From a virus, in IMG/VR virus record IMGVR_UViG_3300045256_000188, positions 19,426 to 83,425 of that record: a DNA stretch of 64,000 bases, one strand, 5' to 3'. Below, one piece after another: positions 1 through 64,000 of this stretch. The position numbers and the translations under genes are program-made. The notes under the pieces were generated by a model. It worked only from the letters and a program-made list of their open reading frames with translations. It had not been told where the DNA came from and searched no databases. The number at the start of each line of letters is the position of its first letter. Position 1 is the first letter of the stretch.

Positions 1-258
1 CGACTGACGCTGGAGATGAGCATCGATCGCAGCACTCTTCGTCTCCAGGAAGACCTGGAGCCGGCGGGCCAGTTCCCGCTTGTGGGCTTCCGTTTCCTCA
101 ATGCAGACCTTCTTGGCCTGCTCCACCTTTGCGGTGTAATCCGCCTCATACTGCTCACGGATGGTGGTCTTGTACTGCTCCAGGGACTCGCCGATTGAAG
201 CGACGAGTTCCGCTTTGCAGCCCGCCTTGGTCAGCAGGTCCAAGATCTTCTGGCTCAT
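1..258 (-). CDS. Prohead scaffolding/core protein (T4 gp22-like), 5' part; runs off the window edge
   Basis: Manual translation: MSQKILDLLTKAGCKAELVASIGESLEQYKTTIREQYEADYTAKVEQAKKVCIEETEAHKRELARRLQVFLE. GGAGGAG RBS, coiled-coil and Glu-rich, and downstream of the protease as in T4 gene order. Confidence 0.6.
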   Translation of the reverse strand, partial: MSQKILDLLTKAGCKAELVASIGESLEQYKTTIREQYEADYTAKVEQAKKVCIEETEAHKRELARRLQVFLETKSAAIDAHLQRQS

Positions 259-833
259 GATCAAGACTCCTCCGCGAGCAGTTCGAGGTATATTTGCGTG
301 AGGTCAGTTAGTTTAGGATGTACTTCGCGAGTATCCCCGCCAGACACCCTTTACCATCCACGGAGGTCAACGCCTCATAATGGATTTTTGACGACAACCC
401 CCAATTTCTTCAGCACACCAGCCAGCCGACGATCGAACCACTCAGAATGCGGAGCCCACCACTTCTGGGCCTCCCGGGTGTTCGCCGATGATCTTGCAAG
501 CAGCTACACCTGATGCTTGGTAAGGAGAAGCAGGACGCGATGAAGAAGTTGGGCGGTGGGAAGCCGCATCCGATGCAGACGGCGATGGGTTAGTGAGTGG
601 TGTTCTCGTCGCCGTAGCACATCCGCCCTTGTGTGGTGTAGATGAACGCCACCGAACCCGGCTTCAGGAACAGAGAATCCGGGTTCTGGTAGTCCCGATG
701 GTGCCCCGCCAGTTCGTTTTCGTTCGGCTTCTCGGCATTTGACCCAGAAGACGATGGGATTTGTCAGTCAGGATTCGGAATTGCCCGGAGAGGACGTACC
801 CGGCTTTCCCGAATTTGGCGAAGAGAGCCCATA

Positions 834-2789
834 TTAGCTCCGACGAGATGGCAGCCGGACGGGAACAGTCACCTTCTTGCGGTCCAACCCGAAATAGCCG
901 TTGATCTCCTTGACGAGAAGGTCGTTGTAGACATCCTCGCTGAAGAGCTTCTTCTGCTGAACGATTGGCTTGATCCGCCGGTTAAGTCCTTCCTGAATGT
1001 TCAGGATGGCCCCATGCACCGACGGCTCCGCCACCACATCCCAGGTCACGAAAGTGTAACCCGGCATGACCCGGTAGACGTCCCGACCCTTGTGCTCCAT
1101 CACTTCCATGTCGCCCACGCCGCGGGACGAGATACCGACGCGAACCTTGTGCTCGAACAGACCACGAAGCATCGCCCCACATGGCAGCTTGTGGAGCACT
1201 TCGGCTTCGCCATACACCTTCTTCCCCTCCAACCACACCTTGGTCATCAGGTGGGACAGGCGGTCGAGGTGAATCTTGGCATCGGAGTTACCGGTCCAGA
1301 ATGAACAACCACCGGTTTCCATATAGAAATTGCCGTGGTCCACCGAAACGCAATAAATCCGACCGGTATGGTGGATCTTCTCGATGATAGTAAACCGCGG
1401 ATCTAGACAAACCGATCGCGTCCGCGACACATGAAGCTGATGAAGGGTCCGCTTGTCAACAGCCCGAATGGCTCGGCCGGCGAACATATAATCATTGCTC
1501 GGCTCAACCTTCGACAGCCGGCCGGCACCACCAACTTTGACCAAGCACTCATGCAGGTCCCGAATCAGTCGTTCGGACACGCTGGACACAGCCAGCCTGC
1601 TGTACACCCCTAAATCGAGTTTCTGGACCACAGCGGCGTCAGTCTTGACACTTAGCGAGCGGGAATGACGATCCTCGGCCCGTAGCATCCGACCGTCGCC
1701 AATCGCGAAAGAGTAGATCAGAGCTTCAAGACAATCATCCGACAACGACTTGATATCTTCGGGAATGAATTTATCGGCAACGCCACCTAGACGGCGTAGC
1801 CAATTCGCCAGCCGTGCATCGTTCGTGAGGAACCCGCGTTTGCAGGGGGTCCACTGCAGTTCATTTGACACCCCATCTAGAATTTCAGACACCAATTTGC
1901 GACCATGTGGCGTCTTTTGAGCAATACAAACCCCATTACGACCATTCAGATTGCCCTTGGATAGATAAAGACCCAACAACAGACAGAATTGCCTTGCGTC
2001 CATTACCAGAGGGTTGACGAGATGTGGCTTCTTGAGTTTAAAGGCGTAGGCAGCTTCTACACCAGGGATAGTGTACAAAGATGACTGTGCCACTTTCCTA
2101 CTAGCGGTCTTTGGGATGCGATAATGAGCGTAGCGTTTCCGGTTTAAGTATACGTCCTCGATGGTGGCGTAGATCTGGTGGCCGTGGCGGTCCTCCAGAA
2201 GCAGTCGATGTCCCGGCGTATACGAATCGCTGATGTTGGCGTTATGAATCCTATATGCAGGACCATCGTACGGCTCGTCGATTATCGCGTTGACCCGCGA
2301 TTCCACGAACGAACCGGCGACCCGCGACCAAATCCGGTCACCCACCCGAACTTCTCGGAACTCCTTCCATCCGGAGGTGGTCATCAAACGGAAGTTTGTA
2401 TCCAATCGGCAAGGGTGGTCAAATTCACCGGGGACAGCACGAGCCGCCACATCCTCCTGGATATTGCGGACCGCAGGGATCAGCACATCCTGAGTGCCGT
2501 AGAACCGGCCGTTGGCGTTCTCGACGTCACCGTTCTGGATCAGCCCGCTGATCTTCATGATCGGCTCTTCCCGGCCACCGACCCCCTCGCAGATGGACTG
2601 CTTGATGTCCATCACTTCGAATGGGAAAGTGTCCCGGATTAGCTGCATCCCAGCGGGAATGACGCCAGTCTCGGCGATCAACGCACGGTTGATCACACCC
2701 GACTGGAGCCGGGTGTTCTTGTCTTCGGAGAGAACGCCCTGGCGAACTAGGCCGGGGCTGATTCCCATTACGCGACGGCTAGGTAACAT
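834..2789 (-). CDS. Prohead protease (T4 gp21-like) with one intein; about 276 aa after splicing
   Basis: Motifs NANGRFY, GEFDHP, SHLMTKVW, GISSRGVG, TWDVVAEPS; AAGGAG RBS. Confidence 0.92.
   Translation of the reverse strand: MLPSRRVMGISPGLVRQGVLSEDKNTRLQSGVINRALIAETGVIPAGMQLIRDTFPFEVMDIKQSICEGVGGREEPIMKISGLIQNGDVENANGRFYGTQDVLIPAVRNIQEDVAARAVPGEFDHPCRLDTNFRLMTTSGWKEFREVRVGDRIWSRVAGSFVESRVNAIIDEPYDGPAYRIHNANISDSYTPGHRLLLEDRHGHQIYATIEDVYLNRKRYAHYRIPKTASRKVAQSSLYTIPGVEAAYAFKLKKPHLVNPLVMDARQFCLLLGLYLSKGNLNGRNGVCIAQKTPHGRKLVSEILDGVSNELQWTPCKRGFLTNDARLANWLRRLGGVADKFIPEDIKSLSDDCLEALIYSFAIGDGRMLRAEDRHSRSLSVKTDAAVVQKLDLGVYSRLAVSSVSERLIRDLHECLVKVGGAGRLSKVEPSNDYMFAGRAIRAVDKRTLHQLHVSRTRSVCLDPRFTIIEKIHHTGRIYCVSVDHGNFYMETGGCSFWTGNSDAKIHLDRLSHLMTKVWLEGKKVYGEAEVLHKLPCGAMLRGLFEHKVRVGISSRGVGDMEVMEHKGRDVYRVMPGYTFVTWDVVAEPSVHGAILNIQEGLNRRIKPIVQQKKLFSEDVYNDLLVKEINGYFGLDRKKVTVPVRLPSRRS
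1287..2411 (-). mobile_element. Intein in prohead protease (375 aa, LAGLIDADG type)
   Basis: GEFDHP|CRLDTNFRLMTTSGW ... TPGHR ... LLGLYLSKG ... IYCVSV ... FWTGN|S. Confidence 0.92.
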
Positions 2790-2802
2790 TGCGACTCTCC
2801 TT

Positions 2803-3155
2803 GTGAACTACCCTACCCTCTGCTCGCTCTCGCTCACAGAGAGGTGGTGGCTTCGGGTTTCACTGAGAACTGCTTCCTTGCGGAAGGCTGACGCTTCTCT
2901 CCACCCGCTAACCCCGTAGTTCCTACGGTTCTTTTTCCTTCCATCAAGATGTTCTTCGCCGCGTTAAAGTCCCTGTCATGCTCCACCCGACATCCCGGAC
3001 ACACCCAAGACCGGTCGGACAAAGTGAGGGGCTCGTTGACGAAACCACCTTTTCGCTCGCTCTCTGGACTTCGACCCCTTCACCTTCCGGGACAACTCCC
3101 GATGCAGGCGCTTCAACCGCCGCTCCAACGTCCTGTACGGCTTGATGGCGGGCCA
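2803..3155 (-). mobile_element. tnpB: Internally deleted IS200/IS605-family tnpB remnant with right end
   Basis: Fragment RRLKRLHRELSRKVKGSKSR, then in another frame GFVNEPLTLSDRSWVCPGCRVEHDRDFNAAKNIL; ends GGGTAGTTCAC. Confidence 0.8.
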
Positions 3156-3161
3156 GGAAGG

Positions 3162-6100
3162 TTACTCGTCAGAGCCCTTCTTGGCGACTGGAGGGTTGGT
3201 GCCGCTGCCGTCATCGACCTTCAGATCCGGCCCGATACCATCGAGCTTGTCATCGGTCTTGCCGGGCACCTTCACGTCCGGCATCTTCCTCTTGTTGTCC
3301 TTCAGCGGGGCCGTGTACTTCGAAGAGGCCGGGGACGTCATGTCCTTGTCTTCGAAGTGAACCCTGTCATCTTCCGAGCCAGCGGGAGCGGGCTTGGCGG
3401 CCGGCTTCTCGGCCGGGGCCGCGGGCTTGGTAGGAGCGGGTTCCATCGCACCGCCCTGGGCCTCGAAGTCCGGCATTGCCTCTTCGCCAGCACCACCGTT
3501 CGGGTCGAGGCCATCCTCCCCGCCACCGGTCTGAGCCTGGGCCGGTTCCGAACCCGCGGCAGCCGGGTCAGTCGCATCCACCGGAGCCATACCATCGTCG
3601 GCACCGGCATCCATCCCGCCACCGGCGGTGTCAAGGCCACCATCACCGCCACCCTGGTCAGCCAGTTCCTGAACTTCGACGTCCGGGGTTACCTCCACCG
3701 ACAGCGAGCCGTCCGGCCCGGCGGTGATCTTGGCGACAGCCTCCTCCAGAGCCCGGTCCTCAGCGTCCGAGATCGGCCGGAGTTGCTCCAGGGAGTTGGC
3801 CAGCCAGCCCACGAACCGGGAGCCATCACCCTCGGTCATGTTGGCCGCGGCGAAAGCGTCCTCGACCAGGTCCTGCGGCACTGGGATCTCGACCGCCCCG
3901 TCTTCCGACAGGATGACCGGCTCCAATCCGGTGTCACCACCGTGATCGAAGATGAACTTCACCCCGGCCATCTCACCCAAGACAGCATCATCCTGCGAAA
4001 CCCCCCAGATGATACCCTCGGCGACAGCCCGCTTCACGTTGATGCGGCCCTCGTTCGTGGAGCCACCTGCCCGGCTGGGCTTCGGAACCTCACGTTCCAG
4101 GTTGGACCGGGCGAAGCCGCGGGGCCGACGGACCGGGATCTTGTACTGATCCTCGTCCACGCACCCGTCGTCCTCGTGCTCGTCGTCCTCGTGCTCGTCG
4201 TCCTCGTGCTCGTCGTCCTTCTTCTTGTCCTTCTTGAGCCAGGGCTTCTCCCACTCCTCAGAAAAGGCGTTGACAACCTGTTCGAGAGCCTTGGGCATCT
4301 TCCCTTCGGGAATCCGCAGGCCAATGGCCTTGATACTGGCCCTGGCCATGTTCTCCAGGTTCTCGCCCAGGGCCTTGCCGACGAGCTTGTGCTCGGTGGC
4401 CAGACGCCGCATGATGCGGATGATCTTGTCGAGGTCGCCCTCGTCGGTGATCACCGGGGCACCGTAATCGGTGAACCGCAGCCCTTCGTTGACGATGAAT
4501 TCGCCCTTCTTCACGGCGTAGGGGTCCGAGTTTTCGGCTAGGAAGTCGCCGTCCCGTTCCAGACCCTGCATCAGCGGCTGAGCACGGGGAGCCAAAGGAG
4601 CCCCGCCTGGGGCCGGAGGAGCCCCGCCGGGAGCCGGAGGAGCCCCGCCGGGAGCGGGAGCACCACCCGGAGGCGGCGGAGCCCCGCCACCGCCGCCCAG
4701 AAGGGCGTCGAGTTCCGGATCGCCCGCACCACCCGCGGCCGGGTCCCCACCCGGCGGCGGAGCACCGCCAGCAGCGGCTGGATCGCCACCCGCGGCGGAT
4801 GTACCACCGATCTGGATGAGCGGACTGTTGATGTTGATGACCGGGGCACCCTGCCCGCCGCCACCTATATCGATTGCCCCGCCACCCGGAGCCATCGGGT
4901 CCATGCCTTCCATGTCGCCCGGTATCTGATCGAAGTTGCCCATCGTCTCGGCCGCCCCCAACTCCTCCTGGATGGTGGCGATGAGGTCTTCGGCCTCGTA
5001 GATGGCAGCGTCGTCAAAGTTCCGCTGCTTGAGCCGGTTGATGAGCCCGTTCAGCTTGGACGACAGTTCGTGAGACTCCTTGATCTTCGGGGTCTTGTTT
5101 CGCAGCACGTCCAGGGTCGTGGCCAGGGCTTCAGCCGCCACTTCCCGGTTACTGATGGCCTCGAAGATGAGGGTTAGAAACTTGTTGTAGGTCGCCTCAA
5201 AGTTCTTGGCGTTCTCCAGTATGTTGACGTTCTCGGCGAGCACCGGGTGTTCGGACTTACGAGCGATGTTCTTCCACTCCTCGACGATCTTGGCCTTGTT
5301 GACCTTGATGTTGGTGCGGTAGAACAGAGTCGCCGTGTCGTCGCACAGTTGCTGGTTGAAGACGGCCTTGGCTGCCAGAGCGTTCTCGACCAGGGTCTGC
5401 GTCTGGCTGCGGGTCAGGAGAGTGAATTCCTCCATCTCATCCAGGAACCCGGCGAGCCCCTTGACGGCTTCTTCAATCTTGTTCTCGGAGATAAGCTTAG
5501 CTGCAGTGTAGATCCGGTCCTGGAACCCCTGGCTCCAGTAGGCGTTCTTGGCCGACTCCAGCATTCGCCGGGCGACGAGCTTGCGTGCGGCCCACTTGGT
5601 CACAGGTAGCTTGACCTGCTCTTCACCGAAGGAGGCAGAGGTGACGTGGCCGTTCTCGACAATCACTCGGTCACGGAGAGACTCCACGATGGCGCTGACC
5701 AACCGGTCTTTCACGTCCTCGCCGATCTCGTCGCCCTTGCTGATGGTGATGCGCCGCAGCACCCCATCCTTGCACTTGACCATGCCGGATTCGGGGACGA
5801 CGCGAGAGGAGAACCGCTGGCTCTTAAGCCGGTTGAAAGCGGTCGCCATCTCCTTCTGGTCATTGGCTTCCAGAGCGTTGATGAGCCGCAAGGCACTCTC
5901 ACTGAAGAGTTCCTGCTTCTCACCCTCCACCACCACGACCGGTCGGATGTTGGTGATGTTCACCTTCCCGTGGTCCCGGCTGTGCTCGGCCACGTAGTAG
6001 GTGTGGGTATCCTGGTCCTCAATGAACAGTTCCTTGGCATGAAGGGCAGCTAGACGCCAGTCCTTACCGGCTTGAGCACCCATTTCCCGGACACGCTCTT

Positions 6101-6191
6101 CAAAGAACGCGACCTTGGCCTGAGCGGAATCGTTTAGGTGACCAAGAAATTTGCGGCTGTCCATGATAACCGCTGCAACCGACTTGCTCAT
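3162..6191 (-). CDS. Large acidic prohead core/scaffold-like protein (1009 aa)
   Basis: Lies between portal and protease; very acidic; G/P/A low-complexity linkers; many hydrophobic-X-E motifs. Confidence 0.55.
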   Translation of the reverse strand: MSKSVAAVIMDSRKFLGHLNDSAQAKVAFFEERVREMGAQAGKDWRLAALHAKELFIEDQDTHTYYVAEHSRDHGKVNITNIRPVVVVEGEKQELFSESALRLINALEANDQKEMATAFNRLKSQRFSSRVVPESGMVKCKDGVLRRITISKGDEIGEDVKDRLVSAIVESLRDRVIVENGHVTSASFGEEQVKLPVTKWAARKLVARRMLESAKNAYWSQGFQDRIYTAAKLISENKIEEAVKGLAGFLDEMEEFTLLTRSQTQTLVENALAAKAVFNQQLCDDTATLFYRTNIKVNKAKIVEEWKNIARKSEHPVLAENVNILENAKNFEATYNKFLTLIFEAISNREVAAEALATTLDVLRNKTPKIKESHELSSKLNGLINRLKQRNFDDAAIYEAEDLIATIQEELGAAETMGNFDQIPGDMEGMDPMAPGGGAIDIGGGGQGAPVININSPLIQIGGTSAAGGDPAAAGGAPPPGGDPAAGGAGDPELDALLGGGGGAPPPPGGAPAPGGAPPAPGGAPPAPGGAPLAPRAQPLMQGLERDGDFLAENSDPYAVKKGEFIVNEGLRFTDYGAPVITDEGDLDKIIRIMRRLATEHKLVGKALGENLENMARASIKAIGLRIPEGKMPKALEQVVNAFSEEWEKPWLKKDKKKDDEHEDDEHEDDEHEDDGCVDEDQYKIPVRRPRGFARSNLEREVPKPSRAGGSTNEGRINVKRAVAEGIIWGVSQDDAVLGEMAGVKFIFDHGGDTGLEPVILSEDGAVEIPVPQDLVEDAFAAANMTEGDGSRFVGWLANSLEQLRPISDAEDRALEEAVAKITAGPDGSLSVEVTPDVEVQELADQGGGDGGLDTAGGGMDAGADDGMAPVDATDPAAAGSEPAQAQTGGGEDGLDPNGGAGEEAMPDFEAQGGAMEPAPTKPAAPAEKPAAKPAPAGSEDDRVHFEDKDMTSPASSKYTAPLKDNKRKMPDVKVPGKTDDKLDGIGPDLKVDDGSGTNPPVAKKGSDE
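4168..4216 (-). repeat. 15-bp tandem repeat encoding (DDEHE)x3
   Basis: tcgtcctcgtgctcg repeated three times inside the CDS. Confidence 0.8.
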
Positions 6192-6200
6192 GATGACCTC

Positions 6201-6574
6201 TTAACGGGTGGCTTCCTGAACGCCGTTGTCTGCCCTTTGGTTACCCCGCTCTCCCCAATGGAGTTTGCGGTGGCAATTAGAACAGAGTTGTCGGCACTTC
6301 TTAATTTCACCAGTAATCCGCTCCATACTGTAGCGTTTGCGAACAGCTACAGAGATGGAGAACTCCTTGACTTGCGGATCGGTATGGTGGAAGTCAATCA
6401 CCGCCGGGTGATCTTCTCCGCAGGCATCACAGGCCAACTCGATCCCTTGAGTGGCCAAACAAACGAAAATTTTTTGCAAGTAGTCTGCAATCCATCGTAA
6501 CGGCTTCAATTACTCGCAAAACACGACCTATCGAGACAACTATCACAATCGGGGCAGTGCTTCTCGTCCGGCAT
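6201..6574 (-). pseudogene. Small HNH endonuclease, apparently frameshifted or degraded at the 5' end
   Basis: CDACGEDHPAVIDFHH ... CRQLCSNCHRKLH; the upstream piece MPDEKHCPDCDSC is in another frame. Confidence 0.7.
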
Positions 6575-6611
6575 CAGCACACCCTCCATTACTAATTTTG
6601 ACAAAGGTGGC

Positions 6612-9600
6612 TTACAAGCCACTCACCGCCACCGGTAAGTCGGACTCCGTTATCTCTTCCGAGTCAGACTCCTCAGGCAGATCATGACCCACGGTGATGA
6701 CGTTGTAGACTTCCCGAATTACCTCATCCCGGATGTCCTTAGGTACTGACCACTCGACGAGAAGCCCAGGGTCCTCGCTTGGATCGTACAACAACGGAAC
6801 CTCAAGCCCCTCGGACATCACGATCTGGTTGGGCGTAGGTTTGCCCCTACACAGCCCATCCAACTCCTTGCTCTCCAGCACGGCCTGGAAACCGCTGGTA
6901 AACTCACGGTCCTCCGCAAACAGAGGCTTACCCAACCGATCAGCCCACTTGCGGACCAAGGACATCGCCTTGTTGCGTTGACCACTCTTCTTATACTCAG
7001 CCAGGAGACGCTTATCAGCCTCCCAGTCGAAGCCCGGCAGCTTCGATTCAGGGATAGCGTTGGGGTCGGTCATCGCCGCAGCTTCCGCCCCCGCCGCAGC
7101 AGGGTCAGGAGGAGCCCCACCAGCAGCAGGATCACCACCAGCAGCAGGATCACCACCAGCCGCAGGATCAGCGGGAACATCCAAGCCACCACCCCCACCA
7201 CCCCCACCACCCCCACCACCCCCACCAGCAGCATCCCCACCGCCACTAACTGCCTCAGCGGTCATCTCCTTAAGTTCTTCGATCTCGTCCGGAGACAGAT
7301 CGGTGAAGTTGGTGACAATCCACTCCTTCGGGAACCAGCCCAGAGCTTGCAGGTCGGTCATCACACCCACCCGCGTCTGCCACGTCTCGATCCGGTACAA
7401 TTCCTCCATCGCAGAAGTAGCGGTCAGAGCGATCTCGAATCCCTTCAGATCCTCGACCGGATAACCACGCAAAGCGAGGTGGATGATGGCCACTTTGGTC
7501 AGACCGGTAGCCACCTCCCGTTGAACCCACTGCACCGACTTGGCGAACTCCGAATGCGACTGGCTGAGCGACTTCTCGCTCGCTTCCCCACTGCCCTCCC
7601 CGATACCCACACGAGAGAAGGGGATCTTCATGGGGGCGATCATCTTCTTCTTGAAGTATTCGATATCAGCGATCTTGTCCACGTTCTCGCCACCCGGCAG
7701 CACATCCACGTCCGGACCAGTGCCGTCAGGACGACGCGGCAAGAAGAAATCGTCTTCTTGGATAAGCGGCGAGTACCGCTCGTCGAAACTCCCTGTCGAA
7801 GGGTTGTAGAACCGCTGCCGCTTGAAGTTGCGGGCGATCATCTGCATATATTCAGGCACTTCCTTCGGCGGAATCAAGCCAACCGGGATAGTGAACTTCC
7901 GCTTTTCAGGCGCGCGGGTATTCGCTTGCACATTACCATTGGAGATGAAATTATGGACCTCATCCTCAACAGTAATATCATAGACTAGATCATCACCTAC
8001 CTCCTCTACTCCCAAGATGGCCTCGGAAGCGTTCGAATGCCTCTCACCAGCCCTCACGATATAATCAGGATCTGGCAATTGTCTCTTGGTAAAGTAGAGA
8101 GACCAACCAACGGTGTCCGGCATAACTCTGCCGGGCTCTATCTCGTGACCGCCACTTCGTTCATGCTTCCGCACTAGGCCAACATCCCAGCCCAGGCGAT
8201 GACAAAGTTCCTTGAGGTCCCTCAGCAGCAGCTCGTTGCAGCAATCAACCTCGCAAGACTCGGTATTACCGCCCTCGAACAGTCGGCGATGGCCGTCAGC
8301 ATCAATATAGCCGTCAATGAACGCTTCCTGCACCGAGCGAGGCGACTGGAACACCCACGCCGGAATCCGCTTGTTAGCCGCCCCAGAAATGAAACCATTG
8401 TCAAGCATGAAATCATGCAACGGCTTTGAATTAATCGAAAACGAACCGAGCCTCCCACCAGAATCACCGGAAAAAGTAAGCTGGCCAACAAACGACGCAA
8501 ACAACTTAGCATAATAATCATTGGTGTGGGCATCAGCACCAATAGCAAACCCAACCTGTCTGGTTACGCTGCCAGGACGATTCCGATGTGGCCTCGCCGA
8601 CACGAAGCCGTCACCGACCATGAACCCGAACCACCTAGCAAAGTCTTCGGTAGCCACTTCAGGAATTGTGAAGGCTCTGCTGGCTGATTCGCGACCGCCA
8701 GCGGCCAACGACGACCGATCGAGTGGCACATACTCAGTGTGTTTCACCTGCGGCAGCAAGAAGCGATGATGGCTAGCGATGCCGTTACGCTTAACGATCA
8801 AGTCTTTGACATCAACGTATTCCAAACGAGCTGGGCGGTCCTTGTCTCGTTTATTCGAATAGGACGTCTCGACAAGGATCGGGTGGGTAGCATTACAAAA
8901 GATCTCCCGATGTTGTGAGTAGACGCGATAGATGACGTCCCGCCCATTGCATTGCCAGTCAATTACTTTAGTGACTTTGGGCTGGCCGTCCTTGAAGCAG
9001 TAAACCTCGTCGCCGACCTTGAGATCCTTAATGGGGGTGTGGCCGGTAGGCGTCCACACCAGAGTATCACCCCTAAGGCAGATCCTATAGATAAGAGCAG
9101 CATCCTCCATGAGACGTAACTGCTTAAACGCCTTGCGGCCACCATCAAGAATTGAGTTGTGAACGACAACACCATTGGCGTTGAAATTGTGGAAGCAAGA
9201 GGCGACTTGGATGTCACCGACCTCCAGACGACCGGCACTCTCAGCGCGGACGACATCCTCGGCCATATACGAGTTGGCGTCATCATACTCCGGGTCATGG
9301 ACTACGATCTTGCTACCTGGAACGACGTATTTAGCCGGCACATACCGGCGGAATAACTTGCCGCCAGCCCCGCCCATAACAGCCAAGATCGGGTGATCTT
9401 CACTGACCTCTATAGTCCGATACTTCGTGGTTATCCTCAACCCCGGCTTATAACCGCTGCAAACGGTCTGCCGGACTGTCGTGGCCCTGGGTGTGAGCCC
9501 ATCAAACGAGTAAACGACGTCGCCGCGTGTGAGATCCCGTAGTTGCTTGTACCCACCCGGTACCAGGATGGGTGTACGCATATCGCAACACCGCCCATAC

Positions 9601-11372
9601 GGGTGATAGATGTTCTCGAAGGACGTCAGCCGAAGGTGCATCACCTGCCAGGGGTGCAGGAACACCGGACGCGGCCAGAGGGCATCCATGTAGAAGAAAC
9701 CGATCAGGTCACCGTACCGCGTCTCGATCCGGGTGAAGTTGTAGACGTTCATGAACTTCAGTGATGCCACTGCAGTTCGATGTTGGTCAAGAATCACTTC
9801 GAAGGGAAGATCGCCGTACTTGCACAGGTAGCGAACCGACGGCCTGCAGTAGGTATCCCACTGTAGGGTATTGAAGAATAGTTCCTCAAGCTCCTTCTTC
9901 AGGCGGCGGTTTCGAGCACGGATGATGAGGGTGTGCTTGCGTTCCGGGTCAACCAGGCTGTTGTGAACGATAACCCAGGACGATTCAGTGCCGGCCGCAA
10001 AACAGTGATATCCTGGAACTTCGATGTCGTAAACTGTCTCAGAAACGCCGGCTGGCTCGACGGCGACAACCTTGTGATTTCCGAACGACTTCTGCAAATA
10101 ACGGGATTCGCAGACGGTCGGCCGGCAGTCGTCGCAGTAAGGACTGTAGGCCGCGCCATTCTTGAGAAACCGGCTCGCCGGTTTGACGTCATCACAAGCT
10201 AAGCACAGACGTTCGGATACAGGGACGTAGGCGGAACGCTTATTAGCGTTACGTCTATCGCGATACGCCGTTTCACTCTTGCGGCGCTGATGGTAATCAC
10301 GAAGATATTCCTGACGACACTGCCGACAGACCCACGCCACGCCAGTAATCCGTTCGTTACAGCACGAGCAACGGTGGTGAGCGTCACGGAAAGCGGCCCA
10401 CGTCAGATCGTTGGCCGCCAGGACCCGGCGCAAGACCCGCTCCCCGATATCACAGGCCCCACAGACCCCGGCGATGGTGACCGGACCAGACCAATCGGCC
10501 ATCGCATGGAGTATCTCGTCCAGGGTGATATCGTTGAAACTGTGGTTCTCAGCGCCATACTTCTTGTGGATGATATCATGCTGAGTCTTGGTCATCCCTA
10601 CCAAATTAGACGGAGAATTATTTAGACTGTCAAAATCCTTGTGGTGAACGACCTGCGGGCTATCGTCGTTGAGGTGGTGATAGACCCACCGGTGAGTGCT
10701 GGTGAAATTCTTGCCGTTGAAGAAATACTCATAGGCGGTCGCCGTCGGGTATGGTTTCTCGTCGAATAGGGCGTAACCGTCTTTGGCGCGATATTTCTTC
10801 TTCCGGTATAGGGGTTTGAGGCTGTCGCCGGGGCGCAGATCACCCGCCTGACGATAGGTCCCGGCCTTAGTCATAAAAAGGTGGTCCGAGGTACACTTAA
10901 TACTAGATCCATCATCAAGAACGACGCGGACGATCGGGACATTAATCCCGCTGACACGAGCCCCACGCGCCAACGCGGGGACGTATGAACCAGTCTTGGG
11001 GTCGACTGAATACACCCAGAATTCGTTATCCACTCCTCTATTGGCCAGCTCGGCGATAGTGGGACAGGAACCGTCTAGAAGTGGGATACGCGTATCCCCG
11101 GTCAAGCAGGCTTCATCAGCATAAAGATCCAATGCCAGGGACACTTCCCCGGTCTGATCCATCTGCTCGTAGTCCTTATACCGCTCCAAACGGTTGATCT
11201 GAAGGTTGGTCTGGTCAAGGATCGCCGCCTGATTGTTGAAATCAAGGAACTCGCCGCCAGCCGTCAGCCGGTCTAGATTGGATTGGTCCTGGAAGACCCG
11301 TTCGAAGCTGTAAATCCGACCCTGCCGGGCTAGGGCTCGAATGCGGTCAAAGACCAACCAGTTGCTTGGCAT
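6612..11372 (-). CDS. Portal protein (T4 gp20-like) with three inteins; about 671 aa after splicing
   Basis: ALDLYADEA, PYGRSIL, LRLMEDAALIYRI-TRAPEKRKF, EDDFFLPRR, DIEYFKKK match gp20 portal motifs. Confidence 0.93.
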   Translation of the reverse strand: MPSNWLVFDRIRALARQGRIYSFERVFQDQSNLDRLTAGGEFLDFNNQAAILDQTNLQINRLERYKDYEQMDQTGEVSLALDLYADEACLTGDTRIPLLDGSCPTIAELANRGVDNEFWVYSVDPKTGSYVPALARGARVSGINVPIVRVVLDDGSSIKCTSDHLFMTKAGTYRQAGDLRPGDSLKPLYRKKKYRAKDGYALFDEKPYPTATAYEYFFNGKNFTSTHRWVYHHLNDDSPQVVHHKDFDSLNNSPSNLVGMTKTQHDIIHKKYGAENHSFNDITLDEILHAMADWSGPVTIAGVCGACDIGERVLRRVLAANDLTWAAFRDAHHRCSCCNERITGVAWVCRQCRQEYLRDYHQRRKSETAYRDRRNANKRSAYVPVSERLCLACDDVKPASRFLKNGAAYSPYCDDCRPTVCESRYLQKSFGNHKVVAVEPAGVSETVYDIEVPGYHCFAAGTESSWVIVHNSLVDPERKHTLIIRARNRRLKKELEELFFNTLQWDTYCRPSVRYLCKYGDLPFEVILDQHRTAVASLKFMNVYNFTRIETRYGDLIGFFYMDALWPRPVFLHPWQVMHLRLTSFENIYHPYGRCCDMRTPILVPGGYKQLRDLTRGDVVYSFDGLTPRATTVRQTVCSGYKPGLRITTKYRTIEVSEDHPILAVMGGAGGKLFRRYVPAKYVVPGSKIVVHDPEYDDANSYMAEDVVRAESAGRLEVGDIQVASCFHNFNANGVVVHNSILDGGRKAFKQLRLMEDAALIYRICLRGDTLVWTPTGHTPIKDLKVGDEVYCFKDGQPKVTKVIDWQCNGRDVIYRVYSQHREIFCNATHPILVETSYSNKRDKDRPARLEYVDVKDLIVKRNGIASHHRFLLPQVKHTEYVPLDRSSLAAGGRESASRAFTIPEVATEDFARWFGFMVGDGFVSARPHRNRPGSVTRQVGFAIGADAHTNDYYAKLFASFVGQLTFSGDSGGRLGSFSINSKPLHDFMLDNGFISGAANKRIPAWVFQSPRSVQEAFIDGYIDADGHRRLFEGGNTESCEVDCCNELLLRDLKELCHRLGWDVGLVRKHERSGGHEIEPGRVMPDTVGWSLYFTKRQLPDPDYIVRAGERHSNASEAILGVEEVGDDLVYDITVEDEVHNFISNGNVQANTRAPEKRKFTIPVGLIPPKEVPEYMQMIARNFKRQRFYNPSTGSFDERYSPLIQEDDFFLPRRPDGTGPDVDVLPGGENVDKIADIEYFKKKMIAPMKIPFSRVGIGEGSGEASEKSLSQSHSEFAKSVQWVQREVATGLTKVAIIHLALRGYPVEDLKGFEIALTATSAMEELYRIETWQTRVGVMTDLQALGWFPKEWIVTNFTDLSPDEIEELKEMTAEAVSGGGDAAGGGGGGGGGGGGGGLDVPADPAAGGDPAAGGDPAAGGAPPDPAAAGAEAAAMTDPNAIPESKLPGFDWEADKRLLAEYKKSGQRNKAMSLVRKWADRLGKPLFAEDREFTSGFQAVLESKELDGLCRGKPTPNQIVMSEGLEVPLLYDPSEDPGLLVEWSVPKDIRDEVIREVYNVITVGHDLPEESDSEEITESDLPVAVSGL
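7920..9080 (-). mobile_element. Portal intein 3 (387 aa, LAGLIDADG)
   Basis: IYRI|CLRGDTLVWTPTG ... FGFMVGDG ... FIDGYIDADG ... VYDITV ... NVQAN|T. Confidence 0.93.
9156..9590 (-). mobile_element. Portal intein 2 (145 aa mini-intein)
   Basis: PYGR|CCDMRTPILVPGG ... VSEDHP ... GDIQV ... NGVVVHN|S; no endonuclease. Confidence 0.92.
9960..11108 (-). mobile_element. Portal intein 1 (383 aa, HNH-type endonuclease plus Cys-rich zinc motifs)
   Basis: ADEA|CLTGDTRIPLLDG ... CTSDH ... THRWVY ... VVHHKDFDSLNNSPSNL ... VYDIEV ... IVHN|S. Confidence 0.93.
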
Positions 11373-11455
11373 TACGACTCCCCTAGAGCGATGCGACAGA
11401 GAGTATCTACGGTGAGGTCGCCCTGAGCGTCTATTCGTAAGTTTGAGGGTGTAGA

Positions 11456-12040
11456 ATGCGTCGTCGCGTACTCCCAGGAGCGATCGGGGCCGGACTTCTC
11501 GGCGGTCTGCTGTGGTGGCTCACCGGCAGCCAACCGCCTCCGCCCGCTCCACAACCGCCACCAAACCCGGCTCCCACACCGGCCCCAACCAACACCATCT
11601 CCCAATTACTCGACGCCCACAATCGCTACCGTGCCCAGCACAACGTCCCCGCCTTAGCCCTCAACGCCAAGCTCACCGCTGCCGCCCAGAAGCATGCACG
11701 GTGGATGGCCAACAACCGAAGAATGAGCCACACCGGAGTCGGCGGCTCATCCTTCGCCGACCGCATCAGGGCGGAGGGCTACGACTTCCGGATGGGAGGA
11801 GAGAACATCGCGGCTGGCTATAAGTCCGTCGATGCTGCCATGACCGGCTGGATGAACAGTCCAGGCCACCGGGCCAACATCCTAAACCCAAACTATAAGG
11901 AGGTCGGGCTGGGGGTCGTCAACAACTACTGGTGTACCGTATTCGCTACCCCATTCACCAGCACCAACGCCGTCACCAACTCGATCATCGAACTCCCCGG
12001 TGGCATCCGAGCCGGTGACCTCGACGAATTCGGGCCTTAA
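11456..12040 (+). CDS. CAP/SCP-domain secreted or membrane-anchored protein
   Basis: Hydrophobic N-terminus, Pro-rich linker, HNRYRAQHNV, AAQKHARWM, GENIAAG, GWMNSPGHRANIL. Confidence 0.9.
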   Translation: MRRRVLPGAIGAGLLGGLLWWLTGSQPPPPAPQPPPNPAPTPAPTNTISQLLDAHNRYRAQHNVPALALNAKLTAAAQKHARWMANNRRMSHTGVGGSSFADRIRAEGYDFRMGGENIAAGYKSVDAAMTGWMNSPGHRANILNPNYKEVGLGVVNNYWCTVFATPFTSTNAVTNSIIELPGGIRAGDLDEFGP

Positions 12041-15000
12041 TCCTTGTCGTAAAAGAAACGCTTTGGGGTGACCAACGGCTTACCCTGGCTGATTGGGATA
12101 CTACCCAGCGACAAAGTATAAGCATCAAGCTGCCGCTGGGCCGAAGTCTCCGGTAGCTCCGTCGGGGCCAGGGTCATGGGCATCAAAAGCCCAGGCCCGC
12201 CGCGTGCCGCGAACGTCTCCTGCAGATCTACTCGCGACGTATCGGACAGAATCTTCGGCCCCGTCTGGCTCTTGAAATCACCACCATTCGGCCCCATCGG
12301 AACGAGGTTCCCGGCGTCGATAATGTAAGCATCAGCGGCCCCCACCAGGGCCATACCGCATGCCATCACCAAGTCGTCGAAATTACCAGCCCCGTCCTCC
12401 GCCTCAGTCTTCATTGTGTCCTTACCAGACCGGTCACGCTTTCGCACATAGGTCTGGAACTGTTTGAGCAATCGCTTAGAAAAGACCGTGTAGCCGTCTT
12501 CCTCGTTATCACGGATGCAGTCGATGAGGAACTTGTTGAGTGTGGGCTTCGACGCAGTAGTGGTCAAGAAACCGTAGGGAGCCACCTTGAGTGGCCGAGC
12601 CCGCTGCCCAGACCACATCGGACGGGGCTTGTCGTTGATATCCTTCTTACGCCAGATTCGTGGATACATGATGTCGTGACGGAGCATGTCGATGAGAGTG
12701 TCGCCGCCATTGTTCCGCTCGATTACCGCCAGAGCACAGTTATACCACCGCCCAATCCGGTCGATGAACTTCACAAATTCCCGCGGCAGGCAGTGAGCCA
12801 TAAACTCAGCCACTTGTTGGCGGGTGATGACATCGAAGACCTCGATAGCCGAATAGTCACGGCCCTTACCGGTCGCGATGTCCACCCCCATCACGTAGGA
12901 ATGGGCCGGAGTACCAGGGTCGATGATCGTATTGCCCCGCTTCTTCATCGGGGTCGCCAGTACCGGCTTCTCCCAGACCCATAGACCCTCGTTGGGATCC
13001 CTAAACGAGAAGTCCAATTCCTCGGTGCTACCGGTGACAGGGTGCACGTAAACCTGAAGTCCCTCGACCTTGTACTTGGGCTCTTTGAGGGTGGTCTGGA
13101 CGTGGGCCAGAACCTCCTTGGAGAGCACCGTGTTACCGGAGCCGACGAACTGTGCGAGCACTTCTTGTTCGAACTTCCAGGCTTCACCCTGTTCTTGCAG
13201 TGCCCGATATTGGTCTTCCAGCCACGGTGACCACCACTGCCCGTACTTCACGGGATCGAGGCGGATCGGCCCGTGCTTGGGGTGCTGGATGATCTGGCCC
13301 TTGGCCTCCAAGATACCGTCACACGGAGCAATCCGGCGGTTCTCTTTGGACAGAGGATCGACATACTCGATCGCCCAATCCATATCCCACCAGTTGATGA
13401 TACATGGGTTGAACTGGTTGACGCCGGCTTCCGCGTCAGTGACTGTACTCCAGTACCAGTTACCGACGCCATTGGTATTATGCGAGACGAAACCGTTGGA
13501 GATGAACGTATGGTCACCTGGAATCGTGAAGTCATACGTCTCTGCGCTCGAAACATCGACATTCTTAACTTCGTCCCAAAAAATAGACTCATCGGTCAAT
13601 GACTGTAGAGCCTTAAATGACAGATAGGTGTTATGGTCTGGGGCTAGCACATCGACCAGTTTACGGAGTACGGAGCGCTCGGTAAGATCCTTAGCCCGTT
13701 TCTTGAATAACAGATTCGGAGTGTTGATTCCGCGACGCTTCAGCTCGCCGATAGACAGTCCGGACTCCTGCCGCAAACGCGCGAGCCAAAAACGGACATT
13801 AGGGACGAATTCTCTTCTGGAGAGTGTCTTGTTCGAATTGGCCGTCTTCCTATCCAGCCCGAAACCGATGAGATCATAGAATTTATCGATCTCTCCGGAC
13901 GGGACAATCAACTGCCACGACTCCCGACAGTCAGACATGTAGCTGCGTCCGTTGAGGTCGAAAGTCTTCGTGTGTGCCGGATGATATTCTTCGCGAGTGA
14001 TGATCCCAAAATTAAGGAGTATTGCCCGCACTTGTTTGATGAGTTGCCGCGAGGTGGACGTATATCCGACCTCTCCGTTGCGTGAGCGACTGTGACCATC
14101 GCCGTCGTACAACCCACGCAAGAATGCGGCGATGATGCCTTTGGAACACGACCAGAGACGCCGTGGGATTTCTTTATCCGGTGCCGTTCCGGGGACACAC
14201 CCGAGCCATCTGAGGAACCTAACAAAACAACGATTGTAACAACTGATATGCGCAGACCGACTCTCCGGCATCCAGACTAGGCCCCACCGGTTGGATGTCA
14301 GCCAGTCATGGGTCTCGCGATCATCACTGGTAACCGTGACATAATCGTCATTGATGTAGCCTTCAGCGACAATTAGGCCGACCATGGCCGCCAATTCATC
14401 GTCAATCTTGCCGACGTTGAATGACGATGACGCATGCGTGCCCGGACCGTCGCTGAAGTTCAGGTCGTCATCGTCCCCGAACTGCATCATCCCGCGTTTG
14501 ATTGGTATAAAGTCACCGGGCCTAATTTGATCGGCGTAGGTCCAACCCGCCATCTCTCCCTCACGACAGAGCCAGACACGATGCTTGGTGTGGGCTTCTA
14601 GCTCATAGCCCATTTTGGAAGTGATACGACGAGTCTCTTCGGCTCGCCGTTTGTAGAATGCACTAGGTTGTTGTAAACCTCGCCGCCCGAACACAGCCGG
14701 GCCGACATACAGCTTGTATTCATACCCACCCTCTTCACCGACATAGTCGCCGTCAAAATCGCCGATGCGGCACATACCCTTGTTCGTCCACACCAGCGAG
14801 TCGCCGGCCACGCACGTACTGATGACGATGACGTTACCACCGTGCTGCAGGGTGTTGTGACTCACCATCCCGTTAGCGAGATAGGTATTGTTGTGAGGAA
14901 CAGAAATATCAAATGTCTCAGTTTCACCGCTCTTTACAGCAGCGACAGTGTCGAAAAAGAACCCTCGCTGGATATAAGAGGACAAGCGATCCGTTAGACC

Positions 15001-17709
15001 AAATTCGTTAGCCAGCTCACGAACCAAAGCCAATCGTACCACTCCAGACCGGCGGATTCTATGGAGATTCCACTTGCGAGCATCTGGGCATTGACGGAAT
15101 GTCCCACCAGCAATCAATTTCTTGAGAACGGCAGTGGCGAACTCATAGACAAGCACTGGATGATCTATCTCGGCGAATTCGTTGGAGCCGCAAAAAGCGT
15201 CGAGGGCAGCCTGCTTCCTGTCCGTGATAAAACCAATCAAGTCCCGATATTTTAGTTTGCTCGCAGCGTCCCAAATATCGACTCGCCAATATGGCTCACC
15301 GCCATAACGCTGCTCGTTTCGGTCCGGAACTTTAGCCGGCTCGACCAGGCAACGGCGGCTGATGATACCCAGAGCATGTAACGCGATCTGGACTTGTTCA
15401 GCCAGCAACTCCGATGTGGTGGACAACCCAAGCTTCAGGCCGGTTGACGACTGATAACACCAGCCGTCCGAATCAAACAACCCCCGCAAGAACGCACAGA
15501 GAACCTTGGTGTCCGACTTGAGGATCATTTGGGGGATTTGTGCATTCTGCGGCTTACTCTTACTGGCCAGCCCATTACGGACTAGCAGCTCACAAAATTC
15601 AGCCGAGTTCAGACGTAGATTCTCAGTGTCGAACTCCGTCTCAGCATACGCTGTGGTCGTGAGGCCCAAAGGCAGACCGTTGAATTTGGCTATAACAGCG
15701 TCCCTGGTGGCCGCATCTTGGGGGTCGAAAACAATCTTGAAACGCTTGGGCCTGGAGCGACTGAGGCTTCCGTCACCGATATAAAGACCTAAGATCTCGG
15801 CGAGATCCGGAGATAACTCGATGCCATTATCGAGGTATTGACGTTTGCCGACGAACTGACCTGGGAGACTAACAAGGATATCTCCTGGGCTGATATCACC
15901 TAGTTCTCTCCAGACGTAGTTCCCAACTTCATCGATAACCCGTAAACGGTGGTGGTGCGTGCCTTCGATCTGGAATCCAAGCGACGTATCAACGATCGTG
16001 GTGGGTTTACGTCCGGAGACGTAAGCCTTATCACTATACTGATAGCCATTGTCGGTCGCGACACTGATGCTATGATCTTTCCACGGATCTCCACCTCGTG
16101 CCAGGTCGCCTACCTTAACCAACCCCTCTGCCGTCTGGATGAGTGTATTATACCTAGTGCAAGGCCAACCACCAGCCCACATGATATCCATAGACGGGAT
16201 GAACGCCGCTTCGTCAATGATGTTCAGCGAGGAGGCGTTCGACCGGAGGACGTCGGGGTGGCTGGTGAGGCTCTTGATCTTAGAGCCGTTCGGGAAGAAT
16301 AGCTCGTGCTCGTTGTTCTTGACCGGCTTCCACAACTCTTGCATCCAGGGCGGCAGGTGCTCGAATAGGAAGACGATCTGTTCACGCAAGAAGTTCATCG
16401 CGTCATTGTCGGTACGGGACACGATAAGAATCGTCTTGTGTGGATGGAACATCGCAAACCAGAGTGCGAATGCCCCAGCGATCTTCGAGATGCCAGCCTG
16501 ACGGCAATTATGTGCGACGACACCATCAACAATGAAGTTGTATTTGTCAACCTCAAGATCGTAGACCAACGCCTTCCCGGCCGGCTTCACGGACTTGACC
16601 TGCCCCTTGACCCGCTTTCGGAAGAAGCCTTTGGTCGTAGGAGTGTATCGCGGTTCCTTGCCGTATATCCCGATCTGGTCTACGAAGCGGCTGAAGTTGT
16701 CAGTTCCGAAGATCCGCAGTTTGGCCAATGAATTATCAGTGGCCGGATAAAATTTAGCGTCGATCCCGAACCGGCTCAACAGCTGCTTGACTTGATGTAG
16801 CAGCAAGGCCGACTCCGACCTCAGCCCCACCTCATTGCAGTGCTTACCGCTGTACCAACCGCCCCCAGCGAAGATGCGATTCAGAAGCACGGCCAGCGAA
16901 GCATTATTCCAGCTGAAGACACATTCCGGGAGCCGTTTGTTCTCGGCCTTGTGGCCCCACATCCCGATCGATTTGAGCCACTTGCGGGCCGCCGTATCGG
17001 AAGAAAGCACGCGATACAAGTCTTTCTTACTCTTCCCACTTCCGGCTTTGTTGTGCAGTTTGATGCGTAGGCGTTTGGCGAACCTTTTCTGAAAGTGCCG
17101 CTGATATTCAAGCAAGTATTTCCGACAGGTATTGGTGAAATGGAACTGATGGCCGCTACCGGAGCCGCTGTAACAGCCATCGGTCACCAGATAACCAATT
17201 ATGATAGCTTCTGACTCGTCGGCGTCCAGATACCGCTGCGGTTCGTGAACCTCGACCAGGACGTCGTTGGGGGTGAAGTCCTTGGCTTCCATCCAGCGAC
17301 GGCGTGTCAGAAACGAATGATCAGGAGTGCAATCGGAACGGTGGCCAGTCTTGGTCCGCACCGTGACGATGTCCCTCTCACCATTACACCAGGCCGCTGT
17401 GACCTTACCGATCACTACGGCACCGGTGCGTTGGTCGTACGAATAGACCTCATCCCCCTTCTTGACAGCCTCGATCGGCTTGGGGCCGGTAGGCGTCCAG
17501 ACCATCGATCCGGCCGCGAAACACTTGCGGAAAATGTTCAGGCGGTGCTTGCGGAACGACTTAATGGCCTTTAGCTGGTACTTGAACGGGAAGAAGGGAA
17601 TGATACCCGCGGACGGGTGCTTCACCTTCCCCAGGTTACGCAAGAACCACGCCATCGACAATTGGCAACGACGGATCACCTCACGTTGTTGTGCGTTGAC
17701 CACTACCAT
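12037..17709 (-). CDS. terL: Terminase large subunit (T4 gp17-like) with three inteins; about 669 aa after splicing
   Basis: Walker A RK|CRQAGIS, Walker B IIDEAAF, coupling motif VIST|TNG, nuclease GVDIATGKGRDYS, ERNNGG, DDLVMA. Confidence 0.95.
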   Translation of the reverse strand: MVVVNAQQREVIRRCQLSMAWFLRNLGKVKHPSAGIIPFFPFKYQLKAIKSFRKHRLNIFRKCFAAGSMVWTPTGPKPIEAVKKGDEVYSYDQRTGAVVIGKVTAAWCNGERDIVTVRTKTGHRSDCTPDHSFLTRRRWMEAKDFTPNDVLVEVHEPQRYLDADESEAIIIGYLVTDGCYSGSGSGHQFHFTNTCRKYLLEYQRHFQKRFAKRLRIKLHNKAGSGKSKKDLYRVLSSDTAARKWLKSIGMWGHKAENKRLPECVFSWNNASLAVLLNRIFAGGGWYSGKHCNEVGLRSESALLLHQVKQLLSRFGIDAKFYPATDNSLAKLRIFGTDNFSRFVDQIGIYGKEPRYTPTTKGFFRKRVKGQVKSVKPAGKALVYDLEVDKYNFIVDGVVAHNCRQAGISKIAGAFALWFAMFHPHKTILIVSRTDNDAMNFLREQIVFLFEHLPPWMQELWKPVKNNEHELFFPNGSKIKSLTSHPDVLRSNASSLNIIDEAAFIPSMDIMWAGGWPCTRYNTLIQTAEGLVKVGDLARGGDPWKDHSISVATDNGYQYSDKAYVSGRKPTTIVDTSLGFQIEGTHHHRLRVIDEVGNYVWRELGDISPGDILVSLPGQFVGKRQYLDNGIELSPDLAEILGLYIGDGSLSRSRPKRFKIVFDPQDAATRDAVIAKFNGLPLGLTTTAYAETEFDTENLRLNSAEFCELLVRNGLASKSKPQNAQIPQMILKSDTKVLCAFLRGLFDSDGWCYQSSTGLKLGLSTTSELLAEQVQIALHALGIISRRCLVEPAKVPDRNEQRYGGEPYWRVDIWDAASKLKYRDLIGFITDRKQAALDAFCGSNEFAEIDHPVLVYEFATAVLKKLIAGGTFRQCPDARKWNLHRIRRSGVVRLALVRELANEFGLTDRLSSYIQRGFFFDTVAAVKSGETETFDISVPHNNTYLANGMVSHNTLQHGGNVIVISTCVAGDSLVWTNKGMCRIGDFDGDYVGEEGGYEYKLYVGPAVFGRRGLQQPSAFYKRRAEETRRITSKMGYELEAHTKHRVWLCREGEMAGWTYADQIRPGDFIPIKRGMMQFGDDDDLNFSDGPGTHASSSFNVGKIDDELAAMVGLIVAEGYINDDYVTVTSDDRETHDWLTSNRWGLVWMPESRSAHISCYNRCFVRFLRWLGCVPGTAPDKEIPRRLWSCSKGIIAAFLRGLYDGDGHSRSRNGEVGYTSTSRQLIKQVRAILLNFGIITREEYHPAHTKTFDLNGRSYMSDCRESWQLIVPSGEIDKFYDLIGFGLDRKTANSNKTLSRREFVPNVRFWLARLRQESGLSIGELKRRGINTPNLLFKKRAKDLTERSVLRKLVDVLAPDHNTYLSFKALQSLTDESIFWDEVKNVDVSSAETYDFTIPGDHTFISNGFVSHNTNGVGNWYWSTVTDAEAGVNQFNPCIINWWDMDWAIEYVDPLSKENRRIAPCDGILEAKGQIIQHPKHGPIRLDPVKYGQWWSPWLEDQYRALQEQGEAWKFEQEVLAQFVGSGNTVLSKEVLAHVQTTLKEPKYKVEGLQVYVHPVTGSTEELDFSFRDPNEGLWVWEKPVLATPMKKRGNTIIDPGTPAHSYVMGVDIATGKGRDYSAIEVFDVITRQQVAEFMAHCLPREFVKFIDRIGRWYNCALAVIERNNGGDTLIDMLRHDIMYPRIWRKKDINDKPRPMWSGQRARPLKVAPYGFLTTTASKPTLNKFLIDCIRDNEEDGYTVFSKRLLKQFQTYVRKRDRSGKDTMKTEAEDGAGNFDDLVMACGMALVGAADAYIIDAGNLVPMGPNGGDFKSQTGPKILSDTSRVDLQETFAARGGPGLLMPMTLAPTELPETSAQRQLDAYTLSLGSIPISQGKPLVTPKRFFYDKD
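13477..14814 (-). mobile_element. TerL intein 3 (446 aa, LAGLIDADG)
   Basis: VIST|CVAGDSLVWTNKG ... VGLIVAEG ... LRGLYDGDG ... TYDFTI ... VSHN|T. Confidence 0.93.
14854..16161 (-). mobile_element. TerL intein 2 (436 aa, LAGLIDADG)
   Basis: GGWP|CTRYNTLIQTAEG ... LGLYIGDG ... LRGLFDSDG ... TFDISV ... VSHN|T. Confidence 0.93.
16507..17523 (-). mobile_element. TerL intein 1 (339 aa, LAGLIDADG) in Walker A
   Basis: FRK|CFAAGSMVWTPTG ... CTPDH ... VYDLEV ... VVAHN|C. Confidence 0.93.
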
Positions 17710-18422
17710 TAGTATTCATCATCCCCACTGGATTCCAACGGATTGTTGTTGAGAAGATCCACCAGCGACTTATCAGCTTGGGCAGAGACGTTAGTATTCT
17801 GGATCAAGTTGTTGTTCTGAACCTGAACGCCAGCTTTGGTTGCCGCCAACAACTTAGCCTTAGCTTCGAGGGCCTTGATAGCTGTCAAGTTTACCGTCGC
17901 TTTGATCTCCAGTGCTTTGGTGAGGTTATCTACCCACATCCGTGATGGGTTCTGCCCAGCATTTATTGCTTTCTGAATTTCACCACGACACAAATTGATG
18001 GCGTCCTGCGTTTCTTGACGATCATGTCTAGTGCCCTGGACCACTTCTTCGGCGATTGCATCAAACTGCTCAAATTGCTTGCGAATGTCCACCACCGGTT
18101 CCGGCGGCGGAGGTGGTGGAGTTGACTCCTCGGCGGTCACCAGCTGAGGGAGGATATCGAGGCGACGGACCTCGGAAGTCTGGGGCGGAGTAGCTGGGGG
18201 TTCGTCGAGCTTGTCGGCAGCGGGGTTCGGGGCCATCTCGATAGGCGGGGAGGCATCACCATCTACGCCGGGGACCTCGGCCACCATACGGCCGGTCAAG
18301 TACTCGTCTGTTTCGTCCAGTTCACCTAGCAAGCCCTTCATCTCGTCGTCGAGGTCATCGACGTCTTGCGGCGGACCCTCGGTATCAAACTGGTCGTCAG
18401 GGTCGATGGGAATATCTGGCAT
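17709..18422 (-). CDS. Hypothetical protein, possible terminase small subunit
   Basis: Stop overlaps the terL start; acidic Pro-rich N-terminus, helical core, QNNN-rich tail. Confidence 0.5.
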   Translation of the reverse strand: MPDIPIDPDDQFDTEGPPQDVDDLDDEMKGLLGELDETDEYLTGRMVAEVPGVDGDASPPIEMAPNPAADKLDEPPATPPQTSEVRRLDILPQLVTAEESTPPPPPPEPVVDIRKQFEQFDAIAEEVVQGTRHDRQETQDAINLCRGEIQKAINAGQNPSRMWVDNLTKALEIKATVNLTAIKALEAKAKLLAATKAGVQVQNNNLIQNTNVSAQADKSLVDLLNNNPLESSGDDEY

Positions 18423-18423
18423 A

Positions 18424-18960
18424 TTAGCCCAGCTTTTGAGTGAGAGCGTACAACCAGTCTCGGTCTACACCCGGCCGGCTCATCAACTTACCAGCCAAGG
18501 TTTTCACGTACAGCCTGTTGGGGACTTCGGCCATAACCTCAGGTGTGAGGGGTTGGCCGATATGCTCGGCCAGGAACTTCAGAGCGGGCTGGAACTTCTC
18601 CGGCACCTTAGCCTCCTTAAGGGAGGCTGCCATTGTCTTCTCCTGGGTCCGGGCGGAGTGGGCGTGAGCGATACGGGCCCGGCCATGCGACTGCTGGTTG
18701 ACCGGTTGCCGCTTGGGTTGGACGCGAGCCGCCATTGTCAGCGTCTTGAGGGGATCAGTCTCGTTGTCGATGTGACTGTCGGTCGGGTTGGTGATTGTCC
18801 GACGACGTACACGATCCCGGATAGCTTCAGGGGTGCTCTCGCCGATCATAGTCCTAGAGATCAGCTTATTGAAGTCTTCGCATGTAACCGAGCCAGAGTC
18901 GATCCGTTCGATTACCGACTCCAGGGCAGCGTCAAGTTCCCGCTTCTTTGGCTGGATCAT
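18424..18960 (-). CDS. Hypothetical protein
   Basis: Start refined to MIQPKK using the GAGGA RBS; operonic with the downstream gene. Confidence 0.65.
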   Translation of the reverse strand: MIQPKKRELDAALESVIERIDSGSVTCEDFNKLISRTMIGESTPEAIRDRVRRRTITNPTDSHIDNETDPLKTLTMAARVQPKRQPVNQQSHGRARIAHAHSARTQEKTMAASLKEAKVPEKFQPALKFLAEHIGQPLTPEVMAEVPNRLYVKTLAGKLMSRPGVDRDWLYALTQKLG

Positions 18961-19086
18961 ATCCTCTACCCCATATGGTTTGCCCGGACTATGTATCTTT
19001 ACGGGCCGCAGGAATCCTGCCATATCTTTGGTAAAGACAACAACGTCCGTATTAGAGCCAGTAACCAACCATCCGCGAGGCCCTAA

Positions 19087-19680
19087 ATGCTACGTCGCCA
19101 GGAGCGTAAGCTCAAAATCAAAGTAACCGACAGTCTCCGCATCCGCATGCTCGACGTCGCCCGGCAGTTCGACATCAACAAGGGTGGCCACTACGACGGC
19201 TCCGGCGGGATGGTCGTTAACGTCTGGTGTGCCCCAGACGACAAGCCGGTCTGCTGGGACGTGCCCATCAACCAGGGCGGACTAGACTATCCGCGGGAGT
19301 TCGTCGGCACCATCCGCTTCGAGCTACTGACAGACGACACCTACCAACTCGAACTGGAAGCGCTCCCTTACGAACTGTACCGAGAACGGGAACGGCCCCG
19401 CAAGCCCTCGGAAGCCGAACTGGGCCAGTGCCTCAACTGGATCGAGGTCAAGGCTCAGGAACTACTACGGCTGGCTGACCTGCACCCGGACATCGTGGGC
19501 CTTAAATGCCCCTTCTGCAACTACATCCACCCAACGGGCGAGCTACTCAACGACATGCTCACCCACATCCAGGATGTCCACGGTACGTCTATCCTGGGCC
19601 TGACCCTAAGTGACCCGCCCTATATCACCGTGGACGGCGGAGCCAAACACAACCTCGAACCTGCTGAGCAGTTCGTATGA
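19087..19680 (+). CDS. Hypothetical protein with C2H2-like zinc finger
   Basis: CPFC-x-H-IQDV-H near the C-terminus; typical codon usage; ATGA overlap with the next gene. Confidence 0.7.
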   Translation: MLRRQERKLKIKVTDSLRIRMLDVARQFDINKGGHYDGSGGMVVNVWCAPDDKPVCWDVPINQGGLDYPREFVGTIRFELLTDDTYQLELEALPYELYRERERPRKPSEAELGQCLNWIEVKAQELLRLADLHPDIVGLKCPFCNYIHPTGELLNDMLTHIQDVHGTSILGLTLSDPPYITVDGGAKHNLEPAEQFV

Positions 19681-20060
19681 TTCAGCGGGAGCGTGCCTGG
19701 GGATTGGACGACGGTGGCCTACTGGCGGTGCTGGCTAACGACCTGCACTTGAAAGTATCCTACGGGGTGTTCCAGTCCAAGCAGTACGTCTTGAGCCGGC
19801 TAAACTTAGCCGGCAAGATACTCTACTGCTCCTGTCGTATCAGCACAGAAGGCACCGACGTGATGTTGACCGGTTCGAACGGTCAGGAAATGGTTGTCAA
19901 CATCGCCGACCCCAACAGCATCGAGAAGTTGGAGAAAGCCATCAAGGACGACAACTTCATGCTGGTTGCCGGTCCTAAGACCGAGCAAAAAATCATCGAG
20001 ATGGAGCGAGATGTGTTCGGCCTAGAAGATTTACTCTTCAAGATGAAGAGTACGATCTAG
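19677..20060 (+). CDS. Hypothetical protein
   Basis: ATGA-coupled to the previous ORF; 127 aa. Confidence 0.65.
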   Translation: MIQRERAWGLDDGGLLAVLANDLHLKVSYGVFQSKQYVLSRLNLAGKILYCSCRISTEGTDVMLTGSNGQEMVVNIADPNSIEKLEKAIKDDNFMLVAGPKTEQKIIEMERDVFGLEDLLFKMKSTI

Positions 20061-21049
20061 GACTCGTCCTCGTTGTCGTCCGCGCTACGTCGCCATCCGG
20101 CCCGCTGCCCATCAGCACCACGGTTCAGATTCGAGTCAGTCAGTTCCATACTCCGCAATTTCGTCAACTGGATGAAGTTGGTGACCGTAGCCCGGGATAG
20201 CCCGGTGCGGTCTACCAGCTTACCAATGATCCCATCGTGCGGCCGGTCGTCGTTCTCGGCAATCCAGGCGATTGCTTCGATGATCTGCAGGTGATCGTTG
20301 TGGTACTTCCACAATTCGCGGGCTTCGTTGAGGAACCTCTCCATCACCCCCGACACCGGCCGGCTCTTGGTCCCAAGGTGGTTAACGTAAGAGCCGGAGT
20401 TCTTGCGGTCCCGGCCCTCTTTCTTGATATAGGCCAAGATTACCGTTCGGGCGATCTGGCTCCACATGTTGAAGACTTTGGATATGCCGCGGAACAGTAC
20501 CGTCTCAGAACCACCATATCTGCCCTGCTTGGGCTCGACGCCCGGTGATGCATTCAGGAGGGCTTGGCAATGTGGGCAGCGACGGCCGCGGTGGAGACTG
20601 ATAACCTCCTCAATCGTCTTGATACCATACTCCTTGTCGCCCGGTTGGTAGAGCAGGGAGTCGGAGGGGCGTTCTGGGTTGAAGCAAACCCGACAGTGTG
20701 GGCGTGCTCGATACTTGTAGAGGGTCCGCTCGATTTGAACCCAGGCAGTCTGGAGAAGGTCACCGAAAGCGGACTCTTCTTGGCCTGGGTAGATGGTGTG
20801 GAGGCCCTGCTTGCGGATTATTTGGCGGATGAGTTCGGTGGCGTGACTCATGATCTGGTCACGCAGAACTACCTTCGTGCAACCCGTCCAAATGTATAGC
20901 GTTAGCTGCCATTCGACTTCTTCATTAATGAAATACAATTTACGTTGCGGCGTCACCACCGGTGGCGGGCACGGGGGGACTTGGCTGCTTGGAGGCTGGG
21001 ACAAGCAGCTTTCGTCGGATTTTGAATCTACTTTTAACGAGTTCTGCAC
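20057..21049 (-). CDS. Late-transcription sigma factor (T4 gp55-like) with a Cys-rich insertion
   Basis: KLYFINEE; DLLQTAWVQIERTLYKY; KVFNMWSQIARTVILAYIKKE resembles region-2 motifs; C-terminal HTH (TGLSRATVTNF). Confidence 0.6.
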   Translation of the reverse strand: MQNSLKVDSKSDESCLSQPPSSQVPPCPPPVVTPQRKLYFINEEVEWQLTLYIWTGCTKVVLRDQIMSHATELIRQIIRKQGLHTIYPGQEESAFGDLLQTAWVQIERTLYKYRARPHCRVCFNPERPSDSLLYQPGDKEYGIKTIEEVISLHRGRRCPHCQALLNASPGVEPKQGRYGGSETVLFRGISKVFNMWSQIARTVILAYIKKEGRDRKNSGSYVNHLGTKSRPVSGVMERFLNEARELWKYHNDHLQIIEAIAWIAENDDRPHDGIIGKLVDRTGLSRATVTNFIQLTKLRSMELTDSNLNRGADGQRAGWRRSADDNEDES

Positions 21050-24000
21050 CGTCCACGCTCCCGCCAGGAAATACGACCTTGGTAGGGTAGCCGGCTTGGA
21101 CTATCACCTTGAGCCGGGCCTTCGAGTGATCGTATAGGTACCGGTTGCAGCGGAAGAAGAAGTCGTAAATCTTGCTTTCGCCGCGACGGTTCCGCCGAAG
21201 GGCACGGCCGATCTTTTGAATGAACTCCGATTGGAGCTTACCCCCCGACGCGATTATCAGGTTCTCGCAACCTCCCTGCAGGTCAAGACCCCGGTTAATA
21301 ATCTTCCCGCCGATAAGTACATCCAGTTCCCGCCGTTCGAACGCACGCAATGCCTCATCACGTTTACGCTGCGGCGTCTTCCCGAAGATGAACTTCACCC
21401 TGAGTCCGGTCAGATTCACAGCCTCTTCCAACTTGAAACCCAACGCCTCCCGGTCCACCAGCACTAGTGTCCCATCCATCGGGTCCCGTTTACACCGCTT
21501 GCACAACTTCGCCACGATCGTGTGGAAGCGGACACTCTCAGTAATGTGCTCGTTGTAGGCGATGTCGTAAGCCGACGCCTCGTTGATATCCCCATCCAGC
21601 CCGCAGGCCAACATGTGGTATTCGCAAGGAATGATCCGGCCCAGCTTCGTCAGGTTCTCCCGCGTCTCCTGGAAAATCACACTGCCCAAGTGCTCCTGCA
21701 CCACCATCGCCTCGACCGGCTTGGCCGGATCGAACGGAGTACCAGAGTTGTGAACCAGCACACCATCAGCATAGAAGTTTGAGGCCGGATTGACGTCCAG
21801 AACGTCATACATTCTGACCTCTTTGCCGGTATCGACGACTTCAATCACCGACGTTTTAGCTTTTCGACAGAGATAAACGGGAACACCTTTCCATGAGGAC
21901 AAGCTGTGATCGTCAAAAGAGAACGGGATAAAAGCCGCATTGGGTATCACTACGTCATCACCGTTCGATGCGACGACTGTCCTGCAGTATACCAGTGCCC
22001 GGTGGACCGCCCAACCTATCAGATCCGGACTTTTGGTAGGCATCTGTGTCCGCAGTGCATCCAGAAATTGCCACACATCGTTGAGAGAAGAAGACGGGCT
22101 ATGGAGGCCACAAAAGAAAAGATGTTGCGAGATCACGGCGTGGAAAACTGGTTTTCCGTCGCAGAGCACCAGAAAACCGCGAAGTCCACTAGGCAACGGC
22201 TGTACGGCAGTGAGTCGTTCAACAATCAAAAACGGCGTAGGGAGACCTGCCTCGGCAGATACGGCGTTGACCACCCGATGAAACTGAAGGGCATGGTCCA
22301 GAGAGTCCAAAACACTATGATGGAGCGTTACGGCTGTCCCATCATCTTCCAAGCACCCGATAAGATCCAACGACGATTGAAGATATTCAAGCAGCGTTTC
22401 GGCGGCAACCCCGTCAACGACCCTTCCGTTCGACAGAAAATTAGCCGCACTCTCGCTGAAGGATACAGCAGTGGCAGACTCAAATTCCCGACCAAATTCA
22501 AGACCGGATACTACCTCGACCGGCATGGGCGGTTGTTGTATTACGCCTCGTCTTATGAACTCCTGTTTCTCCAGTTCCTCGACGGGCACGGCATTGCGTT
22601 CACCACGCAAGAACCCAGAATCGGCTATGAATTCGAGGGGAGACGCCAATACGTGATCGATTTCTGTACCGACGAGTGCTTGATCGAGGTAGGACCGCGT
22701 AAACTCAAGGCCCGGCCACGCAATGTGGCCAAGATCCACGCCGGGGTCGCTTTTGCCCAGAAAGTCGGTAAGCGATATAAGCTTCTCGACGAGACGATCA
22801 TCTTGAGTCTGGATAATTTGACCTGGGCTGATATCTTGAACTCTGATGTAGCGTCCCAGATCGTCAGCGATAAGGTGATCACCTGACGCCCCTAGCCGCG
22901 TACCGTCGCTGAATAAGACCTCCCATAACCTCTTAAAGCCGCTGTCAACAACTGTCCCGACCCCAAAAACATCCCTACCATTCGATCGGCACAGGACGTC
23001 AACCACCTGACCGTCGCCGAACGAACTCAACTTTCTACATCCATCTTTAGTGACCACAGACACATCGCCTGGCAAGCAGAACCCATACCGCCGCCGGCCT
23101 CTGAAATAGAAGCGGAACAGGTTCTTCCACGGATCGGACACAGCCTTGTCGCAATTATGAACTAACAAGCCGTTCGCTTCAAAACAAGCTGGACCGGGGA
23201 CAGTCAAATCAATCAAGCGTGCGGGATCAGCCAACTCGACGGTTTTAACTATTTCAACCGCATAATCACAGAGACTGGTGTCCACTCGTTTAGAAGCAAG
23301 GCGATTTTGCAAATTCCGCACATAACCACGCCATAGATCATCACCTCGCTGGCGACGATCCCACGCCGTCTTGCTGTCTATGCCAGCGAACGCCGCCACT
23401 TTGGCGTCACTAACACCGAATAAATTTTTGGCAGCAGCATAATTGGCCGGTACCACCGCGATCAAATTGTCAATTGATTTTTGCCATTTAACCAACCTTA
23501 TAAGACTAATTTTGTTACGATTGCCAGGAGACACACCGGTAGTGTTGGTCCCTAGGATTCTAGCCAGTTTGACTGGGGGCAGACCAGCTTCCCGCCAGTG
23601 AGCCAACCATGGTTGCGGATCAATTCGTCGTTCACTGTCCACAACCGAAGAGAGCACGGGTTTGCTCTGTTTTCGGCTGAAACCAAAACCAACCAGTCGA
23701 TGCCACTTCCTAAAATTTTCGCCAGATACGGCAACCCGCCACAGTTTAGCGTGTTGTGCACGATCACGCTTATTACTAATGAACACACTAGAGCCAATTC
23801 CTAAATAAGCCATGAGTTTCTGAGCGAAATTCATCAATGCCCAATCGATTGAGTCACAAGTCACGGAGCTTGGATAAGACGACCCTTTTGCATCAAATAA
23901 TCCACGCAATAAGCTAGCCGCAGCGTCGGTGCTGGGAACCACAAATCGTGGATCGATCGACCCCATCTTACGTCCGGGTTTGAACCCAAGCTGTTTCAAC

Positions 24001-25289
24001 CATGCTGTTAAGGCTGACGACTTGATTATAAACACAAAATCGCCACGGCGATTGAAACCAGATTTAAATGACCCAGACCAGGCGACAGCCATCGCCACAC
24101 CAACAGCATGCCAGTCGTCAACATCTTTCCGAACTGCGAAGCGTACTCGCTCATTATCCAAAAAATGGCCATCTCCGATAAACAGACCGAGGTGGTACCA
24201 AGAGTCTATGATTGTGGTGGTAGCAATCTCCGGGCGAGGGGCCAACAGCAAGTCGCCGGGGACGAGATCGCAAGCATGACGATAGTCGCATCGGCCATTA
24301 ACTAAAACAGCACATGGATGGTTGTGCGAAGTCCGCAAAATTATACCAGTCGTGGTTGTAACGTTGACAGTAGCTTCTACCTTTTCGGACCACCCACTAA
24401 TTCGATAATACTTATCATTGACGCGAGCCATTACAACTTGACCAGTCTGCAAACGTTCTACCACCACTGCGGCTCGTTCGAGACCTCCGTCGGTGACTAT
24501 TACAGTGTCTTCGTGAACGCACTCGTCCACAATAATCATTTCGGCCTTGCGGACGTACTCGATCAGCACCTTAGCATTCTTGCGACGGGTCTTGAACGCC
24601 TTGAACTTCTTATCCCACTGTTCCATCCGTTTCTGGAACGAGATATCGCCTTCCCCCATCTTCTGGGTAGGGACCTCCGGTGGCTTGGTAGGCAATGTAA
24701 GTGACTGGATAGAACCGATGACCACCATCTGGCCATTGGGCCGCTTCCCAGCGTAGAACATGCCGACTTCTTCGGCCACATCCCGCAGTTCCAGCCGCTC
24801 CTTGAGTTGCTTTACTACAATCACTTGGTCAGCGAGGATGATCGTCGGGCAAGGAATAGCCTTGCAAGTGCCGGCGATGAGTTCGCCCTTACCGCCGCCG
24901 GTTGGTATGTCGATAATACCGCACTCGACCCTGACGGTCTTTCGGATGCAGTCGATCTGGTACTGCTCCAGCTTGATGCCGGGCAGGAAATTCTCGTCGA
25001 TGGTATCAGGATCGACTGTTTGGTAATTCCAAGCTGGGCGAAGATCGCGAACTGAGAGGGGTAGGTTGTGCTTGTTGCAAACACCACGGAGCATCGACAG
25101 GAATGGGCGGGCCATTCGCCGCCGGCCGCGATTGTACTTGCGGAACACCCCATCCCAATTCGCCATCTGGGTTGGGTCAACATAACGGCCCGGTCGACTA
25201 ACACTGAACTCTTCCCAAAGGATGTTCTCCTCGGCGTCCGTGATGTTGTCGAAGTAAATCCACTGGTTGTCGTTGAGTATGGCGATCAC
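20940..25289 (-). CDS. uvsW: SF2 DNA helicase (UvsW-like) with two inteins; about 549 aa after splicing
   Basis: PTGGGKG, IIVDE|CD, GF|SGTP, RGLDL, QKIGRALR, IYDF. Confidence 0.9.
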   Translation of the reverse strand: MIAILNDNQWIYFDNITDAEENILWEEFSVSRPGRYVDPTQMANWDGVFRKYNRGRRRMARPFLSMLRGVCNKHNLPLSVRDLRPAWNYQTVDPDTIDENFLPGIKLEQYQIDCIRKTVRVECGIIDIPTGGGKGELIAGTCKAIPCPTIILADQVIVVKQLKERLELRDVAEEVGMFYAGKRPNGQMVVIGSIQSLTLPTKPPEVPTQKMGEGDISFQKRMEQWDKKFKAFKTRRKNAKVLIEYVRKAEMIIVDECVHEDTVIVTDGGLERAAVVVERLQTGQVVMARVNDKYYRISGWSEKVEATVNVTTTTGIILRTSHNHPCAVLVNGRCDYRHACDLVPGDLLLAPRPEIATTTIIDSWYHLGLFIGDGHFLDNERVRFAVRKDVDDWHAVGVAMAVAWSGSFKSGFNRRGDFVFIIKSSALTAWLKQLGFKPGRKMGSIDPRFVVPSTDAAASLLRGLFDAKGSSYPSSVTCDSIDWALMNFAQKLMAYLGIGSSVFISNKRDRAQHAKLWRVAVSGENFRKWHRLVGFGFSRKQSKPVLSSVVDSERRIDPQPWLAHWREAGLPPVKLARILGTNTTGVSPGNRNKISLIRLVKWQKSIDNLIAVVPANYAAAKNLFGVSDAKVAAFAGIDSKTAWDRRQRGDDLWRGYVRNLQNRLASKRVDTSLCDYAVEIVKTVELADPARLIDLTVPGPACFEANGLLVHNCDKAVSDPWKNLFRFYFRGRRRYGFCLPGDVSVVTKDGCRKLSSFGDGQVVDVLCRSNGRDVFGVGTVVDSGFKRLWEVLFSDGTRLGASGDHLIADDLGRYIRVQDISPGQIIQTQDDRLVEKLISLTDFLGKSDPGVDLGHIAWPGLEFTRSYLDQALVGTEIDHVLASPLEFIADSGFLRGERNAVPVEELEKQEFIRRGVIQQPPMPVEVVSGLEFGREFESATAVSFSESAANFLSNGRVVDGVAAETLLEYLQSSLDLIGCLEDDGTAVTLHHSVLDSLDHALQFHRVVNAVSAEAGLPTPFLIVERLTAVQPLPSGLRGFLVLCDGKPVFHAVISQHLFFCGLHSPSSSLNDVWQFLDALRTQMPTKSPDLIGWAVHRALVYCRTVVASNGDDVVIPNAAFIPFSFDDHSLSSWKGVPVYLCRKAKTSVIEVVDTGKEVRMYDVLDVNPASNFYADGVLVHNSGTPFDPAKPVEAMVVQEHLGSVIFQETRENLTKLGRIIPCEYHMLACGLDGDINEASAYDIAYNEHITESVRFHTIVAKLCKRCKRDPMDGTLVLVDREALGFKLEEAVNLTGLRVKFIFGKTPQRKRDEALRAFERRELDVLIGGKIINRGLDLQGGCENLIIASGGKLQSEFIQKIGRALRRNRRGESKIYDFFFRCNRYLYDHSKARLKVIVQAGYPTKVVFPGGSVDGAELVKSRFKIRRKLLVPASKQPSPPVPATGGDAAT
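21747..23078 (-). mobile_element. Helicase intein 2 (444 aa): splicing domains flanking an antisense-derived insert
   Basis: YGF|CLPGDVSVVTKDG ... ASGDH ... MYDVLDV ... DGVLVHN|SGTP; the middle has no endonuclease motifs in this frame. Confidence 0.9.
21906..22886 (+). CDS. Homing-endonuclease-like protein (zinc ribbon, RYGV-type repeats, PD-(D/E)XK/TnsA-N-like domain), antisense within helicase intein 2
   Basis: CDDC/CPQC; TCLGRYGVDHPM and TMMERYGC repeats; SVRQKIS; YYASSYEL ... YVIDF ... LIEVGP; GAGGA RBS before GTG. Confidence 0.85.
   Translation: MIVKRERDKSRIGYHYVITVRCDDCPAVYQCPVDRPTYQIRTFGRHLCPQCIQKLPHIVERRRRAMEATKEKMLRDHGVENWFSVAEHQKTAKSTRQRLYGSESFNNQKRRRETCLGRYGVDHPMKLKGMVQRVQNTMMERYGCPIIFQAPDKIQRRLKIFKQRFGGNPVNDPSVRQKISRTLAEGYSSGRLKFPTKFKTGYYLDRHGRLLYYASSYELLFLQFLDGHGIAFTTQEPRIGYEFEGRRQYVIDFCTDECLIEVGPRKLKARPRNVAKIHAGVAFAQKVGKRYKLLDETIILSLDNLTWADILNSDVASQIVSDKVIT
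23154..24521 (-). mobile_element. Helicase intein 1 (456 aa, LAGLIDADG) inside the DExD box
   Basis: VDE|CVHEDTVIVTDGG ... LGLFIGDG ... LIDLTV ... LLVHN|C. Confidence 0.92.
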
Positions 25290-25510
25290 TCGATGACCTC
25301 TTTATCTCGCCATCCATCACAACTCGCCGCCGGTCATTACCGAATTTGACTTCTCCTTCAACCGGTAACACCGTTCTGACAAGGTATCTACTAATACCAG
25401 TGACAGATGGGATCTCTTTGATCGATTTACCTTCGGTGACCAAATCGCAAATACAACGGGAGCCTGGGATGAATACCCCCCAGGCCCCGTTGGTGCCGCA
25501 ACCACATACC

Positions 25511-28500
25511 CTACGTGGGCATGGCGCACTTGTCGTTGTCGCAGAACTGCGAACCCACCGCCTCGTACAGATACTCCGAGTAATCGGCGTTACCGAGCTT
25601 GGAGTTGTACTCCTCAACTTCCGCGGCCTCACACGGAATGTATGGGGCCTGGGCGTAGCCATGGTCTACGTGCGGCAGGAAACTGATGCCCTTGAGTTGG
25701 TCCTCAAAAGCTTCCAGCACGCGGGCAATGTCCGCGGCCTCGTGCGGCTTAAACTTCACGGTACACGACACTTGGTTATCGGCCCAATACCGCTGGTAAT
25801 CCACGGCGTTCTGCATCTGTTCCCAGATGCTAACTTCGCCGACTGGCCGGACGCCCGATTCGCCCTTGACGCCGAAGTAGACCACCACGGTCCGGTCCGG
25901 GTCAGACAGCACCGGCTCGACCTTGAAACCCGCCTCGCGGAGGATCTTGACCAGGACCGAGTCCTTGGCGACCCGCACCAACCGCCAGTAGGTGCCGGCT
26001 TCGGGATGGTGGATGCCGGGGGAGACGCCCACGACCAGACTGACGGTGTTATGGCTTTTCACCGCCCCCGCATAGTACCAGTGACTATTATCGACCTCGA
26101 CATCATATGTGCGTTGCCGTTCGCCTTGGGTTACAGCCACCACTTTGCCAAATAATCTGTTCTTCTTGCCAACTTGGTGTGTCCATGGTAAATCGGCAAC
26201 GGCGTCTTCCACACACTTATTGCAGTGTTTAGCGAACAACGCGAAGCGGTCGTCCACGGTGTGTTTCATCCCAGACAAGGACCACATTCTTCGCACGCCT
26301 TGATGATTGCGTCCCTTAGCGTTAAGCGACCTACTGAAAACAAGACCAACGGCCAACGCCACATCCTGAACGTGCCGAGCAAATAAATCCCCAGACATTG
26401 AAATGATTGGATACTGATCAGACGCCCGCCGACCAATGCAGCCATCGGAATCACACAGCCCAGCCAGGAAGGCCAAGATGTCTTCGTAGCTTGAACTGCG
26501 TATGCATTTCGGGATCAAATCAGCATTGCTCTTGATTTTCAGACAGTCGTTAATCAAGAGCCAGTGCCACAGCAACTTGGAACCAACTTCGAGAACGAAA
26601 GCATCACGACCTTGGGAAGCCCGTGTGATTTTCGTCTCGACTCCGAATTGCTCCAGAATAACCCTTTGGGCTTTGTGTAAATTAGACAGATTTTGATCGG
26701 TGTACCGCATCCTGAATTTCAGGAACGATTGTGAACCGTCGCCCCACATGTATCCGAGCAACCACGCTAGATCCGGGTTCATGTGCGTTGGTTGCTCAAT
26801 GGCTGCGACCGGACCACGCATCGACACGTGCCTAGATGATAGTTTGCAGAGGGCAGCATGGTTGCGACACGAATAAATACCAGGAGTCAGTTGCACGATG
26901 TCGCCAGGCAACAGTTCGTCGGCACGTTTCCAGTCGTTGACCTGGCTTAATTTCCGCTTCTTACCTCGGTCGTATCGTGACACTACGAACCATTGATGGT
27001 TTGGAGTCGACTCAAGCATGAAATTGTAGTTGAGTTTGACCTTCACGACATCAGATAAGCCGTTGTCATAGGTCTTGGTGATGCGATCACCGATTGCCGT
27101 GGCAACTCCAGCCATCATCGACCGACTAGAATCGATTCCATCTCCCTGAACAGCGATCACTTCTTTGGTCATATCACACCACCGTTCCCCATCCTGATGG
27201 CCAGACATCTCGAACAGCTCTTCGAGGGTCAGCAGACCGGCGGATGTTGTCGTCAGTGCATGCCAGGGCCGACAGCCGCTAGGCTTGACCGACGTGACCT
27301 TGATCGACTTCGGAACGCACATCCATTCCGAGTAGATCTGGTCCCAACGGCGGATCTCATTGTAGCCGGCATCGCAGAAGTCCTTGAGGACCGTGCGACG
27401 ACCAAACTTGGCGAACGCTTCCACGATCCCCGACTGGCTCAGGCCGATCCGCCGGTTGCGGAGGGTGACCTGATTCGTCCGGCGATTGTGGGTTGGCAGC
27501 AGGGTGACGGTCTTGGCGTACAGGTAGGCGAACTTGAGGGTCCGCATGTAGTCGTTGGCATCATCGTGGTTCGATGGGAACGTCTCCACGAGATTACATT
27601 GGTAAGTGATGACGTTCCCGAATACACCCATGTGGTTGTCCGGCTCATCAAAGCAATAAGTAGTATGCAGACCAGGAAGTTTCTCGACGGCAACCACATA
27701 CTGCTTTTGGGCGACATCGATTCCGCGATTCGAGTATCGTGGATTCGGCTTAATCCGGCTACCGATCTTAGTTGCTCGCTTCACCCTGGTTGGGATTTCT
27801 CCGCACTCGAAGCTCGGAATCTGAATGTACCAGAGGTCGTTCTGTCGCACCCCCTTGTTCGTCACTTGCCCAGCCGGGTGATAAAAATTGACGGAGGCGT
27901 GGTTGATCCCAGCCCTGCGTAGGAGTAGTTGGGCATCACGAATCTTGGCTTCCAAACCGTAGATCCGATAGCTGTGAGTATTAGCCTGCTTACACACGCA
28001 ACCGTCCGACTCGATCCAACCGGCGATGAACTCCAAGATGCTCTCACGATCGAAAGCCATCACCCACGCCGGTAAGCCGGCGTTCTTGTCGCGAAGTTCT
28101 CTGAGCTGATCGGAAGTCATACAGTCTCGAAGATTGATGCGATTATACGGGTCGCCGTAACCATCCTTATTCTGTGGTTTGTACCAACGACCTCCCATGT
28201 CCAGCGTCTTGAGTTTGGCCTTTTGGCCACAGGCGACGGCCATGGGGCGGGTATAGCGTGGCCGATTCACGAGATCACCATCGCCAGTAGCATAGCCCAT
28301 TTCAAAAGCGTTAGAGACTTTGTTACCAGCGACCCGGCCCAGAGAGAAACCCAGCACGCGGTCTCCAGGCTGTAATTGTAGGGTTCCAACACGTCGATAG
28401 ACCCGTTTTCCAACAGGCCGCACCGACCATCCGTGATTGCCGGTAGCATCCAGATAAGAACCGTCGGAGAAGTGAACTCGATATAGTTCGCGGTCGCTCC

Positions 28501-31500
28501 CAGTGACGCGGGGCGTGACTTTCGACCAACTATCGCCGTTCCAGACTTCGACAATCTTACCAACCACGGCGTCGATCCGGCGGATGCCATCCCGGAGCTG
28601 TAATTTAGTGTCACCACTGACACACAGCTCGTACGACTCCAGGGACTGCTCCATGCATTGACCAATTATTATCCCATTGACAACAACTTTATTATGCCCC
28701 GGTTCGGTAAGACAGAAAGTCTCCTCCTCACCGACACGCTCAACAGACATGACCATCGCAAACAGTTTCGGTAAAGAGTTGCGGCTACCATGGTGGTCGG
28801 CCAACCAAGATGTAGCCTTTTCGGTTTTCGAAGCCTGTATAAAACCGATCTGATTCATGAACAGCTGAACGTTAGTACGACCGGAGATTATTAGTTCGTG
28901 GCCACCATTTCCATCGTTCATAAGTCTGGTGGTAACCGCTTGTCTTCGCAGGACGCTAGAATTGATCCCAAACTGCCTAAGCAACAGTTGACATTCATTC
29001 AAGAATGACTTCGATTTCTGGCCGGCCCTGATAGAGATTGATAGTTTGTAGTTGCTAATCTGTACACCACCGTCCGCACTAAAGAAGCCCCTAAGGAAAG
29101 CTGCCACTGTTTCGCGAGTGCCACCCCAAATAGATGTAGGGACCCTGTGCTTGTCGCCTGGAACAACACCGTCACTATTAAGCAATCGACCCAGGACATT
29201 GGACCTGATCGATTTCTGCCGATGGCTGAAATGCTCCTGACGGCGTTCACTGCCATCGAAATCGGGAGACTGATCACTGGATTGATTGTGCCGATGATAG
29301 ACATCCAATAGATTACGGCGCAACACCGGTAAGACCTCTTCGATATCGTCCTGATGACAGGCCACAAACGCCGTCACCTGACCATCACGCTGTTGTGACA
29401 GTGAGCCATCTCCGATCACCCAGCCAGCCAATTCAGCATAGTGCGGATCGCTGAATTGCCCGAATGCTGGCACGAAATGAAGTGGCAAACGGTGACCCGG
29501 AACCAATTCACATAGCCGTACCCTGTGCTCAACCATATCATCATCCAAGACTACGAAGACATGATCAGCGGTGGCGTCGATATACTGACCATTACTAAGC
29601 ATCACGCGGAATATTTCAGCACGTTCGCTAGTTCGATAAACATTGGTAGCAGTAACCACACCAGCATGGTTTACTACTCTGAGTGTGCCATGCTTGTCAA
29701 CGGATGGTTGACCGCTATACTCCTGAAACCCACCACTTACCCACAGTTCGCGCATCGTGCGATATCCGTTCTCGGTCAACAACCTCATGGCTCCCGCAAA
29801 ACAAGGGTTCGCCCCCATCACGCGGCCATCCACACCGGGCTTGAGGCCGTCCACCATCCGCCCGTAGTCGCGGACGTTGTTGAGCCAGATGATACCCGGC
29901 TCGCCGTTGACGCCGATCTGCTGACCGACAGGACGGTAATCCATGCCGAGCTTGGCGAAGATCGAGTTGTTGGATGCCCAGCGGTGGTGGTTAAGGGCGT
30001 TCCAGGTCTGGATTGCCGGCAGCAACCGCTCATCCGGGATGTCCTTACCGGCGAAGTCGTCCTTGGTGGCCGAGTTCCGCTTGGCGGCGTAAATCTTGCC
30101 CGTAACTTCGAACCACGCATCCATGTCCTGCGGCAGCAGGGTCTTGGTCGGGTTCTTCATCGAGCAGTACGCTTCGTCGTCGGCGTCACCGAAGGCGATT
30201 TCGGCGGTGTTATGCACCAAACGCCCCTCCGCCACGAACTCGCTGCGGTCCGGCACGGACAGATCGTAGGTCTCGACGGTCACTCCCTCGTCCACGACTG
30301 AGGTCACCGCCACCGGAATCAGACCCTTTGTCTTCAGGCCCAGCGTAGTAGCACTTGAATAGGTCATCTGTTCCTGTTGCGGCGTCCAGGTTCGGCCGTA
30401 GTCAGCATACATCACACTCTTGCTGACCATCTCCGTCGGGTAGCCGAAATCGTGGCCGCTGGCCCGTCCCATCTCGCGAAGCTGCTTGACCGCATGGGGC
30501 TGGACATGCTGGCGGAAACCGGCGATGGCATACTCGCCCAGCAACGAGATCTCCCATTTGGCCTGGCCAGCAGCGTCGGCCTTCTTACGGAGCCGCAATT
30601 TGGTCGGGATACCAAGGCTTGAGTATACGGCCTGCACCTGCCGTAGGAAGTCACGATATACGCTAGTCACCAGGGTGGTTGGACGGTTCTTGGTGGAACC
30701 GTCGCTGTCCAGCAGCCCGGCGAGGTAGGCAGATCTGATCTCCGGGATCCCCATGCGGATACAGGCCGGTACGTCAAGGGGCTTACGGGCCTGCTTAACG
30801 TGAGTGTACAAATAGTGGGCCAGTCGCTTGGAAATGACACGGATCTTGCGACAATTATCTTGGCTGCGTTGCTCGCCGGGGGCGTCGAAACCGAAGGCCG
30901 CAAATCCGGCGTTCACTTTGGCGGTGATACCATCATGGTATTCGTCTCGATTTACGGGGATCGTCACCGAGGCTCCATGGTACTTGCGGCCCTTGTGGGC
31001 ACGCCCAGGATACACGTAGCCGCCGCCATGTACGGCCCCCAGGAACCACGCCACGTCCGTGGTCAGACCGGGGACGATCAGGGTTGACCCGCGGCCGGAT
31101 AGGTCACTGTAGCCGGGCAGGACGGTATCGGTACCGGGGATGACGGCATCCACGAACACCATTCGGTCACCGGCCCGGAGTTCGTGGGCACGCTTCCACT
31201 CGTATTGGTCCAGGCCGCTCATCACGGCGATCCGGTGCCTGTCGGTGCAGCGGAACGGCCCCATCAGACTGTTGATGGTCACCACCCGCTGAACCCCCTG
31301 GGCCACGTTTTCGGCGACCGGGTAATAGCCGTCGGCGGTGAGGACTAAATCACCGACCTGTACCTGTTCGATCGGGACCAACCCGCGTTTGAGGTGAACC
31401 AGGGTGCCCTTGGGCAAGCACCGACGGACATTCCCAGCAACCACGCAACGACCAATGTAGTTCATCAAGTCGGTGATGTCCACCGAATCGAGGGTCTGGC

Positions 31501-34432
31501 CGATCTTCCGGTCCAGGTGGGCTCGAATGAGGACGTGCAGTTCGATCAGGATACTAGGGCCGCTGGCCTTGCCGCCAAAGCCCTTGATGTCCGACCCTTC
31601 CTTTCGAATCTGGGAATAGTCGAACTCGACGATGCCTTCCTTGTAGGCCACGGTGTAGGAGCGGATCAGGTGGCGTACCGAGTCAACCCAGCCCTCGCGG
31701 GAGTCTGGGATGACAAACGGCCGAATGATGCTTGGATTGGGCTGGTAGATGTTGATCTTGCCAGCACCCTTGGTATCAAACCCGACGCCCACGCCGAGCA
31801 TCGACATGTCCATGAGGAAGCAGAACGGCTCAGCCGGGTCTGACTCCGACAGATCGGAGGTCGAGACGAAGCCGCAGTTCCGGGAATGGATACCGTCAGC
31901 GAGAGCAAATGAGTGGTAATCTGGAACCTGTGGGCAGAAGACTTCTTCGTACCGGTCGGTTGGCTCCACTGACTTGACGCGCCAGTGATATACAGGCCGC
32001 GTCCGGTGACTGGACCAGGACTCGAATCGACGGCGATGTTCTTTCAGCAAGAAGAACTCAGGCCGTAAATGAGACCCCATAAGCCCAATCTCATAACTGT
32101 CGAAGGTCTTAACTTCCCCATCATGCTTGACAACTTGATGGCTCTTGATGATAGAATATGTGCCAATACCAAGAACGGCACACACGTCACGCACGACTAG
32201 AAGATTGGACTTCTTACTGCTGCTAATCCTGATACAGTTGCCTTTCTTGTTGATCTTCCCGTCAGCAGCGAAGTAACCGGCGAGCCAGCCATAGAGATAA
32301 CTGCTCGACTCACGCAGAGACGGTGGTTCTTTGAAGAATCGCGGAAGATCCGCGACTCGCACCGCCCCACCCTCACACTTGTCGGGATGATCGGTAGTCG
32401 GGCAAGAGTTGAAGTACTTGAGCAGTTCCCTATCCTTGTGGCCACACAGATAAATAGATGCTCCGCTGTGACCAGCTGCCGGGGTATTGCCGTCACCATA
32501 CGTGATCCCGTGGGCGATGCCAAAGTTACTTGGCCGAAGTTCACCACCGATGCCACGTCCAAACAGGTATCGCAGGCAATCAACGCCGGGTTTGAGGTCC
32601 TTAGTAGTGCAGATGCGATAAGGAGCCGTTCTCCGCCTCTTGGCTGTGATGACAGCCACACTCACACCATCGGACTGACTGGCATGGTTTGCCGGTGCGA
32701 ACCGGCGATCACGTGCGTACCACTCATGATCAGCGGTAGCGTAGATGATCTTCTCTGAACCAGAACGCTCAAGAGTGATTTTCCATAGTTGTTGCACCCC
32801 AAACGATTTGATAGGTGCTTCAACCCAGCGTCCACCCTCGGTCAGTAGCGTCTGGACGGTGCCAGCCAATTCACCTATGGGCTTGATGCCGTCGCGAGTA
32901 ACAATCTCCTCTTCGGCCGGGAGACAGTTCCCGGTCAAGATGTTGTCTTCGAGGACGAAACATCCCTTGCCAGGAACTGTGGCACAATATACTTCCTCTT
33001 CCCGATCAGTTTCTTCGACCGATTCCACGATCCATTTTTCGCGATGGCTACCGCCGCGTTCCTTCCAGGCCAGGAATCGCTGGCGGTGATGAGACAGCAG
33101 GAAGAAGTCTTCGGTCAGGTGCTCCAATTTCAGGTACACCCGGTATCCAACGAATTCGCGGCGGTCACCGCGGTGGTTCACCACATGCATGCCCTGTTGT
33201 ACTAGACCGGTGCCGATACCGAGAACAGCACAGACCTCACGTACCAGTTCCATGTTCTCCTGTTTCGAGGAATGGATAAACGCCGTACATGCCTTCTTAT
33301 TGATAGAGCCGTCAGCAGCGAAATATCCGGCCAGCCAACCGTACAAGTACGCCTTACACTCACGCAGATCCGGCGGCGACTTATAGTGGCGTGGCAGATC
33401 AGCCACCCGGATCGCGCCCTCCTTGCCCTTGCGTGGGTCGAAACTCGTCGGCGATTTCGAGAAGAACTCTAGTAATTCAAAGTTCTTCTTGCCGCAGAGA
33501 TAGAGATAGCTGCCGGTGCTCTTATCCTTGTGACCGAGCGTCCCATCGCCAAAGCAGATGCCATGGGCGATGCCGAACTGCGACGGTCGAACGCTCTGAA
33601 CGCCTTGCCCATAGACCATCTGAAGCTCGTGCCCGATCTCCAGATTGCGTGTAAGCGTTTCCTGGAACGGCCCCTTACGCCGGATGTGACGAAGCCGTTC
33701 GTCCCGGTCCACTCCGGCCGGGATTCGATTCAGTGCTGGTCTAGCGAACCAGCGGTGATCAGGGGTGGCGTAGATGACCTTGCGAGTCCTGAACCGCTTC
33801 AGGACTATTTTCATCAGTTTCTGTCTGCCGAAACTGCGGATTGGTGCATCTACCCACTCACCGTTGCTAGTCATCAACATCTGAGTGGTACCGGCCAGCT
33901 CCCCAATGGGCTTGATCCCATCTCTGGTGATGATCCGTGTGTTGAATTCCAGACAGTTGTTCAAGGCGGCGGAGCCCCGTTCCCACATGAACTTGGTGCC
34001 CATCATCCAGAGCCCGCGGCCCGGCGGCAGGAACTTGAAGTCCCACATCCGCTGAAACATCTCCTGGGCACTGGCCTGGGCTTTTTCAGCGGTCCAGGGG
34101 ATGTGCAGGTGATTGCAGTGTCGCCGCTGGATCTCGTAGCAGCCTTCAACGACCCGCTGGACGACGTCGAGGAACGTCTCCTTGCTGCCGTCCTCCTTGA
34201 GGCGGGAGTAGGTGCGGTAGAAGACGAATTCACCGAGTCCGCTGAAGCCGAATTTGGGCTTCTTCCCCTTGTACCCCTTGAGGAATGCCGGATCGAGGGT
34301 GAAATGAGCTTCTCCCTGTCCGCCGCCGAGATACTTCTCGGCGATGTTATAGATCTCGGCTTGCGGAGACAGGGGGATAGCGGGGCCATTCCCCACGGCC
34401 GCTGGCCGCAGGTTCAAGAGGATAACAGACAC
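25511..34432 (-). CDS. nrdJ: Class II adenosylcobalamin-dependent ribonucleotide reductase with six inteins; about 743 aa after splicing
   Basis: RTYSR, PPGRGLW, LNNC, GVGVGF, DSREGW, VAGNVRR, NPC-EQ-LE-YELC, NRRIG, KPSGTVS, C-terminal CDNDKC; start set at GTG after GGAGAG. Confidence 0.95.
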   Translation of the reverse strand: MSVILLNLRPAAVGNGPAIPLSPQAEIYNIAEKYLGGGQGEAHFTLDPAFLKGYKGKKPKFGFSGLGEFVFYRTYSRLKEDGSKETFLDVVQRVVEGCYEIQRRHCNHLHIPWTAEKAQASAQEMFQRMWDFKFLPPGRGLWMMGTKFMWERGSAALNNCLEFNTRIITRDGIKPIGELAGTTQMLMTSNGEWVDAPIRSFGRQKLMKIVLKRFRTRKVIYATPDHRWFARPALNRIPAGVDRDERLRHIRRKGPFQETLTRNLEIGHELQMVYGQGVQSVRPSQFGIAHGICFGDGTLGHKDKSTGSYLYLCGKKNFELLEFFSKSPTSFDPRKGKEGAIRVADLPRHYKSPPDLRECKAYLYGWLAGYFAADGSINKKACTAFIHSSKQENMELVREVCAVLGIGTGLVQQGMHVVNHRGDRREFVGYRVYLKLEHLTEDFFLLSHHRQRFLAWKERGGSHREKWIVESVEETDREEEVYCATVPGKGCFVLEDNILTGNCLPAEEEIVTRDGIKPIGELAGTVQTLLTEGGRWVEAPIKSFGVQQLWKITLERSGSEKIIYATADHEWYARDRRFAPANHASQSDGVSVAVITAKRRRTAPYRICTTKDLKPGVDCLRYLFGRGIGGELRPSNFGIAHGITYGDGNTPAAGHSGASIYLCGHKDRELLKYFNSCPTTDHPDKCEGGAVRVADLPRFFKEPPSLRESSSYLYGWLAGYFAADGKINKKGNCIRISSSKKSNLLVVRDVCAVLGIGTYSIIKSHQVVKHDGEVKTFDSYEIGLMGSHLRPEFFLLKEHRRRFESWSSHRTRPVYHWRVKSVEPTDRYEEVFCPQVPDYHSFALADGIHSRNCGFVSTSDLSESDPAEPFCFLMDMSMLGVGVGFDTKGAGKINIYQPNPSIIRPFVIPDSREGWVDSVRHLIRSYTVAYKEGIVEFDYSQIRKEGSDIKGFGGKASGPSILIELHVLIRAHLDRKIGQTLDSVDITDLMNYIGRCVVAGNVRRCLPKGTLVHLKRGLVPIEQVQVGDLVLTADGYYPVAENVAQGVQRVVTINSLMGPFRCTDRHRIAVMSGLDQYEWKRAHELRAGDRMVFVDAVIPGTDTVLPGYSDLSGRGSTLIVPGLTTDVAWFLGAVHGGGYVYPGRAHKGRKYHGASVTIPVNRDEYHDGITAKVNAGFAAFGFDAPGEQRSQDNCRKIRVISKRLAHYLYTHVKQARKPLDVPACIRMGIPEIRSAYLAGLLDSDGSTKNRPTTLVTSVYRDFLRQVQAVYSSLGIPTKLRLRKKADAAGQAKWEISLLGEYAIAGFRQHVQPHAVKQLREMGRASGHDFGYPTEMVSKSVMYADYGRTWTPQQEQMTYSSATTLGLKTKGLIPVAVTSVVDEGVTVETYDLSVPDRSEFVAEGRLVHNTAEIAFGDADDEAYCSMKNPTKTLLPQDMDAWFEVTGKIYAAKRNSATKDDFAGKDIPDERLLPAIQTWNALNHHRWASNNSIFAKLGMDYRPVGQQIGVNGEPGIIWLNNVRDYGRMVDGLKPGVDGRVMGANPCFAGAMRLLTENGYRTMRELWVSGGFQEYSGQPSVDKHGTLRVVNHAGVVTATNVYRTSERAEIFRVMLSNGQYIDATADHVFVVLDDDMVEHRVRLCELVPGHRLPLHFVPAFGQFSDPHYAELAGWVIGDGSLSQQRDGQVTAFVACHQDDIEEVLPVLRRNLLDVYHRHNQSSDQSPDFDGSERRQEHFSHRQKSIRSNVLGRLLNSDGVVPGDKHRVPTSIWGGTRETVAAFLRGFFSADGGVQISNYKLSISIRAGQKSKSFLNECQLLLRQFGINSSVLRRQAVTTRLMNDGNGGHELIISGRTNVQLFMNQIGFIQASKTEKATSWLADHHGSRNSLPKLFAMVMSVERVGEEETFCLTEPGHNKVVVNGIIIGQCMEQSLESYELCVSGDTKLQLRDGIRRIDAVVGKIVEVWNGDSWSKVTPRVTGSDRELYRVHFSDGSYLDATGNHGWSVRPVGKRVYRRVGTLQLQPGDRVLGFSLGRVAGNKVSNAFEMGYATGDGDLVNRPRYTRPMAVACGQKAKLKTLDMGGRWYKPQNKDGYGDPYNRINLRDCMTSDQLRELRDKNAGLPAWVMAFDRESILEFIAGWIESDGCVCKQANTHSYRIYGLEAKIRDAQLLLRRAGINHASVNFYHPAGQVTNKGVRQNDLWYIQIPSFECGEIPTRVKRATKIGSRIKPNPRYSNRGIDVAQKQYVVAVEKLPGLHTTYCFDEPDNHMGVFGNVITYQCNLVETFPSNHDDANDYMRTLKFAYLYAKTVTLLPTHNRRTNQVTLRNRRIGLSQSGIVEAFAKFGRRTVLKDFCDAGYNEIRRWDQIYSEWMCVPKSIKVTSVKPSGCRPWHALTTTSAGLLTLEELFEMSGHQDGERWCDMTKEVIAVQGDGIDSSRSMMAGVATAIGDRITKTYDNGLSDVVKVKLNYNFMLESTPNHQWFVVSRYDRGKKRKLSQVNDWKRADELLPGDIVQLTPGIYSCRNHAALCKLSSRHVSMRGPVAAIEQPTHMNPDLAWLLGYMWGDGSQSFLKFRMRYTDQNLSNLHKAQRVILEQFGVETKITRASQGRDAFVLEVGSKLLWHWLLINDCLKIKSNADLIPKCIRSSSYEDILAFLAGLCDSDGCIGRRASDQYPIISMSGDLFARHVQDVALAVGLVFSRSLNAKGRNHQGVRRMWSLSGMKHTVDDRFALFAKHCNKCVEDAVADLPWTHQVGKKNRLFGKVVAVTQGERQRTYDVEVDNSHWYYAGAVKSHNTVSLVVGVSPGIHHPEAGTYWRLVRVAKDSVLVKILREAGFKVEPVLSDPDRTVVVYFGVKGESGVRPVGEVSIWEQMQNAVDYQRYWADNQVSCTVKFKPHEAADIARVLEAFEDQLKGISFLPHVDHGYAQAPYIPCEAAEVEEYNSKLGNADYSEYLYEAVGSQFCDNDKCAMPT
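26048..27274 (-). mobile_element. NrdJ intein 5 (409 aa, LAGLIDADG)
   Basis: KPSG|CRPWHALTTTSAG ... STPNH ... LAGLCDSDG ... TYDVEV ... KSHN|TVS. Confidence 0.92.
27599..28624 (-). mobile_element. NrdJ intein 4 (342 aa, LAGLIDADG, C-terminal Gln)
   Basis: SYEL|CVSGDTKLQLRDG ... IAGWIESDG ... TYCFDE ... VITYQ|CNLVE. Confidence 0.92.
28658..29803 (-). mobile_element. NrdJ intein 3 (382 aa, LAGLIDADG, C-terminal Gln)
   Basis: GANP|CFAGAMRLLTENG ... LRGFFSADG ... TFCLTE ... IIIGQ|CMEQ. Confidence 0.92.
30209..31420 (-). mobile_element. NrdJ intein 2 (404 aa, LAGLIDADG)
   Basis: GNVRR|CLPKGTLV ... LAGLLDSDG ... TYDLSV ... LVHN|TAEI. Confidence 0.93.
31877..32926 (-). mobile_element. NrdJ intein 1b (350 aa, LAGLIDADG), directly abutting intein 1a
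   Basis: TGN|CLPAEEEIVTRDG ... ATADH ... LAGYFAADG ... VFCPQV ... IHSRN|CGFVST. Confidence 0.92.
32927..33955 (-). mobile_element. NrdJ intein 1a (343 aa, LAGLIDADG)
   Basis: ALNN|CLEFNTRIITRDG ... ATPDH ... LAGYFAADG ... VYCATV ... ILTGN|C. Confidence 0.92.
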
Positions 34433-35085
34433 GGTTCTCTCCAGTCTTGCTCGAAGATGTCGCGGGCTTGGTTGAGGTTTCCCTGATCCTTCAGGAATTC
34501 CTGCCACAGGATGTACAATTCGGTCTGCCTGGGTAACAATCCCCGTTCGTCTGGGTAGTCGCGGTTGAGTCGAGCCAGAACTTTGGAGCAGGACCGCGAC
34601 AGTGCGAGATAGAGCGGTGTGATACGGGACGCCTGGAACCACATAGTCAGGTTACAAAACCCGTCAGGGTCTGCCCGACTTGATAGCACTTCCACGGCGT
34701 TGCCATCGCCAATTTTCTTGCTGAGCCAGGACTTGATGTGCCGGAGGGAATCGGTCGTTCGCGTGTTGTTGTTGGACTCTTCTTGCAGTTCCTCGTAGCA
34801 CAGATCCAGCATGTTGTGCTGGTGCAGTACTGCGAGTCCCTTGTTCAGCAGTCCCTTCTCTTTCGCGAGCCGCACGGCGATGTCGATGAACTTCTTCGCC
34901 GCTTCATCCGGTAGTTCCCACTCCTCAAACTTTTTAGCGATGGCCGTCGCATACCGCCACTGGTAAGTCTTGGACGGGTCCGTACCGGCCGGGAGGCTCA
35001 GCCTACGGCCTTGCCGTAGATAGGCTTCTGAGCACCAGGACCAGACGTCGAGCACCCGGTTGTCGTCCACTTGCGACCTCTTCAT
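34414..35085 (-). CDS. Hypothetical protein
   Basis: Start refined to MKRSQVDD; the 3' end overlaps the nrdJ start. Confidence 0.65.
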   Translation of the reverse strand: MKRSQVDDNRVLDVWSWCSEAYLRQGRRLSLPAGTDPSKTYQWRYATAIAKKFEEWELPDEAAKKFIDIAVRLAKEKGLLNKGLAVLHQHNMLDLCYEELQEESNNNTRTTDSLRHIKSWLSKKIGDGNAVEVLSSRADPDGFCNLTMWFQASRITPLYLALSRSCSKVLARLNRDYPDERGLLPRQTELYILWQEFLKDQGNLNQARDIFEQDWREPCLLSS

Positions 35086-35110
35086 GCGGATGTCAATACA
35101 AGGAGCTTCG

Positions 35111-35488
35111 ATGACTGACAAGCCCGCACTCCCAGACAAGCAGAAGGCCAAGAATGCACCAGATGTGGCCACCACTATCGATGCCCCAGCAGTGGCCCAA
35201 AACGGGGTTGGCGAGGGTGCTTCCGACCCTCGCCAGGACAGTTTTGACGCTCGATTCGCGAAGCTAACCAATGGATTTGGTCAAGCCTGCGAACAGGAGG
35301 GTGTCGAAATCGCGATAGCTATCGCCATCCACCCGGAAGAGAAGCACCCCATCATATTCATGCGGGGCCACCAATACGACGTCGGGGTGCTCTTAGCAGA
35401 CGTGCTTCGGCAGTTCTCACGACGGCTGATCGGGCCTCTCAACGCCAACCCGAACTACGAGCCAGAAGAAGACGAGAACGACGAATGA
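35111..35488 (+). CDS. Hypothetical protein
   Basis: AGGAG RBS before ATG (MTDKPALP); acidic tail. Confidence 0.65.
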   Translation: MTDKPALPDKQKAKNAPDVATTIDAPAVAQNGVGEGASDPRQDSFDARFAKLTNGFGQACEQEGVEIAIAIAIHPEEKHPIIFMRGHQYDVGVLLADVLRQFSRRLIGPLNANPNYEPEEDENDE

Positions 35489-36221
35489 GATAGTAGGGCG
35501 TCCCGGATCTCGGTGTAGACCTGCCGAGCCGCCGTTTCTCGCGTATACCCGTCCGGCGGATTGGTGATCGGCCGACCCACCACGATCATGTCGGCCCCGG
35601 CCTTCATCGCCTCCGCCGGGGTCATTACCCACTTCTGGTCATTTGCTGCCGCCCACTCAGGGCGGATACCGGGAGTGATCTTCTTGAACTTGTCGAACAG
35701 CCCCTCTTGCTTGAGGTGCTCCAGGTCTTTTGACGAACAGATCAGAGCCTCGATACCCGCTTCATGAGCCCGCCGAACCAGCAGACCGACCCCACTGCAT
35801 CTGCGTCCGACCGGCCGTGCATATCGAAACCGAGCGATGACAAATCTTGAGCGTCCATCGAGGTAAGCACCGTCACCGCTGCCACCGTCATGGCCTTTCC
35901 TGCCGCTTCCTTGGCCTTCCGCATTGCCTCGACGCCCGCCGTGGCGTGCATGTTAATGAGATCAACGGAAAGGCCACGGAACACACGAACGGCCCGTTCC
36001 ACAGTGGTTGGGGTGTCATTCAGTTTAATGTCGTAGAAGACCTTCCCGCCATACTGCTTGATCCAGCCGATCACCTTGGCCGCTTCCTGGCTGGCGATCA
36101 GTTCCAGACCCACCTTGTACCAACCCACGTGTTGGTGAGTCTATTCGATCACCAGCAGAGCACTGGAAACATCAGGTACGTCCAGAGCCACGATGATCCG
36201 GTCCGCGATCGCGTCAGCCAT
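35455..36221 (-). pseudogene. pyrF: Orotidine-5'-phosphate decarboxylase, disrupted by an in-frame TAG and a frameshift
   Basis: IIVALD, YKVGLE, FYDIKLNDTPTTV, VTVLTS, ITPGIRP, DQKWVMTP, GADMIVVGRPIT; TAG at 36141-36143; frameshift near 35780. Confidence 0.88.
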
Positions 36222-36224
36222 CCG

Positions 36225-36626
36225 TCACCTCGGATTTGAGAGAAGTGCCATGATATCTACTTTGGTGGTTGCATCCACCTGTTCATAGCACTTACTCAAC
36301 ACGCGGAACAAAGGCGTAGACGAATCGATCTCCCACCGGTATACGGTGATCATGAACTCCTTACCACTCGACATGTTCAAGCAGATCGGAACCAGAGCCC
36401 GCATGCTGGCACCCTTCAAGTTCTCCATCAAAAACTTGATGAAAACATCAGTCTTGGGATCGTCGTCATCAATGTAAGTGCGGAGGGACCCTTCAATACC
36501 GCGGAGAACCTGATCCCAACTGAAACAGGGATAGACACAATCAGCATCCTGGTGATACACCAGGGCCCACAGAACAATCACTTGACCTTTAAGGTCGGGA
36601 GAGATGTCAGTCTGTTGAGTAGGCAT
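36225..36626 (-). CDS. Hypothetical protein
   Basis: 133-aa ORF in the operon. Confidence 0.6.
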   Translation of the reverse strand: MPTQQTDISPDLKGQVIVLWALVYHQDADCVYPCFSWDQVLRGIEGSLRTYIDDDDPKTDVFIKFLMENLKGASMRALVPICLNMSSGKEFMITVYRWEIDSSTPLFRVLSKCYEQVDATTKVDIMALLSNPR

Positions 36627-37003
36627 TCAGGTAGCTCGCCTAACCTAGAGACGTCAAGTTTGCCGCCCTCGACCAGTCGGACGATATCGTCCCGCCGCAC
36701 CTGCCCACCCCTGTCCGAGAAGTATTCCTCGAACATGGCCCCCGACTTATGCACAATAAACATGTGCGGCACTAGCGAGGCTACGTCATAAGTATTTCCA
36801 GGCCCCAGGTGCGTCCGTATTACAAATGGCCCGAAAAACTCAACGATCTCTACCAACCCAGAAGTGACCGTGAACCTATTGGCCCGATGGCGATGGAAAT
36901 GCATCGAACAATACCCTCCCGCCACGATCTCCAACTCATGGCAGGAGTAGAACGGACTATCGACAAGCTCCTTGGTCCGACCCCAGACCTTATCCACCCA
37001 CAT
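36578..37003 (-). CDS. Cupin-fold protein (mannose-6-phosphate isomerase-like)
   Basis: KVWG ... CSMHFHRHRANRFTV.SG ... VPHMF. Confidence 0.75.
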   Translation of the reverse strand: MWVDKVWGRTKELVDSPFYSCHELEIVAGGYCSMHFHRHRANRFTVTSGLVEIVEFFGPFVIRTHLGPGNTYDVASLVPHMFIVHKSGAMFEEYFSDRGGQVRRDDIVRLVEGGKLDVSRLGELPECLLNRLTSLPTLKVK

Positions 37004-38633
37004 GGTTGGCCCCTTGCCGGCCCGACTTGATACCGCCCGGCGGCGGATTCTTCTCGTAGTAGTAAGTGATCTTCCGGGAACCCATCACGATCAACTCGTT
37101 GAAACCGACACCTGACTTGTTAGTCGGGTCCGCTGGCTTCCCCGTCGGTAGGATGTTCCCAGCCGGCTGAAAAACATCCACATAGGCAATCCCGTCGATC
37201 CGCTTGATCGTCTCGATGAAGTTCGACAGGTAGAACGGCAGTCCCATCTCCCACTTCGTGATATCGAAGTAACTGGTGATCGCCGTCTCCACCCGTTCCT
37301 TCACCACGGAGGCGTCAGCGTTCCGGTTAACGATGACCGTCATCTCCACATCAACCGGCCGGATCGCCCCATCCAAGACAACCACATGGTCAGTCAGAAC
37401 ATTCAGGTCGTTGAAGTAGGTCACCAGACCCGCCTTCAGGCCCGCATTCGGGGCCACCGGCAGACCATCCGGCCCTTCAGCCAGAGCGTACATCTCGACC
37501 CGGTTGGCGTTCTTGCTCGTGCGGATTGTCGCCAGTGACTTCGAAATCGCCCCGAAGACCGGGTGGCTGAAGCTTGATGCCGCCTGTGCGTAGTCCTCGG
37601 CGGTCACAATCGACCGCTGCAAGGCGAAGTCACGGGGAGCCCGTTTCTTGGCTGCTTCCAAGCTCTCGCGGTCCGTACCACCAGCCGATGGCGAAATGTT
37701 CCGGAATCGCACGGAAGTAGCAGCGTTAGCTGGCGGCAGAGGCGTCACCTGCCGGGTCGTGTCAATCTGGCCCACCCCGATCCGGCCACGAATACCACCA
37801 CCGGCCCGGTAGCGGAATTGGATCAACGATCCGGACACCGGAGCTTGGCCGGTCACATCATCCCCGAACCGGAACTTTACCTTGTCTTCGATGAAGATGA
37901 CTTCTACCACCTTATCGGTCGGGCCGTATCGCTCGATCGGTTCGGTAATGACCTTCCATTCTTCGGTAGTGTTCCCGACCGTGACCGTGACAAAGATCGG
38001 CGATTCAAGGATGTTGGCATCCTGGACGGTATAAGTCTGGTTCCCACCACCGGCACTCGTCACCACCACAGGACCGGCAAACACCCCCTCCAAACCATAG
38101 GCGATGACGCCCCGCTTACCAGCGGGGATGACCACCTTGCTCTTCCAGTCCCCAGGTGCCCGGTAGACTTCATAGGTGACAGAGGAGCCATCCGGCCCGT
38201 TCACCGTGAAGCTAGTGCCCGGCTCAATCTCGATGTCGGTGAAAGTCGGCTGGTCCACGCTGACTTCAATATCAACGACCGCTGGGGTCTGCCGCTTAAT
38301 CCGTTGGTTGATGAGAGCAAGGTGGTTAACCACCGCTTCTTCAGTCTGGGACGTGGGTAAGGTGGCTTCATTGGCCAGGATGTCACCCCGCAGCGACAGT
38401 TTGCCGACGCCCGACGAGAAGATTTCAAGGAGCATCATCATACCGTTGGAGGCGATGAAGTCGTTGAAATCGTCGGGGAAGTAGGTCTTGATATACTCGA
38501 TGCCGGCACGCCGAGCAGTGGTGAAGTCCAGCCCAGAAAAGTCCAACCGCCGCAAGTTGGGCGGCGGCAGAACAACCCCGAACTCGTCTGGCGTGTTCGG
38601 CAGGTCGAATAGGGTCGAACGGCTATCAGCCAT
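36990..38633 (-). CDS. Baseplate wedge protein (T4 gp6/baseplate J-like)
   Basis: LDFSGLDF, DFNDF, FGDDVTGQAP, GGTDRESLE, RSIVTAEDY. Confidence 0.9.
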   Translation of the reverse strand: MADSRSTLFDLPNTPDEFGVVLPPPNLRRLDFSGLDFTTARRAGIEYIKTYFPDDFNDFIASNGMMMLLEIFSSGVGKLSLRGDILANEATLPTSQTEEAVVNHLALINQRIKRQTPAVVDIEVSVDQPTFTDIEIEPGTSFTVNGPDGSSVTYEVYRAPGDWKSKVVIPAGKRGVIAYGLEGVFAGPVVVTSAGGGNQTYTVQDANILESPIFVTVTVGNTTEEWKVITEPIERYGPTDKVVEVIFIEDKVKFRFGDDVTGQAPVSGSLIQFRYRAGGGIRGRIGVGQIDTTRQVTPLPPANAATSVRFRNISPSAGGTDRESLEAAKKRAPRDFALQRSIVTAEDYAQAASSFSHPVFGAISKSLATIRTSKNANRVEMYALAEGPDGLPVAPNAGLKAGLVTYFNDLNVLTDHVVVLDGAIRPVDVEMTVIVNRNADASVVKERVETAITSYFDITKWEMGLPFYLSNFIETIKRIDGIAYVDVFQPAGNILPTGKPADPTNKSGVGFNELIVMGSRKITYYYEKNPPPGGIKSGRQGANHVGG

Positions 38634-39025
38634 TACGTCCTCCCCGTCAGGAAGTGCTCGACGGTCAGGACCCGCTTGAGATCCTTCTTGAGCCGGACCA
38701 CGACCTTGATGTTGATGCCATTACGTTCATCGTCCCGATCGATAGTCACCTCCTCGACGGTCACCCGCTTATCGGTCTCCGTGATGGCGTCGATAATCTG
38801 GCTACGCAGAATGTCGATGTCAGAGGACGTGGACTGCTCGAACACGAATGACCGAAGCGGCACCCCATACAGAGGCCGCATAACCCGCTCGCCCGGCACC
38901 GTCAGGAGTAGCTGCAGGATGTCGTTCTTGATGAGCCGATCGTCCTCCTGGCGAGACAGGACGTTCTGCGGCCCCCCCAAGAAGGGTGGGTTGAAGCCAA
39001 AGAATATAGCCTTTGATTTAGCCAT
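38633..39025 (-). CDS. Baseplate protein gp25/GPW-like
   Basis: IKNDILQLLLTVPGERVMRPLYG ... DKRV. Confidence 0.9.
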   Translation of the reverse strand: MAKSKAIFFGFNPPFLGGPQNVLSRQEDDRLIKNDILQLLLTVPGERVMRPLYGVPLRSFVFEQSTSSDIDILRSQIIDAITETDKRVTVEEVTIDRDDERNGINIKVVVRLKKDLKRVLTVEHFLTGRT

Positions 39026-39750
39026 TACTTCAGCACCATCGCAACTGCCCGCAGTTGCACCAGGACAGCCTCAGCATCGGCGGCGTAGCCGTTAGCGGCC
39101 TCGATCGCCTTGTCGCGGGCGGCTGTGGCTTCAGCCCGCTTCTTCTTGAGTTTGGTGATAAGATCAGCCACGTCCGAAGATGACTTGGCGATAACCTCCA
39201 GAGCTTTAATAGTTCGGTTCGTCTCGTTGATGAGCTTCTGCTGTAGGTTGATATCCACTTCAGCGTCAGCCCGCTGCTGTTTCAGCTTGTTCAACTGGTC
39301 GGTCAAATCAGAATGGGTCTTAAGGGACGCCATAGCGATGGTCGCTTGCTCCTCCTCCGTGACTCCCAAAGCGTCATAGTCGAAGATGTTGTTATTGTGT
39401 TGGATCTCCGTCACAGCACTGACTAGCATCGGCTCGACCGCCGCCGTGTCCGACTCCTCGAATTCCAGCACCTGCCCAATCTCGAACTGCTTGGAGTTAC
39501 TACCCACCGCCCGCCGCCGCGAACTGGAGATGCTGAAGATCAGGTCCCCCAAATACTTGCGGTTGTCCAGCGGAGTGATGGGTTCAGGCTTGTCCCGGCC
39601 GCGGTCCACTAGACCGACCGGGATCTTGGGGAACACAAGGTTAGTGCGGGGCGGGGTTGTGTTCGATATCGTGAACGTAACATTCCCCCGGTCCTGCGGA
39701 TTCACCGGCAGGACATCACGGTATAGACCGGTTGGGAATTTGACGATCAC
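39025..39750 (-). CDS. Hypothetical baseplate-region protein with C-terminal coiled coil
   Basis: Translationally coupled within the baseplate operon. Confidence 0.7.
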   Translation of the reverse strand: MIVKFPTGLYRDVLPVNPQDRGNVTFTISNTTPPRTNLVFPKIPVGLVDRGRDKPEPITPLDNRKYLGDLIFSISSSRRRAVGSNSKQFEIGQVLEFEESDTAAVEPMLVSAVTEIQHNNNIFDYDALGVTEEEQATIAMASLKTHSDLTDQLNKLKQQRADAEVDINLQQKLINETNRTIKALEVIAKSSSDVADLITKLKKKRAEATAARDKAIEAANGYAADAEAVLVQLRAVAMVLK

Positions 39751-39760
39751 TGCCTACCCC

Positions 39761-42010
39761 CTAACTTGTCGGGTGCTCGATTTCGTCCCGCGGGCACTCC
39801 TCAAATGGCTCATTGTAAGTTTGGCCACGGTCCGTCGGCTCCAGCTTCGGCACATCCGGCGGATTCACCCTCCCCACACGAGCCCCACCCGGCCGTTGAC
39901 AACCAGTTGTGGTCCGACCCTTGACGCGGACGCGGACATTGAGCCGCACTGGCACGCTCTTATTACCCACCTTGACCTTACCGCTGGCAGACCCAGTGCC
40001 GACCCCCACCACTTTGTGGGTGCAGATTTGGGCCATAATCCGTCGGCCGAAGTAGGTCTTATTGGTCCGAACCCCACCCCCGTTAATAGTGAGCCTAGTA
40101 CCACCAGCCTCCATCCGAATCGCACGCTGGGCGTACATGTCAATGGTGCCGTTGGATGAGATCTTCACATCCCTCTTGGCGATGATGTTCACATTCGTCT
40201 TAGCGAAGATGGTAATTTCACCTTCGTTGTTGTAAATGGCAATCCGCCGACCTTTCTCATCCATCCATATGAACATCTTCTTACCCTTGCGGGCACGCCA
40301 AATACCAAGTTTCTCCTGCTTACTCCACCACATCCCGCGGTGCTGAGAATCGACAATCTCCGTCCAGGGACCATCCCCAGACCGCCCGTCCCGCATCTCC
40401 ACGCCCTGCTGGAACTTGGACCCCGATTTCTCAGCCGGCATCATCGGCCGGGGACCGCCACCACCACGAGTCTTCAAACGGATATATTCGTTATCGTGAT
40501 CGAGCTTCAGGTGATGGGAGGTCTTCTCCGGGTTCCGCATCATAGCGGGCTTCCCGATGAACTCGTTCTCTTTGATCCCCTCCCACTTCCTGGCCCATTT
40601 CTTACCAAGTGAGGCCGACAGTAGCACGTACTGGTAGCGGTCGTTCATCTCCATAGTGAGACCCATCGGGGTGCCCCACATGGTGTGATTCGCCTTGTCG
40701 TTCTCGTTGAACTCCCAGAAGTAACCCTTCCCCTTACCACCGCGTGGAACAGCTTTCACCGACGGTTCACGCCGTCCCTTGATTAGAACGCCGTTGCCGT
40801 GCGGGTCACTCCGCTTGTCGGCACGTTTGTCATCGGAACCACGGTCATCGAGCACGAACTTGAAACCGTGCCGCGTGACCATCCGCATCCAGCGGGCATC
40901 CTTATCCTTCCAGTATTGATCTTCCTTCTCGGACCGCGGCCCCATCTCTTCGGTGATCTTCCGCTTGACGAATTGATCTTCTTCAGGGTCGAATCCCTTG
41001 TCGTACGCTTGGAATAGCATACCGCCTTTGGTGCGGAGCTTGATCCAGCGGAAATCGTTTTCCGATTCCTCAGACAAGATGCGGCGAGGACCGTACTCAT
41101 CACTCCGCGATTTTGACTTGATTGGTCCCTGTTGTGCCCAGCCAGTGTCCCGCATCTCGAACTTGGAACCATAGCGGTTCATGATAGAAACGCGGCGGTG
41201 ATCACCCTTCGGCTCACCCTCATTGAGCACTTTCTGTAGGCACTTCCACCGCTTGATCTCATACTTCTCATCCTTTTTGAACGAGCCCTCGAACTCGCCG
41301 AGTTCGCCGCCATCCTCGTCCTTTTTCCAGTGATAGCCCTGGTCCGACATGATGAACATAGAGCCGTACTTCGTCACACGAGCCATATACTTCTTGTCGG
41401 GGTCGTTCACCTCCGGCGTTTGTCGCTTCTGCTCGAATTTAGCCTTCTGAACGGCATCGTGGTCCGGTGGCGGCGGCGGGTCCTTGTGTTCTTCGGGGAA
41501 AAAGCCCACGGACGAGTGAATGTCCAAGTTGCCGTAGCGATCCTGCCAGCCGTGGGCCATCGGCCGCCCGTCCTTCGGCAGGTACTGCTCGTCGTAGTCG
41601 TTGGGGCGGTCGGCTGGTTTGCCGTCCTCATTCACCGATAGTGGCGTCTTTTGGAAGATTTGTGGGTAGGCGTAATACTTGCGACGGGTAGGTGTGGCGA
41701 AGCCAGTCCAGATTGGTCCGTACGGGTGCTGCTTTTCGAAGGTAATCCAGATCCAGTCGCCGATACAGGGGTGTGAGAATCGCCCAGCCCGTTGGCCACC
41801 CAGGTCAAAGGCGGGAACGGCCCAGGGGCAGTCCTCGGCTTCGAGATCGAAATCGTGCATGTCCGGGCACTTGAATCGTACCCGATACATGTTAAGGGGG
41901 TCGTTGGTTTCGACGACCAGAGCACGGAAATGCCCAGGGAACCGCTCCCAGAGGGTCCGGGTGCGGTGTCCGAAAAACTTTCCCCAAACGACGTTTAGGT
42001 TATCGGCCAC
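39761..42010 (-). CDS. Baseplate central spike (gp5/VgrG-like OB fold plus beta-helix)
   Basis: ALVVETNDPLNMYRVRF ... PWAVP ... PCIGDWIWITFE.....PIWTG; beta-rich C-terminus. Confidence 0.8.
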   Translation of the reverse strand: MADNLNVVWGKFFGHRTRTLWERFPGHFRALVVETNDPLNMYRVRFKCPDMHDFDLEAEDCPWAVPAFDLGGQRAGRFSHPCIGDWIWITFEKQHPYGPIWTGFATPTRRKYYAYPQIFQKTPLSVNEDGKPADRPNDYDEQYLPKDGRPMAHGWQDRYGNLDIHSSVGFFPEEHKDPPPPPDHDAVQKAKFEQKRQTPEVNDPDKKYMARVTKYGSMFIMSDQGYHWKKDEDGGELGEFEGSFKKDEKYEIKRWKCLQKVLNEGEPKGDHRRVSIMNRYGSKFEMRDTGWAQQGPIKSKSRSDEYGPRRILSEESENDFRWIKLRTKGGMLFQAYDKGFDPEEDQFVKRKITEEMGPRSEKEDQYWKDKDARWMRMVTRHGFKFVLDDRGSDDKRADKRSDPHGNGVLIKGRREPSVKAVPRGGKGKGYFWEFNENDKANHTMWGTPMGLTMEMNDRYQYVLLSASLGKKWARKWEGIKENEFIGKPAMMRNPEKTSHHLKLDHDNEYIRLKTRGGGGPRPMMPAEKSGSKFQQGVEMRDGRSGDGPWTEIVDSQHRGMWWSKQEKLGIWRARKGKKMFIWMDEKGRRIAIYNNEGEITIFAKTNVNIIAKRDVKISSNGTIDMYAQRAIRMEAGGTRLTINGGGVRTNKTYFGRRIMAQICTHKVVGVGTGSASGKVKVGNKSVPVRLNVRVRVKGRTTTGCQRPGGARVGRVNPPDVPKLEPTDRGQTYNEPFEECPRDEIEHPTS

Positions 42011-42022
42011 AAGTCATTCCTA

Positions 42023-42334
42023 CTACAGAAGCTCGGGTAGAACAATCGCGTCAACCGGATACTCGATCGTGTCACCAGTTCGTGGCCAGTTGAGGGGGTC
42101 ACGCACCTTATTGAAGGCGATCAGGACCCAATCCAGCAAGGGTGTGCTGTAGATCTGGTTGGAGATAAGATCAGGGCGACCTTCCAGGGCACTAGTGACC
42201 CGGAAAACGCCGATGTTCTCCTCGTCTGGCCGCTCCTTGAGGAATGAGAAGCTGACCCAACGACCGTATGTCTCCTTGCCCTCCACGATTGTAGGAGGGG
42301 TTTTCTTGAAACGGGAGAACGTGTCGAGGTCCAT
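42023..42334 (-). CDS. Baseplate wedge gp53-like (LysM-type) protein
   Basis: GRPDLISNQIYSTPLLDWVLIAFN ... GDTIEYP. Confidence 0.85.
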   Translation of the reverse strand: MDLDTFSRFKKTPPTIVEGKETYGRWVSFSFLKERPDEENIGVFRVTSALEGRPDLISNQIYSTPLLDWVLIAFNKVRDPLNWPRTGDTIEYPVDAIVLPELL

Positions 42335-42344
42335 AGCCTACCCC

Positions 42345-42917
42345 TTAGTACCACTTCGTCTCTTCCTCCCGCTTCAGACCCTTGAGGTCCTGCGTCTCCA
42401 CTTTGCTACCCCTGGTCCAGAGTCGCAGTTCAATCGTGATATCGGTGCGGAGCGGGTACGCTTTATCGTAATTCTTGTTGCCACCGGTGCAGTGAGTCAC
42501 AATCGTCTCAGAGTGCTTCACGTCCACACTCTTGATGCGGCACGACATGGTGTCTGAGCCACCGAAGTTCCACATCTTGAAGAAGACGATCAGGTTACGC
42601 TGGCCCTGGACATTAGGGTCTTTGGTCCGGGCGAAGTAACCACGCATGATCTTAACTTGCTCGGCCACTTTATCCGTGGTCCACTCCTGACTACCATCGA
42701 CGATGTAGGTCCACGTGAGACTGATCTCACGCGGTCCGGACCTCTGGTAGACGGCCACCGGTTCCGTGCCGGGCAAATTGCCCTCGTGCCACTCGCCCTT
42801 ACGACTGTCGCTCGTAATCTTGGGTGGGAACTGGAAGACAATCTTGGGGCCATTGTTGAACTGCATGGTGACAGCATCAGCAAGGCCCCGGTCGAACTCA
42901 GTAATTTGTGCTGGCAT
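42345..42917 (-). CDS. Tail tube initiator-like protein
   Basis: FQFPPKITSDSR ... EPVAVYQRSGPREISL ... YPLRTDITIEL; directly follows the tape measure gene. Confidence 0.65.
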   Translation of the reverse strand: MPAQITEFDRGLADAVTMQFNNGPKIVFQFPPKITSDSRKGEWHEGNLPGTEPVAVYQRSGPREISLTWTYIVDGSQEWTTDKVAEQVKIMRGYFARTKDPNVQGQRNLIVFFKMWNFGGSDTMSCRIKSVDVKHSETIVTHCTGGNKNYDKAYPLRTDITIELRLWTRGSKVETQDLKGLKREEETKWY

Positions 42918-42919
42918 GG

Positions 42920-45900
42920 TTACCTAGCCCATGAGTTAAGTTCGCTACCAAGACCATGGTCACCCTTGTTCATCCCAGGCAAGTAAGCCTGCAGGATGGC
43001 GACGATCTCAGACAGTTCACCCTTACCGCCGGCCGTCATCTCTCCGAGCTTCTCGTCAATAGCTACCAGGGTTTCGCTCACCTTCACCAGTATCTTCGTG
43101 CTCTCATCCTGTGCCTCACGTGCCTCCCCATCGGTTCTATCCATGACCTGGACAGTACTGATAGCCTCAGATCGCACCGTCTCCTCGATCCCGGCCTCCC
43201 CCGCCGCTCGGATCGCCGGCATCGCCTTGGTTACTACCGCCGTCTCGATCCGGCTGGACGCATTCTCCAGTAGATTAGCGTAGTTGTCTAGCATATCGGC
43301 CAGTTTGCCGACGTCATCAGTCAAGTTCAACCCCTGACCAAACGCGGTAATCGTCTCGGTCAGTTCCTTGAGGATAGCGTTCAGCCGCTCCGCCGGTCCC
43401 TGGAAGGCCCGGACACCCTCATCGAGCTTGGAGGCGGCGACCGTTAGGTCGCTGCCCAACTTCTCGATGTCTGGGATTGCTCCCAGAGCCTCGTCCGCCA
43501 TCTCCCGCAGACCCTTCAGCGGGGTATTGTTGAGGGCCTGGAACGAGTCAGCCAGAAGCGACATCGCCGCCCCGACCTTCTCCACCCGGTCAATGGTCTT
43601 GGAGAAGCGGAAGACCGCAAACTCCAGCACCATCAGCCCGCCGTAGATCGCCCAGGCCGCCGGCCTCATCATGTTCCCAGCGATCATTAACATCACCGCC
43701 GAATCGATCATCCATCCGGCCGCGATCGACAGCACAATCGCCCCGAAGGTGAGGCCCCCGCTCGCGTAGATCGCCATATCCCCAGCCACAGCCAGGGTGA
43801 ACATAGCGTCCATGATATTGAGGGCCGCCATCGGGAGCAGGACACCCGCCACCACCAACTGGATGGCCGCCACGAAGATATTCCTCGCAGCGATCGACAG
43901 GAAGATCGACCCGACCAGGATGATGGCCATCGCACCCAGGTAGAGGACCGATGTGTAGAGGATAACCATCGAAGCCTCGGCCAGAGCCAGGGCCGCCGGT
44001 AGCAGCACGAACGAGGCGAGCAGCAGGACAGAGGACCCCGACAAGAGCAGGAGGCCGGCGGACAGCGACATCTCCGCGGCCGGCAGCAGGAACTGCATCG
44101 CCGTCAGCAGGAGGTTGGCAGCCGGAGCCATCACCACGCCACCGACCAGGAGCAGAACCGCAGCAACCAGCAGGAACTGGACACCCCACAGAATCATCGC
44201 GATGCCCGTCGCCAGGGGGACACCGGAGATCGCCATGAGCAGGGCCGCCGGCAGCAGCTTCAGTGCCGCTTCCAGAAGGATCGTCGCCCCAATAAGGACC
44301 TGCACCGAAGCCGTCAGCATCACCGAGGCCAGTGACCCCAGCATCCCCACCGCCATCTGCAGGATGATCGTCCCGAACAGCAGCGGGAACACCCCCTCCT
44401 GCAGAGCACGCCCAACGATCGAGATGTAGATGCAACCCAACACCAGTTGGAGCGAAGCAATCCGGAGCATGAGTCCGGCCGGGAACATGGCGTTAGCCGC
44501 CTCTGTCACCTTCGGCATCAACCCCTTCAGGACGTCAAGACTGGAGTCGATCTGCCCGGCCGAGTCGCCCAGCAGCGACGACGCCGTGACGAGAGCCTGA
44601 GCCCCCGCCAGCATCATCATCCCGCCGATGCCGATCCTCATCCCGATTCCGAGCATCTCGTTCGAAGAGTCCGACAGGAAAGCCAGACCGATCGCAAGCA
44701 TGATCCCCGCCGCGACCAGGGCCACGCCACCGATCGAGAGGAGGATACCTGCCACCACCATGAAGACCCCGGCCCCCGCCAGCATAATCGAGCCAAGCAG
44801 AATCTGGGCAGCACCCTCGATGTAGCCGGTGCCGGCCTGGATGAACAGCAACACCGCCTGGACCAAGAGTTGTCCGGCCTGGAGCAGAAGGTAGGATCCG
44901 ATGAACATCATCACGCCACCGATCATCATCATGACGCCCGTCGTTATGAGGGCAACGGCCCCAGCCTTCATCAGGGAAGCACCGATAGCCAGGGCGATCC
45001 CAACCCCGAACATCATCGGAGTGGACAGCCCCAGCAGCAGGAGTCCAGCGTAGAGGGCGGCACCGCCGATCATGATGCCGACACCGCCGATCATGATGGC
45101 GACACCGGCGAAGAGCAGGAGCCCCGCCCCGACCGCCATCAGAGCCCCACTCGCTAGCAATGCCACGCCGGCTACGAAAAGTCCTACGGCAACCGCGGCG
45201 ATCACCAGGACCGCCGCCGCCAGGAGAATCCCACCGATGAGGAGGGCGACACCCGCGGCGGCGAACAGGGCTGCCGCCGCCACGAGCTTGATGGCCCCCT
45301 GGAGTATTGCCCCGGCGATAGCTGGGATCGCGTCCGCCCCGATCATCTTAATGGCCGCCGCCATCAAGTAGAAGGCCGCTGCGGTGATGAGGGCGGCCAC
45401 TGCGATGACCACCATCCCGATAGCTAGGGCGTAGATGCCGGGGATGGCCATCATAGCCAGGGCACCCAGAGCCACGATCGCCAGACCCAGCACGAAGAAC
45501 TTGGCGATAAGCTCGAAGGTTAGGACCGTAGACAGGATCTGGAAACCCTGTGCCGCCATGAAGATCCCGACGCCCATCATCAGGGCGGCCAGACCTACCA
45601 CGAAGATCGCGATGGCCAGGACAATCAGGCCCAGAGCCACCGGACCCTGGACCAGCATGGCGAGCCCGACGAGCACCAGCCCCAGGAGCCCAATTGCGAT
45701 AATCATCCCGATCAAGGCGGGGATTGCCACCCAGCCCATCTCGGCGACGATCCGGACACCCATCGCGAAGAAGTAGGCACCGATACCGGCCATCATGAGG
45801 GCCAGACCGACTGCGAGCAACGGCCCGACCACGCTCTTGACCGAGTTGCCCAGGGCCGCCAGACCCTGCCCGATCGAGGACAGGATGATGACGATGGCCT

Positions 45901-47755
45901 CCCCGACAGCCCTCGCGAGGATGAGGATCATATTGGCGAAGGCTTGGACGCGCGCGGTCATCCGGCCCATCAGCCCGCCGAAGCTACCAAAGCCGGCAGC
46001 GAACGAGCCAATGGCCCACGATACCACCACGAAAGCGATTCCCAAGGCTAGCACGATCTTGACAGCCCGCTTGATGAATGTAACCACCTCCCCAACGACC
46101 GGGATCTGCTCTAGACAGGAGATGACTTCGCCGATTTTGTTGATGACGTAACCCAGACCCTTCAACAACCAAACGAGTCCTCTGATGAGTGGAGTGAGGG
46201 CGTTAGTGATGAAGACCAAGACCCGCTGGTAGAAAGAGGTCCAGATAGCAGTCAGTTCCTTCATGGCACCGGTGAAGGCTTTGTTGGCCTCCGCCAGCTG
46301 CTTCTGTAGGTCTAATTCCTCCCGGAAGGCTTCCGCGGACCCTTCGAGGCTAAGTAGATACTCCTGCTCAGTGCCAATCAATTCTTTACGGGCACGAATA
46401 GCCATCAGCGCAGCATCCCTGCTGATCTTCAGTTCTCTGGCCAGTATATCCAACTGCTCCGACTGTGCTGTGCTTAATTGCTGGCCAGATTCGATTGCTG
46501 GTATCAAACTCTCATCGATTTGATCGGCGAATTCACGAACACCGATAGTAAGTGCCCGATATTTATCCTCCAAACTGGCATCTACACTGGTACCCAACTT
46601 GCTCCAGAGACTCTCCGCCTCCACTCCAGTGGACTGGAATGCCTTCAACAAGTCTTGGGACGCCTGTTCTGACATCCCCATCTGCTTCCCCATCCCCGCT
46701 AGAGCGAGTGCAGCGATCTGGAATTTTTCAGGGGCGTCTTTACCGAAATAAGCGGCCTGCTCGGCACCGGAGAGCCGCTGATTGTTCATCATGCGGGTAA
46801 CATCTTCGGTGCTCAGTCCGAGCTTCCGCTGGGCGGCAGCGACGGTGGCGATATTCTTAGAGATCTGGTCTGCGGTAAGGCCCGCACTGCGGAGGTTACG
46901 GGTATAGCGAGCCCAGGTATCGATACCCACGCCGGTCACCCGCGTGGCCATCCCGACGTCCTTGGCGAGCTTATCCAGAGACTCCCGCGGGGTCTTGACG
47001 TCGGCCAACGCCCGGTAGGCTTCAATGGCGTCCGCCTGGAAGACGCCGGTTTCCATCGACATAGCACGAGCCGAGTCGAGGAGTTGCATCTGGCTGCCAT
47101 AGAGCCGATAATTGGTGGTAACGAACTTCTCGGTATCCTCGTCGGCTTTCTTGACTAGCTGCCAGATAGTCTTCCACTGGAGGGATAGCTTCTCGCCTTC
47201 CTCTCCGGCTTCTTTGAGTTTCTTGACTTTTTGGTCTGCTTCCTTATTGATGAGAGCAATAAGATCAAGGTCTGTACGTAAGAATCCATTTTGGGCCTCG
47301 TGGCCTTTATTCTTCTCCAGCACAGCTTCAATGACTTTCTGCGTAAATCCGAGGAACTCTTCTTGAAGTTCGATGTGCTCCATCAAGTACTTGGTCAGAT
47401 CCTTGTTGAGTTTATCCATATCCTCTGCGATCTCGAATCCTTTCTTTGAATTCTTTAATTGCTCTTCTCCTGTATCGAACTGATCCCTGAGTTCCTTGGT
47501 AGCCTCCCCCAAATTCGTTTCCACCTTGAGAGTCCTGGCCTCCATCTCGGCGAGATGCTTGCCAATATCGCCGAGATGGGCGGCAGCCTCACTAGCAATC
47601 TGGCCTAGATTTTGGATTGCCTTCTGTGCCGCTGAGGATACTTCTCCTTCGAGATCAATTACCTGCTGGCCGAAATTATCGAGAGTATCGAAGGCTTGCT
47701 GGGCTTCGAAGGCAAGCTGAATCGACAATGCATAAGTGTTGACGTCAGTCGGCAT
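42920..47755 (-). CDS. Tape measure protein with a long hydrophobic region
   Basis: About 1610 aa, helical; A/G/L/I-rich repetitive central and C-terminal region; located next to baseplate genes; AGGAG RBS. Confidence 0.8.
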   Translation of the reverse strand: MPTDVNTYALSIQLAFEAQQAFDTLDNFGQQVIDLEGEVSSAAQKAIQNLGQIASEAAAHLGDIGKHLAEMEARTLKVETNLGEATKELRDQFDTGEEQLKNSKKGFEIAEDMDKLNKDLTKYLMEHIELQEEFLGFTQKVIEAVLEKNKGHEAQNGFLRTDLDLIALINKEADQKVKKLKEAGEEGEKLSLQWKTIWQLVKKADEDTEKFVTTNYRLYGSQMQLLDSARAMSMETGVFQADAIEAYRALADVKTPRESLDKLAKDVGMATRVTGVGIDTWARYTRNLRSAGLTADQISKNIATVAAAQRKLGLSTEDVTRMMNNQRLSGAEQAAYFGKDAPEKFQIAALALAGMGKQMGMSEQASQDLLKAFQSTGVEAESLWSKLGTSVDASLEDKYRALTIGVREFADQIDESLIPAIESGQQLSTAQSEQLDILARELKISRDAALMAIRARKELIGTEQEYLLSLEGSAEAFREELDLQKQLAEANKAFTGAMKELTAIWTSFYQRVLVFITNALTPLIRGLVWLLKGLGYVINKIGEVISCLEQIPVVGEVVTFIKRAVKIVLALGIAFVVVSWAIGSFAAGFGSFGGLMGRMTARVQAFANMILILARAVGEAIVIILSSIGQGLAALGNSVKSVVGPLLAVGLALMMAGIGAYFFAMGVRIVAEMGWVAIPALIGMIIAIGLLGLVLVGLAMLVQGPVALGLIVLAIAIFVVGLAALMMGVGIFMAAQGFQILSTVLTFELIAKFFVLGLAIVALGALAMMAIPGIYALAIGMVVIAVAALITAAAFYLMAAAIKMIGADAIPAIAGAILQGAIKLVAAAALFAAAGVALLIGGILLAAAVLVIAAVAVGLFVAGVALLASGALMAVGAGLLLFAGVAIMIGGVGIMIGGAALYAGLLLLGLSTPMMFGVGIALAIGASLMKAGAVALITTGVMMMIGGVMMFIGSYLLLQAGQLLVQAVLLFIQAGTGYIEGAAQILLGSIMLAGAGVFMVVAGILLSIGGVALVAAGIMLAIGLAFLSDSSNEMLGIGMRIGIGGMMMLAGAQALVTASSLLGDSAGQIDSSLDVLKGLMPKVTEAANAMFPAGLMLRIASLQLVLGCIYISIVGRALQEGVFPLLFGTIILQMAVGMLGSLASVMLTASVQVLIGATILLEAALKLLPAALLMAISGVPLATGIAMILWGVQFLLVAAVLLLVGGVVMAPAANLLLTAMQFLLPAAEMSLSAGLLLLSGSSVLLLASFVLLPAALALAEASMVILYTSVLYLGAMAIILVGSIFLSIAARNIFVAAIQLVVAGVLLPMAALNIMDAMFTLAVAGDMAIYASGGLTFGAIVLSIAAGWMIDSAVMLMIAGNMMRPAAWAIYGGLMVLEFAVFRFSKTIDRVEKVGAAMSLLADSFQALNNTPLKGLREMADEALGAIPDIEKLGSDLTVAASKLDEGVRAFQGPAERLNAILKELTETITAFGQGLNLTDDVGKLADMLDNYANLLENASSRIETAVVTKAMPAIRAAGEAGIEETVRSEAISTVQVMDRTDGEAREAQDESTKILVKVSETLVAIDEKLGEMTAGGKGELSEIVAILQAYLPGMNKGDHGLGSELNSWAR

Positions 47756-47800
47756 TGTCGCTCCTACCGTTCGGTGATACAATAAACCGTCTACTTACCT

Positions 47801-48340
47801 TTGCATTCTCAAACTATATCCAACCAACCATTGTCGCAACAACGGCACCCTCTAGGCCCCACAGCGAGCCATAAACCAATTCCCATCGGCACGCAGTTCG
47901 GGGCTCTCAGAATCGATTCAGAGCCCTTCCGGATCGAAGAACGCCACCCTAGCCATATCTATTATGACTGCACATGCGAATATGGGAAACAACGACCATT
48001 TTATGTCTGTCGTCTGACCACCAAGACCGACCCCGCTCGCTCTTGCGGATGTGGGGCGGACGGTCCAATGGAGAGTCGGATTTGTGCTACTCCCGACTGT
48101 GGACGAATCAGCAAACGTGGTCGTTTATGCGGGAAATGTGCTTACCGCAGAGATGGAAAGACCCAGCATACTACGTGGATTAATGGGCAACCGATAAAGA
48201 CTCAATGTACACAGCCACAATAGATAGAATCAAATCAAAACAGGGATACATACCAGGAAATGTTCAATTGGTCTGCCACGCGATAAATATAGCGAAAGGC
48301 CCCTGGGACGATCGGCAATTCCGCAACTTTTTACACTAAC
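47801..48340 (+). pseudogene. Degenerate HNH homing endonuclease
   Basis: FGALRI ... YDCTCEYG ... SCGC, then in another frame IDRIKSKQGYIPGNVQLVCHAINIAKG. Confidence 0.7.
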
Positions 48341-48345
48341 TCAAA

Positions 48346-48687
48346 TCAATGGCGCTTCCAGAATTCGTCAGCCAGCAGCCACCCACGGACCCAGCCTCGC
48401 ATGAAATCGCCTATGGTCGGCGTCGGTTCAAACTTGCCCTCGGCCTTGAGGACGGTCATCCGGTAGTAAGCGGCCCGCACCTTCACTGAATGCCAGTGCT
48501 CGGTCAAGCACGGGTAGTTGAGGTTGGCAGCGAGTTGAAGCTCGCCGTTGACCCGCATCAGATCCTCGTAGTTCATCGCCAGGATGTCGTTGAGGATTTG
48601 TTCCTCGCGGGCATCGCGGATGTCGAAATTGATGCGGGGGTCCACGTAAGGGAAACGCATGTCTTGTTCCGGTTGTAGGGTGGTCAT
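48346..48687 (-). CDS. Hypothetical protein
   Basis: 113 aa with GAGGA RBS. Confidence 0.65.
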   Translation of the reverse strand: MTTLQPEQDMRFPYVDPRINFDIRDAREEQILNDILAMNYEDLMRVNGELQLAANLNYPCLTEHWHSVKVRAAYYRMTVLKAEGKFEPTPTIGDFMRGWVRGWLLADEFWKRH

Positions 48688-48769
48688 GTATCGTCCTCTG
48701 AGTCGCTGTGGCAGATACCCACAACCGGGTTAATGCATGCGGACTGCTCCACGCAACGTTGATAAATAA

Positions 48770-50074
48770 CTATCGGCCGCCGCCTCCCACCTTCTTGCCT
48801 TCCGCATCATAGTCGAACCGTGAACAGTACAGGTCGGTCAACCACTCCTGCATTGTCACGATGTGGTGGAATCCGTAGACCAACCAGTTGCCAGTCGTCC
48901 ACCAGAAATCCTCACCACCATCCCGCTTACCCGCGGTCCACTTGATGAAGATGGTGTCCACCCCCAGGCCCTCGGTGGAAGACCACTCACCGTGGCCAAG
49001 CACCCTAAACTTGGCCCGCAGTAGAGCATTAGTCATGTTCAACCACATCGCTCGACCGCGGCCGTCAATATAGTCTTGGAAGTTGATACCCAAGTCCCCG
49101 GCCGAATAGATCTCAGGAATAGACGTGACCGACGACCAACCAGCGGCCTTGTTCCCAATCGAATCGACGGGCTTGGTGAAAGACTGGTCGTCGGTCACAC
49201 GAACAATCTGCTTATTCGAAGTGTTCGAGTCCTTGGTGAAGACCTTCTTCTGTTTACTGTCGGTGATCTTGTCCAGGTAGTGCCCGGAGACGGCGGCACT
49301 TCCGGCAGTAACCAGGGCTTGTTGGACGATGCTGAGGGCGTTGTCAGCCTTGAGGCTGACCTCCTGGATGGTATCGTTGGCCCCAGACGTGAAGTAACGG
49401 TAGAAAGCCCGTTGCTTTGATGGGAGGGACGCCTGTTCCTTGATGATAAGCCGGGTGCCGTCCATCTGGATCATCCATTGCGTCTGCTTCTGGGTGATCG
49501 CCGCCGACCAGTCTGTGAGACTGGAAATGAAGGTCTTCGGGTCCTGACGCAGGAGCCACCACTTGTTGAACTCAGAATCGGTAGTCCGGCCGATTTCGAG
49601 GTTGATACCGGGAGCGTAGTCAGACACCACTTTCTGGATCACTTGATCCACCCGCCCCTTATAGCAGTCACCCCCGGCATCACCACAGTTCAGATACCAT
49701 GACGGCGGGTCGATGGCGATGAACTCCAGGTTCCCGACGTCGGCTGGGCCGCCAACGGTATCCAGGGATATCAGAATAGCAGTCTGGGTGCGGGTGGCGG
49801 TTTCCGGGTAGGTGCCGTCCGGCCCCTGCAGAATCTGGAAGGTGATCTGGACTGGTTTGGTCCGCGTCTCCTTGAAATATCCTTCCTCGATGAGTCTCGA
49901 CAGAAGATTATAGTGGGCATCGAACAGCTTAGCTCGAACGATATAGCCGCCGTTCACCATCCCACGGAACTCAAAGCTCCGGAAAAGGTCGCCATAGTTC
50001 TTCCCAGGCAGTCCGCCTAGCTCGAAGGTGAGCTTGATTTGCGGACGTGCTTTGGATTTTGGTTCCAGTGGCAT
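48770..50074 (-). CDS. Baseplate hub/tail protein (gp27/GpD-like, tentative)
   Basis: About 430 aa; C-terminal TGNWLVYGFHH; GGGAGG RBS; tail-module context. Confidence 0.55.
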   Translation of the reverse strand: MPLEPKSKARPQIKLTFELGGLPGKNYGDLFRSFEFRGMVNGGYIVRAKLFDAHYNLLSRLIEEGYFKETRTKPVQITFQILQGPDGTYPETATRTQTAILISLDTVGGPADVGNLEFIAIDPPSWYLNCGDAGGDCYKGRVDQVIQKVVSDYAPGINLEIGRTTDSEFNKWWLLRQDPKTFISSLTDWSAAITQKQTQWMIQMDGTRLIIKEQASLPSKQRAFYRYFTSGANDTIQEVSLKADNALSIVQQALVTAGSAAVSGHYLDKITDSKQKKVFTKDSNTSNKQIVRVTDDQSFTKPVDSIGNKAAGWSSVTSIPEIYSAGDLGINFQDYIDGRGRAMWLNMTNALLRAKFRVLGHGEWSSTEGLGVDTIFIKWTAGKRDGGEDFWWTTGNWLVYGFHHIVTMQEWLTDLYCSRFDYDAEGKKVGGGGR

Positions 50075-50107
50075 GATCCCTCCCCTGTAGACTTAAGTAC
50101 ATAGGCT

Positions 50108-50453
50108 ATGATGTTACCGGGCAGCTTCGACCACGACACCAAAGCGAGTGTGTAATTCTGCCTAGCACAAGGATGCTGGCCGATGGGCAGTCGTTTCTAC
50201 CGCACCGCCAGTGACGAATCCGATTGGGACTTCCTCAGCACCGATGGGGCCGGATTTAAGGGCTGGACCCGCCAGCCGCACCCCGGGCTTCGACACCAAC
50301 TTAGTGTGTTACTACCACCGCGGAATAATGCAAGTCAAGATAGTCAAGGACTTGAAGAAGCAGATCATCTTCAAAAACTACCTTGGGCCACTCTTCAACC
50401 CCTTCCCTAAGAGCTTCCGCCCCAGCTTGTTCCACTGGTTCGACCAAATAACT
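50108..50453 (+). pseudogene. Disrupted nucleotidyltransferase-like domain (first of a tandem pair)
   Basis: KASV*FCLAQGCWPMGSRFY ... SDWDF; TAA at 50153 and a frameshift near 50285. Confidence 0.65.
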
Positions 50454-50918
50454 ATGCTATTACACGCCGACTACGACAAGACAACGAAAGACGCGGTGGA
50501 CTTCTGCGTCGGTCTTGGTTGCTGGCCAATGGGTAGCCGATACTACGGCACCAACGCCCCAAATGCCGATTGGGATTTCTTCGACCTGTACAGCGAAGAA
50601 CTGAAAGCGAAATTCCTGGCCGACGGTTGGGTCTATTCGCCACCACAGGAGTCTGTCCCAAATGCGGTGTGTTTCTTCACCAAGCCGGGGGCCAACGTTC
50701 AGATTCAACTTGTTGAGAATCTGAAAGTCCAGATCATGCTGCGGAATTGCCTGAAGTACTGGCTGACAGTCTTCCCGAAAAGCCACCGTTATATGGCCAT
50801 TTGGAGCTTCTACACGATCATCCAACAAACCTTGCTGTCAGAGCCAGAATTCTACGCTGAACCGCAGAACTCCGATAAAACGCTCATCTACAGCGACAAC
50901 GATTTCTGGAAAAATTGA
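50454..50918 (+). CDS. Pol-beta superfamily minimal nucleotidyltransferase-like protein
   Basis: GCWPMGSRYYGTNAPNADWDFF (GS-x-DxD motif). Confidence 0.65.
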   Translation: MLLHADYDKTTKDAVDFCVGLGCWPMGSRYYGTNAPNADWDFFDLYSEELKAKFLADGWVYSPPQESVPNAVCFFTKPGANVQIQLVENLKVQIMLRNCLKYWLTVFPKSHRYMAIWSFYTIIQQTLLSEPEFYAEPQNSDKTLIYSDNDFWKN

Positions 50919-51196
50919 TGGATCTGGTCTTTGTTCGCTACGTTCCGAAGGATACCATGATGCTCCTGGTGGATCTAGGAACCCGGAACAACAAGTTGTG
51001 CGGGCTCGTCTCCGAGAAAATATCAGACGGTGAACGGGCCAAGATTATGTCGTCGCGGACGGTTCTCGACGCCATGAGCGTGGAACGGAAAATTCAGTGG
51101 CTCCGCGACCACTGCCCAGTCGCATACAAGACGGCCTACCGCGAAATCCACAATTCGAACGCCCAGATTCTGTCTCGCCATACTATGTCAAAGTAA
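50915..51196 (+). CDS. Hypothetical protein
   Basis: Coupled to the previous gene; 93 aa. Confidence 0.6.
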   Translation: MMDLVFVRYVPKDTMMLLVDLGTRNNKLCGLVSEKISDGERAKIMSSRTVLDAMSVERKIQWLRDHCPVAYKTAYREIHNSNAQILSRHTMSK

Positions 51197-51252
51197 CCGT
51201 AGCTTTCCTCTTTGTCTCGTGAGGGCACTCTCCATACACTGATTTAGCCCAA

Positions 51253-51660
51253 TTACAATTCATACAAAGAGCCTGGAGGTCGGTGCTGATTGCCGTCATT
51301 GTTGATGTGGTCCAAAGTTAGAAACTCGAAGCTCTCGCCACAGCACTTGCAGGTCGTGCCGTAATGGTCGAAAACCGTACGACGGAGTTTAGCGTAATAT
51401 CTCTTAAAAATGGGTCGATTGGCATCCAGATTGTTACTACGCCATTCACTCACCGCTCTTTTCGCTTTGTCCTTTTTGGCTAGACGATACAATCTTGCAT
51501 TCTCTCTAGCCCGTTGCAAACATTTCTCACACCCTCTCTTGCCAGGGGCCGGTGGGCATGCCCCACACATCGGGCACAGCCCACCCGCGACTTTCTGTAC
51601 TCTAGCGGCGGCTTTCAAGATTGACCCCAGAACTTGTTGTTGGCACAGAACGTCGCAACG
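51253..51660 (-). pseudogene. Truncated Cys-rich HNH-type endonuclease
   Basis: CPMC ... CEKC ... VFDHYGTTCKCCGE ... FLTLDHINNDGNQHR; lacks the C-terminal LCxNCN seen in the paralog at 53700. Confidence 0.65.
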
Positions 51661-51733
51661 GTGTATTTCAACACACGGCCATTCCCGACACAAGGTAGTC
51701 AACATGTGGCACAACAAGTCTACGAAAGAAACC

Positions 51734-52282
51734 ATGAATGAGTCGAAACCCCGCCGTCTGACGCTTAAGGACGAGGGAGCCGTCAAAAAGATCCAAGACT
51801 GGTGGAAGTACATCCAGCAAGAGTGGAAAGAAGTCATCGACTGGTGCGGCTTCGCGCCCGGCTCCGACCTGGAAAAGACCGCCTATTTCATGATGATGGG
51901 ATTCATGACCCAGGACACCCGCCACATCAAGATAGTCATGCCGAACTGTTCTCGTGAATGGTTGCAATTCCGGCGTGAACGTGCCCGCAAATATGGCATC
52001 TGGTGCGGCAACCGCACCCTCAGGGCGGAGTGGTTCAACCTCGCCGACAAGAAGGACATGTCGGCAGAAGTGTCGTTCCTCGTGAACGTCATGGTGATCA
52101 ACGGCGACATGGAAGTGGTCAAGCAGTACAACCACAAAACCGGGAAGTATGAACGGGCCTACCGTCTCAGCAAGGAAGGACTGGTGTGGGCTCGCCAACT
52201 ACTTAAAGAGCCGGAGCGTCTGCCCCGACCTTCCAAGAAAGAACTCGACCGCTACGCTGACGACGAGAACCCCAATGGCTGA
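51734..52282 (+). CDS. Hypothetical protein
   Basis: Start refined to MNESKP; GC3-rich coding pattern. Confidence 0.65.
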   Translation: MNESKPRRLTLKDEGAVKKIQDWWKYIQQEWKEVIDWCGFAPGSDLEKTAYFMMMGFMTQDTRHIKIVMPNCSREWLQFRRERARKYGIWCGNRTLRAEWFNLADKKDMSAEVSFLVNVMVINGDMEVVKQYNHKTGKYERAYRLSKEGLVWARQLLKEPERLPRPSKKELDRYADDENPNG

Positions 52283-52571
52283 GGAAATGCCGATCTTAAA
52301 AGCACTCCGGCGGCTCATCACACCACAATTTATCAAGCCGGAGTGGATTATCTGGACCAAGAGCAAACGATTCTACGAATGGGAGTTCCAGCCGGACGGC
52401 TTCTGCCGTGAGCATTCACTCACCATCGACTTCAACCACTCGCACGGCGGCGTGCGAGTGTATATCCAGAACCATCTAGGAAAAGAGCAGTACTTCGACA
52501 TCCCGTGGGCAGATCCAGAATGCGACACCAAGGTCGTAAAGATGCTCAAGGATTGGTTCGTGATGCTATGA
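52275..52571 (+). CDS. Hypothetical protein
   Basis: MAEEMP start overlapping the previous stop. Confidence 0.6.
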   Translation: MAEEMPILKALRRLITPQFIKPEWIIWTKSKRFYEWEFQPDGFCREHSLTIDFNHSHGGVRVYIQNHLGKEQYFDIPWADPECDTKVVKMLKDWFVML

Positions 52572-52602
52572 CAGGAAGGCGGGCTCGACACCGCCGACTT
52601 CC

Positions 52603-53736
52603 CTAACCCGTCAGTCGGTGGAGAGCGGCCAGATTCTTAGCGGTGATTGGTAGGATGCCCTTATCGTGCCGGGCACGCACTTCTTCCCGGCTCACCTTCA
52701 ACTCTTCTAGAATCTCGTTCCAGTCCTTGGTATATTTCGTCTCGTCGCCCTTCTGGAATGGCAGCTTCGGAGGCAGACTGTAGTAGAGCTTGTAGCCTTC
52801 GCCATTCAGTAACTTGGCGTTGGAGATAACGCTTTTGATCCCGGCCTTATCATTGTCCGGGGATAAGATGATGCCTTTCCGTGGCCCCAAGATGCGGATT
52901 TTGGCGATCTGGGCCGGGGTGAGCACGGCACCACCGGAAGCCATGGCCTGTTCACCTAGGGTATACTGGCCGAAGATGCTCTCGGTGATGATGAGGTAGC
53001 TGGCACTTTCGCAGTCGTCGAAACCGTAGAGGAAATCGCCTTTCGACCCTTCCGTTTCTCCGGTGACCTGTCCCTTGCGGTCGTAGATCACCTTGTCCGG
53101 GAATCGGTAGATCTTATTGAAGCGATTTCGGCTCTGCCAGCACACGAGGTTGCCGAATTCGTAGTACGGCCAGTAGCAGTCCATACTGAGGTAGTGGATG
53201 TCGTAGCGGTCGATGTCCTCGATCGAGTAACCCCGCTTCTTGAGCCATGAAATGATAATGGCGGCTTGCGGGTCATCTTGATTGGAGGCCAGCCGCTCCG
53301 TGCCATCAGGAAGGGTCACGATGACTTTCCGGATGGCCTCTGTGGTGCTATGCCGATTTTCGGGCCGCAGGTAGCTCCCGATGTCAACGGACGTACCGAG
53401 AACCTCACGGAGGGCGTCGGCGTAGGAGCATTTTCGGTAAAGCTTGACGAATTTGATGAAGCTGCAGTTTCGCTTTTTGGTGGTAGGGTTGATCGGCCCT
53501 GCCCACTCATCGCCAGTCCAACAATGCACCACCCCCATTGTTGGATTAATGTTCATCTTGAAGGACTGATCTGCATCGAATGGATTACAAATCAGCAACT
53601 CCTCACCACCTTTCCTTTCTTTGTAATCGAAGTTTCGCGCTACCCATGCCCTGATCTTGACTTCTGGGAGTCTCTTGCCATGGCCGCTCTTAAATCGATC
53701 TAGGGCTGCTTGGTATTTTGAGTTTGGTGCGGACAT
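52603..53736 (-). CDS. DNA primase-like TOPRIM protein
   Basis: N-terminal ICNPF ... HCW; WLKKRG; LYGFD; IITES; SPDNDKAG; KDWNE. Confidence 0.8.
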   Translation of the reverse strand: MSAPNSKYQAALDRFKSGHGKRLPEVKIRAWVARNFDYKERKGGEELLICNPFDADQSFKMNINPTMGVVHCWTGDEWAGPINPTTKKRNCSFIKFVKLYRKCSYADALREVLGTSVDIGSYLRPENRHSTTEAIRKVIVTLPDGTERLASNQDDPQAAIIISWLKKRGYSIEDIDRYDIHYLSMDCYWPYYEFGNLVCWQSRNRFNKIYRFPDKVIYDRKGQVTGETEGSKGDFLYGFDDCESASYLIITESIFGQYTLGEQAMASGGAVLTPAQIAKIRILGPRKGIILSPDNDKAGIKSVISNAKLLNGEGYKLYYSLPPKLPFQKGDETKYTKDWNEILEELKVSREEVRARHDKGILPITAKNLAALHRLTG

Positions 53737-54332
53737 GATCCACCATTATGATGGCGAGCAGCATTACAGTTATAGCACAAAACCCGGTAGCCAACAGGGT
53801 AACCATTGTTCTTTAACCAGCGGTAAATCGATACTCCGCCATGGCCTATTTCCCGCCGGTGTCTGTTTCCACCACCATCGATATGGTCGATCGTGAGGAA
53901 GTCAAGCACACTTGACTGTTCTGGACACCCAGGACAAGAACAATGCGGCCCTCCATAAGCCACAAAAGCGGCCAATTTGAGAACAACTGCAGCCGCACGA
54001 CGCTTAGAACCACATGTCGCACAGCGATACTTGGTGAAACCACAGGGGGAGGAACACTCCTTACAGACACCATCAATCCGTTCCTGTCGTGAACGTTTTA
54101 GTGAAGAAGAGAATATTTTAGCACATTCTTCACAACGCTTCTGGTCAATAACCGGCGGCATGCGGCCACAAGTAACACAGAGACGATCGCGGCTCCGCCG
54201 CTCTCGCTGCCTTTTCATCTGAGCCAAGTGCAAATCTAGGTGGTGCTGACATCTTGATTTACCTGGCACGGCCTCTCGCTTACATCGTGAGCATAGCATG
54301 TTCGGCCCTCCCCCCACCCACCTTTGACTCAA
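53700..54332 (-). CDS. HNH-type homing endonuclease with Cys-rich repeats
   Basis: Multiple CxxC; AYGGPHCSC; LTIDHIDGGG ... RVLCYNCN. Confidence 0.8.
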   Translation of the reverse strand: MSQRWVGGGPNMLCSRCKREAVPGKSRCQHHLDLHLAQMKRQRERRSRDRLCVTCGRMPPVIDQKRCEECAKIFSSSLKRSRQERIDGVCKECSSPCGFTKYRCATCGSKRRAAAVVLKLAAFVAYGGPHCSCPGCPEQSSVLDFLTIDHIDGGGNRHRREIGHGGVSIYRWLKNNGYPVGYRVLCYNCNAARHHNGGSCPHQTQNTKQP

Positions 54333-54513
54333 ATACGACGAGTGGGCTAGTCGAAGTTGCGTTCGATCCAGGCGATGATTTTGGCGGGCGGTATTTGCTT
54401 CCCCCGCCCGCCTGCCACTTTGCCACGGAAGAATTGAAGATCGTATTTATTGCCTTTGGTAGCCATGTCGCTCAAATACGCCCCGCCCAGGGGCTACACC
54501 CCTGTAGGGCATG

Positions 54514-55002
54514 CTACTTCTTAATAGAAATCGAGACCACGATGTCAATCACAGCCACCACAAAACCGGCGACGGCCCCTAGCATGATGACTTTAGCCTT
54601 GAAACTGGTGAGTTCCTTGTCGATCTTCTCCAGCTTCTTCTCGGTCTTTTCGAGGTCATTCTCGTGTTTGGTGATTGTCTTCTTCAGTTCACCAATCTGC
54701 TTCTCGTGGCGAGTTTCGACTTCCTTGGCCTTCTTGGCTGCTTCTTCCTCGATATCTCGGATTTTCTTCTCGAAGTCGTCGTCCATAGTTCGTACGGTGT
54801 CCCGTAGTTTGTCAAGGATGTGGGCCTTGGCATCGTTTAGGGCCTGGGCCATGGCCATCTGGGTGTTTTGACCCTGAGTTTGGGTAACTGCCACCTGAGT
54901 GCCCAGCCGTTCCAATTCTGCCAAGACAAGACGACGATATTCGGCCCACCCATTCTGGCCGTCTCCGTTAGGCACGGTCTTGTTCGCAGTTGTTGCAGCC
55001 AT
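54514..55002 (-). CDS. Coiled-coil protein with C-terminal TM helix (holin-like, tentative)
   Basis: WAEYRRLVLAELERL; coiled coil; VIMLGAVAGFVVAVIDIVV. Confidence 0.55.
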   Translation of the reverse strand: MAATTANKTVPNGDGQNGWAEYRRLVLAELERLGTQVAVTQTQGQNTQMAMAQALNDAKAHILDKLRDTVRTMDDDFEKKIRDIEEEAAKKAKEVETRHEKQIGELKKTITKHENDLEKTEKKLEKIDKELTSFKAKVIMLGAVAGFVVAVIDIVVSISIKK

Positions 55003-55450
55003 TAGCTCTCCAGGTGAGTCGTGAACTGGCTTCTGGACAGCTTAGGCACGTCGCGGGCACCAGTCGTCCGATCAGGTTGGAGGTGCCTCCCCGCCACTTC
55101 GTCGCAGAGAACTCCACCACTCGGTAGTGTCCGTCAGCGTGACGAGTGCGGCACACGAGCCCATTCAGATCGTGGGTAACCAGATGGCCGACCGCTTCCC
55201 GCATCGCCGGCTGGTCTTCCGGATGGATGAGATGCAACCAAGGCGTCTCCTCCATCGTCTCTTCTGTCCACCCTAGTATTTTCTGCCAGGATTGATTAAC
55301 TTGTAGGAAAAACCCATCAATGCTGATGACGGCCAGAAGGTCTGGTGATAGGTCGAAGAAACTCTGCAGCAGACCTTCGTGGCCTTCAAGTGTGTCACAC
55401 AGTTCCCGCAGGCGTAGCAAGCCCACGGGAGCTTCGAGAACCTGTGGCAT
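54968..55450 (-). CDS. Stand-alone PAS domain protein
   Basis: FFDLSPDLLAVISIDG.FLQVNQSWQKILGWT ... IHPED ... RHADGHYR. Confidence 0.88.
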   Translation of the reverse strand: MPQVLEAPVGLLRLRELCDTLEGHEGLLQSFFDLSPDLLAVISIDGFFLQVNQSWQKILGWTEETMEETPWLHLIHPEDQPAMREAVGHLVTHDLNGLVCRTRHADGHYRVVEFSATKWRGGTSNLIGRLVPATCLSCPEASSRLTWRANGCNNCEQDRA

Positions 55451-55458
55451 GATTATCC

Positions 55459-56322
55459 TCACGCGATGGTGACAATGAATTTTTTGCTGACCCGCGTCGA
55501 ACCGTCCGGAAGAGCCAGAGTCAAGAAATACCAGTAGGTGCCCTTGAGGAAGCGAGTCGTGTCAAGGTCGTACTGGACCACCCATGGGTGGGTACGGTAG
55601 GACCCCTGCCGAATGCCAATCCGACATTCTTCCTTATCAACTAGAACCTCGTGGTTCTGAGTCATAATCGTGATGGTCGGTTGCAAGAACGGAATCAGCG
55701 GCACCACCAGATTGTAGTTGAAGTCGTAAAGCGGCAGTGGGATGATCCCCACTTCCATCGGCCGCTTCTCAGGCGAGTTGAACTTGTTGTCGAGAGGTTC
55801 GAAGTCGAACCGCACCGTCTGCAACCCATCCTGGCAGAACCAGTTTTCTGGGTACACCCAGAAACGGTGGCAACATTTGAGCAGTTGGGCCTGAACTTCG
55901 ACGTCATCGAGTTCGTCAGCGGTCGGGCTGGTGCCGTTCTCAACCGGGTTGGTCGGGAAGTAGTACCAGAGGTCGAAGTAAATGTCGGGAACGACGGAAT
56001 CGACGGGGACGAGGTACGGCAGATGGTACTTGCCCGGCTTGTAGACACCGGAGGCAGATGGCTCTGTACCACAGGCTCCAGTTGGGTCCTCGATCTCGTC
56101 ACGGCATAGGGGTGCCGGATAGAGGGCGTCTGTTGGTTCAGCGATGGGGATAGTGGCGACGAGGTTGTGTGGCAGGATCTGGGTCTTATAGATCTCCACC
56201 TTGTAGATGGCGAAGGGGTCCGTGGGCTTCCCACTGTTGTAGAAGTCCACGTTGAGATCTACGACTTGCCCACGACGGGCACTGATCCGCGGTAGTGCGT
56301 TGGCCAGCTCGGGACACGCCAT
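55459..56322 (-). CDS. Hypothetical (probable virion) protein
   Basis: AGGAGG RBS; beta-rich; candidate late promoter upstream. Confidence 0.65.
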   Translation of the reverse strand: MACPELANALPRISARRGQVVDLNVDFYNSGKPTDPFAIYKVEIYKTQILPHNLVATIPIAEPTDALYPAPLCRDEIEDPTGACGTEPSASGVYKPGKYHLPYLVPVDSVVPDIYFDLWYYFPTNPVENGTSPTADELDDVEVQAQLLKCCHRFWVYPENWFCQDGLQTVRFDFEPLDNKFNSPEKRPMEVGIIPLPLYDFNYNLVVPLIPFLQPTITIMTQNHEVLVDKEECRIGIRQGSYRTHPWVVQYDLDTTRFLKGTYWYFLTLALPDGSTRVSKKFIVTIA

Positions 56323-56345
56323 TGTCCGGTCCTCCTAGCTGACTT

Positions 56346-56353
56346 TATCTTTG
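56346..56353 (-). promoter_or_regulatory. Candidate late promoter CAAAGATA (one of about 8 similar sites)
   Basis: AAAnnTA motif recurs upstream of structural genes. Confidence 0.4.
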
Positions 56354-56361
56354 TACACAGA

Positions 56362-56394
56362 ACGAGCCCGAACACTTATTGTGTCCGGGCTCGT
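56362..56394 (-). terminator. Stem-loop, putative terminator
   Basis: acgagcccg ... cgggctcgt inverted repeat just after the stop at 56408. Confidence 0.5.
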
Positions 56395-56407
56395 GAAATG
56401 CTGGTGA

Positions 56408-56672
56408 CTACCATCGGCGTCTCGACATGCTGGGCCGGGAGATCGACGGTCGGGACGGCATACTTGGTTTGCGGACCGAGCCCATCTGTTGCTTTTCTCG
56501 CTCCGCCTTCTCCTTGTACTCCCGCTCCAACCGCTTGATGTACCAAGCCCTCTCTTCCGCTGGCATCTGGGCTTGTTCGAACAGGCTGAGGCCGCCGTAC
56601 TCCTTAAGCTGAAATCGTTGCTCCATCAACTGATGCCACGCCCGGTCGAACTCCTCAGGACTTTGCCGGGCG
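56408..56672 (-). CDS. Small baseplate hub/tail assembly protein (gp51-like), possibly made by a frameshift from the upstream gene
   Basis: QLKEYGGLSLFEQAQMPAEERAWYIKRL; open frame overlaps the 3' end of the upstream gene. Confidence 0.6.
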
Positions 56673-57719
56673 AAAAAAGGATTCCGTAATCGGAAGCTCC
56701 ACGGTAAATTCGTTCCCGCACTCCGGGCAGGTAACGGCGACAGTGTTGTCGATACCGGGGGTGTTCTCCCGCAGCCATTCCCGCACGGCAGCGGTGTCCT
56801 GAGCGTGCATCTTGTTGATGAACGCACGGACGGTAAAGAGATCGCCGACACCCATGACATTGACGATGATCTTCTCCAAGTTCTGAGAGATCGTGTCGTC
56901 GAGTTGCTGGTTCTGGGACGCCTGAGCCCGCGGGTCAGCCCCGCCCCGCATCTCACTCATGCGGCTCGGCCGCGTCTTGACGCCGCCCGGTTGGGCGAAC
57001 ATCTTCTTGCGGGCCTTCCGCTTGGCCAGCATGTCGTTCGCGTCCGCCGCCCGCAGGAATCGCACGCCGACCCACGTCTCCTTGCCGGTGGCCTTGGTGA
57101 GCCACGGCAATACTACCTTTGCCGGCTCCGACACGCCCGGCTTCGGCGTCACGATCGTCGCCGCCAGTTCATTCAGGTCGTACTGGTGAGTGCTGACTGC
57201 GTTGCAGTTCGGGTTCGGGCAGGTGATGGCGAACTCGTATATGTTCCCGTGGGTGATACCCCGCAGGAAGTACAGCAGGAAGATCCGGTCGCCAAGTAGC
57301 AGATCTTCAGGGGAGAATCCGAGTGGGAACTTCACGCACTCCCGGAACAGGTAGTCGATCGATTGACCGCTCTGAGCCAGACGCTGGGTCCCCAGGATCT
57401 TCTCGGCCGTCTGACCCATGGCCCGAACGTGGACCAAGCCGTCCGGCCAGCCGTAGAAGCGGCCCTGCGACGGGAGGTAGCACTCCTCCCAGGGGATGAG
57501 CTTCTCTTCCGGGGCCTGGAGCAGGCTGTTGACGAAATCCTCGTTGGTCTGGCCGGGGGTGACCAGTTCGCGGAGGTCGGGAACCGCTGTTGCGATGTGG
57601 TTCAGCGGTTCGTCATCACCGCCGGCAGCGGCCGGAGCACCCGGCTTGGTCGGCGGCTTCCCCGGTGGAGCAGAGCCGTTGAGGTCCAGTTCCTCTTCGG
57701 GCAGGTGATCTTTTGGCAT
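56655..57719 (-). CDS. Baseplate hub/tail assembly chaperone (T4 gp26-like)
   Basis: LPSQGRFY, VRAM, DLLLGDRIFLLYFLRGITHG, CPNPNC, TPGID ... CPECG ... LPITESFFRP. Confidence 0.75.
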   Translation of the reverse strand: MPKDHLPEEELDLNGSAPPGKPPTKPGAPAAAGGDDEPLNHIATAVPDLRELVTPGQTNEDFVNSLLQAPEEKLIPWEECYLPSQGRFYGWPDGLVHVRAMGQTAEKILGTQRLAQSGQSIDYLFRECVKFPLGFSPEDLLLGDRIFLLYFLRGITHGNIYEFAITCPNPNCNAVSTHQYDLNELAATIVTPKPGVSEPAKVVLPWLTKATGKETWVGVRFLRAADANDMLAKRKARKKMFAQPGGVKTRPSRMSEMRGGADPRAQASQNQQLDDTISQNLEKIIVNVMGVGDLFTVRAFINKMHAQDTAAVREWLRENTPGIDNTVAVTCPECGNEFTVELPITESFFRPAKS

Positions 57720-57769
57720 TGGCTTGTCCCGCGGCAACAGATGGATACCATCTCGTACGGCAATATCTA

Positions 57770-58297
57770 CTACGCCGGGTTCTCGACAGCCCAATCATAG
57801 GTGATGGTTGCTTCAACCAACTTAACGTCGCTCGATGTGTAGGTGAGGTCCCCGTGCCGAATTTGGCTTGGCCACGAGTTTATCAGCCGCCAGCGATTCT
57901 CAGATTGGCCGGTTGGCAGATAATAGACGATGTTCGACTGCCGCTTGTAGTGGTTGGCGTCTGCAAGGCCACAATCTGGGCTCCAGACGTTGTTCCTCCA
58001 TTTCTTCATAATGTCGAGCAGACCGATAGAGTCATACCAGGAGACTTTGATGTCCTCCCAAGTGACGCTCTTGGCGAACTTGTATTCGAGACTGGACCCC
58101 TGGTACGTCTCCTTGTTCACCGTGAAGGTCGGCAGGCTGCAATCCTTAAGGCAGATCAGCGGTGAGTTGTTCCGCCAGTCGCCGCCATCCTCGAAGAGGT
58201 CGTCGATCTCCCAGAAATAGTTGTAGTAATATTCCCGACGGCTCTCGACCGTCTTGCGGTGACCGCCCCCAAAGTCTTGAATGACAAATCCAGGCAT
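57770..58297 (-). CDS. Tail tube protein paralog (gp19-like)
   Basis: MPGF start; WEDIKVSWYD; WRLINSWPSQI.HGDLTY; TITYDWA. Confidence 0.8.
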   Translation of the reverse strand: MPGFVIQDFGGGHRKTVESRREYYYNYFWEIDDLFEDGGDWRNNSPLICLKDCSLPTFTVNKETYQGSSLEYKFAKSVTWEDIKVSWYDSIGLLDIMKKWRNNVWSPDCGLADANHYKRQSNIVYYLPTGQSENRWRLINSWPSQIRHGDLTYTSSDVKLVEATITYDWAVENPA

Positions 58298-58878
58298 TAC
58301 CGGCCCCTCCCGCTTTCCTTCGCTCGTGCGTAGGCCAGAGTGACTGCGATGGTTGAGATGTCAGTGTCGGAGTAGGACAAATCCGACGGGCTCACCTTCA
58401 TGGGCCAAGCGTCGTAGATGTTGTAGGTCCAGACGGGGGAGCCATCCCCGTCAAGCATCTGGAGGGTGGCGTTCTTGAGGTACTGCGACGGCGGGTTGTG
58501 GAGACTAGTGACGATGTTCACCATCGTCTTGGCGTGCCACTCGTAGATGAGCTTGGCACAGGTGCTCTCAAGACTGCCGTTGTCGCTGCCGTCTAGCTTC
58601 TCGTAGAAGCTGAACTCCACTTCTTTCCAGTGAGTTTTACCGGGCCGCGAGATCTCGGTCTGGCTGGAATGGATGACGATTTTGTCATATTCTGGCGACG
58701 GGCGTGTGCATTTTTCCAGGAACAGTAAGATCCCGTTATCGAGTTGGCCCAGCGGTTCAAGGACTTCGAGCAAATAGCGGTGCCGCCGTGCCGTCTCGAC
58801 GGTATTGCTCGGCTGCCCCCTTTGGTCGGGGTTGGTTGGACAGCCAGGGGACTGGTTTGGGATATTGAATCCTGGCAT
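58297..58878 (-). CDS. Tail tube protein paralog (gp19-like)
   Basis: MPGF start; LQMLDGDG; YDAWPMKV.PSDLSY; VTLAYARA. Confidence 0.8.
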   Translation of the reverse strand: MPGFNIPNQSPGCPTNPDQRGQPSNTVETARRHRYLLEVLEPLGQLDNGILLFLEKCTRPSPEYDKIVIHSSQTEISRPGKTHWKEVEFSFYEKLDGSDNGSLESTCAKLIYEWHAKTMVNIVTSLHNPPSQYLKNATLQMLDGDGSPVWTYNIYDAWPMKVSPSDLSYSDTDISTIAVTLAYARAKESGRGR

Positions 58879-58897
58879 AGTAACCTATATACGGTAC

Positions 58898-58920
58898 GGG
58901 GGAGGCTTACCACCTCCCCC
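58898..58920 (-). terminator. GC-rich stem-loop after the major tube gene
   Basis: gggggagg-cttacca-cctccccc. Confidence 0.45.
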
Positions 58921-58947
58921 GTAGATTTAGCTAGTTGTAACGCCCGA

Positions 58948-59532
58948 TTAGATCTGCGGGCAGTTCGGAGCGATGGGCTGCGGGGCCGGAGCGCCCACGC
59001 AGTTCCGGACGGCCCGGTCGTACCGCATGGTGGCCTCGATCGTCTGGATGTCGGTCGAGGTGTAGTCCAGTTCCTGCCAGTTGCAGTTCGCCGGCCACGT
59101 GCCGAGCATGGTCCAGGACTCGCTGGTCTGGCCGGTCCCGTCGATCATCAGCAGACTGGCGGTCCGCTTGTAAAGCCGCGGGTGAGCGACCTTGATGGAT
59201 TGCATGTTGACGACGGTTTCGATCCACATGTAGATGCCGCGGGACACGTCGGGGTCCTGCTGGACGTCGTACCATGTGAGGGTAACCGGGTCCCAATCCT
59301 GCTTACCAGCGAAGCGGGCCACTTCCTGGTTGTGGTGCATTTCCGGCTCTTCGAACTTGAAGCTCGGTCGGCTGGCACTCTGGAGGACCAGAAGTTCAGC
59401 CTGAGAGAACGCACCCGTTCCCCGACCGATAGTTTCGAACACCCACCGGTGCTTACGGCGAGTTTCGAGGGTGTTCGACGGACCTTGAGCGGAGTAACCG
59501 CCCCCGTAGGGCATGATGTTGAAGCCTGGCAT
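58948..59532 (-). CDS. Tail tube protein (T4 gp19-like)
   Basis: RPSFKFEE, FAGKQDWDPVTLTWYD, WTMLGTWP, ELDY, TMRYDRA. Confidence 0.88.
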   Translation of the reverse strand: MPGFNIMPYGGGYSAQGPSNTLETRRKHRWVFETIGRGTGAFSQAELLVLQSASRPSFKFEEPEMHHNQEVARFAGKQDWDPVTLTWYDVQQDPDVSRGIYMWIETVVNMQSIKVAHPRLYKRTASLLMIDGTGQTSESWTMLGTWPANCNWQELDYTSTDIQTIEATMRYDRAVRNCVGAPAPQPIAPNCPQI

Positions 59533-59595
59533 TGTGTTCTCCGATTCCCCTGGGGGTTAGGAACTACAGGTATCTTTTCCCAGATGACCGCCTGC

Positions 59596-61026
59596 TTACT
59601 CGAAGTACCCGTCGATGTTCACAGATCCCTGTATAATCTGAGAGACTGTGGCTGTACCCACCGGCATCCGCAGAATGACTGCAAACTGGCGACCGGCTTC
59701 ACAGACGACCGGAGTCTGAAATTGGCGGGCGATTTGAGCCACGTTAGCACCAACTGCGGCCCCGACCGGGAAAGACTGAGAACCGAGTGTACTCCTGATA
59801 AAGGCTCCAGTGTTCAGGTTAGCCGCCGTTCCGTTAACACCCAGACCCCACACCATCAGAGTTGGAGTTACGGCAACAGGCGCACCAGTATTCCAGGCAT
59901 CAATCGAGATCCCGGTCACTACTAGCTGATATGGTGATGGCACCGTGAAGCTAAACAACAGATAATCGGTCACCGCACCAGCCACGGCAGCGAACTGAAA
60001 CAGCCCACCAAGCGTGGTATATCCAGCAGCAGTGTTGGAGAGCGTTGCCGACGTCGGGGCTGCACTGTTAGCGAACTGAGCAGTCTGCGTCAAGGCAGTA
60101 GGAGAATATAGAGCCGACTTGCCCATCGACGCCAAGACGTGCGGCCAAGGTTTATTCCAGTTGGCGTCCAGAGCAAAAACGTAGGCATCGGTTAAGAGGA
60201 AAACCGGAGCCGACGTCGGAGCGATTACCCCGTTGAAGAGGCGGCAGAAGATCGGTAGATGGGTAACCGCCCACAGTCGTGGCTGACCCAGAGGGACTGT
60301 CAGTTTTTGTTCGCTGAGAACAATCCCGGTGTTACTATCCTGGATAGTGAACTGCACCGAGTCATCATCAGCGATGATGTCGAAGATATAGTAGTTGGTA
60401 CCAACCAACGACCCCGCGACATTGGTGCCGGTGATGTCGGTGCCGTTAATGGTCAAGACCGGTCGGACAGCACCGCCAGAGGTAAACTGCCAGTAGGCAC
60501 CGTTCGCGATCGAGGTTGTACCAGACGGCATACCAAACCCAAGTTCGGCCACCGAGTTCGCCACCGTCGAAATACGAGCACGGAACCGTACAACTAACGG
60601 CGTTTTTTGTGTTTTAAGAAACTGCTTGAGAGAGATGAACGTCGTGACAGCATTAGCGGTTGTCAGACTGGTGCTGTTTAGGTTGATACCGGTAGCAGTC
60701 TGGGCGGTCACGAAAGTTGTGTTCGTGTTAACCCAAGCTGCCGTGTTTAAAACGGCCCCTTCGACCGGTTCGTGGAACAGAGTGTTGTGCCACGTCGTGC
60801 CAAGCGACCCGATCCGGTCAGTACGAGCTACCCGGAAGTTACCGTCATTCCAACCACCGATTGGAATCCCAGCCTTGTTGATACCGTTGTCACTCAGTTT
60901 GTCGGTAAGACTGATCGGATTGCCGCTGGCGTCGTATAGGACAGCACGGGCACCCTTCGCACCTGGATCGATCGTCAGAAGATCACTGGACGCCCCGCTC
61001 TGGATCTGTGCCATGGTATCACCCAA
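59596..61026 (-). CDS. Putative tail fibre/virion structural protein
   Basis: T/A/G-rich, beta-rich; located in the fibre cluster. Confidence 0.55.
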   Translation of the reverse strand: MGDTMAQIQSGASSDLLTIDPGAKGARAVLYDASGNPISLTDKLSDNGINKAGIPIGGWNDGNFRVARTDRIGSLGTTWHNTLFHEPVEGAVLNTAAWVNTNTTFVTAQTATGINLNSTSLTTANAVTTFISLKQFLKTQKTPLVVRFRARISTVANSVAELGFGMPSGTTSIANGAYWQFTSGGAVRPVLTINGTDITGTNVAGSLVGTNYYIFDIIADDDSVQFTIQDSNTGIVLSEQKLTVPLGQPRLWAVTHLPIFCRLFNGVIAPTSAPVFLLTDAYVFALDANWNKPWPHVLASMGKSALYSPTALTQTAQFANSAAPTSATLSNTAAGYTTLGGLFQFAAVAGAVTDYLLFSFTVPSPYQLVVTGISIDAWNTGAPVAVTPTLMVWGLGVNGTAANLNTGAFIRSTLGSQSFPVGAAVGANVAQIARQFQTPVVCEAGRQFAVILRMPVGTATVSQIIQGSVNIDGYFE

Positions 61027-61333
61027 TCAGGTAGTTGACGTTGTATTTGCCAGTTACTGGCCCAGGGACAGCATGCAGGAACAAGGTGATAACCCCGCTC
61101 GCTGACACGTAACCAGAGCCGATAATAGCGTCCATTTCATTCTCATCCACCGCTCGGCCGGTCGCCGCCGCTCCAGACTGCACAATCATAACCTTCTGAG
61201 TCACAAGAGCCCCAACATGGTTCACCGTAACCTTCAGACTATAGAGTGGGGTAGTACCGAAATCCACCTCTACAGTGTAGAAAGTGGTCCCGGTAACTTC
61301 AGGCGGCAAGAAGCGAGCATCAAGCTTCGCCAT
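61019..61333 (-). CDS. Small virion-associated protein
   Basis: Coupled stops and starts with its neighbours. Confidence 0.6.
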   Translation of the reverse strand: MAKLDARFLPPEVTGTTFYTVEVDFGTTPLYSLKVTVNHVGALVTQKVMIVQSGAAATGRAVDENEMDAIIGSGYVSASGVITLFLHAVPGPVTGKYNVNYLIG

Positions 61334-62619
61334 TAGGCGTCGTACTCCACGGTGAGTTTATCACCACTCGCCAATACCCCATCCAAGGCCAGACCGTTCC
61401 AAGTAACGCGAGTGACAACCGTACCATCCATAGCGTAATCATCGCCATAGAACTGAGCCGGTGCCCCTTTAATCAGCAGGATAACACGCCCTGCAGCGGC
61501 CGGGGCATTTGCCAGGGTCACGTACTTATTCGTGATGTCACCAGCGGCTAACGTAAAAGTTTCGACCCGCCGCGTCACGCTCAACTGACCAAGCTTGGTG
61601 TCGATACCCTTGAGGTGGGAGGTCAAGTCATCGACGCTGGTACTAAAAGTAGCCACCGTCGCCGGAGTATAGTTGGTCGGGTCCCAGGTAATGTTGAGCT
61701 TATCGCCATCGATCTCGACCGAACCACCGGTGATGAAGGCGGAAGCGACCACACTAATGGCCGTGCCACTGCCACCGGTGAGCCCATTACCAAGAGCCGA
61801 CGAGTTGATTTGAGTGGCGGTGATGGCACCATTAACCAGGGTGATGCCGCTGCCACCGACACTGAAGAACGAGGGATTGACGTTGACGGTGACGCTGTCG
61901 GCCCCGACCGTCAGCGAGTTGTTCCCCGCCACAAAGTCGATGGTGTTACCCGTCTTGGTAAGACCAGCCCCAGCGATCACCTGTCCGGCCCCGCTGAACT
62001 GCACCCAGGCCAGGGCTGTGGTGCCCAGCGTGATCGTTCCGTCGGTGGTCAGCACCCAACCGGTATCAGCGTTGACCGTACCCTCTTCGACGAAGACGAA
62101 AGTACCAGCCGAAAGCTTAGCGGCGGTGTCGGCGTCGGTAGCCCGGCTCCAGGCCCCAGCCGCAACGACGTAGATGCCATTCTGGGCACCAGAACTCTGG
62201 TCTTTCACCAGAATGCGGTCCCCGGCGATAAGCACCACCCCGTCAACAGTCTGGGTGCCGCTGAGGGTCAGGTTCGCAGTCGAAGCAGCCCGGACACTGG
62301 CCTTGACATCCAGCCCTTGAATCGCTGCATCGACGTACGCCTTGCGAACTAGCTGATTAGCACTGGTCGGATCGGCGGAGGCGGTTGGTAGGTTAGAACC
62401 GAAATCCCAGATCGCCGAGATAGTCCTGGTAAGATCGGTACGGGCGATAGTCGCCCCGTCTGCCAACATCGAATAGGCGATGCCGGCGGCCTTGACGTTG
62501 ATACCGTTGTTGGTCTTCTCCAGGGCACCAGCCGCGTCTAGTAGCACGGTTAGGGCGTTGGAGATCGAGGTCAACGACTGCGGGTCGTAGTTGATAAACT
62601 TCGCGAGGGTCTTACTCAT
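61333..62619 (-). CDS. Tail fibre-related/decoration protein
   Basis: KAYVD ... VKASVRAASTANLTLSGTQTVDGV ... GDRILVKDQ ... QNGIYVV ... WSRATD. Confidence 0.75.
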   Translation of the reverse strand: MSKTLAKFINYDPQSLTSISNALTVLLDAAGALEKTNNGINVKAAGIAYSMLADGATIARTDLTRTISAIWDFGSNLPTASADPTSANQLVRKAYVDAAIQGLDVKASVRAASTANLTLSGTQTVDGVVLIAGDRILVKDQSSGAQNGIYVVAAGAWSRATDADTAAKLSAGTFVFVEEGTVNADTGWVLTTDGTITLGTTALAWVQFSGAGQVIAGAGLTKTGNTIDFVAGNNSLTVGADSVTVNVNPSFFSVGGSGITLVNGAITATQINSSALGNGLTGGSGTAISVVASAFITGGSVEIDGDKLNITWDPTNYTPATVATFSTSVDDLTSHLKGIDTKLGQLSVTRRVETFTLAAGDITNKYVTLANAPAAAGRVILLIKGAPAQFYGDDYAMDGTVVTRVTWNGLALDGVLASGDKLTVEYDA

Positions 62620-63431
62620 GGCAACCTCTGATAATTAAATGTAATGTTGTCACCAGCCTCTAGAAGTCCATCCAGGCTGAAACCAGACCAAGTAACTTTC
62701 TTCGGATTGTCTCCAGCCACTGCCCAGGCATAACCTTGGCGTTGAAATGCCGCCCCTTGGATAGTCATAATCACACTGCCAGCCAGAGGCACCTGAGCTA
62801 ATAGCACGAATTTGTTGGCGATGTCCGTCACAGTCAACGTCATGTTCTCGCTTACGTGAATGTGACCAAGGGCCGCCGGACGAACAGGAGCGAGTCCCAA
62901 AGAGATGGCGGTGGCCGTGACTGCCTGACCGATAGGTTGGACGACAGTAGCGGGGCGGCCAACCACCATTGACCCATCTGGCCCAAGGTAATAAGCGGCC
63001 CCCTGGACAAGATTAGCTGTTCCTACCGGATATGTCCAATCGTTAAGATCGACAATTCCAGTAGTGACGATACGACCATCATTACCAACATTGATTGCTT
63101 CTGCGGCCAAACCAATAGCCGGTAGGCTCAAATCAGCATTCGAGGCTAGCACCACACCACCAACCACACTAGCGACCGGTTGACCACGGCGGATCTGGGC
63201 GGCACTTACATTCCGCTGGCTGATGATACCAGTAGCGACAGTTGTATCAGTCGGCTGGCCAGCCCCAACCAACTTCCATTCGGTGGTGGTCGAGACATAC
63301 CAGTCACTACCCACCACGGCCATATCGCCTTGACAGGTAGCTGTGGGGAGGTCGCTGATAAAATCACAGATGTAGTAACGGGCAGTTCTACCGGCTCTGT
63401 TGGTGGGCAGGATGCAAGTAGTGCGTGCCAT
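62616..63431 (-). CDS. Virion decoration-type protein
   Basis: IRRGQPV ... AIGLAAEAI ... YYLG ... QPIGQAV; C-terminus resembles that of the downstream gene. Confidence 0.6.
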   Translation of the reverse strand: MARTTCILPTNRAGRTARYYICDFISDLPTATCQGDMAVVGSDWYVSTTTEWKLVGAGQPTDTTVATGIISQRNVSAAQIRRGQPVASVVGGVVLASNADLSLPAIGLAAEAINVGNDGRIVTTGIVDLNDWTYPVGTANLVQGAAYYLGPDGSMVVGRPATVVQPIGQAVTATAISLGLAPVRPAALGHIHVSENMTLTVTDIANKFVLLAQVPLAGSVIMTIQGAAFQRQGYAWAVAGDNPKKVTWSGFSLDGLLEAGDNITFNYQRLP

Positions 63432-64000
63432 TAGTACCTCACCATAATGGCTTCGCAAATCACATCGTCAGCCGCTAAAGGACTCTCATCTCCATGGGCA
63501 TACACTTCAAGTAACCAATCCACTCCAACCACACCAGAGACATGAGTGGATCGAGTATTCTGAGGTGAGTTCCCCACCAGACCATCTGTAATAATCGGGT
63601 GGCTGGTCCCATCCGGGTCAACGGCGATAGTCCCTGAGAAACTCCAATCTAAACCGTTAGGAGCAGTAGTCAGATCGTTCTCACCGAATTGCGTGCCATT
63701 AAGGTATAGGTGGGCACTCTTGGACTTATCATTAGCCGCGAACGTTCCCCATACCCTGAACAATATGGCAGTATTCCCATCGAGAGCATCGGTGGGGATT
63801 GGTAGACTAGCCAAAAACTGTGGATTCGTACCGGAGTCCGTTGTGACAAATGGTCCGATTGTGGTAAGAGTCCGCATATGCCCGGAGCCACCTGAATTAC
63901 CGGCAGCACCGTCAGTCAACCATGCCAGATATTCCTTGAGACGATCACCCTTGCTGATGTTGTTCAAGGCGTCGATCGCCTTTTCTGGAACGTTCAGTTC
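63431..64000 (-). CDS. Hypothetical virion protein, 3' part; starts beyond the window
   Basis: Frame is open to the window edge (ELNVPEKAIDALNNISKG...). Confidence 0.6.
   Translation of the reverse strand, partial: ELNVPEKAIDALNNISKGDRLKEYLAWLTDGAAGNSGGSGHMRTLTTIGPFVTTDSGTNPQFLASLPIPTDALDGNTAILFRVWGTFAANDKSKSAHLYLNGTQFGENDLTTAPNGLDWSFSGTIAVDPDGTSHPIITDGLVGNSPQNTRSTHVSGVVGVDWLLEVYAHGDESPLAADDVICEAIMVRY

What the first reader, a model, noticed from the sequence alone, without database searches (positions are those of the whole stretch)
21747..23078. Intein whose endonuclease is a separate gene on the opposite strand
Seen: the second helicase intein has normal splicing blocks (CLPGD..., ASGDH, MYDV, VHN|S). 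About 300 codons in its middle read as motif-less shadow protein. The opposite strand (21906-22886) encodes a coherent 326-aa protein with its own GAGGA RBS, zinc ribbons, RYGV-type repeats and a PD-(D/E)XK/TnsA-N-like domain. The two frames are codon-aligned, so the plus-strand gene must avoid TTA, CTA and TCA throughout, and its 3' end overlaps intein block B. Established: intein homing endonucleases are normally in-frame parts of the intein polypeptide. Inference: a free-standing endonuclease invaded a mini-intein in reverse and is tolerated because the antisense peptide is spliced out. This would be a two-strand composite selfish element with independently expressed nuclease. The expected ExK reads EVG, so the nuclease may be inactive.
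Basis: partly seen in the sequence, partly recalled or inferred. Interest (0 to 1): 0.92.

Follow-up and report, generated by a model that had tools for sequence, protein, structure and literature searches.

The report
Helicase intein with antisense endonuclease gene
A self-splicing protein insert (intein) in a phage helicase gene carries its likely mobility nuclease as a separate, conserved gene on the opposite DNA strand, a rare layout that is real here but has already been described for other inteins.

Summary
The minus-strand helicase ORF (20940..25289) holds a second intein at 21747..23078 with class-1 splicing residues. A 326-codon plus-strand ORF (21906..22886) lies codon-for-codon antisense to its middle. 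That ORF is a real gene: it scores 74 bits against Pfam DUF7487 (cut-off 27), has 6435 homologues at E<=0.001, and has a zinc ribbon, helical repeats and a C-terminal PD-(D/E)XK nuclease fold. The intein-frame reading of the same codons matches nothing. Two further virus contigs (L013, L024) and one protein record (P0153) share the layout. Selection switches frame exactly at the overlap: pN/pS is 0.29-0.32 in the nuclease frame against 0.78-1.04 in the intein frame. Outside the overlap the pattern reverses. All three nuclease genes lack TTA, CTA and TCA, so the helicase frame stays open (P about 0.01, 2e-5 and 9e-6). The canonical catalytic Lys is Gly in 3 of 3 copies.

Antisense homing-endonuclease inteins are in print (Gorbalenya 1998 and Gogarten 2002, as cited in Gosselin et al. 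2025, which reports antisense Vsr-like cases). This scan's own notes list such cases on other DNA. This is a new member of a known kind. Expression, splicing and cleavage are untested.

The parts
20940..25289 (-). Host gene: superfamily-2 helicase precursor (1449 aa) holding two inteins
   Evidence: ORF. Pfam ResIII 28.5 bits, Helicase_C 40.3 bits and Intein_splicing 36.8 bits. Intein-less relatives are about 530-560 aa.
23154..24521 (-). Intein 1 (aa 257-712) at VDE|CDK, with an ordinary in-frame LAGLIDADG domain; shown for contrast
   Evidence: Motif positions. Pfam LAGLIDADG_3 at aa 457-534, 27.9 bits. Also present in L024, absent in L013 and P0153.
21747..23078 (-). Intein 2 (444 aa) inserted at GRRRYGF|SGTP
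   Evidence: C1, S65-x-D67-H68, H443-N444 and +1 Ser are invariant in 4 of 4 members. The same site is uninterrupted in 18 related loci from 17 contigs.
22794..23078 (-). N-terminal splicing lobe of intein 2 (aa 1 to about 95; blocks A and B plus the following strands)
   Evidence: For aa 1-64, pN/pS in the intein frame is 0.53-0.65 against 0.82-1.06 in the antisense frame. AlphaFold pLDDT is 71-87 for aa 1-63.
22794..22886 (.). Zone constrained on both strands: intein aa 65-95 (block B and the next strands) against the last 30 or so codons and the stop of the nuclease gene
   Evidence: In the 15-codon window aa 75-89, mean pairwise identity is 0.56 in the intein frame and 0.67 in the nuclease frame.
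21960..22793 (-). Intein-frame 'shadow' linker (aa about 96-373): translated as part of the precursor, with no sign of its own fold or selection
   Evidence: No family or PDB-sequence match. pN/pS is 0.78-1.04 over the overlap. pLDDT is below 50 (only 4 sequences in the alignment).
21747..21905 (-). C-terminal splicing lobe of intein 2 (aa 392-444; MYDV, VLVHN), not overlapped by the nuclease ORF
   Evidence: pN/pS in the intein frame is 0.42-0.46 against 0.79-1.01 in the antisense frame. M423, D425, V426, H443 and N444 are invariant.
21895..21899 (+). Shine-Dalgarno-like GAGGA, six bases before the GTG start of the nuclease gene
   Evidence: L024 has GAGGA six bases before its ATG. L013 has GGTGAG eight bases before its ATG.
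21906..22886 (+). Antisense gene: 326-aa DUF7487-family putative homing endonuclease
   Evidence: Pfam DUF7487 at 74.2 bits against a cut-off of 27. The L013 and L024 copies score 69.8 and 60.0 bits. 6435 homologues at E<=0.001. pN/pS 0.29-0.32. AlphaFold mean pLDDT 75.
21951..22070 (+). N-terminal zinc ribbon of the nuclease (C22-x2-C25 ... C48-x2-C51)
   Evidence: C22, C25, C48 and C51 are invariant in the two-sequence alignment of the window and L013 copies, and are also Cys in L024. Modelled strands at aa 2-7, 16-21 and 28-31.
22092..22475 (+). Helical 'K-x-T-x4-YG(V)' repeats (aa 63-190), the part shared with most homologues; likely DNA-binding (inference)
   Evidence: The Pfam DUF7487 best stretch is aa 63-157. 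Nearly all the best stretches fall in aa 60-190. Helices at aa 56-188.
22497..22835 (+). C-terminal PD-(D/E)XK nuclease fold (aa 198-310): E218, D252 and E261 present, Gly263 where the Lys should be
   Evidence: A profile of alignment A2 hits T7 endonuclease I (1m0d) at E=4.8e-6. VIA-align gives TnsA 1t0f Z 9.9 (rmsd 2.6, 113 aligned), Vsr 1cw0 Z 8.6 and I-Bth0305I 3r3p Z 7.5. E-x-G-P-R-K in 3 of 3 embedded copies against E-x-K in 7 of 7 aligned free-standing homologues.

Best explanation
Window 21747..23078 is a two-strand composite selfish element in a phage helicase gene.

Minus strand: a contiguous class-1 intein is translated as part of the helicase precursor and splices itself out at RYGF|SGTP.

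Plus strand: where inteins usually carry an in-frame endonuclease domain, there is a complete separate gene with its own start codon and ribosome-binding site. It encodes a zinc ribbon, DUF7487 helical repeats and a TnsA/Vsr/T7-endonuclease-I-like nuclease domain, the make-up of a free-standing phage homing endonuclease.

The two readings share the same triplets. Selection acts on the nuclease protein. Its Leu and Ser codons are also kept away from TTA, CTA and TCA, so the helicase frame can be read through a roughly 280-residue meaningless linker that leaves with the intein.

Shown: the anatomy, the homology, the frame-specific selection, the stop avoidance, recurrence in four lineages, and many intein-less alleles.

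Inferred: that the nuclease is expressed, that it cuts or nicks the empty YGF|SGTP allele to drive homing, that the intein splices in cis, and that the element arose by reverse insertion of a free-standing endonuclease gene into a mini-intein.
For: Anatomy.

The plus ORF is a real gene:
- DUF7487 at 74.2 bits against a cut-off of 27.
- PHROG 'homing endonuclease' and 'endonuclease' families, E 4e-7 and 6e-5.
- tblastn hits to phage genes annotated as putative homing endonucleases, such as F-LimIII.
- 6435 homologues at E<=0.001.
- Nuclease fold; relatives P0074 and P0033 pass Pfam Tn7_TnsA-like_N.

Recurrence: L013, L024 and P0153.

Selection:
- 60-62% amino-acid identity in the nuclease frame against 35-42% in the intein frame over the same 326 codons.
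- Differences by nuclease codon position are 114, 73 and 191.
- pN/pS switches frame at the ORF borders, and the sliding profile shows the same.

Stop avoidance.

Splicing residues are invariant in 4 of 4 members.

Empty alleles: 17 intein-less against 4 intein-bearing rows in the C-extein tree. At least 2 gains or losses are forced by well-supported branches, and L024 sits with intein-less L022 and L018 at support 100/98.

RBS-like motif before the start in 3 of 3 copies.

No inversion or skipped form appears in contigs of four public runs. Short contigs of two of them cross both intein borders and the ORF start, but those runs are of the sample that may be the source.
Against: - No expression data. 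No RNA run was listed, and no sigma-70-like promoter was found for the plus ORF. The phage's own promoter type is unknown.
- The Lys of the E-x-K motif is Gly in 3 of 3 embedded copies. The PDB chain 2pfj_A of T7 endonuclease I carries Ala at that place (alignment). That Lys is essential in T7 endonuclease I is recalled knowledge, not from a call.
- The Pfam Intein_splicing score of intein 2 alone is below the gathering score: 21.6 and 22.8 bits against 35.8, and no hit for L024.
- AlphaFold gave pLDDT below 50 for the C-terminal splicing lobe as well, so the fold gives no support for that lobe.
- The three nuclease copies are about equally distant from each other (60-62%) and about as diverged as the exteins (48-61%). 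Recent homing is therefore not shown.
- The patchy distribution could come from losses.
- A few low-depth variant calls include a Cys48-to-Tyr change in the zinc ribbon. This may be an error.
Confidence: 0.8

Rival explanations
1. The nuclease gene is a retained but catalytically dead relic, or has been put to another use such as DNA binding, nicking through a relocated Lys or Arg, or antisense control of helicase expression. The element would then no longer home by double-strand cleavage.
For: E-x-K reads E-x-G in 3 of 3 embedded copies, while 7 of 7 aligned free-standing homologues keep the Lys. The three copies are old and about equidistant, with synonymous sites saturated (pS about 0.8). 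No near-identical intein was found in diverged exteins.
Against: pN/pS of 0.29-0.32 over 326 codons in three lineages shows that the protein is used. E218, D252 and E261 are kept. A conserved P-R-K follows the Gly and could supply the charge. The intein's distribution is patchy among close relatives.
Confidence: 0.15
2. The plus-strand ORF is a chance 'shadow' of a real, novel in-frame intein domain.
For: Codon-aligned antisense frames are the frames most often left open by chance. 224 of 9775 background windows of 326 codons in this window had no TTA, CTA or TCA.
Against: The plus ORF passes a curated Pfam cut-off and has thousands of homologues, while the minus reading has none. Selection lies in the plus frame. 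The fold is confident in the plus frame only.
Confidence: 0.02
3. The helicase is made as two pieces from a split intein, a 'fractured gene' with the endonuclease gene reversed, and is joined by trans-splicing, so read-through of the middle is not needed.
For: [quoted passage not shown]
Against: The intein frame is open in 4 of 4 members. The avoidance of TTA, CTA and TCA would be pointless if read-through were not needed. No stop ends the N-half in any copy.
Confidence: 0.02
4. Assembly artefact: an inverted segment inside the intein.
For: None was found. All the data are metagenome assemblies.
Against: The same layout is found on three contigs from different IMG/VR records with 60% diverged sequence. 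A 47-kb Logan contig spans the stretch, though it is possibly from the source sample. Short contigs of two other runs of that sample cross the borders, with no joints.
Confidence: 0.01

Closest known systems
Inteins with an antisense Vsr-like homing endonuclease in actinobacteriophages (Gosselin, Arsenault, Gogarten, bioRxiv 10.1101/2025.01.02.630785; abstract and sections 8, 15 and 28 read)
   Same: Both are contiguous inteins with intact splicing parts and a separate endonuclease ORF on the antisense strand in the endonuclease slot. In both, the in-frame reading gives no recognisable structure. Both nucleases have a long helical stretch plus a PD-(D/E)XK core matching Vsr 1CW0: Z 10.6 in the preprint, Z 8.6 here. 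Both also match I-Bth0305I (3R3P).
   Different: The host gene here is a superfamily-2 helicase. [quoted passage not shown] The virus here is a large uncultured phage from contigs of runs labelled hot-spring or microbial-mat metagenomes, not an actinobacteriophage. tblastn of this nuclease found no actinobacteriophage record at E<=0.001, or at E<=1 for the nuclease domain. Homology to their nucleases is therefore not shown. Their phage names are in supplements that I could not see.
Antisense LAGLIDADG inteins (Synechocystis DnaX, Chloroflexus SpoVR-like; Gorbalenya 1998 and Gogarten et al. 2002, known to me only as cited in the preprint above; PMC147447 is not held)
   Same: An endonuclease gene lies on the opposite strand inside a functional-looking intein.
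   Different: The nuclease family differs: LAGLIDADG there, DUF7487 plus PD-(D/E)XK here. Those cases are in cellular genomes.
'Fractured genes': split inteins with a free-standing GIY-YIG or Vsr-like endonuclease gene between the halves (Dassa et al. 2009, PMC2677866; abstract and passages read)
   Same: A free-standing-type endonuclease gene with its own expression signals sits in the endonuclease slot of an intein in phage replication genes, helicases included (gp41).
   Different: [quoted passage not shown] Here the host frame stays open across a reversed endonuclease gene.
ShiLan insertion: a hidden out-of-frame HNH endonuclease in a phage methylase (PMC11855218; abstract and section 22 read)
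   Same: An endonuclease is hidden in another reading frame of an insertion that stays open in the host frame. Gene callers miss it.
   Different: There the endonuclease is on the same strand in the +3 frame, belongs to the HNH family, has no splicing domain and has no RBS.
Free-standing DUF7487 proteins of phages, such as the putative homing endonuclease F-LimIII of Dickeya phage LIMEstone1 (annotation seen)
   Same: The same repeat module, and in some the same C-terminal TnsA-like nuclease.
   Different: Only 24-33% identical. They stand alone between genes, and they keep the E-x-K lysine (7 of 7 in alignment A2).

Membership tests
Class-1 intein (HINT splicing domain) | N-terminal Cys or Ser nucleophile at position 1 | tested here: met
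   C1 is invariant in 4 of 4 members.
Class-1 intein (HINT splicing domain) | Block B T/S-x-x-H | tested here: met
   SGDH, SPDH, SADH and SGDH. S65, D67 and H68 are invariant.
Class-1 intein (HINT splicing domain) | C-terminal His-Asn followed by a Ser/Thr/Cys +1 residue | tested here: met
   VLVHN|S in 4 of 4 members.
Class-1 intein (HINT splicing domain) | Curated profile score (Pfam PF14890 gathering score 35.8) | tested here: not met
   Intein 2 alone scores 21.6 bits (window) and 22.8 bits (L013), with no hit for L024. The whole helicase reaches 36.8 bits, mainly through intein 1. The long insert splits the profile match.
Class-1 intein (HINT splicing domain) | Protein splicing activity | not testable with these tools
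   Inferred from the conserved residues, the open frame and the helicase's conserved motif at the site.
Intein with antisense-encoded homing endonuclease (as described in bioRxiv 10.1101/2025.01.02.630785) | A complete endonuclease-family ORF on the strand opposite the intein, between the splicing lobes | tested here: met
Intein with antisense-encoded homing endonuclease (as described in bioRxiv 10.1101/2025.01.02.630785) | Host reading frame uninterrupted across the antisense gene | tested here: met
   0 stops in 3 of 3 DNA copies, and P0153 is also contiguous.
Pfam DUF7487 (PF24308) | Score at or above the gathering score of 27 bits | tested here: met
   74.2, 69.8 and 60.0 bits for the three copies.
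PD-(D/E)XK nucleases of the T7 endonuclease I / TnsA-N / Vsr type | Restriction-endonuclease-like fold | tested here: met
   TnsA Z 9.9 (rmsd 2.6, 113 aligned) and Vsr Z 8.6. The profile hits T7 endonuclease I at E=4.8e-6. The model's mean pLDDT is 75.
PD-(D/E)XK nucleases of the T7 endonuclease I / TnsA-N / Vsr type | Acidic residues of the motif: E ... D ... E | tested here: met
   E218 (SSYE), D252 (xDF) and E261 are conserved in 3 of 3 copies. They align with the E, PDF and E-x-K of T7 endonuclease I.
PD-(D/E)XK nucleases of the T7 endonuclease I / TnsA-N / Vsr type | Lys of the (D/E)-x-K motif | tested here: not met
   Gly263 in 3 of 3 copies (E-x-G-P-R-K). Lys is present in 7 of 7 aligned free-standing homologues.
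PD-(D/E)XK nucleases of the T7 endonuclease I / TnsA-N / Vsr type | Curated Pfam score for Tn7_TnsA-like_N (26.5) or Phage_endo_I (29.1) | tested here: not met
   The window copy has no hit. L013 scores 17.2 and 13.5 bits. Relatives P0074 (34.1) and P0033 (30.8) pass Tn7_TnsA-like_N.
EDxHD homing endonucleases (I-Bth0305I) | Fold match and the EDxHD motif | tested here: inconclusive
   3r3p gives Z 7.5 (rmsd 4.0, 92 aligned) and Foldseek probability 1.00 at E 0.016. The motif itself was not examined.
Homing endonuclease (function) | Site-specific cleavage of the element-free allele, leading to copying of the element | not testable with these tools
   There is only indirect support: the gene's position in the endonuclease slot, 17 empty alleles against 4 filled ones, and at least 2 gains or losses on the extein tree.

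The most novel reading that the evidence does not exclude
The antisense layout is not a short-lived accident on the way to a split or mini-intein. It is an evolutionarily stable partnership. Three lineages have diverged to saturation at synonymous sites, yet each keeps the nuclease under purifying selection, keeps about 30 codons constrained on both strands, and keeps purging TTA, CTA and TCA. This clade has also replaced the canonical catalytic Lys (E-x-G-P-R-K). It may therefore use a rearranged active site or act as a nickase or binder. DUF7487, a family with thousands of members and no known function, would then be a large and mostly unannotated class of homing endonucleases, partly hidden from gene callers inside other genes.
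Probability: 0.35. Interest if true: 0.55.

Novelty: new member of a known kind. Interest (0 to 1): 0.38.

Why it matters
The finding gives a clean, quantified example of antisense dual coding in a phage. The frame under selection switches exactly at the borders of the embedded gene, and the host frame is kept open by codon choice alone.

It extends the known antisense-endonuclease intein layout to a new host gene, a superfamily-2 helicase at its conserved SGTP motif. It also extends it to a large uncultured phage lineage outside the actinobacteriophages.

It links Pfam DUF7487 to a homing-endonuclease role.

Standard gene calling hides such genes. A search of 1.84 billion representative proteins returned no relative above 40% identity among its best 150 hits, although two 60%-identical copies lie in public virus contigs.

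It is not a new kind of element.

Tried and rejected
Searches that found nothing more:
- megablast of the helicase locus against GenBank phages gave no match.
- The nuclease was sought in the window's own 83-kb record. Only the copy itself was found, with no free-standing paralogue.
- The word-index protein search gave one distant hit only.
- The search for related loci with the intein protein gave none.
- The alignment of the two nuclease copies then known, searched in metagenome and virus contigs, re-found only the L013 contig.
- Two back-translated motif scans of virus contigs found only L024 and the L013 contig.
- The genome-contig scan with P0153 gave none.
- The search for homologous proteins with alignment A3 and 'longer' searched 1732-4945 aa because the alignment is 995 columns long, so it missed the wanted 800-1500-aa range. 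It found nothing, and this is uninformative.

Structure and promoter:
- The AlphaFold model of the intein frame has pLDDT below 50 from residue 64 on, including the true C-terminal splicing lobe. With only 4 sequences in the alignment, it cannot by itself show that the middle is unfolded.
- Foldseek on the whole nuclease model gave no hit at E<=0.001. VIA-align was used instead.
- The promoter scan found no sigma-70-like site for the plus ORF. This is uninformative for a phage with unknown promoters.

Sequencing runs:
- No RNA holder was listed.
- Contigs of runs X5, X7 and X9 left parts of the stretch uncovered. This means nothing either way.
- Low-depth variant letters were mapped to both frames. 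Within the overlap, 3 of 5 are synonymous in the nuclease frame and 1 of 5 in the helicase frame. This is too few and too error-prone to use.

Other leads dropped:
- A tblastn hit of the nuclease domain under nrdB of Acinetobacter phage Ac42 (E 0.1) lies on the nrdB strand inside the gene and was dropped as chance.
- Literature searches for 'intein' with opposite strand, antisense, complementary strand or opposite orientation, and for DUF7487, did not surface the architecture. One search led, through PMC11855218, to the 2025 preprint that describes it.
- Gorbalenya 1998 (PMC147447) is not held.
- Supplementary tables of the preprint, which name the phages with antisense Vsr-like endonucleases, could not be seen. 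A direct comparison with those nucleases was therefore not made.

Tree:
- Only the contiguous C-extein was used, giving 21 rows.
- Left out were L001 and L002 (not helicase loci) and L015, L016, L017 and L025 (the same contigs as L013 or L004).
- Most deep forks are unsupported.
Full report
**What is there**

The window is part of an 83-kb IMG/VR virus record that CheckV rates about 23% complete, so it comes from a large phage. A 1449-aa minus-strand ORF (20940..25289) is a superfamily-2 helicase, with Pfam ResIII and Helicase_C hits. It is interrupted by two inteins.
- Intein 1 (aa 257-712, at VDE|CDK) has an ordinary in-frame LAGLIDADG domain.
- Intein 2 is the finding. It is 444 aa at window 23078..21747, starts CLPGD, has SGDH as block B, MYDV in block F, and ends VLVHN followed by SGTP.

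A plus-strand ORF lies wholly inside intein 2 at 21906..22886. It has 326 codons and a GTG start, with GAGGA six bases upstream. It uses exactly the same triplets as the intein frame.

**Which frame is the gene**

The plus ORF is the gene.
- It scores 74.2 bits against Pfam DUF7487, whose cut-off is 27.
- It matches PHROG families labelled homing endonuclease and endonuclease.
- It hits phage genes annotated as putative homing endonucleases, such as F-LimIII of Dickeya phage LIMEstone1.
- It has 6435 homologues at E<=0.001 among 1.84 billion representative proteins, mostly through residues 60-190.
- Its AlphaFold model has mean pLDDT 75 (12-sequence alignment). It shows an N-terminal beta zinc ribbon (C22, C25, C48, C51), a run of helices, and a C-terminal alpha/beta domain.

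The C-terminal domain has a PD-(D/E)XK nuclease fold.
- A profile of the family hits T7 endonuclease I at E=4.8e-6.
- VIA-align gives TnsA Z 9.9, Vsr Z 8.6 and I-Bth0305I Z 7.5.
- The relatives P0074 and P0033 pass Pfam Tn7_TnsA-like_N.

The intein-frame reading of the same codons has no Pfam, PHROG, NCBIfam or PDB-sequence match. It also folds with pLDDT below 50. That model had only four sequences and also failed on the true C-terminal splicing lobe, so it is weak evidence.

**Recurrence**

Searching with the helicase C-extein gave 12 related virus loci. Eleven are uninterrupted at GRRRYGF|SGTP. One, L013, has a 443-aa intein at the same site with a 327-codon antisense ORF. A motif scan found a third DNA copy, L024, with a 437-aa intein and a 322-codon antisense ORF. 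L024 also carries intein 1. A protein search found a fourth member, P0153 (989 aa, intein 2 only), whose DNA I could not obtain.

In all, 18 related loci from 17 contigs have the empty site. C1, S65, D67, H68, H443 and N444 are invariant in 4 of 4 members.

**Selection**

Over the 326 shared codons, the nuclease frame is 60-62% identical between copies and the intein frame 35-42%. Between the window and L013, the differences fall 114, 73 and 191 on nuclease codon positions 1, 2 and 3.

Nei-Gojobori pN/pS by segment:

| Segment | Intein frame | Antisense (nuclease) frame |
|---|---|---|
| Intein aa 1-64 | 0.53-0.65 | 0.82-1.06 |
| Overlap with the nuclease ORF | 0.78-1.04 | 0.29-0.32 |
| Last 50 or so residues | 0.42-0.46 | 0.79-1.01 |

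So the frame under selection switches at the borders of the embedded gene. A sliding profile shows one zone, intein aa 75-89, where both frames are conserved (0.56 and 0.67). There, block-B-proximal strands and the nuclease C-terminus share codons.

**The host frame is kept open by selection**

In 3 of 3 loci, only the nuclease frame and its codon-aligned antisense frame are stop-free. The other four frames hold 8-41 stops.

This requires the nuclease gene to have no TTA, CTA or TCA. Given each contig's own codon usage, the chance of that is:
- 0.006-0.012 for the window (56% G+C);
- 2e-5 to 9e-5 for L013;
- 9e-6 to 6e-5 for L024 (both about 43% G+C).

Here synonymous sites in the nuclease frame are saturated (pS about 0.8). 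The continued absence of the three codons in three lineages therefore argues for ongoing purging. I did not measure the baseline in free-standing relatives, because no DNA was at hand for them.

An open frame that is actively kept argues for cis-splicing of a full-length precursor and against a split-intein arrangement.

**Is it mobile**

On a C-extein tree of 21 rows, the four intein-bearing helicases are scattered. Well-supported branches force at least two gains or losses. L024 groups at support 100/98 with the intein-less L022 (82% identical) and L018. The window's nearest rows are the intein-less L003 and the intein-bearing P0153, both 78% identical. Most deep forks are unsupported.

The three nuclease copies are about equidistant (60-62%), although L013's extein is much more distant (48-51%). 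This hints that the element's history is uncoupled from the host gene's, but it does not prove it. No near-identical intein in diverged exteins was found, so recent homing is not shown.

**The active-site oddity**

E218, D252 and E261 align with the catalytic E, D and E of T7 endonuclease I. Where the Lys of E-x-K should be, all three embedded copies have Gly, followed by a conserved P-R-K. By contrast, 7 of 7 aligned free-standing homologues keep E-x-K. The codon constraint does not explain this, because the Lys codons have stop-free antisense triplets. With pN/pS near 0.3 the protein is clearly used. Whether it cuts, nicks or only binds DNA is open.

**Assembly check**

A 47-kb Logan contig spans the whole stretch, though it is possibly from the source sample. 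Short contigs of two further runs of that sample cross both intein borders and the ORF start. No joints, indels or inversions were reported. No RNA run was listed.

**Comparison with what is known**

The architecture is in print. Gosselin, Arsenault and Gogarten (bioRxiv 10.1101/2025.01.02.630785; abstract and sections 8, 15 and 28 read) report the following.
- Actinobacteriophage inteins with LAGLIDADG or Vsr-like endonucleases encoded on the antisense strand.
- Their Vsr-like endonuclease has a long helical stretch plus a core matching 1CW0 and 3R3P.
- The in-frame reading gives no recognisable structure.
- They propose an origin by invasion of an intein by a free-standing endonuclease gene.
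- They attribute the first antisense LAGLIDADG inteins (Synechocystis DnaX, Chloroflexus SpoVR-like) to Gorbalenya 1998 and Gogarten et al. 2002.

Related arrangements are the fractured genes of Dassa et al. 2009 (PMC2677866) and the out-of-frame HNH of the ShiLan insertion (PMC11855218). This scan's own notes also list antisense-endonuclease inteins on other DNA.

New here:
- the host gene and insertion site (a superfamily-2 helicase at the SGTP motif);
- the phage lineage (a large uncultured phage);
- the DUF7487 identity of the nuclease;
- the Lys-to-Gly change;
- the explicit frame-switch and stop-avoidance figures.

The preprint expected antisense ORFs to decay quickly once homing stops. 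The three saturated yet conserved copies here point to long persistence.

**Verdict**

This is a new member of a known kind and of moderate interest.

Noticed in passing
window 25511..34642 (minus); inserts A 33955..32927 and B 32926..31877: The 3043-aa ribonucleotide-reductase-like ORF appears to hold six intein-like inserts. Two of them abut with no extein residue between them (..LTGN|CLPAEE..) and are 52.5% identical over 335 residues, as if one intein had been duplicated in tandem.
   Followed up: partly
window about 28669 and about 27610 (minus): Two of the reductase inserts end in Gln rather than Asn (..IIGQ|C and ..ITYQ|C). This unusual C-terminal residue was read from the translation only.
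   Followed up: no
window 23154..24521 (minus); L024 about 200..1600: Helicase intein 1 (in-frame LAGLIDADG, at VDE|CDK) is present in the window and L024 but absent in L013 and P0153. The two helicase inteins are therefore distributed independently.
   Followed up: partly
L024 5968..7335 (+): The neighbouring ORF in L024 (sequence CFAGDQMVW ... VVHN|SG) seems to carry yet another intein with a LAGLIDADG-like middle. These phages are intein-rich.
   Followed up: no
window 21906..22886 (+): Gene callers do not report the embedded nuclease ORF. A search of 1.84 billion representative proteins returned no relative above 40% identity among its best 150 hits, although two 60%-identical copies lie in public virus contigs.
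   Followed up: yes
window 20057..21049 (minus); L024 3666..4673 (+): A conserved 330-aa ORF follows the helicase and overlaps its 3' end by about 100 bases in both the window and L024. Its function was not examined.
   Followed up: no

What the first reader, a model, noticed from the sequence alone, without database searches (positions are those of the whole stretch)
31877..33955. Two paralogous inteins back-to-back with zero extein at an NrdJ catalytic cysteine
Seen: ALNN|C-intein 1a (343 aa)-TGN|C-intein 1b (350 aa)-SRN|CGFVST. The first Cys of 1b is also the +1 nucleophile of 1a. The two are clearly related (TRDGIKPIGELAGT, FGIAHGI..GDG, YLYGWLAGYFAADG) but diverged, so this is not a simple assembly duplication. 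Established: an intein insertion normally destroys the homing site, giving one intein per site. Inference: 1a ends in GGG AAC|TGT, resembling the AAC AAC|TGY target, which may have allowed a second allele to stack by homing or recombination. The shared Cys forces ordered splicing or a single joint excision. Both inteins lack the penultimate His (Gly and Arg instead).
Basis: partly seen in the sequence, partly recalled or inferred. Interest (0 to 1): 0.88.

Follow-up and report, generated by a model that had tools for sequence, protein, structure and literature searches.

The report
Two different inteins stacked at one site
A ribonucleotide reductase gene of a large uncultured hot-spring phage carries two complete self-splicing inserts from different lineages, joined end to end at a single codon boundary, which suggests that an occupied intein site can still take a second intein.

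Summary
One 9.1-kb ORF (25511..34642, minus strand) encodes a class II ribonucleotide reductase with six inteins. The first two abut with no extein residue: ALNN|C-1a(343 aa)-TGN|C-1b(350 aa)-SRN|CGFVST.

The junction is not an assembly artefact. The two inteins share only 53% of bases, with a longest exact shared run of 14. An independent 47-kb Logan contig reproduces the stretch. A 682-base contig with 12 differences also spans the junction.

They are not in-place duplicates. 1a is 92% identical to the single intein of the nearest relative (P0152). 1b groups with other single inteins at the same site (56-64%). An AU test rejects 1a+1b as sisters (p 7e-49). The three closest host genes show all three states: A only, B only, A+B.

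Both inteins keep every family-invariant splicing and endonuclease residue. Only 1b's last six residues are remodelled.

I infer that a rare illegitimate join, or an off-target homing event, stacked two alleles. Each intein should then excise independently in either order. The claimed target resemblance and the forced splicing order are not supported.

I found no paper describing this layout. This scan has noted the same layout in other phage genes, and I found two more stacks here. Splicing is untested.

The parts
25511..34417 (-). nrdJ-type class II ribonucleotide reductase gene interrupted by six inteins. The ORF is open up to GTG 34642. The gene call behind P0151 (2968 aa) implies a start near 34417.
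   Evidence: Pfam RNR_Alpha E 4.8e-32, RNR-II_ins_dom 2e-11; P0151; PDB 1L1L ribonucleoside triphosphate reductase, E 1.6e-18 and 5.5e-6
33956..34417 (-). N-extein segment ending ...GSAALNN. Its end aligns to ...SLNN118 of L. leichmannii RTPR.
32927..33955 (-). Intein 1a (343 aa; CLEFNT...NILTGN). It has a HINT splicing domain plus a LAGLIDADG endonuclease domain. It belongs to allele lineage A, shared with the nearest relative P0152 at 92% identity.
32924..32929 (-). The intein-intein junction: Asn572 codon AAC (32929..32927) followed directly by Cys573 codon TGT (32926..32924). Cys573 is both residue 1 of 1b and the +1 residue of 1a.
   Evidence: spanned by contigs
31877..32926 (-). Intein 1b (350 aa; CLPAEE...GIHSRN). 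Same family and same two-domain layout as 1a. It belongs to allele lineage B, 56-64% identical to the single inteins of P0215-P0224. Its C-terminal block G is remodelled.
31421..31876 (-). Extein segment starting with the conserved Cys (CGFVST...), the position equivalent to residue 119 of RTPR.
30209..31420 (-). Intein 2 (404 aa, CLPKGT...RLVHN|T)
   Evidence: 63% to P0153 over its full length
28658..29803 (-). Intein 3 (382 aa, CFAGAM...IIGQ|C), inserted at the NPC motif
27599..28624 (-). Intein 4 (342 aa, CVSGDT...ITYQ|C), only 11 extein residues after intein 3
   Evidence: 76% to P0152
26048..27274 (-). Intein 5 (409 aa, CRPWHA...KSHN|T)

Best explanation
This is a genuine stack of two complete inteins from the same site-specific family but from two different allelic lineages. 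Both occupy the single codon boundary before the conserved Cys of a phage class II ribonucleotide reductase.

Shown: lineage A (1a) is the allele shared with the closest relative. Lineage B (1b) circulates as a single allele at the same site in other closely related reductase genes. The two were brought together rather than duplicated in place.

Inferred origin: a rare illegitimate join between an A-bearing and a B-bearing genome during co-infection. It could have formed at the 5-base overlap AAC|TG that every Asn|Cys junction shares, or during repair of an endonuclease cut. Only an exactly in-frame product would leave a working reductase.

Inferred working: after translation the two inteins fold as separate modules and each splices itself out on its own. 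Because this family starts with Cys and its site has Cys at +1, the first residue of 1b can serve as the +1 nucleophile of 1a. If 1a goes first, the product is the ordinary precursor ALNN-1b-CGFVST. If 1b goes first, the product is the ordinary precursor ALNN-1a-CGFVST. Either order therefore ends in ALNN-CGFVST.
For: Reality of the junction:. Logan assemblies hold an identical protein on 2 contigs (P0308).

Two lineages: in a careful tree of 41 rows (window 1a and 1b plus 39 proteins I picked from the 282 with a parsed intein), 1a+P0152 has 100/100 support, adding P0153/P0001 100/99, and adding P0003 99/98. 1b plus P0215-P0224 has 99/98. AU test for 1a+1b held together: lnL 153 lower, p 7e-49.

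Same site: all of P0152, P0153, P0001, P0003 and P0215-P0224 carry their single intein between ...LNN and C[GA]F[VIC]ST.

Host genes: the window, P0152 (A only) and P0215 (B only) form a 99* trio in a 34-row extein tree. Extein identities are 82-94% to P0152 and 84-97% to P0215. The intein identities are 92% (1a to P0152) but only 62% (1b to P0215).

Integrity: 78 columns are at least 90% conserved in 39 single alleles. 1a differs at 2 of them (L>M, F>Y). 1b differs at 5: I>V plus four of the last six residues. C1, T64, H67, W69, the block F Cys, the terminal Asn and both LAGLIDADG Asp are invariant in 45 of 45 family members, including both halves.

Fold: the AlphaFold model of 1a has pLDDT 94.4. 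Its best PDB matches are PI-SceI, the TliVMA intein and PI-PfuI (probability 1.00, TMq 0.60-0.65).

Recurrence: P0023 has a family intein followed directly by a 159-aa mini-intein at this same site. P0149 has four inteins in a row.
Against: - No splicing or endonuclease data exist for any member of this family, and no solved structure matches it by sequence.
- 1b's block G differs from the family consensus at four of six positions (NILTGN to GIHSRN) and its terminal branch is long (0.44 against a median of 0.21). 1b could be impaired at its C-terminal step.
- In the stack the +2 residue seen by 1a is Leu instead of Gly or Ala, and the -2/-3 residues seen by 1b are Gly-Thr instead of Asn-Leu. 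The effects are unknown.
- The donor of 1b is not sampled (best match 64%). Allele types are scattered over the extein tree. Which intein arrived second is therefore inferred, not shown.
- The two runs that bridge the junction come from one sample. No listed piece of the two runs from other samples (X9, X10) bridges it, and 82 pieces were not shown.
Confidence: 0.7

Rival explanations
1. Immunity-breaking homing. The endonuclease of the B lineage reads mainly the C-extein half of the target, so it can still cut an allele already occupied by 1a at the 1a|C-extein boundary. Repair from a B-bearing genome then places 1b behind 1a. Stacking would then be a directed property of the element, not an accident.
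For: The whole C-extein half-site is intact next to 1a in single-A alleles such as P0152. Stacks recur at this very site (P0023) and elsewhere (P0149). 1b keeps both LAGLIDADG Asp residues and all conserved endonuclease columns. Asymmetric recognition by intein endonucleases such as PI-SceI is recalled, not checked here.
Against: The left half of the would-be target (the 3' end of 1a) matches the natural left half at only 6 of 20 bases. Ordinary repair from a B-only donor would be expected to replace 1a, not add to it (inference). Stacks are rare: 3 of 282 proteins with a parsed family intein (one is the window's own), and no abutting second family match in 59 IMG/VR spans.
Confidence: 0.15
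2. The two inteins act as one unit. One splice junction of the pair is dead (for example the C-terminal step of 1b's neighbour or the N-terminal step of 1b). The 693-residue block then leaves in a single splicing event that uses the N-terminal chemistry of 1a and the C-terminal chemistry of 1b.
For: Here the inner junction has non-native neighbours on both sides (TGN|CLP), and 1b's block G is remodelled.
Against: All four junction nucleophiles and helpers are present: C230, N572, C573, N922, C923, the block B T..H..W and the block F Cys in both halves. The remodelled block is at the outer junction, which a joint excision would need most. 1a is 92% identical to an intein that must splice alone in P0152.
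Confidence: 0.08
3. Local tandem duplication of one intein followed by long divergence.
For: Same family, same length class, 49% identity over the full length.
Against: 1a and 1b each have closer relatives among single alleles elsewhere (92% and 64%). AU test p 7e-49 against their being sisters. The two nearest host genes carry one allele each.
Confidence: 0.03
4. Assembly chimera of two strains that carry different alleles at the site.
For: The record is a metagenome assembly, and A-type and B-type alleles both occur in closely related genes.
Against: A chimera needs a shared word at the join, and the longest exact run shared by 1a and 1b is 14 bases. The join is in frame to the base. A second assembler gives the same 47-kb contig at even depth 13.3. 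A variant contig with 12 differences bridges the join.
Confidence: 0.03

Closest known systems
Canonical inteins with a LAGLIDADG homing endonuclease (PI-SceI / Sce VMA1, TliVMA, PI-PfuI)
   Same: Each half has a Cys1 ... Asn|Cys+1 frame, a block B T-x-x-H, two LAGLIDADG motifs with their Asp residues, and a predicted two-domain fold. The model of 1a matches 1vde, 7qsu and 1dq3 at probability 1.00.
   Different: Sequence identity to the solved inteins is 12-16%, and there is no PDB match by sequence. The penultimate residue is Gly or Arg, not His. Block F position 4 is Cys, not Asp. Two such inteins occupy one site with nothing between them.
'Double inteins' at neighbouring sites, e.g. MCM-a and MCM-d of Haloferax mediterranei (PMC10643990; abstract and passages read)
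   Same: Two endonuclease-bearing inteins sit in one gene and close together. The question of how they interact in homing is the same. In that paper double alleles arise mostly by invasion of singly occupied alleles.
   Different: There the two inteins sit at two distinct sites, each endonuclease recognises its own part of the gene, and extein residues lie between them. Here both sit at one codon boundary, belong to one family and presumably share one empty target.
WCT-triplet (class 3) inteins, prototype mycobacteriophage Bethlehem DnaB intein (PMC2807308; abstract and passages read)
   Same: Trp at block B position 12, Cys at block F position 4 and Thr at block G position 5 are present in 1a (W69, C324, T341). 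1b has W, C and Ser. Phage setting.
   Different: Class 3 is defined by the absence of an N-terminal nucleophile. Both halves start with Cys and keep block B Thr and His. The +1 residue is Cys rather than Ser or Thr. The paper lists 3 of 37 WCT inteins with Ser1 or Cys1, whose mechanism it left open.
Phage class 1 inteins without the penultimate His, e.g. Bethlehem gp51 RDF intein with penultimate Gly (PMC5050341; passages read)
   Same: Penultimate Gly in a phage intein that, in that paper, splices to completion.
   Different: Different host protein and family. It is a single intein.

Membership tests
Intein (HINT protein-splicing domain) | N-terminal Cys/Ser and block B Thr-x-x-His | tested here: met
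   C1, T64 and H67 in 1a; C1, T64 and H67 in 1b. All are invariant in 45 of 45 aligned family members.
Intein (HINT protein-splicing domain) | C-terminal Asn followed by a Cys/Ser/Thr +1 residue | tested here: met
   N343|C (the Cys of 1b) for 1a, and N350|C (CGFVST) for 1b. The Pfam Intein_splicing matches are below the curated cut-off for each half alone (17.7 and 19 bits against 35.8). The family call therefore rests on the motifs, the profile hits and the fold.
Intein (HINT protein-splicing domain) | Precise in-frame insertion in a conserved host protein whose relatives show the same flanks | tested here: met
   The N-extein ends at RTPR residue 118. Relatives with one intein have identical flanks ALNN|...|CGFVST.
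Intein (HINT protein-splicing domain) | Protein splicing activity | not testable with these tools
   No experiment was possible, and no RNA or protein data were seen.
LAGLIDADG homing endonuclease domain | Two LAGLIDADG motifs, each with the catalytic acidic residue, and the matching fold | tested here: met
   Pfam LAGLIDADG_3 E 2.4e-5 (1a) and 2.3e-6 (1b), both above the cut-off. GDG and AADG Asp residues are invariant in 45 of 45. The model matches PI-SceI and I-DmoI.
LAGLIDADG homing endonuclease domain | Site-specific DNA cleavage | not testable with these tools
   Not tested.
Class 3 inteins | No N-terminal Cys/Ser/Thr nucleophile (PMC2807308) | tested here: not met
   Both halves and all 45 aligned relatives begin with Cys.
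Class 3 inteins | Trp (B:12), Cys (F:4), Thr (G:5) triplet | tested here: met
   1a has W69, C324 and T341. 1b has W69, C331 and S348, with Ser in place of Thr. The block numbering is my own assignment from the T..H and terminal Asn positions.
Class II ribonucleotide reductase (RTPR / NrdJ type) | RNR alpha domain and class II insertion domain, with similarity to a solved class II enzyme | tested here: met
   Pfam PF17975 E 4.8e-32 and PF21995 E 2e-11. PDB 1L1L is the only match for both extein pieces.
Class II ribonucleotide reductase (RTPR / NrdJ type) | The Cys after the insertion site is a catalytic (redox-active) cysteine | tested here: inconclusive
   Its position equals RTPR residue 119. 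That Cys119 pairs with Cys419 is recalled from the literature. My paper search for it found nothing relevant.

The most novel reading that the evidence does not exclude
Stacking is a strategy, not an accident. Inteins of this Cys1/Cys+1 phage family can home into alleles already occupied by a rival allele, because their endonuclease tolerates the intein-derived left half-site. The newcomer's own first Cys supplies the +1 nucleophile that the resident needs. Site occupancy would then give no immunity. Arrays of two to four inteins (as in P0149) would be the trace of serial super-invasion among co-infecting phages.
Probability: 0.15. Interest if true: 0.85.

Novelty: new variant of a known kind. 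Interest (0 to 1): 0.62.

Why it matters
The standard picture of intein spread is one intein per site. An occupied site lacks the endonuclease target and is taken to be immune until the intein decays and is lost.

A stack of two intact alleles at one codon boundary shows that occupancy does not exclude a second element. The nearest relatives carry one or the other allele alone.

The stack also gives a natural system for two questions. Can an intein use another intein's first residue as its +1 nucleophile? How do two splicing centres that share the Asn|Cys peptide bond avoid interfering with each other?

For protein engineering, a natural scarless intein-intein junction is a template for sequential or orthogonal splicing designs.

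The finding is descriptive. It rests on sequence, phylogeny and a fold model, not on splicing data.

Tried and rejected
1. Close relatives at DNA level. The search for related loci with the 693-aa stack found none in viral contigs or in metagenome contigs. An exact 33-base search across the junction in metagenome contigs found 0. The tools warn that the window's own record may be left out.

3. Folding the whole stack. An alignment with the stack as first row (A3) put the N-terminal parts of the single inteins on 1a and the rest on 1b, so I did not fold it. Only 1a was modelled.

4. Runs X9 and X10 (other samples) hold parts of the gene. No listed piece bridges the junction, and 82 pieces were not shown. 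This is no evidence either way.

5. The X9 loose end at 33008 has a stop in the gene's frame and matches the window at 3 of 30 bases. I set it aside as an unrelated join.

6. Phage GenBank records. The best tblastn hit is the single intein of Thermobifida phage P318 (31%), with no stack among 14 records.

7. Literature.
- searched for tandem, adjacent, back-to-back, consecutive, nested, contiguous, juxtaposed, stacked, abutting and twin inteins, 'intein-intein', 'inteins in tandem', 'no intervening extein', 'double intein' and 'same insertion site'. No paper described natural inteins with zero extein between them.
- 'Contiguous inteins' in the hits means non-split inteins. 'Tandem intein' in PMC3207474 refers to hedgehog repeats.
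- Tori and Perler 2011 (PMC3133030) is not held. What it says about WCT inteins with Cys1 I could not check.
- Supplements were not consulted.

8. The role of RTPR Cys119 could not be confirmed from papers.

Full report
WHAT IS THERE

The window is part of an 83.4-kb IMG/VR virus record that CheckV rates 23% complete. Public runs holding the stretch are labelled hot-spring and microbial-mat metagenomes. On the minus strand one ORF runs from 34642 to 25511 (3043 aa). Its extein parts match Pfam RNR_Alpha (E 4.8e-32) and the class II insertion domain (E 2e-11). In the PDB they match only the Lactobacillus leichmannii ribonucleoside triphosphate reductase 1L1L.

Six inserts with intein ends interrupt the ORF. 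The first two are the finding.
- Intein 1a is aa 230-572 (33955..32927).
- Intein 1b is aa 573-922 (32926..31877).
- The sequence reads ALNN|CLEFNT...NILTGN|CLPAEE...GIHSRN|CGFVST.
- The N-extein end aligns to ...SLNN118 of 1L1L, so the Cys after the stack corresponds to residue 119 of that enzyme. That Cys119 is one of the redox-active pair is recalled; I could not confirm it from papers.

IS IT REAL?

1a and 1b are 49% identical over their full length (E 3e-111). At DNA level they are 53% identical, with 34% at third codon positions. Only 68 of 173 identical residues use the same codon, and the longest shared exact run is 14 bases. A word-based assembler therefore had nothing to confuse.

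Logan's independent assembly of run X1 has a 47,139-base contig covering 25000-35500 without a difference, at an even depth of 13.3. That run may be the source sample. Run X5 is another run of the same sample. It has a 682-base contig over 32524-33205 with 12 differences, so a variant sequence carries the same junction. The protein collection holds the identical protein from JGI and from Logan, on two contigs each. These are contigs, not raw reads, and I found no bridging contig from a different sample.

WHAT ARE THE TWO HALVES?

A profile of 1a and 1b finds 1,881 proteins at E <= 0.001 in the representative library. The family typically ends in NILTGN|C and sits in many host proteins. In a 45-member alignment, C1, T64, H67, W69, the block F Cys (C324), the terminal Asn and both LAGLIDADG Asp residues are invariant. 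Pfam LAGLIDADG_3 passes its cut-off in both halves.

No solved structure matches the family by sequence. An AlphaFold model of 1a (pLDDT 94.4) matches PI-SceI, the TliVMA intein and PI-PfuI at Foldseek probability 1.00. Both halves are therefore full-size inteins with a LAGLIDADG endonuclease domain.

The family combines Cys1 and Cys+1 with the Trp/Cys/Thr triplet. Tori et al. tie that triplet to class 3 inteins (PMC2807308, passages read). Because Cys1 is present, the class 3 definition is not met, and the mechanism cannot be read from sequence. The missing penultimate His is the family norm. It is also documented in phage inteins that splice (PMC5050341, passages read).

DUPLICATES OR TWO ALLELES?

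Searches with the region and with 1b alone gave relatives with one intein at exactly this site.
- P0152 has exteins 82-94% identical to the window's and a single intein 92% identical to 1a (49% to 1b).
- P0215 has exteins 84-97% identical and a single intein 62% identical to 1b (53% to 1a).

I built a careful tree of 41 rows. The 39 database rows were picked by me from 282 parsed proteins: the nearest relatives of each half plus more distant same-site inteins.
- 1a joins P0152 (100/100), then P0153/P0001 and P0003.
- 1b falls in a separate clade with P0215-P0224 (99/98).
- Forcing 1a and 1b together costs 153 log-likelihood units (AU p 7e-49).

An extein tree of 34 rows puts the window, P0152 and P0215 in one 99* trio and scatters the allele types elsewhere. 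In one tight group of host genes the site is thus found with allele A, with allele B, and with A followed by B. Because 1a tracks the extein divergence and 1b does not, I read 1a as the resident and 1b as the arrival. This is inference, since the donor of 1b is unsampled.

STATE OF THE TWO INTEINS

Among 39 single alleles, 78 columns are at least 90% conserved. 1a departs at two of them, conservatively. 1b departs at five: I9V and four of the last six residues, where NILTGN becomes GIHSRN. P0220, in the same clade, has NILTRN, so Arg at the penultimate position is not unique to 1b. 1b also has the longest terminal branch of its clade (0.44). Everything else that the family conserves is intact, including the endonuclease motifs.

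HOW IT PROBABLY AROSE

The bases do not support it: 6 of 20 upstream and 5 of 20 downstream positions match, which is chance level.

What the three junctions share is AAC|TG, the Asn|Cys codons. A join between ...1a-AAC|TGC-C-extein and N-extein-AAC|TGT-1b at that overlap would give exactly the observed sequence. Selection for a working reductase would keep only an in-frame product. An endonuclease cut next to 1a, repaired from a B-bearing genome, could also produce the stack. I cannot tell these apart.

Stacks are rare in what I saw. Three of 282 proteins with a parsed family intein have one, and one of those three is the window's own. None of 59 spans from 63 IMG/VR loci has a second family match abutting it.

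The two other stacks are informative.
- P0023 has a family intein followed directly by a 159-aa mini-intein at this same reductase site.
- P0149 has four inteins in a row before a Cys. Its cluster includes an NCBI protein named phage tail tip lysozyme.
- In every one of these junctions an Asn is followed by the Cys that starts the next intein.

HOW IT PROBABLY WORKS (INFERENCE)

An intein needs its own residues plus a nucleophile at +1. In this family the intein's first residue and the site's +1 residue are both Cys, so 1b's Cys573 can stand in for the extein Cys in the splicing of 1a.
- Excision of 1a yields ALNN-1b-CGFVST, the natural layout of lineage B.
- Excision of 1b yields ALNN-1a-CGFVST, the natural layout of P0152.

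Nothing forces an order or a joint excision. If the block F Cys can start the reaction as in class 3 inteins, 1b would not even need Cys573's thiol for its first step. That would ease competition for the shared residue. This last point is speculation.

KNOWN OR NEW?

I found no paper describing natural inteins with no extein between them. The nearest published case is the 'double intein' at two neighbouring but distinct MCM sites (PMC10643990, abstract and passages read).

Earlier notes of this scan report the same layout in terminase, portal and radical-SAM genes of other large phages. I did not test those. Together with P0023 and P0149, they suggest a recurrent, undescribed variant of intein biology in large phages. 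I file it as a new variant of a known kind.

LIMITS

- There are no raw reads, no DNA of the key relatives, no model of the whole stack, and no functional data.
- The supplements of the cited papers were not available. They may list WCT inteins with Cys1 relevant to the class question.

Noticed in passing
window 25511-34642 (-): The reductase gene carries six inteins in all. Inteins 3 and 4 (28658-29803 and 27599-28624) are separated by only 11 extein residues (CMEQSLESYEL, 28625-28657), right after the NPC motif.
   Followed up: partly
window 6612-11372 (-), 12037-17709 (-), 20940-25289 (-): The T4-like portal gene (Pfam Portal_T4 E 2.5e-58) reads as having three inteins. An unidentified 1890-aa ORF has three, and a helicase-like ORF has two. 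That makes at least 14 inteins in 64 kb. The boundaries were read by eye from the translations plus Pfam intein and endonuclease hits. None of these abut.
   Followed up: partly
protein P0149 (1812 aa) and cluster members P0311, P0312, P0309: Four inteins stand back to back with no extein (42-349, 350-662, 663-918, 919-1224) ahead of QCVGYAWG. The cluster includes an NCBI protein named phage tail tip lysozyme from an uncultured Duncaniella, and the protein is seen on several contigs.
   Followed up: partly
protein P0023 (1577 aa): A second stack occurs at the same reductase site in another organism: SLNN|C-318 aa family intein-TGN|C-159 aa mini-intein-TGN|CGFVST. The mini-intein groups with the P0149 inteins.
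   Followed up: partly
proteins P0002 and P0233: Two family inteins are separated by only 21 and 8 extein residues, in Cys-rich host proteins.
   Followed up: no
window 31831 / 33996: One low-depth contig of run X5 (depth 2.6, 74 bases on its shorter side) joins 31831 to 33996, skipping 2164 bases that include both inteins. The tool does not say what lies between. It could be an empty or differently occupied allele of a related gene. The run was laid at 80% likeness, so it may come from another organism.
   Followed up: no
window 31877-31894 (-), last six residues of 1b: Block G of 1b reads GIHSRN where 36 to 39 of the 39 single alleles have each residue of NILTGN. Four of 1b's five departures from family-conserved columns are here.
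   Followed up: partly
window 34414-34642: The long ORF extends about 75 codons upstream of the gene call behind P0151 and overlaps the ORF at 34414..35271. The true start is probably near 34417-34432.
   Followed up: no
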